Positions 1 to 50,550 of a DNA stretch of 50,550 bases are shown in pieces (the first letter of the stretch is position 1; every line of letters begins with the position of its first letter). The stretch covers positions 6,973,188 to 7,023,737 of the forward strand of contig BFEA01000011.1 in NCBI GenBank assembly GCA_003427395.1, read 5' to 3'. The notes beneath the pieces are model-generated. The model did no database searches, had not been told where the DNA came from, and saw only the letters and a list, made by a program, of their open reading frames with translations. The position numbers and the translations under genes were made by a program. This DNA comes from Chara braunii (lineage: Eukaryota > Plantae > Charophyceae).

Positions 1-58
<58 letters not shown>
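1..58. repeat. (TC)n-(AC)n compound microsatellite
   Basis: Directly visible dinucleotide runs. Confidence 0.95.
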
Positions 59-133
59 TGCCTATCCCGCTATCACACTTCCTTTCCCTCTCTCTCTCAT
101 ACACGCACAAACGCAAGATGATTTGCGCCACAT

Positions 134-360
134 GGGGTAAAACGAAAATACAAATGGGTTGGGTAAAGTTGGCAAGTACGGGGACAGTTTGCAAACATGG
201 GCAGTACCCGGTAGGGATATTTTGCAAAGATGACAAGTCTAATAGACGTGGGGGGCATTTCACAAAGCATTTTTTGTGTCAGAGGGGTATTCCACTCTAC
301 CCATATCTTTTGGGGGCATTTTGGCATATATCTCAACTTATATGGGTATTTCACAAATGA
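134..360. mobile_element. Probable terminal inverted-repeat arm of a Mutator-like DNA transposon/MITE
   Basis: Recurrent GGG(C/T)ATTT(T/C)(G/A)CAAA-like subrepeats (gggacagtttgcaaa, gggatattttgcaaa, ggggcatttcacaaa, ggggcattttggcat, gggtatttcacaaat), as seen in MULE TIRs. Partner arm and TSD not found. Confidence 0.35.
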
Positions 361-999
361 TGCATTTGTAAAAAATGTTATAATATTTTTACTTAAAATA
401 ACACGACCTCATCTATGGATTATCAAAATTTCATATTTTTATGCGTGTTCCTCTGAGCGCAGAAAATCGTCAAAGTTGCCTCTTGCAAAACGCATGTTTC
501 GTTGCACCTGATCTCCCTGATTTGAGAAGACGGGCTTCAACGCCTTGGCCTGAGGGGCCTTTTGTAGTTCACATGCCCCCACTTCTTTTGGAGGTCCGCT
601 ACCAACCGTGGACCCGTCCAACGCCCCCCACTTCTTTTCGGGGTTCACTTCCACTCGAGGACTGGTCCTTTTTTTTTTCCAAAAGTCCTGATTCTACCGG
701 AGCTAGCTGTAGGTAGTCCACAATTTTGCCAAAGACCTGTCCCCCAAATTTTTTTGCCCCCTAAAAACTCACTTTGCGCCCCGGTCACCCACCGCCGGAA
801 ATGCGACACCTTGACATAGACGCCGAAGCGCACTATACCGCAGCCTTGGGGCTGCGAATACGGTTCCAACCAGTTGAAAATCGTGATGGAATCTCTCTTA
901 AGAAAATGGAGGCTCAGGACTACTGGACTAAAATGACCAACGGCACCAGTCAATCTAAAATAAAAACGCCGCGCTGACATTTTCGCAAAGCTTGACGCA

Positions 1000-1215
1000 C
1001 TGTCAAGCGAATCGGCCCATGAACACAAAGGCAACTCAGAGTCTCTCACGACCTCGTCACGCAAAAACAAAAACGTTCAGGGAGAAAAAAACGGGGCAAA
1101 GCAACAGGTTTTTGCTCCGTTTTTTTCCCTAAGATTTTTAGCTATTGTGAGATGCGACCATGAGGGTCTTCAAGTTACCTTCGCGCTGGAGGGATGATGC
1201 GCTCGACAATTGACA
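1000..1215. repeat. Long imperfect inverted repeat (fold-back)
   Basis: Inner stem agggagaaaaaaacggggcaaa / tttgctccgtttttttccct (1079-1130) extends outwards to tgtcaagcg (1001) / cgctcgaca (about 1200). Confidence 0.8.
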
Positions 1216-2829
1216 CCATTGTCGAGGACTTCGGCTACCTACCGAGGTCCTAGAGAACGGACTCGGGTAGAGATAAGTTGGAAGTCCAGGCAAAATAACA
1301 ACTTATGATTAACGAAAATTGGTAAATGAGGTGTGTGTCTATGGTATGTCATCTTTGTAACCATTACTTATACCTTTATTTTGAACATTCATATTAGAAC
1401 TGTATATATTAACTTCCGTTCTTCCAAAGTCATTGACATGATTATCATTTTGAGCTTACCGAGGTTTGAAAAACACGAGTGCATAATTATCGATCTTTTC
1501 CACCTTCAACAAACTTTTGTCCATGCTTTTGTAACCTTCCCTTGTAGAATTTTATACATTAATTTAAATATCAACAAATATCTCTAAATTGTAGGTATAA
1601 GAGGTATATTGTCGTTGCTCTTTATGACCATCTTTTATTTATCTCCACTTTCCTTCTGCAACAGGGGGGGCTCTTATTTTTTAATGTATTCAGACAATAA
1701 TAACATCGCAACGATTTTTAGTGCATTGAGATTAGGTCGTGGTTGACATATAGTTGCCCCCGTTCTCTCTTTTTGTTAGGTTGTTATGATGGTTGTCAAG
1801 GATCTTCTCAAACTCGTTTTTGTAGTTTCTATCGTGCATAATAAATAATACTACACTCGTTTAAACCACCACTACCTCCACCAGTGTTTTAAAAAATAGA
1901 AAAAATGATCGTTTTTCCACTTTTTTCGAAGTTTTCGGGGGTTGGACGAGACTTGGCAGTTGGACCTTGAAGGTCCTTTCGAAAAATAAAAATAAAAATA
2001 AAAGATCATCACGTTGGGGAAGGTCGTGCACCAAGTTGTGCTCACACAAAAATTCACACATTCGTATTTCACCGCTATCGAGATCCGTTCCACGTTTTCA
2101 TTGTTTTTGTTTCTTGTTTTTTTTTTTTTTTTTTTTTTGTCAGTGGTGCCTCGCCAGAGAGGCACGACGCAGTCCACGGGCTGCTGACACTTTGTAAAGG
2201 GGAACATGCTAACACTATTACTTTGCAAAATGTATGAACTTGCTTTCTCGCCCTAAGTTCAGTTTTAATTTTGTTTTGTTTTTTTCCTTCTTCCGTGCAT
2301 CTTGGCAGGCACCCTTGTTGTAATGCCCTCACTGAGGGCATACTCACATAATGACTTTTGGCTAAATATTTACTTGGTATCACGTATCGAGAGGTGTTTA
2401 TCATTTTTTCATTTATTTTTTTTGTGCTGCGAGCGAGTCATTTTTTGAAAGTATGACTGTGTTTTTTTCTTTTTTTTTAATGCGAGTATGAGAAAATAAA
2501 CAAAACGGAACCCAACCTCGGCAAAACTCAGTGCGCATTGAAAATCAGGGTCGACAAAAAGAAGCTCGGAGGTAATGGTGGTTTAACGATTAAACCTCGT
2601 TTTCAACATCATACACAACAAGGATTAGTACGATTTGCGGGTTTGGATACTGTAGAATACAAAGATAGAGCCTTGGGTGTTTCCTTCACTACCATAATGC
2701 CTTTTATTATCACTATCATTAGAAGGGGGGATCACAATGCTACAATCATCATTGAATCGTCTCTTAGAATAAACTATATTACTTTGGAACTCCTTATGTA
2801 TGATTGATAAGCAATAATGAGTTGTATTT

Positions 2830-3140
2830 TCGAGCACATCGGTCCCGCACGGGGACCCTCGCAATCGTCTAATGCATAATTGTGATATTCGGGATGCAAG
2901 ACATTTTTAGGGGCGATACCGCTCCGACTTAGTGCATCAGTCATACCTCTTAGGTGTTCTTACAATAAAAAAAGACCTCACGAGGCATAACCTACCTCCA
3001 CTTGCGGAAGTTGTCACCATGTCTTAGGTTGGCGTATCCCAACCAAGCTTATGATCCACATGCGAGAGCTTTTACGTGAGCTCGCATATGCAGATCTTGT
3101 TTCCTGTAGCATAGGGGGTACGGATGGTTAACGACCGAAT
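2830..3140 (-). repeat. A-box module, diverged copy
   Basis: cgagcacatcggtcccg... matches 4813 onward. The reverse complement contains gggatac...ggtgacaa...ggaggtaggt. Confidence 0.8.
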
Positions 3141-3368
3141 CAAACCCGTACGCGAATTGACATTTGAGGCGTTGATCTCTCAAACGCGACTAGGGCGACC
3201 ATTCTAACCACATGATGCTCTTTCTATAAAAAAAAATGGATTTGAATGCAACTCACGCTTAATCTTTGTTTTTCATTTATCCCATAACTGTTTTCGTATT
3301 GGACAGTCAAGCGTGGATCGCGATGCTTGGTATAAATAGCACGATGACATCCAAATTAATATTGTTAT

Positions 3369-3453
3369 CAGGGTTGCCGGCGTTCGGGACGGACCGAACG
3401 CCCGAAAGTACGGGACCCCTCGGAAGACGTTCGACCGTTCGGGCCGAACGCGG

Positions 3454-3522
<69 letters not shown>

Positions 3523-4168
3523 TTAAACAATTCCGAAAAACACATATGTTATGGAGAAAAATAGACTACACAACATTTGTCTGGGCACTACATTCAACTT
3601 TTTACCAAATTTGAATTAAAAATCAAATACAGAAAATAAACACTATGATAAAAATAAGAAGAAATAAAAAGAGAATGAAAATGAGTGAGTGTGCCAGGAC
3701 CTTTTCGACACTGCCATCTTTGCCGATTTTTAATTATTTTTTGGCATTGACAAATGCCCCGAAAATTTACAGATATGTAGCTTACATAATCAATAACTTA
3801 TTAAAAGTTTTTAAAAAAATAATATTTTTCTTTAGGTCCCGAAATAAATTGAAAACAAAAAGTTAAAAGTGGAAAAAAACAAAATAGTGAGTGGGCGAGC
3901 ACGTTTTGACACCCCGATCTTTGACGATTTTTAATTTTTTTTGGCTTAGCAGAATGACTTCAAAATATGTAGGCGTGTAGGTTACATCATAGAGAACTCA
4001 AAAAAAAAAATTCAGAAAAAAACTTATTTTTAGGCCCCGAACTGTTTTTTTGGTGGGGCCCCCGAACGAGACCCCGAACCCCCGAACGGGACCCCGAACC
4101 CCCGAACGGGACCCCGAACGTTCGGGGGCTAGCCCGGGGGCCCCTGAACGTTCGGTCAGGTAACCCTG
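3369..4168. mobile_element. Non-autonomous hAT-family DNA transposon (800 bp)
   Basis: TIRs cagggttgcc / ggtaaccctg, perfect 8-bp TSD ATTGTTAT (3361-3368 and 4169-4176), and CCGAAC subterminal repeats at both ends. Confidence 0.93.
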
Positions 4169-4811
4169 ATTGTTATAACAATTGCAATAACATGAATGCT
4201 TAATACGGCGAGGTACCATGTGGTACCCATGACCATGCAACCCTCAATGATTTTGAGGGTCGCATTTGACACTCAAGTGTCGATTGACATGCACGCTGAG
4301 AGGTTAACCTCTTAGCACCAAATAATCACTGAGGTGATTGCGTGCCCTACCCTCTTTTCTACCCTTTTTGCGAAAGTTGAGCAGGGTGGCTCTTACAATA
4401 AGAGACTTCGAGGTATTGGCGACACCCTTTTGATTCTCTTATTGAGTACATCGATATCCCACAAAACAATTTAAACTCAATTGTCTCACGTGCGGTGACG
4501 TGCAACTATTTGCAGACTTCGGCCTAAGCTAACGAACTCATGCGCTTTCTTATAGTAGGCACACGCAAAAATAAATAAATAGTTGAATCATTCAAACAAA
4601 GGAGTTGTGTGGCATCGAATTATCAGTATCACAATCATTTATGCAGTTTGTCCGTCAACATTCTCACGAACACAAGTAATCATCTCGATGTCCGTGCGAA
4701 TACCTTTACAAGGGTATTCGTCGTTGTTTTTACAAGTAATAAAGATAAAAATTTGAATTGCAGTTTTGAAGTTTGAATGAGTGCAGTTCGATTTCTTACG
4801 GTCAATGCATA

Positions 4812-5440
4812 TCGAGCACATCGGTCCCGTAGGGGAGACCTTCCTGGTCGTGCCACGTAGGATTTTGTAGGACTTCTTGCAAAACGTTGCGGCTCCGGCC
4901 GAGTGTGCTAACCGTACCTTTCACGAACCCCTACGACAACATAGGGTAACGCGAAGCACAACTTACCTCTACCCGTGAGAGTTGTCACCTCCCTAGGTAA
5001 GTGTATCCTTGTCGAGCTACCGAACCACATGCGAAAGCTTCTCAAGTACAATCGTCGATGTGGCCCAACCGAGGGCATTTTTTGTTCGCTATAGCATACG
5101 GAGTACGTGTGGTTCGCGAGCGGGTTCGATTAAGGTGTAGACCGCGCATACCCAATATGCTACAGCGAACGAGAAACGCCCTTGACTGGGTCACCTCTGC
5201 GATTGCACTTGATAAGCTTTCGCACGTGGTTCAGTACCTCGGCGGCTATATGCCTATTTAGGGAGATGACAACTTGTGCGAGTAGAGGTAAGTTGTGCGT
5301 CGCATTACCCGATCTTGTCATAGGGGTTCATGAGAGGTACAATTGACTCACTCGATCAGAGCGATAATGCTTTGCGAAGAGTTCTATAATATCCTTCATG
5401 GTGTGGCCGAAGAGTTCCCTCTGCGATACCAATGTGCTCC
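4812..5440. repeat. Head-to-head pair of A-box modules forming a ~630-bp imperfect palindrome
   Basis: ttcgctatagcatacggagtacgtgtggt (left) versus accgcgcatacccaatatgctacagcgaa (right). Arms align out to gagcacatcggt / accaatgtgctc; centre about 5127. Confidence 0.9.
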
Positions 5441-6689
5441 GCAATGACTCGATTTAATAACTTTCATGCATACATGCTATCACAATTTCAACAATAACAT
5501 GTTACGCATTAGCGTGATCACCTTTACCATTCTTTGCGAGTCTCACCCGTCCTTACACATACAAGCCCCAACCATTTCCCACCTTCTTACAAAAAGGTAC
5601 TATGTCCTTTAGAGTGACAATTTAAAATAAACGTGGGTAAAAATCCGAAGAAATTTATCAAACCTACGAGTCTAAGTCTTTAGGTTGAGATGCAAAAGTA
5701 AGTAAACTTGAGTCGTGACCTGACATGTTATTAACTTGAAATCATAACAAAAGGTAAGTGATCCTCGATAGATCGGACCAAAGTAGTCGAACCTTGAGTT
5801 GAGTGCATACCTAAATCACAATACATGTAAAAAATCATTACTATACTTAAAATAATTAGAGAATGCACTTTATACTGTAGCCTAACTCCTACACTAACCT
5901 CCTTCTTACCTCTTTCTAATTGGTACTAGACATGGCTAAACATTCCGACAATATGTCCCCTATACAAGATAGATTGTCAGAATTTTCACAAAAAAAAAAT
6001 TAACTAACTCCTCAAATTTATAAAATTTTCAACAACATTTTCTCTATAAAACGGTGTTACCAAAATTTTTATGCCGTTAAATATCAAATTCAAAATATGT
6101 TTTATCCTAAAAAGATAAATTTTGTACAACTCTCTGAATTAAAAAAAAAATAATCAGCGTTTCCCTTAAAAAAGTGGGTTCCTAATATTTTGACTAAGTC
6201 AGATTCAGAGACAGAGTGCAGCCTGACTGTGCAAAGGCAAAATCTGACTAATTTTCTTAATTAGTACAAAATTTGGCAGCGTTTCCTTTATAAAAGGTAA
6301 CTCCCAAGATTTTCAATAAGTCAAATATAAAAGTAAAATACAACTAGACTGGCATTGACTTCTCTCACTTAACTCAGTTGTCAGATCTAGATGTAGCATT
6401 TTCATGATACTTATTTTGAGATGGTATCATTAGGTAACTCTAACTCCGATTTTTAGTAAGGTCATTTTATTTTATCGCAAATTCTCCTTTCAACCACGAC
6501 CACTATGTCTATCGCTTCAATACTTGGTGAGCATCTAAGCGACTAACTATTAAAAGAAGCCCCCAAAGACATACTCAGAGAGCACACAGGTAAGTATACT
6601 AAATTTTCTCATGAACTGTCAAGTTTTCATCATAATACTTAGTTTGTTCGATTCTCAGCTTGTTAAATATTTAACTTTGTCTCACATTT

Positions 6690-7290
6690 TGGTATAGGAT
6701 GAAACCGCTCCAACTTAGGGGTATGTCCAACTTACTTAAGCAATAGTATAAGATATATGACTAGGTCATCCTTACTAAGGGGTATGTATAGCCTATCTAG
6801 ACAATAAATATAAAGCATAAAACTGGATCGCGCCAACTTAGGGTACGTTCAACCTCTGCTTATATATCCTCCATAAGACGTATGGCTAGACCGCCCTGAG
6901 TTAGGGGTACGTCTAGTATCTGCCTGGGTAATGACATGAAGCATATGACTATAACACTCAACCTTAGGGGTACATCTAGCCTCCTCAACAATTACATATG
7001 ATGGCATAGGACTAGGCCACCACAAAGCGTCGTCAGCCTAAACAACAACATATGACGTATGACTTAACTGAACAACTTAGGGATATGCTCAGCCTCCATC
7101 ACATAACAATATTCAACATGTAATTTCACAATTATTTTATCTCTTTCAAAAAACGATCAAACCGTCTAACTTAGGGAGGTAACCAATCCTGCTTTAGTCA
7201 TACTTAATAAATAATTTTATATTAACTCTTTGCTTTTTTATGTTATCACGACTATAAGACTGAACTGCCCCAACTTAGGAGTATATTCAG
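6690..7290 (+). repeat. Degenerate ~62-bp tandem repeat with core AACTTAGGGGTA
   Basis: Cores at about 6712, 6773, 6835, 6898, 6961, 7074, with outliers at 7168, 7272 and 7754. Confidence 0.85.
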
Positions 7291-8869
7291 TCTTGAGTTA
7301 CCTTAAGTATTATATTGAATTCACCATGTTTTTTTTTTTTTTTCGCCTAGCTCTGCTGAAATTTGTTGTGTGTCAAATTTGGTATCATTTGGAGCATTGT
7401 ATTTTTTTTTGCAGAGATTTATAAAATTTCTCAAAATTTATGAAATTGAAATGTTCGCAAAATTTTATGAAAGTGCACTTTTGCCTTGCTATTTTTTTTA
7501 ATTATTTTTTTATAATTAGTTAATATGGTCTTCACTCTATGAATTGGTATCAATTTTAGTTAAAATGATCTGGGTTTTATTATAAATGATAGGAGAAGTT
7601 GTGTTAAATTTTGGGTTTCCGTTAACCACCTCTCGGTACGCCTAACCTTTGCCTGTTTTCCCCTCACAATAAACCAAAGAACTAGATTCACGCAACTTAA
7701 AGTAAGTCCGAATTTTTTAATTAGACAAAGAAAACAGGGAATCTGGACCACCCAACTTAGAGTTAGGTTCGTCCTCAATAAAAAAAAAAATAAGCGGTTG
7801 GATCGTCAAACTCGGGATAGGCCTAACCTCTTACAACCAACCAAACAACTCAACAAGTCAAAAAGAAACATAACAGTGTATCACTTAGCTTATAAATTAC
7901 GCCCAGTCTGTGGTTGCCTCGGTCAGAAGCAAGCAAAAACATTTCGTTTCCGTTTTTTTCACCTTTCCTCCATTCGTTTTCTCTGCTTTCAGTCAGGCAT
8001 TTGAACTTTCATGCATATATTAACTCGTCTAAAAACTCAATAATAGTAATAAGTAGCTTGGTCATACTTCAGAAAACAAAAAGTTAATACAAATAGGGGA
8101 ATACATGATCACACTCGCAAGATGTTCGTATACTTCCCTACCTCCAGAGCTTCCTCCGACCTCTGTAAGAGCTACCGTAATCGGTGGGTCAACTCCTCAT
8201 TAGGCCTTGATGCGACGTGTAAGTTGTAATCCCCCATGTCGCCTTCCTCTCATGTGCCAGATATTAAGCTTGGAGTAAGAGGGATAAGGGTAGTAAAATA
8301 ATTCTCTCAAAATACATGAAGGGTTCTTTCATACTAGCGTTTCAGATCTTGAGGGTCACACAATAGTGGTCACGTAGATCATCCAATAACGGCAATACTA
8401 ACGATGACTGTAGCTACACAAACCAGCAGCAGTCCATCGATGCGGAACACAACAACAAGAATCACTGGAAGTCGGAGTTGAAACTCTTACAAGGGTATCT
8501 ACTTGGTATTCTGAATATCCGATGTTATCTAACATTTGTGGAAATTTTTGACTTGATGAGACTGACTCGTTTGCTGGAAGTTATTCAGACTTAATACATG
8601 ACTGAAAGACAATTTTTTCTTAAACTTCAATTTGGATGTGTGCCGACATCCGGGTTAAATATTGTAGCTGGTTGTATTCCCCTTTCAACTAGGTCTTAAA
8701 AGGCATGTAGGTGTGGGAATACCAAAACTAAACCTATCATACATAAAATAATGGTGGACGACTGCTAAGTCGCGCGATTCAGAGCCTAACTAGGTTGAAA
8801 AGAATGACCCCGTAGAGTATGGGGTTGTGGCGTGGGAGAACTGGGGAACTTTATTATTTATTTTCCTAA

Positions 8870-9990
8870 GTTAACCAACCACGTGGTTTGATTGTACACT
8901 GAGAGCTGGAGGGGTTGGTGCTATGGCCCACGGGGAGGATCGGCAGACATGGACGAGCGGTCCGCCAAGAAATGGTTTGAGAGTATTATGGGAGGACGTG
9001 GTGCAATTGGGATTATGTTGAGACAGTACGGGACGCTGGAAGCACGTTGGGCTCATTTGTGAAAACACCCTCCTAGAGGGTTATCTCATTTGAGTCTTTT
9101 CAGTGAACCGACTTTGGCTTATTTGGGGCACCTTGGAAAGAATGTGGACCGCCTTTTTAGTGAAAAAACCACAACTTGTGAAGTTGTATGGCGGTTATTT
9201 TCTTCGATTGAAATATTGCTTTTGTTTTCTTGAGTGAGTCAGACCAAAACTCCACTCAAGGTCAGTTTTGCCTCAGTCTCCCCTCACACCTATGTGAATC
9301 CACACTATGCGTGATCCTGCTTTGAGTGTTCAGAGAAAAGGTAGAGTAAGTGTGTGAGTGTCATGCATGTGAAAAAGGTGGGCTGACTTGGATGGGGTGT
9401 GGATGAATTCTATTCGATTTTATTTTGTTTGCTGTGTAGATAGGTAGAGGATGCATGCAAAGGGAAAATTTTATTGCATCTACTCAAAAGTAAAAAAAAA
9501 AAAAAAAAATCAACCTCTTTGATTCTTTGTTTAGATGTCGAAAAAATTTGTGTTTTGATATGGGGAAGTTCAACGGGTGTCAAGGAAAAAAACCTTAAAT
9601 AAAGAAGAAAAAAAACCAATTGCGTTTTGCATTTTCCCAAGGGACTTTCCACTCTATCCCGAAAGACTCACTCGCCTTTGCCCCGTCCAAAAGAGTCTCA
9701 ACCTCAACGCTTTTCTATCTTTTCTCTTTGTCTACGTAAACTTTCTATAAGGAGAGTAAGGGGCGAACGATCCGAATCGGGTTTGGGGACTCCTTCTTCC
9801 CAAAAAACATTTGGGGCAGGGGTTCGTTGCTTTAGGAGTCGGCCTTGTTATTGACTTAGAGTGAAGCATACTACGGGGGGATATTTGTCGAATTCTGGTG
9901 GTCTAAGATCGGAGTTGTGTACTCTAGCGAGGATAAGGGATATCCCGGACCACTTTCTAGAAAGTAGGATGTTTTCTCGACCGGGGATAA
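8870..9990 (+). mobile_element. Partial copy of dispersed repeat family E
   Basis: Shares gtggtgcaattggga, gagggttatc(t/c)catttgagt, cacacc(t/c)(a/g)tgtgaa and gttcgttgctttagg blocks with the copy at 26.6-30.8 kb (-); the gttcgttgctttagg block is also in the 35.4-39.1 kb (+) copy. Confidence 0.8.
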
Positions 9991-10474
9991 ACATTGTTTT
10001 TTCATACTCACGAACAGGAAGGGAACTGATTTACTACATTTTTTTTGTGGCCGCATTAAGAGTCACCACCGTATGGAGAATTGACGTCAAAAGAAGTATA
10101 GTTAATGTACTTATTAGCTTCAAATGGAATGCAAGTCGGCACTATGTTCGCAGAGGGTCGTGTCGTAACAAGTTTAAGCCAGTGGAAAAGGGAAATTTAG
10201 GGCGACTTGACAACATGGAAATATGCCAACCTGAACAAAGGTCAACGACGATTTAGCTAAGGATAGTCGTTGACCCCTTTGATTAGCAATATGTCGGGTC
10301 CATGACTTAATATACGGTTATTTTTTAAATGAATTATTCCCGATGCCTGAAGTATTTTCAATTATTGTTTTTTTTCTAAGCAATAAGGCTGCAACGAGCT
10401 ATGTTGTCAGTGCGAATGCCCTTACAAGGGTATCTGCCATGGTTTTTGCAAGTGACAAGAAATAAGGTACGTAG

Positions 10475-10796
10475 CACCATGTTTGCATTCGGAGGCGAAC
10501 GCGAACATGTTTGCCCGAATGCGAACAAGCATTTAAAACCCTCGAACGTGAACATAAAAAAAAAAAAAAAACAATCTCAGAAACATCTGAAAAAACTATA
10601 TGTTATGTAAAATAACAATACAAGCAACTTTTGTCGTAGAGTCATGTTCAAATTCGTAGCCAATCATGAGTTAAAAATAGAAAAACCAAAACAATTTTTT
10701 GTTTTTTTTGTTTTTACGAAAAACAAGTTATGTTTGCCCGAACATATTCACGAGTTGTTCGCACGAACACAAAGGGGCGCGAACACATTCACCGTG
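10475..10796. mobile_element. Older hAT-like MITE with CGAAC subterminal repeats
   Basis: Clusters of gcgaac/gttcg motifs at both ends, an AT-rich middle and imperfect TIRs caccatgtttgcattcg / cgaacacattcaccgtg. TSD not convincing. Confidence 0.55.
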
Positions 10797-10974
10797 CCAC
10801 GCAAGAAAAAAGTTTAGAAATTTGAGCGCATTAAGTGAGTCACAATGATTTTTTTCTTTTACAATGAGTGAATGTTTGAACTGAAAGGAGAGAGTGTGTG
10901 GGCTCGCAGTTTTGAGGGGGGGGTGATGTTCCTTATTGATGTTATAGAGCCTTTGCATCCGCCAACCAACTTTT

Positions 10975-12142
10975 TACTTTGATTAAACTAGGACTAAGTG
11001 ATCATTTCCACTGATATGACTGTGGTACACGTGCACTCACGTGGAGAGCGACTTCTGTAACAGTGCAACTTTGTATGGTGGACTGAGTGAACGGTGGAGT
11101 AAGAACACGGATCGGCCCCCCACACTGTAGATATGGGATCTTGGCGGGCGTGGGTTTGATCAATAGGCGAAGGAAATGACCATGGTATGTTTCGGTAAGC
11201 GCACTCGTCAAAGGATGTCTTTTTATATAGATTCGCAACAGTAAATTTGGTAGGAAGGCCAGGTTGTGGCCTTTAAATGTTTTCGCAGGCGCAAGCATAG
11301 ACACTTATTTCTATAGACTTTTGTGACTATTGATCTCAACCTTGAGCCTAATACTATTGGTTACGGTGTTAGACTTTCATGCGACAGGTTCGGGGATCGA
11401 AATGAGCGGGCGATAGTGAAGGGGCGATGGAGCGTTTGAAGAAAACCGAGGGGTTGAGGCACCGGCGGGGTTGTCCCGACAACAAACCTGTTTGGCAGAG
11501 GAGAGGGGGTCCGCGATGGTCCCTTCCCACCTGGTCTCCTCACCTTTCGCTATATTTATTTATATTTTAGTTTTTTACTTTTTTATTTATTTTTATCCTT
11601 TGGTCCCGTTTCTATTTTTTTGGACGGGGTACCGATACCGAGACCGGTGTCGGAATAGTTCATTTGGCAGGCATATGAATTGTTGAAATATAGATATAAG
11701 TTCGACCTTTATTGGGTCAGGCGGGTGAGAATGGGTGTTTTTACGCAAAGGAAATACCACTACTTTTAACGTTAGTTGATTTATTTCATGAGGTAGAGCC
11801 GGGGTTTTGCCCTTGCTTTTCGAGCCAAGGCGCATACCCTCGTGGCCTGTCCAATCCAAGCCAAAACCAGCGTCAAGTGGGAAATTTGGTTGGGATTGCA
11901 CGACTGTGGGTGAACTGCCTACCACCCACAATCTGTTGTGAGAGGTTTAAGTGTGAGCATGCCCTTTACGACCCTAAAAATTGTGAACTAGGCCTGAACA
12001 GAGCGGGTCAGGGGCGCTGTGGCGGAGGCCTACGACAATATGTGCAAAAATTGTCCGTCGGATTTGAGTATAGGGGCGCAAGACTAGTTGAACCGCCCTG
12101 TAGCCGGTCCCCCTCGAAGTTTCCCTCAGGATAGTTGGAGCT
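10975..12142 (+). pseudogene. Compressed rDNA-derived segment (18S-5.8S-25S/28S snippets in order), copy 1
   Basis: 18S-like: gattaa..gactgtg (10981-11024), caacttt..atggtgg (11066), aaggatgt (11211), caggttgtggcctttaaatgtt (11260), aaacct..agagga (11484). 5.8S-like: tgaattg (11676). LSU start: cgacc..ggtcaggcggg (11703), followed by a strong LSU block. Confidence 0.65.
11925..12142 (+). rRNA. Degenerate 25S/28S rRNA fragment (5' part, domain II region), non-functional
   Basis: gtgtgagcatgcc..gacc.taaa..tgtgaacta.gcctga ... gtataggggcgcaagacta..gaacc...gtagc.ggt.ccc..cgaagtttccctcaggatagttggagct matches the conserved eukaryotic LSU sequence GTATAGGGGCGAAAGACTAATCGAACC...CGAAGTTTCCCTCAGGATAGCTGGAGCT. 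Confidence 0.92.
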
Positions 12143-12169
12143 ATCGAGGAGACGAGTTGCGCCAACGCT

Positions 12170-12807
12170 ATCGGATCGAAGGCGGGGAAGATGAGGGAGA
12201 TGACAAAGGAGATGGTGAAAACGGTCCAGGGACGTGCCAAAATGGGCAACACGACTACATGCCGGATTGTTGGAGGCTTATAACACATTGGTCCCCGATG
12301 TCCGGGGAGGGCACCTGGATTACCACTATCATAAACTATGACGGGGAAGATGGGGCCAAGTTGAAGATCAACGTGGAGGGGCCGAGAGAGGAGGAGATGA
12401 GAAAGGACCCGAAACTATAGGCTGACGTAAAGGAGGCAAAGAACAGAGCAAAAAGAAGATGCCGAAGAGATGGGTTTATTGCCGAGGTCCAAGTGACAAT
12501 TGCGTACCATGAGGTTGAGACCTCTACTGGTACCACAAAGCAAGAGCAGCAACACCTGGACCGAGACTTAGAGGGTGAGCGCGAGATCAGTGCAGCAGAG
12601 ACCCTGTCCTCACACGGAGTGGACCAATGGCGTCGGGACCATCCGCCTGCTAAGCCTATGGAAAGCGATTTAGAGGCTAACTCGTGGCAACGGAAGGATG
12701 AGGACTGCCAGGCTGCCAGACACAGAGGTAAATCACGATCAGGGAGAGAGACCAGGTACTCGGGAAATGAAAAACGTCACTTCCTAGGGACTTCAGTCGT
12801 GTACTAA
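12170..12807 (+). pseudogene. Decayed charged/acidic ORF of unknown (probably TE) origin
   Basis: ORFs 12088-12420 and 12493-12807 are in the same frame and separated by a single TAG (12418). No recognisable domain. Confidence 0.35.
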
Positions 12808-13499
12808 AGGGAGACAAACAGTGAACGCGCTAGTGGATTATCTCCGAAAGGAACAGGCATGTTTGAACTGTTGTCGTCAGTTTGCTTTCCGCGTGGAAAA
12901 GTCGATGTGAGAGGGAGACAACAAGAGGTTAACTCACGATCACAGGGGTAGTGAGCGAGAAGCAGGTAGTTACGGGGGCGCTGAAGAAGAGTGAGAAAGA
13001 GAAAAAAAGACATTTCGCACGATCTCTTTTGTTGTTGACATCAACCCAAGACAAGTGACGCACTGACTTCACGTATGTGGTAACGAGGGCTGAATGAGAG
13101 AGTCAGTAAGTAACGGAAAGCAAGGGCGCCAGACCCAAGCTGGGGGGTTGGCGACTCATGAGCATGGTTTGGAGTTAAGCTTGCAGTAGTGACAGGACTG
13201 AGATCGCGGGACGATCACTGTATAATCGAGCATCATGGTTAGAAAGTGAGGATAGGCAGAAGCAAAGTAAAAAATAGAGCGTGTGTCAAGACTTTAAGTG
13301 AGAATCCCGCAAGCTAGAGTGCGCTCATTGTCAAACGTTCCGGGTGGGCTAGCTATTGAAAACGAGTCACGAGAGGGACAATTGAGACACGCGAGTTTGT
13401 ACTGCTAAGTCACCCCGTTCACTCACGAGGGCAACCTATGATGAGGCCCATGGGGACGAATTGAAACGGTACGTTAAGTAATAATATTGGACATTTCCT

Positions 13500-15365
13500 G
13501 GAGAGACTAACGTCGATTGAAGTGCTTTATGCACGGATCCTCATTGGAAATGTTGCTAGCTTTTGTATATAGTCCGCTCTCATCTTTCTATTGTTGGAGA
13601 GAGGAAGAGAAGCATAGCACTGATAAGTGTGGCTACAACCAGGTGACGTGCAAGAACTCTGGAAGATGGACAAACTTGAGCTCACTGTTGACAGTACCTT
13701 GATTTGATTTTCTAGTTATTTTCTTGTACTTCCCATATTCAGAGATTCGCCAACTGTAGCATGATGCTATTCGCGACTCCTGGCTCGAGGACGGGCAAGT
13801 CATAACACTAGTATGACACTAGCGATTATTGTCTAGCATGCATGAAAATAACATACATTGAACTTAACATTTTTCCCATCGGTAAACTGTTTTCCTCAAT
13901 AGTTTCTCGCTTTCAGCGCACTGTTACGAATGGACGGTATTGTATTGAAAATTGTCATAGTATGGTTGTGGGCGAAGAAACAAGAACCATTGGGTTTATG
14001 ATACTAGGGATATAGATTGGGGAAACTAATCTTGTTGATTGGAAAAAAATGAGATCGACAGGATTGTTGACGCCACTTGTTATTATGTGTGATTGAACAA
14101 CTCTCTTGTTGCTGCAGCAGGAACGTATGTGCCACGGAGAACTCACTTGAGTGAAGAAAGACTTGTGTATCTCTCTCATATTTCTGCCATTGCATTATTC
14201 CCATAACAGTGAGAAAGAAGAGAGGGATAGTAGTACAGAGAGTGTTGTTAGCCTTGTGACACAACTTTTCGAGGGTAATCAAAGCTTTTGCGATAACTCA
14301 TGTCATCATTTATGTTTCTCTTGTTAATATGATTCCGAATTGGCCGACGATCAACTGAAGTCAATCTCTATATTATATAAGAGAGTGCACGAACTATGAC
14401 CAACGCCGACACGTGAGTGGATACTTTGTATCTGGTTAGACGAACACTACGTGCTTCCAAGTGAACGACTATAGTTACCTTATAAGTACATGTCACTTAT
14501 TGAAGTAATGTGGATCGACTATGTCACTTACCTTCCAAGTGAACGACTATAGCAGCTAATCACGTGAGAGATACCCATGATCGAGCAAACCAGATAAGGA
14601 AAACCTACTCTCCTCTTTTTCCTCATTCGATTATTCTAACTCGTTTGCCAACCTTATAATTTCAGTTTCATGAGTATTTGTGTCATGGATCTCCCTCAGA
14701 AAAGTGACCCATAAGTTCAACCGCCAAGAGAAGTGATTTATTTGTTTTGCTTGCTCATCGTGCTTTAAGTCCACCAACAGCGACACATGTTCAACTAAAA
14801 TCTGTAATTAAGGTGTATTATCTGATGGGCAAGAAACTGCTCATTCTGACGAATGTTGTTTATCTGTTGGTCAAGTTCCTGTTCGACAGGGATTAGTTGC
14901 AAGAGGTTGTGACGATAATGATTCGATCACAGTTTAGTCCCTAAACTTCACTCATTTCTTCTTCCTCGTAATATCTCAAGGGTTGACTTGAGCAGGGAAT
15001 GATAAGTGTAGGAATTGATGTTACTGACCATTCTAAGTGTTTAAAGTCTTCGATGCAAAATGACGCACCTAGCATTAGTGCCTGATTAGTCGTGCTTGTT
15101 GTGTCTAGTGCTTGAGCGAGGTCCACACTATATCTTGCTACATGTTGCGCCTGTGTATTGTATAAGTAAGGGTCACTTCTGGTTATCCATGGGGAATATA
15201 TTAAAGAGGGTTGATCACTTACTAGTAACGAAAGAATGATGTTCACATGTTGTTGTATCCAGAGTGATATAAAAGGACACTATAATTTCCTTTCTGATCA
15301 ACGATGGAGAAACGACTATCATGAGAAGCATGTTGTGCACGTTTCAGGCGAGTTGGGAGGGGAAA
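13500..15365 (+). mobile_element. Possible heavily decayed retroelement internal region
   Basis: Stop-riddled protein-like translation (e.g. MVVGEETRTIGFMILGI*IG, weakly protease-like) ending at the purine tract agttgggaggggaaaaa (about 15351-15367). No diagnostic motif. Confidence 0.25.
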
Positions 15366-17765
15366 AATGAAATCCTTAGATGTCGTGTTCTCACAAAAAA
15401 ATTAAGTCAGCTATAAGACAACACAATTAAACGCTCCCTGCTCTTTGCAATGATTAAGCAGAGGGGAAGATTCTCAGCAGAAGCGTTTCCTCTGATTGTC
15501 AGTCAAAACTCAAAGTTCACATTATCCGTCAAATATTACCGAGATTCTAACTATGATGACCCTGGGCATTGCCTAAGTGAAGGATGTATTTAACAACTCA
15601 TAAAAAATGAGTTGAGCACATGTGCTCATTAACATTATTATTTTGCTCCCTGTAATAACTCTGGACTGTATTGTACATGGGCGGCGGGGTAACTTGTCGG
15701 TATTTGAGGTAGTATGCAGTCAAGGACTTTGCTTTGGATGACCATATGAATACTCTCTTAGGAATGTAGCCGAGGTTCAAAGTTATCTCATTCAAATTGT
15801 GTTTCTTTTTTTAGTTTAATCTCGTTACACATGAGTACGTTTCAGTCCTATACTCATAACGGTTATATAACCAGGGCACTGTGTCTGGGGCATATCCCTT
15901 ACTGAATGTGGGTGCAACTCTGTGCGTAGGGTAGTCATAATGAGCAGGAGTGCGGTCTCTGTACTCAGGTGCATCTTGCGTTGTCGGAGGGTCCGACATT
16001 CAGACCCTCCGCAGTGTGTCAATTGGTCACACCGGTTTGATGTTATGGCCTATGGGGAAAAGGGTATACTATTACCGTGATATGAGGGAACCGCAGTCTA
16101 GTCTGATTTGCTTGACGGCACGGGGCTGCGCTGTGGGACAAAGGAGAATTTAGTGCACACCGTGGTTAACCATGTTATATGGTTGAGGAGTCGTGTCAAA
16201 TTCCCAACGTGTGCTAATTGTAATTTACATTATTTTATTTTATTTTTATTTATTTTTATTCTGCTTCATCAAGCTATTTAGCTCTGACCATTCCGTGGTC
16301 AGTTCTACTGAGAAGCTACCGCTGATTTTTTTGTGCAAGGGGCTCGTTTAGCCTTGACAATAAACATAAAATAAAATAAAAATACTAATAAAAGAAGTCA
16401 GTCTAAGTGGTGAAGGTACTCACATTGACGAGGCTTGGATTGAGACCAGTGAGTGTCGTCGGCCCGAGATTTGTGCTACTGGGTCTGAAAACCAACTTTA
16501 TCAGTAAGACCATCTGACCTGGAAATTAGCGCCAAAGGTAGTACCGTCGGGCTTGGGCTACCGTCGGGCTTGGGCTACCTAGTCAGTACCTTCCACATTC
16601 CTACCGATGCGTACCTGCGTGCTCTGCTGCCAAATGTCGAAGGACACAACGACCAGCAGTCGGCCTAAAAAACGACCACTTGGCCGTTACAAGGAGGACT
16701 AGGGTTTGACTTTTAATCTCAGTTCTTTACACACGCTCAGGGCGAACAGAGAGGACTAGTTGTCGGGAGGCCAAGGGCACATGCTGCTGTGCCGCTTGTC
16801 AACCCGCGGAATTGCAACTTGGCAGTTAGCTTACCCTAAGGCTTTGACTTGCGACATTCAACTATTTTGATGTACGTGGAGACGAGAGAGAAGACCGTGG
16901 AAAATCTGTTGTGGCGGGCCATCACATGTGGCAGCTAAGTTCCAGCGGTGGGAATGTGATGATATACCCAACTTTTCTTGCTAAGCATGATTATTAAGCA
17001 GTCTTACGATTGAACCCGCAATAGAGCTGACTCGGACTTTTTTTTGGCAAGCCCAAGCGGGACTGAGAGCAGTGAATGTCGTTCATCATCGTTAACATCA
17101 TTTTTCTCTAACTCAAATGGAAGCGACTGTTGGGTGTGGCTTGTTGTCGTCATCATAGATGGCATACCCCTTTTCAATTTAATGAGGCGAGTTGGTCAGA
17201 CTAAGTGTGCCGCTAGCCACTTTTCTTGTTGATATTGGAGAGAAGATAAATGTATGCAGTCTACGTGGAGGAACGTTTGCTTTTTTGCCCCCAGCATACG
17301 GGCCAGGTAAGAAGCCTGGTCACATTCATGCGCGGGGAAGGCCGTAGCGCAGACAGTGTACTTGAGGGGCAATGAAAAAAAAAGTGCAACATCAGGTGGG
17401 GGAATACCACCAGGGGTGAAGTATCACTCATCTTGCTGCTGCTGCTCACAGGATATCACAACTGGTCAGGCAGTCATCCTAATAGCGCAATCAACCCTTC
17501 ACCAGTGACAATTAATTAGTTGTGTTATCGTTGGGATTACAAAGTCATAAGGATTGGATGATCGGATATTGAAGGTTGGTTTAAAACTTATTAGATGCGT
17601 TGTTCCTACGCAAGGTAAGCCCTCTTAGTCATCAAAGAACAAACAGGATTCATGCAAGTATGTATATGTATATCTCTTCCTGATCAGTGGCGGCTACAGA
17701 GAAATCAGAAATTCTTGATCATGACATGAAGCCACAAATAACGAACTTGTTGCTTATGCCTTGTC

Positions 17766-17769
<4 letters not shown>

Positions 17770-17838
<69 letters not shown>
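17770..17838. repeat. (GA)n microsatellite adjoining an assembly gap
   Basis: Visible. Similar runs at 43164-43216, 43401-43457, 45530-45601, and (TG)n at 47326-47382. Confidence 0.95.
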
Positions 17839-18889
17839 NNNNNNNNNNNNNNNNNNNNNNNNNNNNNNNNNNNNNNNNNNNNNNNNNNNNNNNNNNNNNN
17901 NNNNNNNNNNNNNNNNNNGGGGGGGGGGGGGGGGAGAAGATAGGAACTTACCTCACAGAGAAGGAGTTGAGGAAATTGGGGTGGGAATCCTCGCGTTAGA
18001 ATCTGATACCATGATGTACTAATTTTATCACAACTTTTGATTAGAGCTATATTTTAAAGATCGGTTTCCGCACGAATAAAGAAGACTTAAAAACGTAAAG
18101 ATTGATTATTGCGATTTTGATTTTGACAACATTAAAGTATCATTAGGGTATATCACGCGACCACCAATTTAGCCTGTGGACATTTTGCATGGTTCTCTGT
18201 GACACGTGACAGCAAGCAATGATACTGGGGTGCACCTAGCCTTTGCTTTAGGTTGGATGTTTTCTTTTGTTTGTTCCTGGATGTGGAGAAGAAGGCAGCA
18301 AATCTGAGGCTATGACAGATAGCCTTGTCGATGTTTCATCGACTCATCAAGACGCTGAGCCCTCTGCAGTCTGCAGAGCTACTCATTGTCTTTCCAAACA
18401 AACTGCATCTACGGACTTATATTATTATTGTTATTATTATTTTGGTGTGTTTCAGTTGGTTGAGAATAAGCCAATGACGCTGCCATAGCAAGGAGGGAAC
18501 TCATCATGTCTTGACAAATAGGCCGAACCAGCAGTCAGCTTTGCTGCCCAATCGGGCTAGTTAGGATACTTTAGAAGTGACCCGATTGGTTAGTACTTGA
18601 TTCTGATCTAAGCAGAGAGGGCTAAGGGTACGTTGATGTTCGACCTCTTTGCTCGGTTTGATCATTTTGAAGTAATGGATATTGAGTAATCTCTTAGTGG
18701 TGACGTACCACACGATTATGATCCAAGCGGTGCGAGCAGGTGGCCCTAAACGCGGGTCGTACCAGTTATCACTCGCGTCACTACTAATGCTGGTAGCAAT
18801 GCATTGAACACTCAATTATCAAGAAATTGCCTGCTGCAGTCCTCGAGTTAATCTAGTGGTCAAGGATTGATTGCTTGCGTGTTTGACAT

Positions 18890-19300
18890 TAATTAGCCCT
18901 AAGTGCAGGGCATGCTACTGCCCACTTGTGATTTATTTTATTTTATTAGATTATTGACCAGCCTGTGATTGGTTGATCATACATGTTGCGGGCAGCGGTG
19001 CCCAGGCCTAAGTGAAGGTCACGTGTTGTTCACCGCTGCCACGCTCAATGAAAGTGATTTACTTTATTTTATTTTATTCTATTTTGTGATCAACTTCTGA
19101 TAGGCTGATCACACCCACGCTGTGGGCAACGGTCCCCATACCCTAAATGAGGGCCATGTGGGAGCAAAGTGCCGTTAATGCAAGAGAGGACATTGAGTTC
19201 ACTTTATTTATTTATTTATTTATTTGACTATGTGATCAGCCATTGTCTGGCTAATCATTTCTCAACTGGCAACAACGCACTTATAATAGGTGAGGACCCC
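18890..19300 (+). repeat. ~130-145-bp tandem repeat (3 units), each with a 9-7-9 palindrome
   Basis: Each unit has a cctaagtg(a/c)agg-like motif, a TTTTA tract, then tgatcagcc-N7-ggctgatca variants at 18955, 19087 and 19233. Confidence 0.8.
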
Positions 19301-19374
19301 GTGCAGTAATTGAATAGGAGTAGTATTCTACATGTCCCTGTGTTCTATTTGAACATGGGTAATGCAGAAGTCCA

Positions 19375-19630
19375 GAATTGCACCCCTGAGTTGTATACGA
19401 ACAGAGGCAACAAATAATTGTACCCCCATGGTACAATCAAGCAAAACGACACTAAAACTATATTGATGTTAGTATTTGAGCAGGGGCAACGTGGAGCTGC
19501 ACCCTGTGCTGCACCTAATGTTTTAATTGAACAAGAGGTGAGCAAGCCGCATCCTTGTGCAGTAAGTAACCAGGGAGCATGCAAGTTGCACCCCTGTGCA
19601 GAATATGAGCTGCCGAAATACTGCCCCACT
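19375..19630. repeat. Cluster of TGCACCCCTG-like subrepeats
   Basis: aattgcacccctg, aattgtaccccca, gctgcaccctgtgc, gttgcacccctgtgc, plus inverted caggggcaac. Resembles DNA-transposon subterminal repeats. Confidence 0.55.
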
Positions 19631-20144
19631 AAGCAATATTTGAACTGCTGGTCTATAGCACACGAAAGATAAGGGATTTTGCAGTGCATCTTTCCGAGTC
19701 TTAGCGGAAGATCCATCCTCATCAAGCCAGAGATAGAGAGGTAGCGCGTGTACATGAGAGGGATGTGCGTTGGTGAGTGCACTCAGCATATATGGGGAAA
19801 CACAATGGATGCACTAGTGCAGATAAGCATAGAAGGGAGTTTGAGTCGATTGGAAATAAGAAGGATACAAATAATAACAATAATAAGAATGAGAATAAAC
19901 ATAAAAAGAGAAAGGAAAAAAATAGAAAAAAAAAAAAGATTGATGGGCGTGATGGATGAGAGATCACGAAGTCAGGGAGGACCAAGTTGGTCAGTCTCAT
20001 GATTCTTTTCACCATGAGATGAAAAAAATTTTGAAACTACCATTGTAAATTTGCAAATTCCATAAATGTCATTGAACTATCGAAATTCTAAATACCCCTC
20101 TATGGCTTTGAAAGTACATCAGCGCTCTGTGCTGCTGCCAATTA

Positions 20145-20580
20145 GCGCGGTGACAACACACTGTGTGGGCACACAATGGCGTGCTAGACTGACATTACTT
20201 AGAACAGTGGCAGTATACTATGTGAAAACGTCCTCGCAAGTTGCTGCAGTGACACTATGCTATGTGAAGTTGTTTACCAGAGGCAGAACACTATGTAGAC
20301 ACATGGCATGAGCACATGACCATCATGCTAAGCTGATCCTGTATGGGTCGGCTACAACATACCACGCGAAGACATTAGGGGCAGGTTGAGTGAAAAACGA
20401 TATTTGAATATAACAGTTGTGTGCTAGACTAATCTTACATGACGCAGTGACAGTACAGTGTGTGAGGACTTTAGCACAGTGGCAGTATCCTGTGTGAGAG
20501 AAGCAGTGGGCTGTGCTTGCAAGCTCAGGAAAGTTGAACAAATTAGTGCTACGCGACAACAACAGTTGCATGTGGGACAC
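20145..20580 (+). repeat. Degenerate ~35-55-bp tandem repeat (GTGRCAGTAYRCTRTGTG)
   Basis: gtgacaacacactgtgtg, gtggcagtatactatgtg, gtgacactatgctatgtg, gtgacagtacagtgtgtg, gtggcagtatcctgtgtg. Confidence 0.7.
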
Positions 20581-20699
20581 TGAGCTATTATCGTTTCAAC
20601 AAACAGTGTTTGACTCTGAGGTTAAGCCTAATGTTTTTTTCCAACTACGATGTGACTCTAGCTCAACATATCCTGTCTAAAAGGTCTGCTGGGCCACTC

Positions 20700-22410
20700 C
20701 CAACAGACTGTACATGTGGAATCAGAGATCTAACCGAGAAGACTTGAACTACACAAGGTAAATAAACTAAAGATATGCGGACGGAACAAACCCCATGCAG
20801 CCCAGTAGACTCTCAAAGAGACCTTGAGCAGATTCAACCAAGAAGGAAAGGAATCAGGGGGAGGACTTCAGTGAATATAGAAAATTATTACTAGAACTCA
20901 GTAAACGGTTAAGGAGAAGGAGACTTTGACGAGCAGGACTGTGTTTCACAGCAAACGGCATGCTTAAAGTTGAGTTTAAAGTAAACGGCAGACTCAGGAT
21001 CGAGACAACAACAGCAACGACCTCTGATATAGGGAACTGTAGTCTCAGCAAGTCGCATGCGAAGACTCATCAGAGCTCGAAAACCAATATCTCATGGACT
21101 CAGACCAGCGACAGGGGAACTCAGACCTTGTGGCTCGGGCCAAGGAGGATTCTCAGTCACAACAGATCCCACACTAAATCTCAGTTGCAAAAATCTCAAC
21201 AAACTTCAGTGACAGAGGACTGTCGTCGCCACATCGTTTCAACCCATGTTGGAATACACTCTGATGTCACAGAGCTAACTCTCACAGAATGGATGTTCCA
21301 CACCTACGGTTCAGTGAATCCGGCTTGTCCCTGTAAGCTCACACAAGTCTCAGTAAACTTGAATCATCGTTAGTGAGTTTAGTCTCTTACCAGCAGTCTC
21401 ATCTCAGCACCAATGGGTCCTGTTCGGTTTCATGAAGTTTGGTTCAGACTTGGTGATAGCATCTCATCTCTTATAGTTCAATTCCGTTTTAGTTTTAGAA
21501 TCTAAGTGTGACTCTCAGAATGGAGTGCAACTTAGTGTAAAACCAGACCTCAGTGTTGTTTTATCAATAATCTCAGTTCAAATGAAGCGCAACTCGGCCT
21601 ACAAGACTCAGTAAAACTCAGTCACGGTTTTAGCCACATAGTTTCAGTGAGTCTGGGATGCAATTCTCATACCAAATTCGGTCAGTCTTGTCAACAATTT
21701 TTTTTTTAAGTTTCAACAAGGTCTTCAATACGAGTCTCAGCAAGTTCTCGGATTGACTTCTGTGAACTCAGTCTAAGCAAGTTAAGTGCGACATTGGTGA
21801 ACTCAGGTCAGTTTCAACATGATCGGTTCAGTTTTTGTAAATTTAATCTGAATCAATGAACTTTGATCAGTTGCAGTGAATTCACTGCAAATTTAGACAT
21901 CTCATATCAATTTCAGCAAGTGTAGTTCAGAGACAGTGAAGGCGGTCTAGTTTCGGCGAGTCCAGTCTCAATTTTCAGTGCAAGCTCAATTCAGTTCTCT
22001 TCAGATCTGAGTGCGATTTGCAGAGTATACTCAATTCAATCCCTAGATCAGACCCAAGTACTGTTTTTTAAGTAAGTTTCAGTTCAATCCCCAGTGCAGT
22101 ATCAGCGGGTTCATCTCAGTTTCATTGAGCTCGGTCTGATGGACTTAATCTCTACAAGTTCAATTCAGTTTCAGTAAGGTCAGTGAAAACAGTTTTATCT
22201 CTCTAGTCCAATTCAGTTTTCAGTAAGTTCACTTCAGACTCAGCGAATTCAACTTCACCTCAGCGATTTCACTCCAGCTTTGATTTCATTCAGTTCTCAG
22301 TTCAGTCTCAGTGACCCTGATCTCAGTGAGTTCAATTTTCAGTTTCAGTGAGTCCAGACTCAGTGGACTCAATCAATGGTCTCAGCTTACTCTCAGTCGG
22401 TTCCGTTATC
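20700..22410 (+). repeat. YTCAG-rich cryptic simple-sequence tract
   Basis: Very high density of ctcag/ttcag/ttcaa pentamers on the + strand, increasing towards 22400. Confidence 0.8.
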
Positions 22411-22424
22411 AGGGAACATAATGT

Positions 22425-22625
22425 TGGCCATAGCGGGAGGTCCCGGTGGTAGCAGCGACACCGCTGGTCATAACAGACAGTTCCGATAATAGCAGCGATA
22501 ATGATAGCCACAGTGGGAGGTCCCGGTGGTAGCAGCAACGACATTGGTCACAACAAGCAATCTCGATGACAGCAGCAATAGTGTTGGTCATAACGGACTC
22601 TCCTGGTGAAAGCAAGGACAACACA
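22425..22625 (+). repeat. 40-bp tandem repeat (5 units) with 80-bp alternation
   Basis: Units start tggtca(t/c)aac or variants. Units 1 and 3 share gggaggtcccggtggtagcagc. Confidence 0.85.
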
Positions 22626-22849
22626 GTGAGTGTCATCAGTATCCAGTAAGACTGATCATGTGACAAGTAAGTAGTCTCAAGATAAGTAATATTTGAGGAC
22701 AATTGACTTAAGAGAGAATCTTATTGAGCATAACAGATATCTCGAGCATAGCACATTCATGACTTGAGCACAGTCATCAAATATAAGCCGCAACAGACCT
22801 TCTCACAAATACATGCCAACACCATGTGGAATCGCTCAATGATCATTGG

Positions 22850-23368
22850 ACGACATACTAACCATTGTCTTACATTTGAGTATGATATGATCTTCAGAGA
22901 GGAGAGAGAGAGTTGACTACAGTGACAATGGTTCTATGATTTGTCTGTTCATTTGTGACCTTTATGCGATAAAAAACTTTCCTTTTCTCTCACATGATCA
23001 CCGATCTTGTCTTTGCCTTGAGTCAACCAGTCTTGGTTCGACCTGTTTGGTATTGCTTGATAATAATGTTTCTTTGTAGATTTTACCACAGTTATCAAAA
23101 TCCTAAGTTGGCAAACTTGATACGTGCATGGCATATTTAATTTTAATTTTATTATTTGCATAATATTTGTTGTTCCGAATCAAAATGAAAGATTCCTAAG
23201 ACCGGGGACCGGCGAAGACCGTAATTGAAGGGTCTCGCTCGAAGTCGAACACATACAACAGCAAGGGATTTGCTTTAATTTATTTATTGCAAAAATCATA
23301 AAAATCCTGCGTGACAGCCTGTTGGCTTTCTGGTCGTCCGAAGTGGCCCGACTGGAAAAAGTGCGACA
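22850..23368 (+). repeat. Direct repeat, copy 1 (pairs with about 25320-25818)
   Basis: tgttgttccgaatcaaaat(g/a)aaagattcctaagaccg...aattgaagggtctc(g/a)ctcgaag...tgcgaca is in both copies. Weaker similarity extends ~300 bp upstream. Confidence 0.85.
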
Positions 23369-23823
23369 GCGTTCATACTTATGAGACTGGGATCTGAACA
23401 GTTTTTTGGTCCCAAATCGCTACCTCATAGTACGGGTTGATTTCTAATGACTAACCGCTAGGCTGTACGTCACAGATTTTTAGGGTCTCAACACCCAGGG
23501 TGCGGGTGATGTTCAGAGTACTCATATATGGGATCTTGAGTTGAGCACATAGTTCTCTGATGCTACCATGGGACATAAGAGTCAGCCTAATACTAAAGGT
23601 CTTCCAGGAAACATTTATTAAACGAGGTCCTTATATGGATTACGCCCGGTTTTAGATTGTTATTCCTGAAAGGTTGACACAGGTCATACGTGAGCTGTTA
23701 TGTTAGAGGTTGTGGCCTGCCTGGAATTAATCGTCTGATTGAGGAATATGATAACATGACCCCGCTGAGAGGATCACAACAGTGACAGTGAGTGATTAGT
23801 ATACCAACCTAGTCCAGAAAATT

Positions 23824-24930
23824 TTGAAGCTTTCTGTCGCAGTAAAACAAAACAGTATCTCCTTCATATTTCACCTTATGATAAGCGATAATATCATAGC
23901 GGTATCTAATATCCTCTATCGAGATGGAACAAAAGATTGGGAGGATAAAGTACTTGGGAAAATCGAAGACTACAAGAAAATATTGAGGGAAAGTGTTATC
24001 GAGAGGGCGGGAAGTTATTACGAGTCCATTGAGTACACTTTCTACACATACGAGTTAAATGAAAAATTACACAACACGGTATCATCACTTGAAAATGTGC
24101 ACCACAAGGCCAAAGAGGTAGCCCATGCTCGATGAGCATAACTAAGTGAAGTACATTTCCTGACCCTCGTAAAGACTCATTTCGAGCAAAGTGCATTTGT
24201 CGATGTCACGAATAATGAGTTTCATCTCGCCCTTTCGCAACCAATATCATTTATGAGCATCGAAGCTTGGAGAAGTATTCTTCAATCCGTTCATAAAAGT
24301 CCTGGGGGTCAGTTCATGCACTCGTTCTGGCTATTGGGCAACTCTCCCGCGTGCACATTTTTGCACCATCAGATCATAAGTCATCAATCAAAATCATTAA
24401 TTATTCTTCTGTTATCGGATTGACATCAATCGGTGACCCTGTACTCCGGTCAATCTCTACGCTCATCAAGATACATGAATGTAGTCCAATCATCTCTCGT
24501 CAATGAGTCAGTTTTTGCCGATCTCAACAGAATAGCCCTCATAAATGTCATTCGGTATCAATATGTCTGTTTCAGTCGGTTTCATATAGGATGATTTGTC
24601 CATCTTTGTTGTTCTCACCAGTTTTACGGCAAATACTATTCATGACATGAGACTATATGTGAAGAAAGACAAGGAAACTCATGCGTTTTTTTACTCGGTC
24701 TGGATCTCAGCGGTAAAATACCTTGAGGAGAAAGAAAAAGAGCTTGATGAGACTGTTACCATGCTAGTCCGTAGCTTTGGACGCAAACTCTATTCTGACT
24801 ACTCCAGACCTCCAGTTCATTTCCTTCTTACGGTTGGTTCTTGCTAGGGTGTTTTAGCCGAGAGGTACATCTCTATAGCGATGATTGATTATGAGGCAGT
24901 GACCGAGTCATCGGAGTTTAAGTATCTCAT
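23824..24930 (+). pseudogene. Decayed, frameshifted ORF; probable distant member of the mini-rDNA family (copy 4)
   Basis: ORFs 23824-24135 and 24596-24847. Ordered weak anchors: gcaaagtgcatttgtcgatgtc (24186, 18S-like), tgaagaaagacaaggaaa (24660, 5.8S-like), gatctcagcggtaaaatacc and gaggagaaagaaa (24703-24737, LSU start-like), gagaggt (24860). Confidence 0.4.
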
Positions 24931-25004
24931 ATGAGGAATTTTCTCTCAGTCATACCTTCCTACTTTATTGGAGGAGTTTTATGTTATGGTTGACTTCCAT
25001 ATCA

Positions 25005-25475
25005 TGGGTCTTGGATAAAAGTGTTCAGAGCTTGCAGGCTTTAGGTGGCTCTACATCCCCAGACCACAGTCTCAGGGGGTACGTGGACATGCCTCAAGGC
25101 ACAAGAGACGCATAGCCAAGTGAATAAAGATGATACCCTAGAGGGATGAGTGAGGACTCTTGATGAGTGTTAGCCATGGTTGTTCATCTGTACTCTCGGA
25201 GAGTATTATGAGTTCTCACTTTTCCCTCACTTATTTTGCCTATGTCTTCAGTCAGTGGGTCTTGGATAGAAGTGTTCAGAGCTTGCAGGCTTTAAGTGTA
25301 CGTGGACATGCCTCAAGGCACAAGAGATGCATAGCCAAGTGAATAAAGATGATACCCTAGAGGGATGAGTGAGGACTCCTGATGAGTGTTAGCCATGGTT
25401 GTTCATCTGTACTCTCGGAGATTATTATGAGTTCTCACTTTTCACTCACTTATTTTGCCTATGTCTTGAGTCAGT
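25005..25475 (+). repeat. Recent ~250/220-bp tandem duplication
   Basis: tgggtcttggata..agtgttcagagcttgcaggcttta...cctatgtctt.agtcag occurs twice; the second copy lacks ~30 bp. Confidence 0.92.
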
Positions 25476-25818
25476 CAGTCCAGTTTCATTTACACTTATT
25501 CTACTTGATGATTATGCCTCCCCAATAATCTTTGTCACAATTATGAAAATTAACAAATTTGTTGAATTGATGCATGACACACTAAAATATCATAATTATT
25601 ATTTGTATGATGTTTGTTGTTCCGAATCAAAATAAAAGATTCCTAAGACCGAAGACCGGCAAAGATTGCAATTGAAGGGTCTCACTCGAAGCTGGACGCA
25701 CGTAACAGGGAGGGATTTGCTTTATTTAATTTATTTATTTATTGAAATCATCACCAAAATTGCGTGATGTGTTATTTTTTTTGTCACCAGAAGTGGCATA
25801 GCTGAAAAAAATGCGACA
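25320..25818 (+). repeat. Direct repeat, copy 2
   Basis: See 22850-23368. Confidence 0.85.
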
Positions 25819-25849
25819 CTGCGAAAACCCCCTTTGCTACATTATACGA

Positions 25850-26380
25850 AAAACGCCCTCAGTTGGGTCACCTCTGCGATTGCAAGTGAGCAGCTTTCGC
25901 TTGTGGTTCGGTAGCTCGGCTGGGATACATCTGTCCAAAGTAGGTGACAGCCCTTTGGGCAGAGGTAAGGTGTACCTCTCCTGCCCACAGGCGGTTAACG
26001 AGTAGCTGAAAATTCAGGAATAAAAATTCTAAAGTGATAATTTTTGGCAGTCTGAAAATCTCGAATGAGCCTGAAGTGGTGAAAGGTTCGAAGACCTTGA
26101 AAACCACTTGTTTAGGCAGGCTGCATCCTGAAGTGGTGAAGGGAGAGTTTTGGGCAGTCTGAAAATCATGAATGGTCCTAAAGTGGTGAAAGGTCCGAAG
26201 ACCCTGAAAACCACATGTTTAGGCATGCTGCATCATTAAGTGGTGAAGGGTGTCCTGAAGTGGTGAAAGGTTCGAAGACCCTGAAAACCACCTGTTTAGA
26301 TGAAAGCCCTATGCGAAAAAGTCATGCACACTGCGTGACGTGGTCGGGAGGGTTCCCCTGCGGGGTCGATGCGGTCGACA
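25850..26380 (+). repeat. A-box module interrupted by element S
   Basis: 5' part at 25850-25980 (aaacgccctc...agaggtaagg). The 3' end resumes at 26333-26380 (gcgtgacgtggtcgggagg...gtcgatgcggtcgaca; compare 39074-39138). Confidence 0.8.
25985..26305 (+). repeat. Element S, copy 1: array of 57-bp and ~50-bp subunits built on CCTGAAGTGGTGAA
   Basis: Begins ccacaggcggttaacgagtagctgaaaattc. Repeated cctgaagtggtgaaaggt(t/c)cgaagacc(c/t)tgaaaaccac. Confidence 0.9.
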
Positions 26381-26624
26381 ACGTAGCGGAGGCCGAAAGG
26401 TGCGGAATAGGTTTGGACGGAGTCGGACGTACGGTTTTTGACTCGGTTGACGTATTTCCGCAAGGGAAAAAATCAAGAGCGGACCTCGACTCGGTAAAAA
26501 AATCCTCCGCAAACTTATCTCTTACTAACCTCGACATTGATACAAGTCTTCGAGGTTAGTTTTAGTCAGGTTCAACAACTCGGACGGTATGACCTTCATT
26601 CCATGTATGGGTTCAAGGACGACG

Positions 26625-29600
26625 AGTTATGGTCGTGCTATCAAGCGCATCGACTCCCGCCTGTTTCGCAAAAGACGAGAGTCCTCCCGACCATGTTACG
26701 TATGAGTAAAAGCAAAGCAAGAGACAACTAGAAGACGACACATAAATAATCCCGCTAACCTTCGAGACGGCACGGTCGTATCGTCCCTTAGCCGGTTTAG
26801 CCGGGTGCGTTAGCCGTACTTCCCTCGGTCCCCTACAACAGAATAGGTTCCCGCGGGGCACAGCTTGCCTTCCCTAAGGAGCTCCCATCACCCTTAAGGG
26901 TGTATCCCTACCGAGCTACTGACCCTGCAAAAGTTTTTAGATGCAATCGCAGAGATGAGTCAGCCAAGCGGGTTTGCTCGTTCGCCATAGTATAGGTGTG
27001 CTTAATTAGAACGTCATATGAAACTAAATGTCGTCCGCTTCCTAGGGTGCTAATCTCCTAGGTAGAGAGTGTACATCTGTCGATTACTAGGACGCCTCAA
27101 CGAAGCGTGAAAACCACAGGTAACCCTAGTCCCTTTGCATATAACTTAGAAAAAATATTATTGCCATATTCGAACCTAACTCCATTAGACCGGATCGACC
27201 GTACCCGATAAAGCACCATCCGTAGTAAAAGATAAATTGCACCACAATTGGGTAGTTGCAGATCCATTTCGATGAGAGAATCGAAAGGATAAATATAAAT
27301 CTTCAAATATCACAAGATAAAACACAAATCAAAATGATGTCGGATAAACCCCACAGACTCACACACGACAAATCGAGTCAAAACGAGGTTTAACATTTTA
27401 AAACAATTGACAAGGTAGTCGAACTATCTTCGTTTTGACTTGATGAGCCAAACCCATTCATTCCCTCCTACCGTCGACCTAAGATTAACATCCACTCATG
27501 TCACCATGTATGAACAGTCTTCTAGGATGACAAACTATTTAGCGGATGATTCTTGATCAGGTGGGTTACTCGAAGTGCTACATATCCGACAAAGATCTTC
27601 TTATTGAGCCACTTTTCTCGGTACTGAAGGTTCGCAAATATTTTTGCCTTTGTGCAAGGGGAATTGTTGTTTGATCGATCCACCTCTGGTCCTTTTTTCT
27701 TGTGATGCAAAGCTCATCCACACAGGTGACGCTTACGTGCGTCCACTTCAGACTAATGTCCCACTAGACTGGGCCTCTCGTGGCACTAGGTTTTTAACCT
27801 CCGTAACTCATAAGACGACCATTGGAAAGGTTGTTAAAGCTTCACTCTGCACTAGATTTTAAGAAGATTAAAACCTCCCCTCAGTAGACACACACCCAAC
27901 CTTGTAGGAAGTGGTCTAGGGCACTCCTCCTCCTTGCCGGAGCACAAGACTCGAGTCTCATAAGTTGGGTCGTCTCCACCGAATCGGCGAAGTACGCCCC
28001 GTAAGAATGGTCCACTCTAGGTCAATAACAGGGCCGACGCCTAAAGCAACGAACTCCTACCCAAATGCTTCCTAGAGAGAGGGAATATATCTACCGCAAG
28101 TAGACTTCAAATATTTTCTTCCTCCCTTGCCCAATGTAACTTAAACGAAAGGAAATAGAGGAAGTAGAGGATGATAATCGTTTGGACAGGTATAGGTAGA
28201 TACGGTTATTCAGGATAGAACAGGTAAACCTTAGGAGAAAGTTATATTCATGTTAACTTTCTTAACTTATTACTGTTATGTTCGTTTTCTCGAAAACTTG
28301 TAATGCAACTCACATTAAGTTTATTTGTTCACAGTAAACATACAAGCAGAAAAATCAAATGAAAACTACAATTATTAAAATACCGAGTCAAAGCAGACAA
28401 TTTTCCTTTTTTATTCCATCAGTTTTCCCTTACATGCGCATTGCGTTCAACCAACAACAAAAAAAATCCACAATCCACATCGAGGTCAAACTTTTTCATT
28501 CACATAGGGAAACACGTTTCCTTTGCCTTTTATAGAACATTCACTGAACAGGGTCAAGCAAGTGTGGGTTCACACGGGTGTGAAGGGAGTCGGAGTCAAA
28601 AACTAACCTTGAGTAAAATACAGACTGACTCACTCAAAAAAGTCAGATATCCCAATCAAGTAAAAGTCAGATATCCCAATCGAGTAAAAGTCAGATATCC
28701 TAACCAACTCGTCTGACCACAAAGACGATCCATCATTCTCCCTCAGCAACCAAACCTCAGTGAAGCGAACTCAAATGGGATAACCCTCGAGGAGGGCAGT
28801 CCCATAGTAAGCCCCACGTGGTCCCAATTGCACCACTAAGATCTAAAGGTTATTTCAGGTTCACCACCAATCCCAAACAGCTCGTCAAAAATATTAAGAT
28901 CTTGATCAAAACCACCCTTGAAAACCATAAAACTCGGGCCCAGGGATAATCTTGGTCCATTGGACGCTCGACACCACCTCCTCCAGACCACCTCGGCTCA
29001 CTCAAACGGTCGTCGCTGCACTTGTACCATCCCCGAAAAAATAAACAACACCTCTACCGTATGTCGTGTCGTAGCCCACCACCGCGTCGCACCGCTTAAA
29101 GCAATCATCTTGCCGTCAAACAGACAACATCTCTCCTTAAAATAGTGTTGTCGTCGTGCCGAAAATCTGGTAGCACCTTCCCTCATAAAGGCCTTGATGT
29201 CGCGGCAGCAATCAAGCAACACTCGGTATCAAAACTTCGTCGTTGACGCGCCGACAATCTGGCAACATAACCCCCACCGCAAATAATGGTCACTGTCGCA
29301 CCAAAATTCCGGCAGCATGACCCTCTTTAATCGGTTGTTGTACTGGCAAAAAAAATCAGCAACATCTCCCCCCGATGTTGCGGGCGCGGACTATGGCTAT
29401 GACTGCTTGCTATAGTTATAGCCACCCAACTCCACCTTCAACCTTCGTGCAAACCTCCATCTCTATCAGCCACTCCAATTCCAGGATAGTACTAAGGCAG
29501 AGCCTCTCTAGCCTTAGCTATCGTTGGTCTGTTCCCCCTTCAACGATTCCCGTTTCAACCTTGCAGACCACTAGCAGTTCCACCAGTAGCTTGTCCCTCA

Positions 29601-30780
29601 ACACTGCAGACCTCCAACGCTCCTTTCCACCGTCTCATCAGTACCTCAAACTCCTTGAGGCCAAGTACCCCACCTCAAGGGTTACCGTATAACCATAGCC
29701 TTGTGCTATGTCAAGCCACCGCTTCAGTGTGCCTTGCTTGAGTTCAGCCCCTTCTAATATAGCCATGGACTTGGGTACCCTCACGTCATTTGAGTTATGG
29801 GTTCATGCATCCAGTTTCAGCTACTAAGTCCCGAATTCACTGCTCGGATTTCACTTATCATCTTCTCTTTCACCCTCTGTTGAAATCACGGAGCAAATGT
29901 TGTCACCTCATGTTGTGACCATAACTTCTATACCCCGATTTTGTCTGCCTCGTTCGGCATATATACACATTCCTCTGCAGCCCATGCATCCCATGATGAG
30001 GGTCCCGAAATGTCACATTTGCCTCTGAAATCAAGGTTCTAGAGCAGCCTCTCATTCAAAAATGGAGGCCGGCTCACTCCCCATGGGTTTGGGCCCAAGC
30101 AACCCCTCACAGGGCTTCAATACAAGACGGATAAGCCAAACCCTCTACTATCTTGAGAGCTGCCGATTTAGAGGCTTCATTCCCTTGAAGCCTCAGTTTG
30201 CTATTGGAGGCAACTAGCACAGCCAGACCTTAAAAAGGTTTGAGTTGCACTACCTCACTGTGGTTATGGGTTGAAAAATTCGCATCCGTGACCTTCTCCA
30301 CTCGTTGCTTTTGACAAATCTCTCCCACATTAAAAATGAGTAACCAAATAGCTGCAGCTAAGTTTTGGACAGCCATTGGCTGCCTTTTTTCTGTTTGGTG
30401 CCCGTTCTGAGGAGTGTCAGCTCAGTGCCAAGGTTGAGGGGGAAGAATAACTCGTGATAATCACGACTTCAAATCCCGACAGTCCCAAAGCGGGGTGCAA
30501 AAAGTACACCGACTTTGGCGATTTTTAAATAAAAATTTGTTAAATAAAAAAATATGAAAACAATCATGTGTGTGGCGAAGCTGCTCACCTGCTCAGATAA
30601 AACTTTTCAGAGATGAAAACAATCAGTTATGCCACCAAACAAATATCGGCGCAAATTGCCAAATACTAGTTTTCACAAAATTTTGATCCCGTTTTCCGTT
30701 TTTTTTTTTCCTTTTTTTTTTTTATTCTTCGCCCCCTGAAAACGGGGAGAGAGTTGGCAGGTCGGAAGGAGTAGGTTTTC
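26625..30780 (-). mobile_element. Repeat family E, near-complete copy (~4.1 kb), A-box at 26625-27130
   Basis: The reverse complement aligns block by block with 35413-39145 (acctactcct.ccgacctgcca; gtactttttgcac; ~57-bp subrepeats; gttcgttgctttagg; cacctgatcaagaatcatccg; A-box). Confidence 0.88.
28637..28705 (+). repeat. 24-bp tandem repeat x3
   Basis: aaaagtcagatatcccaatc(a/g)agt repeated. Confidence 0.92.
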
Positions 30781-30802
30781 GATGACCACATGCCTTTGCG
30801 GT

Positions 30803-31168
30803 CCACAAGCGGTTAACGGGTAGCTGAAAATTCTCGAATTAAAATTCTGAAGTGAGAGTTTTTGGCAGTCTGAAAATCCCGAAGGGTCCTGCGGCGGTGA
30901 AAAGGTCTGAAGACCCTGAAAAACACCTGTTTAGACAGGCTGCATCATGAACTGGTGAAGTGAGAGTTTTTGGCAGTCTCAAAATCATGAATGGTCCTGA
31001 AGTGGTGAAAGGTCCGAAGACCCTGAAAACCACCTGTTTAGGCAGGCTGCATCCTGAAGTGGTGAAGGGTGTACTGGAGTGGTGAAAGGTCCGAAGACCC
31101 TGAAAACCACCTGTTTAGGCAGGTTGCATCCTGAAATGGTGAAGAGTGTCTTGAAGTGGTGATGAAAA
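30803..31168 (+). repeat. Element S, copy 2
   Basis: Same start (ccacaagcggttaacgggtagctgaaaattc) and same subunits as 25985-26305. Confidence 0.9.
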
Positions 31169-31378
31169 ATACGACTGTTGTTAACCTTCTTTTTTTAGGC
31201 CTCGCCAAACGCGGGGCCAGTCGGTCACACCTTAGCCTCTCCCGCAGGCTGTAGGCGTCATAACATTAGACCAAACACCTTAACCTATGGGTTGTTGGTC
31301 AGGTCTTAATAAACTTTGGCAAAGCCTCATTGTCATCAAGTCAAATCATTTAAACAAAAACCCATCAACAGTCGGACC

Positions 31379-32296
31379 ATGCCTGATATTAAAAATCTCG
31401 AGCAGATACTTTTGGAAGGGTTTTTGCTCCAACAACGCTTTGACCTTGAGATTTTATGGATTTACCTTAAGCTTGTCCTGCACTGCGACGCTCGAATGAG
31501 ACCATTTGAAAACATAGAGTTCTTCAAACGGATCCATGCCAATTGTTCCGAGCAGATGGAGAATCAGGTGTGTGGGAGAGCAGTATACTGAGATAAAGTT
31601 CGGAACCTTCGACGACTTATCGGTGCTTGATGTGATTCATTTTCTATGGACAGATGGTCGATGGTCGATGAGATTTTACTCAGGCAAGATATTTGTTATT
31701 GCATGACACTATGGACGAGGAGTTGATCCAACGAGTGGGGCGACTTCCATTAGTTCATGATGATGCGTCAACTCGATCCACTGGATTTATTGGTTTGCTC
31801 AGAGATGGACAATGATTTTTTTCGAACTCTCACGATGACGTTTATGCCAATGTGGCGCGGATCCAACGAGTGGAGCGACTTTTATTGGTTCATGACGACT
31901 CGTCAACTCGACGCACTGGATTTATTGGTTTGCTCCGAGATGGACAATGATTTTTTTTCGAACTCTCGTGCTGACGTTTATGCCAATGTGGTGCGGCTTC
32001 TTGATGAACTTCATGAATATACTATGTTTTTCCATCGCGCAAGTAACCTCCAATGTCTTTTTCATGTCATTGTGAGTGTCAAGATTACCTTATCCGGTGA
32101 CCGCTACGACATTATGCGGATTAGAAACTCCACGAAGAGGCACCTTTTTAGGATGCGTCAGCCTTTTCGTACCATAGTATGGAGGTTGGTCTCTCGAATG
32201 ACCTCCCTCTATGGCTCACAGATGGTTCAAGTTGTGCGAGAGACCCATATTTCTACTTCAAATTTTAATAACGAGGAACTCGCACGACTCGACTAG
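31379..32296 (+). pseudogene. ~305-codon single-frame ORF with four nonsense codons, derived from compressed rDNA (copy 3)
   Basis: ATG 31379 to TAG 32296 in one frame, with an in-frame 135-bp tandem duplication (31725/31860). Anchors: actgcgacgctcgaatg (18S 5'), gatggagaatcagg (18S), ccatcg-cgcaagt and catgtcattgtgagtgtca (5.8S), caagattacc and attatgcggattagaaact (LSU start), gaggtt..agatggt (LSU). Confidence 0.65.
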
Positions 32297-32669
32297 ATCG
32301 AGGCCGAGGCTCGAGAGGGTCAGAAGTTGTACTATGGCTAGACATATTCTTGCGGACTTCGTTTTCTCACGAGGCTGCTTAGGGGACCACGTTAGATTGT
32401 TCCTATATCCGAGTTGTTGTTATTGTGTTTAACTCGACTTGGTAATCTAAAAAAAAGTTAAAACAATTGTTAGATAGGACCAACCGGATGGATAGTATCC
32501 GACTTTCGTCGATGATGGTATTGTCATGCTCAAGCATTGAGGTGTAATCGAGCACGTGATGAAAGGATCACGAGCAGAAGTTTATAAATATAAATTCATT
32601 GTCACGCCTGTGGCAAAACATTGTAATAGCACAGTAAAAATTATATGACATAAGGATTCTTTACAAGAC

Positions 32670-33600
32670 GTGCAACACTTCACGAATTGCATTTGGTCAA
32701 GAATCATCCGCAAAGCAACATATCATCCAATAAGATTAGAAACGTATGGGGACGGGTATGCGCGTGTCTAATCTTAGGCCGGTCGTAGGATGGAATGAAT
32801 AACTTAGGCAGCGCATCTCATCGAGTCAAAATAGGGGAAGTTTAACTACCTTGTCGGATGCGTAGAGGTTATTGTCAAAACAAATTTTTCGTTGGTGGTT
32901 CAATATGATTTTTTTTTTATCGAGTTCAATCCGGGGTGGTTTGGTTTTTATTTCGATCTTGCATTATTAGTTCTACTATATGGTGCTTAATTTTTTTCAG
33001 TTATCGTTTTAACTTATTTTGAATTGTATATACATGTTTATCGATTACGATCAATTCGTTTTGATATAATTGTATGCGGTCATTATTACGTTTTTTTTGC
33101 TAGTGTTTAGGAATAGGGTTGAGCTACGGGTTTTACGCTTGGTTAAAACCGTTCTAATTGACCGACATTTGTTTCGTACCTAGGAGATAAGCGTCCTAGG
33201 GAACGGATGACGTATGAGTTCAAATGACGTTTTAACCGAGCGTACCTATACTGCAGCGAACGACTAAACGCCCTCGACATACCTACCTCTTCGATTGCAT
33301 ATAAAAGTTTTCCCATGTGGACCAGTAGCTCGGTAGGGATACGCCCCTAAGTATAGTGACAACCCCTTAGGGAGGGTAAGTTTTGCCCCGCGGGACTCTA
33401 TCCTGTTGTAGGGGACCACGGGAAGCACGACTGGCGCACTCGGCTAGAGCGGCGAAGTGACATTGCAACCCCGCCCATTTCGGCGGTCCGCGAAATTATT
33501 CAAGCATCGTCCCGAGATGTCTGTTGTTTTGTTTTTCTTTAACTCCTACTTGATATGACTAGGAGGAATCTTGCCTTTTTCGAAAAAGGAGGGAGTTGAT
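32670..33600 (+). mobile_element. 3' part of repeat family E including A-box (33100-33600)
   Basis: caagaatcatccgcaaagca, ctaatcttagg, ggaatgaataactt and cagcgcatctcatc are shared with 38270-38395. cagtagctcggtagggatacgcccctaag matches 38862 onward with one mismatch. Confidence 0.9.
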
Positions 33601-34259
33601 TCATTCGACAGCGGAACATAACAACGAACACCACTTGAATGCACTGTAGTATCTGTCTGTCGCTGTTCAACACAAAAACAATAATTGCACGAAGTATAGC
33701 AGCAACAACCGTAATCTTGAGTAAAACTGACAGTAATAACCTAAAACAATGGTCTGAGAGCGTATAAGTCAAAACCCCAATAACAGGCTTAAGAATAACA
33801 ATAGTGCTGCTTGACGAAAATCATCAGTCGAATCTAAGAAAACCAACACCTCAAATATGGTATTTGCTACTATCGAGGGAAATAACTTTTTGCCCATGTT
33901 GCCCATTGCTACAGCAATAAACTGCGTTTTCGTAAAAATTGAGTTTTTTTTTCGTTTTGCAATTCGTACTCGAGAGACCTCAAGAGGTCATTTGACATGT
34001 TCGATGAGGGCCATATTTTGGGATGAGTGGTAGTCTCATGGATGATTACTCATCCCAAAAAATGACCCTTACCGGACAGGACAAACGACTTTTTTATGAC
34101 ACTTAAGTACAAATTGCGAAATAGAAAAAAACTTGATTTTAACAAAAATGCAGTTAATAACAATCTAAAGGTTGCAGCAGCATCGACAGTCTCTTCCATA
34201 AAGCACGAGGGCACACCCAAAAGAAAACACAATGACAATACTTGAGATCGCAACAATAA

Positions 34260-34570
34260 TTAATGCTCAATAACACGGACAAGAGTATTTGCTGCGAATT
34301 TTAAACGTCGGACGTTGTCTGACTATTTCGTTGAATTGAAGGACTTGATGAGACTGACATTGTCAAAAGTTTGTTCAGACTAAGCCTATGACCAAGAGAT
34401 TGAAACTTTTATGAACTATAGTTCGGATGCTTGTGTCGTCCGAAGATGATGGCGGTAGTCAACAGTTTTGTCGAGGCCGCAGAGACATGCAAACATGAAA
34501 ATGCTAGAACCAGACCTATTCTACCTAAGCAGCCGCGCCAGGGATGCGGGGATGGTGAGAAGGACTAACA
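34260..34570 (+). repeat. Dispersed repeat shared with about 8480-8800
   Basis: gacttgatgagactgac...aag...ttcagact.a...atgac occurs in both. Confidence 0.75.
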
Positions 34571-35154
34571 CAGCCAGAGGGTCGTGTCTTTTCTAAAAGG
34601 GCGGACATCAGGGTTCCGAAGGCAAACCCACGATGAAAAGGGTGGATTGTCGGGCCTACCAGACCTAGCCAGCCGGCTCGATGGCGGGGCGGCCTACCTT
34701 TGGAGGGGATAGGCAGACTGCATCAGCCTACCCCAGAAAGTAGGCGGCCTACTGGGCCTCAACCCTTCAAATAGAATAGTGGCAGGCATAACTTTTGTGA
34801 TAGGAGCTAGCCCAGTAAGTATCGCATTCAACTTTCACCCAACAGATGATGGGATCGAGCCCGACGATGTCTTGTCTGGGTTTGCTCCTTTTTGGAGCTG
34901 CCCACCATATAGCCTTGAAGCGCGGTCATTTTTTATCGCGAGATCGTCAGATCTCACAACCGAAACGGCCGCGCGACTGCAAGCACAGCCCCTACTCAAC
35001 GATGACACGCATAAATCAAGAAATAGTCCAAAATTTGTTTTTCGATCCCCATGGCGATCGAACTTGGATCCGCGCCTTGAAAGGAACAGGGGGAGAAACG
35101 CCAGCGAGACGTGGTATTGACACAGTGGCCGTTGGCTTAGCTTATGCCAACGAC

Positions 35155-35199
<45 letters not shown>

Positions 35200-35412
35200 C
35201 GAAAACGAGGCAACGGCCTCGTAGGAACAAAAGGCAGAAGAACAGTCTTTTCAGGCTGTGTGGGAACATGTTTAGCTCCTCACTCAGAAGGCACGAACAT
35301 TCGTGACCGCGAGATCTTAAATCTCGCGGCTCACAACACACGAGTGAAGAAGGAACTGTAGGAGTTGAGTGGAGAGGGAGAAAGAGAGAAATGGAAGGAT
35401 GAGAGCGAGGAG

Positions 35413-35469
35413 GACCTACTCCTCCCGACCTGCCAGTTGCCTCCCAGTTGTCAGGAGGGAAAGAAGAAG

Positions 35470-35518
<49 letters not shown>

Positions 35519-38500
35519 GAGAAAACAGGAACAAATTTTATAAAAATCGGTATTTTTTTTAATTGCGCTAATATTTTTTTGGTGGCGTAAACCAATTTTG
35601 TCAGCCTTGAATTTTTTTTCTGTAGGTAGCTAGACACCTAGGTCATACGAGTGAATGTTTTCATATTTTGTTATTGGGCGAATGTTTTTTTTTAAATCAT
35701 CAAAGACGGGGTACTTTTTGCACTCCGGGCTGAGTCTGTTGGGATTTAAACTCATGAATTTTCACGAGTTGTTTCCCTACCTCTCCCAACCTGACAACTA
35801 CCTTTCCCGTTTTCAGGAGAGGGCAAAAGAAATGCAAGGAGAGGACAACAACAGCCACAACCACGAACGTGGCCGCGACCGTGCTTCAAGTACAGACTAA
35901 TCAGACCAAACCTGTAACTTGAAGGGACGAGGGGGAAAGTGGTTGTACACAACCACTTTTGTGACGTACCTGCACTTGATAACGTGTTGGGTACAGGAAA
36001 AAAAAGGAAAGAGGCAGTTGAGGGTAACTGTCTCCCTAAGTGTGTGGATGAGGTGCGAGAACCTTACACCCTTGATCGTGTTGAGATCAAGGGCCCCAGG
36101 CAAGTGACGAATTTTACCTGGCGGCAATTGAGGCTGCTGCTGCCCTTCTCAGCCACTATAAAAGAGGCAGTTGTCCTCCAGCTGCCTCACAATTGCCTCC
36201 AGCAACCAGTGTGCGACATCACACTTGCCTCATTGCTGGTGTGCTGGAGAGGAGGCAAGAGTGTTGCAGACGGAGCTGGAGGACGGCAATGGAGTGAGGC
36301 GAGGAGGAGGAGACAACCATAGCTTGGCTGGAGCACTCCGCTTCATCCAATGGCTGGCTAGTCTAGGGGGATTTACAGCAGCGCAGCGAGGAGCGGTCGT
36401 GAGATGCGACAGGGGGCGACGACGACGCTGCGGCGCTGGGAAGGTGTTGTGGCACGGCGTCATGGGGAGGTGTTGCACGAGCGGTGCGGCGTTGATGGCA
36501 GCCATTTTTCTTACGTGTTAGGGAGGTACTGTCCGGGTGACGTGGCGTCGACGGCGGCTATTGCGGTAGTGCAGGGAAGTATTGCCGGACTTGTGGCACG
36601 GCGACACTTGATTTTTTTTTTTGGCAGGGAAGTGCTGTCGGATTTGCGGCACGGCGGCACTTGATTTTTCTTTTGGCAGGGAAGTGCTACCGGATTTGCG
36701 GCGCGGCGGCACTTGATTTGTTTTTGGCAGGGAAGTGCTGCCGGACTTGTGGCGCGACGACAATTTATTTTTCTTTTGGCGCGGAAGTGTTGGCGGATTG
36801 GTGGTGCGACAACAATTGTTTTTTTTTCTTTGGTGTGGAAATGCTATTGGACTAGCGACATAGCAACAGGGATTTGTCGCATGGCAGCGACGGAGTTTTT
36901 TTTCTACGGCGCGGTGTCTGTTTTGTTTGATGAGGTTGTGCTACCAGAGTTGGAGTGTGAAGCGGCGGCGGCAACGTGACGTGGTGGCAGTTGGCGCGTG
37001 CGACACTATGAAATCTGCGTCAGGACCGAATGTTGGGGGTTGGGACTGCCTCGGCTCTTGTGGCAGTGGTACCGGACCATTTGGGACTGCCTAGGACCAG
37101 TTGGGACTGGCGCGTGGCGTATGCGGTCACAGCGACAGTCTCAAGACTGGTTGGGTTTAGTAGGACTCGGGTATTTTTTTAGGAGTGAGGCGTGAAGTTA
37201 TTGTGGTTAAAGGTCTTTTGACAAGGTGGTTGGTGGCGTAGGACCATCTGGGACCACTTGGGACCAGTTGGGACAAACGTGGGAGCAGTTGGGACTGTCT
37301 TGGAACCAACATTTTTTTGGGGACTCGTGCGACTTGCCGCCATCGAAACTGGGACTACCACGTGTGAGACTTGCGAGTCGGGAACAGATTGGGACAAGCA
37401 GTTGGCTTGAGACTTGCCGTCGGACTGCAGTTTTCTTTGACGACAAATATATTATTTCTTGGCCTTCTTGAGTGAGCCAGGGCGCGTTCGGCACCACTTC
37501 ACTCAAGGGCAGTCAGTTGATTGACTCAAATTCCTTTTCACACATGTGTGAGCCCACATTTTGCTTGACTCTGTTTGTTTTGCATGTTCAAAGGAAAAGG
37601 TTGAGTAAAACGTATGCGGTCATGAATGTGAAAAGTGGGATATGACGGGAGTATGGGTTGCTGGATTTTTTGGACCTGTTGGTTGTTTTTGTGCGTGCAG
37701 GCAGGCAGAAGGATGCTTGCCAAGGAGAATGGTTAATGCCTTATCGAGATGAGAAAAAAAATTGTTCTCTTTATACCTTTCGTCTACCTACTTATTTAAA
37801 GGACTTGTTCAAGTTGTTCTGGAAAATAAGAATCTAGTGCATGTTGTAAAATGAATCCGATTGAAATAAAGCAGATAAGGTCAAATAAAATTAGTTTTTT
37901 CCTGAGGATTACTCGTTTTATCCTGAATGATCTTACCTACATGTACCTGTCAAATGATTCTCATTCTTTATCTCCTCTGTTTTGTTTTCATCCAAGTTAC
38001 CATGAACTTAGGAGAGATAAGAATAATTGAAAGCTACTTGCAACGGATACATCCCCTCTCTTAAGGAAGCATCAGGGGTTAGTGTTCGTTGCTTTAGGAG
38101 CTGACCCTGTTTATCGATCCATAGTGGACCATTCTACAGGGGTGTACTTTGCCGATTCGATGAAAACGGTCCGACTTTTGAGATCCGAGTTTTGTGTTCG
38201 GCCGAGGAGGAGTACCCCAGACCACTTCCTAGAGCGAGAGACATGTAACACTTCAAGCAATGCACCTGATCAAGAATCATCCGCAAAGCAGTCTGTCATC
38301 CAAAAAGATTGGGAAGGTGTGGAGATGGGTTTATCCGTACCTAATCTTAGGTCGGCGTTAGGTGGAATGAATAACTTTGTCAGCGCATCTCATCAAGTAA
38401 AAAATAAGGTTTTCCGACTACCGTGTCTGCTGCATTTATGTTATTGTCGAAAGTCAATTCCTCCTTGGCGATTGTATGATTTTTGTGGAGTTTGACCCAC

Positions 38501-39145
38501 GGTGGTCGAGTTCTATTTTGACCTTGTGTATTTAATGATGATTTTGATTATTTCGATTATCATTACAGATGGGATATACATTCATATCGACTAAGTACGG
38601 TTCCTTTTGGTATAACTATGAATGATTGTTATAACTTTCTTTTGACTAGTGTTTAAAGAGGTAAGGAGGTTTCACGCTTGGTTGAGACCATCCTTGTCGA
38701 TCGGCGTATGCTTCGTACTTAGGATATCAACACCCTAAGGAACGAACGATGTTCGGGTTCAATAGGCATTTTAATCGTGCGTACCTATATTACAGTGAGC
38801 GAGGAAACGCCATCGGCTGACCCACCTATGCAACTGCATGTACAAGCTTTCGCACGTGGGTCAGTAGCTCTGTAGGGATACGCCCCTAAGGGTGGTGACA
38901 ACCCCTTAGGGAAGCAAGTTTATGCCCCGCGGAAACCTATCCTGTCGTAGTTGGCGCACACGGCTAAAGCGGCGAGGGGACGACGCGACCACGGCCGTCT
39001 CGGCGGTCCACGAAATTATTTATGCACCGTCCCCGAGTTGTCTCTTTGTTAAGTTTGTTTTGTTTAAACTCCTGCGTGACATGGCCGGGAGGACTCCCAC
39101 CTCTTTGCGAGAAAAAACGGATGTCGATGCGCTCGACACCGCCAT
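35413..39145 (+). mobile_element. Repeat family E, near-complete copy (~3.7 kb); possibly a long LTR or promoter-leader of a large retroelement
   Basis: Homologous to 26625-30780 (-). Contains TATA-like ctataaaag (about 36156), a ~57-bp tandem array and an A-box at 38650-39145. No TG...CA termini, PBS or TSD identified. Confidence 0.85.
36570..36860 (+). repeat. ~57-bp tandem repeat inside E
   Basis: ttttggcagggaagtgct(g/a)(t/c)cgga(t/c)ttg(c/t)ggc(a/g)cg(g/a)cg(g/a)cacttgattt, about 5 units. Confidence 0.9.
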
Positions 39146-40069
39146 CATTAATTCACTTTCATCCTTTCCGCTTGATTCCTTCCGCTACCTCCTAGTTACC
39201 CACACAGTCAGGCGTTGTGTAGGTGAGCACCGAGATTAGTGCTGCTAATAACGAAATTATTGAAGAAGAATAGTATCACGACAAACTGTATTTTAACATA
39301 TACAAAATGTGTAAAATGAGAATGAATCTTTCGCTAAGTATCAGTGAGGTACATCCGCCACTTGCTGTCATCGTGGCCTCGTCCCTCACACATACTTCAA
39401 GACCTGCCCCTATCTCGTCGACCTCCTCTTTTTTTTTCTTTTTTTTTTTTAATCTCTTTACTTGTTCATTCTCTCTTCTCCTTCTCATACCATCATATTT
39501 TCTCTCACTTCATCATGTCTCATTTTTTTATCGGTCTACCCCCTCAATGGACTTACATCTTCCTCTATGATGAACTTAACGTAGAATCCCGACTAGGTTG
39601 ACTTACATCTACCACCATGATGAACTTAATGTAAAATACCAAGTAGGTTTATGCATCCCATTTTAACATTTCAAAATTGTCATTGTTAGAAAGTAGACAG
39701 AAAAAAAAAATGATGAAAGTGATATGTATAGTCATAAAAAAGGTAATTACTTCAACAGACAACCACCACGATGAATGCGACCAACACAAAGTGGAGAAGA
39801 CTGACCATGAGCAGAACAATGGAGACAGACACGATTACAAAAAAGACGTTCATAATGATGACGAGAAGTGACGTCGATGAGAAAGCGGTCGTACTATAGT
39901 GGCAACGACCCTCAAGCATGCAAATTTGAAATATACCTTCAGCTAGACCGAGGGGTGTATCTTTTGCTATAACATAAAAATATATACAAAAAATGTAAAT
40001 GAATACTCCATTATAATAAAGGAAAGTATACCGCCATCGTACCCTTCCTCTCTTCGGTGTTGTGCCCGA

Positions 40070-40845
40070 CAGGGTTCACCATCTTTCGGGTCCCAACAGA
40101 CATGCACACACTTAAACCTCTCATATCAAATCGTGGTTCGCGGATAATGTACCCACGTAAGCACCTTGATAATCCTCCTTTCTCTCACGATTTTCTCAAT
40201 AAGCCCTCTCTTCTTTACTTTTCATTCTGCCTGTCTGAGGTCAATACTGCTCGCATCATCTCATTGACCGACATCTATAATTCCAATAACAATTTCCCTC
40301 CTCCTGACTTCTTCATCGTTTCCGTCTACCTTCGTTTTTTTTTTTATTCCTCTCTCTCATATCTTATGTTTTAGTCTTTTAATAACAAAACTAACACTAA
40401 ACTTTCGGTCATCGCCTTGAAACACCCAATTACCTCTTGCCCTTACTGTTATGAAATAGACAGACACAACTTGATTTCATTCGTTACTACTCACGTCTTC
40501 GTCGTCCTCCTTGTCGAAGTATTATGCTTCTTCTTCGATCCAGTGGTGCAACTTATCGAGGCGTTGCAATCCGGTTTCTCTCAACTCTCGACAATGAATA
40601 TGATTGAAATGAAACGAGTGACAACCCCATACCCGTTATCGGGCTACTAGTTCAACTATACAAAATATTCCCCTTCTAAACGTATCGAACCTACTCCCCC
40701 GCCTACGTTCATTCGATAACTGCAAGGAATAATATTGAGCATCACTTACGAAAGTCTTATTTGCCCCATTCCAGTTTTAACAGTCGTTCTCAAAGACCGA
40801 TCTGCAGACAATAGCTTTAAGATATCATCATCAGACCGACTGATC
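40070..40845 (-). pseudogene. Compressed rDNA-derived segment (18S-5.8S-25S/28S snippets in order), copy 2
   Basis: On the - strand: actgttaaaactggaatgg (40784-40766) and ggcgggggagtaggttcgat (40703-40684), 18S-like; aacgatgaagaa (40320-40309) and gaattatagatgtcggtcaat, 5.8S-like; ttgacctcagacaggcag (40244-40227), LSU start; exact LSU motif gggacccgaaagatggtgaac (40094-40074). Confidence 0.75.
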
Positions 40846-40974
40846 CCAATTCAAAACTGTAGTACTTCACCTATATGCATCAAGTGGAGTTCTAACTCAT
40901 GTCTACATTTCAACAATTATGGGTTATACCGAGTTAGGCTAGCTGTCATCACTACCAATCTTATAACTGGTACT

Positions 40975-41470
40975 GGTGTCGAACGCCTCGACTCCCATAT
41001 TTTTTCGCAAAAAACGAGAGCCCTCATGACCGCGTCACGTAGGAGTTAAAAAAAATATGAGGACAATTTGGGGAAAAAAAATATGAGGACAATTTGGGGA
41101 CAACACATATGTAATTCCACAACCGTCGAGATGAACGAGGTTGTGTTGTCGTCTCGCCGCTCCAGCCGGGTGCGCCAACCGTAGCTCTCACGGCCCCTTA
41201 TGACAACATATTTTTCCGTGAGGCACAACTTACCTTCCCTAAGGGGCTGTCACCACCCTTATGTGGGTATCCCTACCGAACTATTTCCCCATGTATGAAA
41301 GCTTTTACATGTAGTCGCAAAGGTAAATCAACTGATCATGTTTGCTCGCTCGCTGAAATATAGGCACGTATGGTTATAACGTCATCATGAACCCGAACAA
41401 CGTTCGTCCCTTAGGGCGCTGATCTCCTAAGTATGAGCTCGTGTTGGTCGATTAGGACAGTTTCGAACCC
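40975..41470 (-). repeat. A-box module
   Basis: The reverse complement contains gggatacccacataagggtggtgacagccccttagggaaggtaagttgtg and ends ...gagtcgaggcgttcgacacc, like 39123-39140. Confidence 0.9.
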
Positions 41471-41508
41471 ACTTCTTACCCTTCCCCCAAAAGTTTGATG
41501 TTTTTTTT

Positions 41509-41799
41509 GGGAAAAGTTATAAAAAGTTACAAAGCCTCCTCGCTCCGAAACTTGTGTATTCATTTCCCTCCAAGTGGGGCAAAAAATGCCTCAAGTCCCA
41601 AAATTGGTGTCATTTTTGCGCCCTGTAAAATACTTTCCCGCCATTTCTGTCAGCGTCCGTGCCGGGCCAGCCAGGGTGCAAAAATGACACAAAAAGAATC
41701 ATTTTGGGGCCTGTGGCACTTTTTGCCCCGATTGGTGGGGGAACCAATACGGAGGTTTCGTCACGGGAAGGTTTTACAACTTTTTCGTTTTTTTTTCCC
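41509..41799. mobile_element. Fold-back (MULE-like) MITE with ~120-bp imperfect TIRs
   Basis: gggaaaa...ggggcaaaaa.tgcc.ca...gtgtcatttt(t)gc.ccctg mirrored by cagggtgcaaaatgacac...tttttgcccc...ttttccc. TSD not found. Confidence 0.7.
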
Positions 41800-42201
41800 T
41801 CCCTTCCTTTGTACACCTTGCTTGGCCGTTCGTCCACTCATCAGACCTTAGGCAAAGTTTTTGGAAAAGTGCCCGGAACGTCAGGCCTGTTGGGTGGGAT
41901 TTTTTTTCACGAACCTATCGGCGCGGAGGCGACTTTCAAGCGACTTCTCCGATTTTTTGTTGAAAGTGCCGTGTCGGAACAGACCCATTTTCACCGAAAT
42001 ACCTGGTTTCGTAATATTCACCGAAATACCTGCTAGGTGAGCCCCGCGTATGTCCGAAGCACGGTGCTCCAACACGCGGCCAGCCCTTCGGTAACTTGCT
42101 GCCGATTCTCTCAGGCTGCAGGAAGGCGCAGCTCGGCTCAGGTATGTAAGGTACTTGGTTCAGGCCGAGGAGACGTCCGAGCTTCGAACCCAGCACCTAA
42201 T

Positions 42202-42323
42202 GGGCCTCGCTGCACTACTCTTGAAATGCACAAAAGACAAAAATCATGGCGGTGTATCTGTCCATATTCTAGCGGAAGATTCGCTCTCGTTTTGCACATT
42301 TCAAGAGTAGTGCGGCGAGGCCC
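42202..42323. mobile_element. 122-bp PIF/Harbinger (Tourist)-like MITE
   Basis: 27-bp TIR gggcctcgctgcactactcttgaaatg / catttcaagagtagtgcggcgaggccc (one mismatch) and 3-bp TSD AAT on both sides. Confidence 0.85.
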
Positions 42324-43163
42324 AATGTGCGCAACTGAGGCATGCTACCGCGTGAGCTCTCCCTGGGGACCTACCGCGGACATCGTAACGCTCCCTTGCC
42401 GAGCCTGTCGTCGTCTTCAAACTCGACAGGGACTTGTCTCCGACCGGCGCCCTAACGTCCTATCGCCTGACACCCTCTCACCTGAACCCCTCCCCTCTCT
42501 CGTCCCTCTCTTCCTCCCCGGCCGCCACCCTCCCCCCTCTGTCTCTCCCTCTCTCTTTTTCTGTCTGTGTCCCCAATGTGTGGGTTGTACCGGTAGCGTG
42601 CTCCGGCACGGTCCTTCGAAGCGTCCAGGTGGTGGTCCATCTGGATCGAGATGTCCGACGATGACGATGATGATGACGATGAGCAGGAGATGATGACGCT
42701 GACGGTGAGAATCTGAGCTCGCTTTCTCACTTTCTCGTGCTCTCGCTCGTCGGACGCATAATACCCGGGGGACAACAAAGAATATGAAAACGAGGAGAGG
42801 AGTNNNNNNNNNNNNNNNNNNNNNNNNNNNNNNNNNNNNNNNNNNNNNNNNNNNNNNNNNNNNNNNNNNNNNNNNNNNNNNNNNNNNNNNNNNNNNNNNN
42901 NNNNNNNNNNNNNNNNNNNNNNNNNNNNNNNNNNNNNNNNNNNNNNNNNNNNNNNNNNNNNNNNNNNNNNNNNNNNNNNNNNNNNNNNNNNNNNNNNNNN
43001 NNNNNNNNNNNNNNNNNNNNNNNNNNNNNNNNNNNNNNNNNNNNNNNNNNNNNNNNNNNNNNNNNNNNNNNNNNNNNNNNNNNNNNNNNNNNNNNNNNNN
43101 NNNNNNNNNNNNNNNNNNNNNNNNNNNNNNNNNNNNNNNNNNNNNNNNNNNNNNNNNNNNNNN

Positions 43164-43220
<57 letters not shown>

Positions 43221-43397
43221 TACGTGGTGAAAATGAAATGGAAGAGAGCATGTCGAGGACCCATGTATGTGGATCTGTGGCCATGGGAGTGCGTGCGATA
43301 CGAGGTGCAGGGAGGGATGGAAGGAAAGAGGGAGGCCGTGGACGCCGCGTTGATATTGACGAATGCGATGGCGTGGGCAGGGAGGGAGGAAAGTTGA

Positions 43398-43466
<69 letters not shown>

Positions 43467-44221
43467 TTCTCCCAACAAATCTCCCCTGTTGGTTTGCAGT
43501 TTTTCCTTTCTTTTTTTCCCTCCTGTCCGTATCGTGAACTGTCTTTCGGGGGCAGAGAGAGCGAGAAGAGAGGTGGGTGATGGAGTGAATATGCTGCCAG
43601 GATAAATGGGCTGAGGAGCATGTTCAGGAAGGGAAGGCGGCATATGGGAACAAGTGTGCTCAGAGGTGAAGTTTTAATGCATCGTTCTTTCTTAGCGCTG
43701 CTCTGCTTTTTTTTCACTGTACTCGGAGCAGGGGGAGGAGATGGGGGAGGAAAGGAGCAGGGAGAGAGGAGAGGAAGAGGGAGTATGACGACTTTGTCTC
43801 CTCCCCGGTCGCTCTCCTTTCTCTGCTGATACCACATGCGAAGATCCTGTTTTCCTTGTCCGAAGACATTCGTGCGGAGAATCGCCGCCGGCCTCTTTAT
43901 ATTGGAGATATACCTCTCTCCCCCCAAAAATAAGGGCCCCAAAATGAAATCCGACCGTAATTCTAATTCACACCCAACGGATTTTGGACAAGCCCTCCCC
44001 CAAGCATACGACACGTCACCTCTGTGGCAAGGTCCCTTTTTGATTCTTCCGTTTGTTTCTGGCCGTTCATTGCCAAGATCAAGGGTCAGGGAAAGCAAAT
44101 CGACCGGGACCTGGCCACTGGCCAAGCTCTTATTTATATGCACCTACTTATGCCTTCTGTTCTTCTGTTTTTTTTTTTTTTTTCTTTTTCCTGTTTTGTT
44201 GTGCGCGCCAACCCGCAACAG

Positions 44222-44324
44222 GTCATCATCATCTAGTAACAAGGAGGGGATGCTCTCTAAAGCGATTGCCAATCTGAAGTCGGCTTATTAAAGCTCTGTT
44301 TTCGTTGGACAACAACGCCCGAAG
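44222..44324 (+). promoter_or_regulatory. Probable 5'UTR part of the FAM91A1 start exon, with a uORF (44250-44291)
   Basis: A long polypyrimidine tract (44154-44200) ending ...caacag| gives a 3' splice site at 44221. The uORF encodes MLSKAIANLKSAY*. Confidence 0.55.
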
Positions 44325-44452
44325 ATGGATCGCGCCGCTGCTTCCAACGAGGAAGGGATGGTGGCCAAAGCGATTGAGGAGGAGATGATGTGGGAGTTCC
44401 TCCCCAAAAGGCTGAAGCTGTATCTGAGCTCTAGCGAGGAGTGGAGCAAGAG
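44325..44452 (+). CDS. FAM91A1: FAM91A1 family protein, first coding exon
   Basis: MDRAAASNEEGMVAKAIEEEMMWEFLPKRLKLYLSSSEEWSK(R) resembles the plant FAM91A1 N-terminus (…EEQLI.KAI.EEC.WENLPKRLQ..L.SKEEWHRR) and ends at an AG|GTAGGG donor. The next exon was not found in the window. Confidence 0.88.
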
Positions 44453-45100
44453 GTAGGGGGGCAAGTTCCTTGCCTGGCCCTGTTGCATGCTGGCTTGGGA
44501 TGCTCTTGACTCCCGTAAAGATTCTCTCCTGTCTTCCGCCCGCCGATTTTCTTTGTTGCCCCCTATCCTCCTGCTTCATGTGTTGTCCCATATTCGTCCG
44601 TCTTCCATTTCTGTCCCCAATCCTAACGCTATTCTCATTGACCAATTGCAATCCTGTTGCCATCCTATTTTCTATTCTTAACCCCCGCTCCATGTTCTGT
44701 TGTTGTATATTCATCCCTGTCCCATTTCCCCGTCGCATTCCTACCATCCCCTGTCCCATCCTGAATCCCTTTCTTCATCTATCGATCGTCCATCTCCATT
44801 CTTAACCCTATTCTCATTAGGCAATGCCAATCCTATGGCTATTCCAATTGCTTGAGTCCTGTCCAACCTCTTGCATTGCCTCCCCCAACAAATCTCATTG
44901 CATTCCCATTCTCTGCTCCATTGTCATTTTGCTTTGATTAGTGGTAGTCCGTTTTTGCCTGTTGCCTCAGCGGTTCAGCTCCCATTTTGGATTCCACAAT
45001 CATCTTTTTCTCCGTCCTGAAGTCCGAATGAGCTCATCGTTTTCCCACGTCGAGGTCCCGCGCAGCCTTCATTGCGAATATCGCACTCTTCCAACAGAAC

Positions 45101-45372
45101 CTTCCACGATCTTCCCACACTGTTGTCCCACACAATCTTCCTGCACGAAATCCGCACAATTTTCCGCAAGATCTTCCTTGATGAACTCGCTCAGCCGATT
45201 GCAATGCTATGTATCGTCCGGCAATCTTCCACGATCTTCCCACACAGTTGTCCCACACAGTTGTCCCACACAGTTGTCCCACTATCTTCCCGCACGAAAT
45301 CTGCACAATTTTTCACAAGATCTTCCTTGATGAACTCGCTCAGCCGATTGCAATGCTATGTATCGTCCGGCA
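45101..45372 (+). repeat. Tandem duplication (~123/149 bp) with an internal 13-bp unit (cccacacagttgt) expanded to 3 copies
   Basis: caagatcttccttgatgaactcgctcagccgattgcaatgctatgtatcgtccggca occurs twice. Confidence 0.92.
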
Positions 45373-45525
45373 GCGTTAAGACATACAGCGGTGTCCCCAT
45401 GGGGAGGTGCATGCCTGCCTGCCTGCCTGCAGGTCATGCCAAGGCTCCGTTCCGAAGAGGCTCGTAACCTCTTGATGGAGCCAGAGCGCGCTAATAGACA
45501 GAGCCATCAACACACACGCTCACGC

Positions 45526-45601
<76 letters not shown>

Positions 45602-47323
45602 NNNNNNNNNNNNNNNNNNNNNNNNNNNNNNNNNNNNNNNNNNNNNNNNNNNNNNNNNNNNNNNNNNNNNNNNNNNNNNNNNNNNNNNNNNNNNNNNNNN
45701 NNNNNNNNNNNNNNNNNNNNNNNNNNNNNNNNNNNNNNNNNNNNNNNNNNNNNNNNNNNNNNNNNNNNNNNNNNNNNNNGAGAAGGGGGGGGGGGTTGGA
45801 AGGGATGAGCAGGAAGGGAAGGGTACTGGCTGGCAGAGAAGTCACGAAAACCGTGTGCTCGAGAAAGCTGTAGACCTTCTGTTATACATTATTTCAAACA
45901 TTGGTTTGCGCTCTTCGCCGAGCTTGCTGTGGAGCATGTACATGCGTTGCTGTAGACCGGGTCATGCGTAGATATCCTTAGTTGTATTCCTGACATTCTG
46001 ACTTCCGCCGTAACGTGAAGAGAAGAACGTGGACTCATCGGATGCGCGCAAAATTAGATTTTAAAATGATCTTGTGTTTGAAGGGCGAAACCTCTCTTCC
46101 TGTGAGTCCAGCATGCACTGGATTGCTTGGATGTTGAAACCCTTCAGCGGAAGGAATGCCGAATCTGTTCACAACCAATCAACTAATCCGTATCCCCTTG
46201 CTAGCTTACCTTGTTTCCCTACCTATTGCCTAAGCAATCATCGAACCAGTCCATCAACCAATCAACTAATCCCTATCCCCTTGCTAGTTGTCGAGTCAGT
46301 CAATCAATCGACTAATCCCTGTCGCCTGATCTCTCAGCCGTCTAGCCTCCCAATCAATCTCTTCCTTTGTTAGATGGGCAGTGTATCTCTTCATGACCGT
46401 CCCATTTTTCTCAATCAATCAATCAATCCATCAATCAATCCCATTGCTCTGTTTTCACGTCCAAGCAATCCCTTAGCTATCTCTTGATCTCCCATCGAGC
46501 CCATTGCTCTCAGCTCATTGTCTTGTTTTCTTTGTTGGATTTCGTTTCCTCCTTTTTAAAACCTTCGTTTGATCTTCCGCAGCTGGTCGATTATCTTTCT
46601 TGTCCGGATCCCGTCCTTTGCCCCTTTCGATCTCCTGAATAAAAGTAGCGGCTATCGACGTAGTGGTTGAATGGCAATCCCAGGCTGGTCTAGGTCTGGT
46701 CCAGGTCAACTCTTCTGCACCAGAAGGTCATTCATCCAACCGCAACGATAGTGATTTTGAACGGCGAGATGCTCTCTGCTTATTAGCCGTCGCCACGCGC
46801 AGGTTGGGAAGTGTGCTCAACGAAGAGAAGTGTCTTCAAGCGAGTGCTTGTGGAGGGGAATGCATACGAGTTGGTGAAAACTCAACGAAAGTATGTCAGA
46901 GCCCCCGGTTTCTTGTCCGTCGCTCTCTCACGTAGCGGTCCCGGACTTGAGGGTAGGAAAATAGTATGAATGTTGTCGTCTTCAATATAAGGTGAACTGG
47001 TGGTTTTCATTGTGCTGATAGTGGATGGACTGCCAAGGACACTCTTCTCTCTCTCCTGTCGTCAATCTTCTCCCTGGTCGAACGCACAATGCGTGTAAAC
47101 AGCTGTTTCCAGAGGGATAGCTGTGCGAAATGTCTGTTGAGCTGTTGGTAAGATCGATAAGATCTTTGAGAGAAGGCTGAACAGAAACATGGCACATGGG
47201 GTATATGCACGGATGTGTACGGGCCCGTCCTGGTGATGGTAATATGATTGTGCTGAGTAGCAGAACGGGAGGTGTGGAATGCGATCGCAGGTACCGAGGT
47301 CCTGAGTGTGTTTGTAAAGGCAC

Positions 47324-47362
<39 letters not shown>

Positions 47363-49841
47363 TGTGTGTGTGTGTGTGTGTGNNNNNNNNNNNNNNNNNN
47401 NNNNNNNNNNNNNNNNNNNNNNNNNNNNNNNNNNNNNNNNNNNNNNNNNNNNNNNNNNNNNNNNNNNNNNNNNNNNNNNNNNNNNNNNNNNNNNNNNNNN
47501 NNNNNNNNNNNNNNNNNNNNNNNNNNNNNNNNNNNNNNNNNNNNNNNNNNNNNNNNNNNNNNNNNNNNNNNNNNNNNNNNNNNNNNNNNNNNNNNNNNNN
47601 NNNNNNNNNNNNNNNNNNNNNNNNNNNNNNNNNNNNNNNNNNNNNNNNNNNNNNNNNNNNNNNNNNNNNNNNNNNNNNNNNNNNNNNNNNNNNNGAAGGA
47701 GAGAGTTGATGTGCACTGATAAGGGGAAGGGGGACTGTGTGAGAGAAGGGAACGTTCTGCTGAATTGCCAGCTGGGTTCACCAGACAGATGGTCGGATTT
47801 GCAGCCGCTTGAAATGATAGTTTTGAACTCAACACCGTGACAGGGGCACTTACTCCCCCTTCTTATGGGCATTCTGCATCATCTCTGTGCGGCTAGGGGC
47901 TCGATCAGCTATGTCCGCTCTCCCTGACACGGGCAGGCTTTGCACTGTAACCTGTCTGACTCGGTGCTTCTGAATCATGCTACCTGTCTGACTCAGTGCT
48001 TCTGAATCATCGCTTCTGTCCTCTGTTTTCTGCACTTCGTCATTCACCTTACGTGCAATTGTTTCCTGATCCTTTTCTTTTTTTTGGTAACGAATTAGTA
48101 ATAATTGTCAATCTCATGCCTCGAAGTCTTTCCCGGCCCAGCCGAATGGCGGAGAAAAAGCGCTTGACCTCTCGCGCTCAATTCACACCTCCCGTTTCAT
48201 TAGCTATGGTTGTAGTAACGGTTCTGGTTCCTGCAACGAAGTGTCTGGTTGGATCCTCAGGTCCGCTGTTTTCATCTTCACTGCCTCCACCTATTGTACT
48301 GTTCCTTTGTCTTTTCAATGGTTGGATTCTAGTGCACACGGCTGCACTAGAATCATTAGAAGGTGGAGCCTCTTCATGGGACAGGAGCGAGCCTCTTTGG
48401 CTTTCCACCCTCTATCCTCTCCAGTGTAATTGGCGGTGGCCTCTTCTGGACCCTTGGGTCTCTTAAATTGGCTAAAGCGCCTCTTTATTGCCACCACCCC
48501 CGCCCCCTAAACACAACGCATCCTCATCAGTATTGTATTGGGAGCGCACAGATAGCTTGTATGCACTTATAATTAGTGTGCGTTGTGTTGGGGAGAAGAT
48601 GTGAGTTCTCTCCCTGCTGCCTTCATCTATTAGCCATTTGCATCTGTTTTCTTCAGCTGACATTTTCCTGCCCTGGTCCTTCGCTGTCCTCGACATCCTT
48701 ATGGCCTATGGCCTATGTCTTTTGCCTTCTACATCGTTCCCCTGACCCTTTCTGTTTTTTTCGTCCCTACTTTTTCCGCTACCCTTGCCTCCAACGTTAT
48801 GCTTTGTGATCTCGTTAGCATCTTCAATGTTGCTGACCTCCTCTTCCAACGTATTTTGCCTTTGTATGGTGTGCGTGCACTCCTCTTCCGCCTCCTGCTG
48901 CCTTCCCCCACTCCCAGAAGTCATATTGTTTTCCAAAGCTCTTCACTTCTTTCTCTCTCTTTACCCATCTTCCTTTCATAGCCGTCCTACCCCTCACCAT
49001 CTATCAAACCACGATTACGAGGAGACCCGTCGGTTTTCAGTTGGTCCTTTGGATTTGATGGGCCAACAGCAATGTCGTTTCTTTCTGTCTGCATGGTCCC
49101 CCCGTGTCGTTTCCATCTTTTTGTGTATGGTGGGGCGGCCCTGTACGTGATGCCTGTGTTGGGCCTGAATGGCCGCCTGGAAGGGGCCGTGTCTGGGTCA
49201 ACCTGCCATCGGTGGACTGGCTACCGGTTGTAGTTTTGGAACTGCCAATTTGAAAGCAACTCAACTACCCTGCAGCAGCCATAGCTGGTTGATGATGTGC
49301 ATACAGAGGATCTAACGCTGCGTGTGAGAAGATAGATACCTGATACAGGAGTAGCACGTGCCTTCTTTTTTGGTGCCGTCAACCTGTGGTAAAATGGAGG
49401 AATGTAGGAGTTCCAAGAACAGTGGAAGAATGCCGAAGTACACGAACACAGAAAAAGTAAAAAACGAAAACGTACATGAAGCGCAGATCTTTTGTAGTGT
49501 GCAGTGCATGATTATACATCCCATTCAGGCATGATGTTTGCTTCCCCTTCCTCATACTTCTTTGCTGGTATGTGCTAGCCGTGTGCCTAACTGGATGTCT
49601 GGACAAACGGCTACACGAAAACGACACGTCTTTTTTGTTTCTGGTTGTTTTTTCCTCGGCCAAAAGTTGTCTGCATTACAATCTTGAACATAGCTTTTTC
49701 TTCTGGGTGGGTGCTGCATCTGGGATCTGGACACCAGAGACTAGTTGCTTTGGCGGGATATATATATATATATACTCTCTGCCTACGGTTTACCGGGCAG
49801 TTCTATTTGACGATATATACTATTTGACGATATATATATAT

Positions 49842-50550
49842 ATTGGTATCACTGCCCGAAACAATCTTTCTTCTTCCTCTTCCCATACGGCCCGGCGAAG
49901 TGACCTGCACCCTTCCCAACGAGTCCAGCGTTTGCATCACCGACCGCCTCACAAGCCGGTGGCTAGTACAACGCCTACTTCGGCTCGTTTGAGTACAGCA
50001 CTTCAAGGCGTCATCCGTACTCTTCGCGAAAAAGATAATCAACTCTTTCGAACCGAAGGTATTCGACGATGTTGGATTGTTCAGAGCAGTGACGAGGTCA
50101 TGCTTGACCTCAAAAAGAATAAAGCTTCTCTTAGAGGTCTGGCCCCGCATACAGTTGATTTCACTACTATGTATACTAATCTTTCTCATCAACGAATTCT
50201 TGACAATGTTGCTAATGGCGTTGATGAGGCGCATGCCTACGCTCTTGCACAGGTACGGCAGCATACACAGACACGCTCATCGGGTGTTGCTCTTCGTATG
50301 CGGGTCCGTGGACCCCGTGCAGGGGAATGGACTACGGATACGGGACCTGACACTCTTTCTGTTTCTGACATTCTTCAACATCTTCGGTTTATTGTTACAA
50401 ATACATATTTGTATACAGCGGATGGCCTCGTTCGTCATCAAGATGTCGGTATCCCTATGGGTACAAACGGTGGTCCTGAGATTGCCAATCTTACACTCTA
50501 TTGGGATGAGGCGCAGTACGTGGACAACCTGCAGCGTGTGGATCCCTCTG
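49842..50550 (+). mobile_element. Penelope-like retroelement reverse transcriptase (Chlamys/Naiad-like), 5'-truncated, continues past the window
   Basis: Frame +3 is open to the window end: ASTTPTSARLSTAL…GIRRCWIVQSSDEV…HTVDFTTMYTNLSH…LRFIVTNTY…RHQDVGIPMGTNGGPEIANLTLYWDE. These match PLE RT motifs DFxxLYT and GIPMGTNxxP. Starts at a (TA)n run. Confidence 0.92.

Follow-up and report, generated by a model that had tools for sequence, protein, structure and literature searches.

A silent single-copy locus of Chara braunii is very probably the relic of a two-exon gene carried in a giant retrotransposon LTR

Introduction

Ogre-type elements of legumes are Ty3/gypsy retrotransposons with very long LTRs and extra ORFs. 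In retroviruses, proteins can be encoded within the LTR itself: the sag gene of MMTV lies in the 3' LTR, and nef of HIV-1 overlaps U3. Here, we analyse a locus in the charophyte Chara braunii that resembles these systems in part, and that lies in a stretch of 50,550 nucleotides of contig BFEA01000011.1 (the window, to which all unprefixed positions refer).

An earlier note, made from the letters of the window, had interpreted 31379-32296 as the third copy of a compressed rDNA cassette that had turned into a protein gene and recently died. That interpretation is partly supported, in that the locus is the remnant of a dead protein gene. However, our findings make it very probable that this is a decayed, silent, single-copy remnant of an LTR-borne two-exon gene, situated in an old and diverged giant LTR. 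The features of the locus and its surroundings are collected in Table 1.

Table 1. Features of the relic and its surroundings (positions in the window)
Feature	Position	Strand	Evidence or remark
High-copy tandem repeat, 77/107-nt units	30760-31190	.	TRF rows 30848-31162; not part of the relic
Exon 1 remnant	31379-31567	+	Frame open from 31316; hmmsearch E 0.005-0.012
Candidate intron, 86 nt GT-AG	31568-31653	+	CAG/GTGTGT ... TATGGACAG/ATG; homology changes frame here
Internal stops of the 305-codon frame	TGA 31589, TGA 31628, TGA 31724, TAG 31751	+	Sequence
Exon 2 head	31654-31951 (298 bases)	+	Other forward frame (blast frame +1); homologous to P0003 135-203
Tandem duplication	Copy 1 31725-31859 (135 nt), copy 2 31860-31995 (136 nt)	+	Period 135, 89-90% identical
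T-run, one extra T in copy 2 (8 vs 7)	31950-31957	+	Alignment of the two copies
Exon 2 tail	31952-32296	+	Ends TAG 32294-96; P0003 189-303, P0002 93-200; profile 213-311, E 5e-10
Short 5.8S/LSU-like motifs	32032-32044, 32063-32081, 32080-32089, 32111-32129		Sequence
Spacer from gene to LTR end	32297-33245	+	First 370 bases single-copy; from about 32666 resembles 38239-39020
LTR 3'-terminal module ('A-box')	33246-33610	+	Ends ...TTCGACA at 33610; 74-78% identical to L002-L005 LTR ends
'A-box' LTR ends	33246-33610 (+), 38790-39100 (+), 26640-27010 (-), 41000-41350 (-)
Further 'A-box' LTR ends	4887-5081 (-), 5160-5363 (+), 25850-25928 (+)

Results

Homology to a C. braunii protein family

The translation of 31754-32293 was compared with 1.84 billion proteins using phmmer, which returned five matches at E≤0.001. 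Two of these were hypothetical proteins of C. braunii, P0002 (CBR_g39797, GBG85231.1; E 6.7e-7) and P0003 (CBR_g70324, GBG93443.1; E 1.7e-6), each matched in a single stretch of about 100 residues at 31-32% identity. The other three matches were to repetitive proteins, in multiple stretches, and were taken as spurious. P0003 has three more annotated relatives, all of them from C. braunii, giving a five-member family that consists of CBR_g70324, CBR_g39797, CBR_g10793 (P0006), CBR_g70733 and CBR_g3695 (P0008). None of the protein searches found a relative outside Chara, and Pfam recognized no domain in P0002 or P0003.

When the family was searched against the locus with tblastn, E values of 1e-15 and 2e-10 were obtained. 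Residues 135-203 of P0003 aligned with 31654-31860 in frame +1, reading through two TGA codons (E 2e-10, 38% identity over 69 aa). Residues 158-192 aligned in the same frame with 31858-31962, which is the second copy of a tandem duplication described below, and residues 189-316 aligned with 31952-32332 in frame +2, the frame of the ATG at 31379. A profile of the five members was then scored against all 2474 stop-to-stop pieces in the six frames of the whole window. The four best matches of the 2474 pieces all lay within 31313-32293 on the plus strand and were collinear (profile positions 124-161, 171-213, 182-213 and 213-311, with E values of 0.012, 0.032, 1.2 and 5e-10, respectively). Together, they span 31427-32239, and no other piece of the window scored at an E value below 1. 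The matches of exon 1 and of the two pieces of the exon 2 head are individually weak, and owe their weight to their collinearity with the family profile.

At the DNA level, blastn of the relic against the five loci that carry the family (L001-L005) revealed no similarity except at the LTR terminus. Across 194 aligned codons, nucleotide identity between the window and L001 was 51/69/36% at codon positions 1/2/3, values that overstate positions 1 and 2, since the alignment was guided by protein similarity. The relic was probably once a protein-coding gene.

Exons, probable intron and reading frames of the relic

The long frame that drew attention to the locus is present in the sequence: the stretch from ATG 31379 to TAG 32294-32296 forms a frame of 305 codons with four internal stops. 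However, the locus does not use a single frame throughout, as had been supposed. The exon 2 head is homologous to the family in another frame, and the homologous frame is that of ATG 31379 only in 31379-31567 and 31952-32296.

Within exon 1, 31427-31540 corresponds to profile positions 124-161, and ATG 31379 is internal to the family protein rather than its start. Exon 1 shows 31% amino-acid identity to the exon-1 read-through of L001, in a register with which BLASTP agrees. A pairing of LKLVLHCDARMRP with P0003 residues ~95-107 was dropped, as both BLASTP and the profile give another register.

The change of frame after exon 1 falls at a candidate 86-nt intron. In the gene models of P0003 and P0006 (L001 and L003), the splice acceptor falls a single nucleotide ahead of the ATG that opens this same motif, M-[VA]-G-A-R. 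We read the 86-nt GT-AG segment as the intron of the family because the frame change and the family acceptor fall at the same place. This identification is probable on the sequence, and an indel would account for the frame change equally well. The candidate intron shifts the frame by -1 and holds two of the stops, TGA 31589 and TGA 31628, while TGA 31724 and TAG 31751 are out of the homologous frame in the exon 2 head. The four 'premature stops' are therefore placed in a probable intron or out of frame, because the middle of the locus uses another frame.

The stops that do interrupt the homologous frame are TGA codons at 31669-71, 31813-15 and 31948-50. These three codons count as two events, with one lesion occurring once in each duplicate (TGA 31813-15 and TGA 31948-50). 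Copy 2 also carries a +1 frameshift, its extra T, by which the tail returns to the frame of ATG 31379; copy 1, which has 7 T, aligns with P0003 up to residue 203 without any gap. The shifts of the candidate intron and of the extra T cancel (-1 and +1), so that exon 1 and the tail end up in one genomic frame, and the 'no net frameshift' that had been taken as a sign of coding arises because 86 + 1 = 87, a multiple of three. The long frame is thus a by-product, whose out-of-frame middle happens to contain just two stops.

The N-terminal profile positions 1-123 (~120 codons) are absent from the relic. Given the absent N-terminus, the three in-frame TGA codons and the frameshift, we classify the locus as a pseudogene and not as a working member of the family. 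With two independent stop events and one frameshift in about 290 homologous codons, the view that a protein gene died here and has not decayed heavily is supported.

Open reading frame statistics

As an ORF statistic, the 305-codon frame with its four stops is not beyond chance. Windows of 306 codons with ≤4 stops make up 3.9% of all such windows in the 50.5 kb analysed. In 200 Markov-1 sequences of 50.5 kb each, simulated with the local dinucleotide make-up, regions with ≤4 stops per 306 codons occurred at a mean of 1.3 per sequence, and at least one was seen in 62% of sequences. An open frame of ≥180 codons was found in 25% of the simulated sequences, and one of ≥135 codons (the open-frame length when the duplication is collapsed) in 98.5%. 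The 179-aa ORF gave no match in a word-index protein search and no record in an exact-sequence look-up in public gene calls, Pfam found nothing in any of the ORF pieces of the locus, and a feature-based search of the ESM Atlas with the ORF gave no usable match (recognition score 1368). AlphaFold2, run on the five-sequence family alignment, produced no confident fold (pLDDT 31.5). A plasmid DNA search with the locus returned no match, as expected for a eukaryote.

These findings bear on the explanation that the frame is a chance opening in junk DNA, that its protein matches are spurious and that it was never a gene. The length and stop count of the frame lie within chance, and the lack of a Pfam or word-search match, the low language-model recognition score and the lack of a confident fold speak for it as well. 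However, a chance frame would not be expected to reach E values of 1e-6 to 1e-7 against 1.84 billion proteins with matches in the same species, to supply the top four of 2474 pieces as collinear profile matches, to switch frame at the intron position of the family or to show the 51/69/36% codon-position pattern. We consider this explanation barely plausible, and retain that of a pseudogene.

The tandem duplication and the order of the lesions

A frame-preserving duplication of 135 bp had been described in the middle of the locus. The duplication is real and has a period of 135, but copy 2 is 136 nt in length and the frame shifts within it. Between the two copies there are 14 substitutions and a single 1-nt indel, and the duplication (31725-31995) was not among the repeats reported by TRF. 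Because the T-run of copy 2 has 8 T rather than 7, the last ~36 nt (~12 codons) of the two copies fall in different frames, and are translated differently in the 305-codon frame.

It had also been pointed out that the second copy has TGG and GGA where the first has TAG and TGA. The letters are as described, and TAG 31751-53 of copy 1 does correspond to TGG 31886-88 of copy 2 by a single A/G substitution. In contrast, the pairing of TGA 31724-26 with GGA 31859-61 is a junction effect and not a substitution, because the T at 31724 lies outside the repeated unit. From these pairs, the stops had been judged to be secondary and the cassette to have been coding after its compression. Neither conclusion is supported: the TGA at 31813-15, which is in the true frame, has its counterpart at 31948-50 in copy 2, and the differences between the duplicates are spread evenly over codon positions. 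The 10 substitutions before the indel are distributed 3/3/4 by codon position in either frame, and this even spread indicates that the duplicates have drifted neutrally since the duplication.

As the TGA is common to both duplicates, it predates the duplication on parsimony, and the gene was probably already broken when the 135-bp piece was duplicated, as far as can be judged from the sequence. The most likely order of events is one in which a sense codon would first have become TGA (31813), after which slippage or unequal exchange would have produced the tandem duplication of the 135-bp piece of exon 2. The T-run of copy 2 would then have gained one T, with the copies drifting about 10% apart.

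Ribosomal RNA-like motifs

The origin proposed earlier was a compressed rDNA cassette, with 5.8S joined to the start of LSU and no ITS2, that became a protein gene, multiplied and recently died. The proposal drew on short 5.8S/LSU-like strings at 32032-32129, and the window does contain one real LSU scrap, at 11825-12107. The short motifs are indeed present, yet they are not significant in Rfam. At the gathering score, Rfam reported no match of any kind in the window. No 5.8S/LSU match was found in the locus when the whole window was searched at E≤1, in the surrounding 3 kb (30500-33500) at E≤10, or in the 221 bases of 31960-32180 searched alone at E≤10 with the most permissive filters. Searches of 31300-32400 against the rest of the window using blastn and tblastx matched the internal duplication alone, so that neither DNA nor translated similarity connects the locus with the LSU scrap or with 'copy 2'. 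A weak snoR66 C/D-box candidate at 32007-32077 of the minus strand scored 22.4 bits, where the gathering score is 43; it was absent from the whole-window search at E≤1 and was attributed to chance.

By profile and tblastn homology, the supposed 5.8S/LSU motifs sit in the best-conserved coding part of the relic. ccatcgcgcaagt, for example, encodes HRAS of the family motif FHR[VA]SN. The bases of the motifs are accounted for by the Chara protein family, and no rRNA-like sequence was found when the intact-relative locus was searched for it.

The LSU rRNA fragment at 11825-12107 (+) matches RF02543 positions 675-954 at E 1e-8, with a score of 49.1 bits that falls below the gathering score of 50, and 40074-40156 is an 83-nt inverted match to 11906-11988 of this fragment. 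These are copies 1 and 2 of the earlier note, and they are unrelated to 31379-32296. The one real LSU scrap thus represents model positions 675-954 and not the start of LSU, to which 5.8S was said to be joined. Since the locus has neither an Rfam signal nor similarity to the two, 'copy 3' does not derive from rDNA and is not a copy of the others either; as far as these searches go, we regard the rDNA cassette as next to impossible.

Copy number and expression

At 31240-32680, the DNA word depth is about 12, the same as in the unique flanks, which makes the locus single-copy (at the k-mer level, in DNA contigs of the probable source sample) and is at odds with its having been counted as one of a family of cassettes. 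Three oligo-dT RNA-seq runs labelled as the same species, of which 6-13% of each was read (~4.2 billion letters), gave 0 RNA reads on 31240-32679. Judged from those samples, this is a silent, single-copy locus, and it does nothing today.

The silence of the locus has to be set against the reading of 31379-32296 as a live lineage-specific gene, in which exon 1 (31379-31567) would be spliced to 31754-32296 via a 186-nt GT-AG intron. Such an intron would remove all four stops and leave a clean 243-codon frame in the register of ATG 31379; 31568 opens with GTGTGT, 31745-31753 is TTCCATTAG, and 186 is a multiple of 3. However, frame-keeping GT/AG pairs are common by chance, about 65 codons of the resulting gene would be out of frame relative to the homologous protein, the differences between the duplicates show no codon bias, and the three poly(A) libraries yielded no RNA read. 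The 186-nt intron (31568-31753) was dropped, with 31654-31951 homologous in another frame and no RNA, and we consider a live gene highly improbable. A pseudogene interrupted by the 86-nt candidate intron remains our preferred interpretation.

The LTR home of the gene in intact relatives

Loci L001-L005 share a long repeated block, and all six family copies seen at the 5 loci are inside it. Intact members lie, for example, at 5854-7150 of L001 and at 9851-11168 of L003. The organization is clearest in L005 (BFEA01000108.1), where 4.4-kb direct repeats at 3836-8228 and 17094-21494 are 90.5% identical, start with TGTCGG and end with CCGACA. A TGG... primer-binding-like site follows the 5' LTR, and the region between the LTRs encodes an aspartyl protease/DUF4100, RVT_1 (5.8e-12), Integrase_H2C2 (2e-11) and rve. 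The segment 3836-21494 of L005 is apparently a complete Ty3/gypsy-type element with giant LTRs, and the family ORF lies inside both of them.

Two of the annotated gene models extend beyond the LTR. CBR_g3695 (P0008, L005) is an annotation chimera, because its model joins the gag/protease region to the ORF of the 3' LTR. CBR_g10793 (P0006, named PEX14 in UniRef), at 10001-23117 of L003 (BFEA01000154.1), combines the LTR ORF (residues 1-346) with Pex14_N exons 12 kb downstream, and is probably a mis-joined gene model.

Within the family, dN/dS values (Nei-Gojobori) lay between 0.21 and 0.33 in exon 1, and between 0.37 and 0.82 in exon 2. We put forward as a tentative suggestion, on which we would not insist, that the CBR_g70324-like gene is a genuine spliced accessory gene borne by the LTR, long under purifying selection (exon 1 dN/dS 0.2-0.3), of which a lineage ~30-38% identical to it left the relic.

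The window piece as a probable LTR remnant

The repeats called 'A-box' in the earlier note can be aligned to the final ~400 nt of the giant LTR, up to its ...GACA(G) terminus, and are LTR ends rather than independent boxes. The LTR-terminus repeat of the window is 72-82% identical to C. braunii contigs. One of these termini lies downstream of the relic, in the same orientation and order as in L005, and the distance from the end of the ORF to the end of the LTR is 1.3 kb in the window compared with 1.4-1.5 kb in L005. The intervening spacer gave no match beyond its likeness, from about 32666, to 38239-39020.

No LTR 5'-end motif and no partner LTR were found in the window, and tblastn and tblastx detected no pol remnant in it. 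As the 5' end, the partner LTR and pol are all missing, the window piece is at best a truncated or solo LTR. The region 31.2-33.6 kb would be what is left of the 3' portion of a giant LTR, old and diverged, from a Ty3/gypsy-type retrotransposon, and the locus is very probably a dead copy of the small two-exon gene that the giant LTRs of Chara carry. We hold the LTR-remnant part of this interpretation with less confidence than the pseudogene part, because the terminal module occurs about 8 times in the window and its position downstream of the relic could be a coincidence (~1 in 10).

The same observations allow a second explanation, in which the family belongs to the host, the LTRs captured one of its members and the locus in the window would be a decayed paralogue of host origin. 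The presence of an intron, which is unusual for retrotransposed sequence, would fit a host gene, as would the lack of a partner LTR or pol remnant in the window. The gene is also far more diverged from its family than the LTR terminus is (about 52% nucleotide identity against 74-78%). However, every family copy seen at the 5 loci resides in the repeated LTR block; order, orientation and distance from gene to terminus are preserved in the window, and the family has no relatives outside Chara. We consider a host paralogue unlikely, and a remnant of the LTR-borne gene remains the reading that we favour.

Neighbouring sequence in the window

Upstream of the relic, the place of the N-terminal third of the gene is occupied by a tandem repeat (30760-31190) with a DNA word depth of 4e4-3.6e5, compared with about 12 in the relic. 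The repeat stops sharply at 31190, where loose ends pile up and reads continue into many different sequences. A second copy of this repeat lies at 25985-26299, and the repeat is weakly represented in poly(A) RNA. Just downstream of that copy, 26410-26484 (+) resembles P0003 residues 52-76 (48% over 25 aa, E 0.19; profile E 1.5), and may be either a second, more decayed relic or a chance match.

Three other features of the window were recorded. A U6 snRNA-like fragment (34981-35037, +; 28.9 bits, gathering score 44, E 0.003) lies 1.4 kb past the LTR end. At 41497-41811, each strand gave a MIR821-like match (59 and 56 bits; gathering score 249). The segment has the look of a long hairpin or an inverted repeat, for instance a MITE, and not of a microRNA gene. 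Finally, 42000-48500 contains long overlapping frames on both strands (up to 418 codons) in low-complexity sequence rich in GA/GT microsatellites; Pfam found nothing in these frames, and they are therefore most likely artefacts of composition.

Discussion

Our analysis removes a false lead, in that a supposed 'mini-rDNA turned protein gene' becomes ordinary retrotransposon debris. It also illustrates how trivially a near-open frame with 'no net frameshift' can arise, when an intron and a 1-base insertion cancel each other. For the annotation of C. braunii, it follows from the family that five gene models represent an ORF carried in giant LTRs, some of them chimeric with host genes such as PEX14. 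The parent ORF is LTR-borne, and apparently spliced and under selection. An LTR-borne ORF with signs of purifying selection matters both for genome annotation and for the biology of giant retrotransposons, and a selected protein gene inside an LTR of the plant lineage would, if true, be unusual.

The closest relatives of the locus are the members of the CBR_g70324 family, with which it can be aligned collinearly across about 190 residues (27-38% amino-acid identity). It also shares with them a probable exon boundary at the same motif and a place about 1.3-1.5 kb before the same LTR terminus. Unlike them, the window copy lacks the N-terminal ~120 residues, contains a 45-codon duplication and is disrupted by three in-frame TGA codons and a frameshift. 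The relic is also much more distant: it has about 52% nucleotide identity to the family, while the proteins of the annotated members are 75-88% identical among themselves. The rRNA scrap at 11825-12107 belongs to the same genome and has similar repeat-rich surroundings, but the locus itself has no detectable rRNA-derived sequence.

Among described systems, MMTV sag and HIV-1 nef share with the Chara gene a coding frame within the LTR. The likeness is one of analogy only, as there is no sequence or structural relation, and the Chara gene is part of a plant-lineage retrotransposon and not of a retrovirus. The Ogre-type Ty3/gypsy elements of legumes provide another comparison. Like them, the L005 element has long LTRs, an extra ORF and a layout of LTR, gag-like/protease-RT-integrase region and LTR. 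Compared with both, the window holds an LTR fragment alone, without an internal region. In Chara, however, the extra gene is located inside the LTR instead of between the LTR and gag, and it appears to be spliced.
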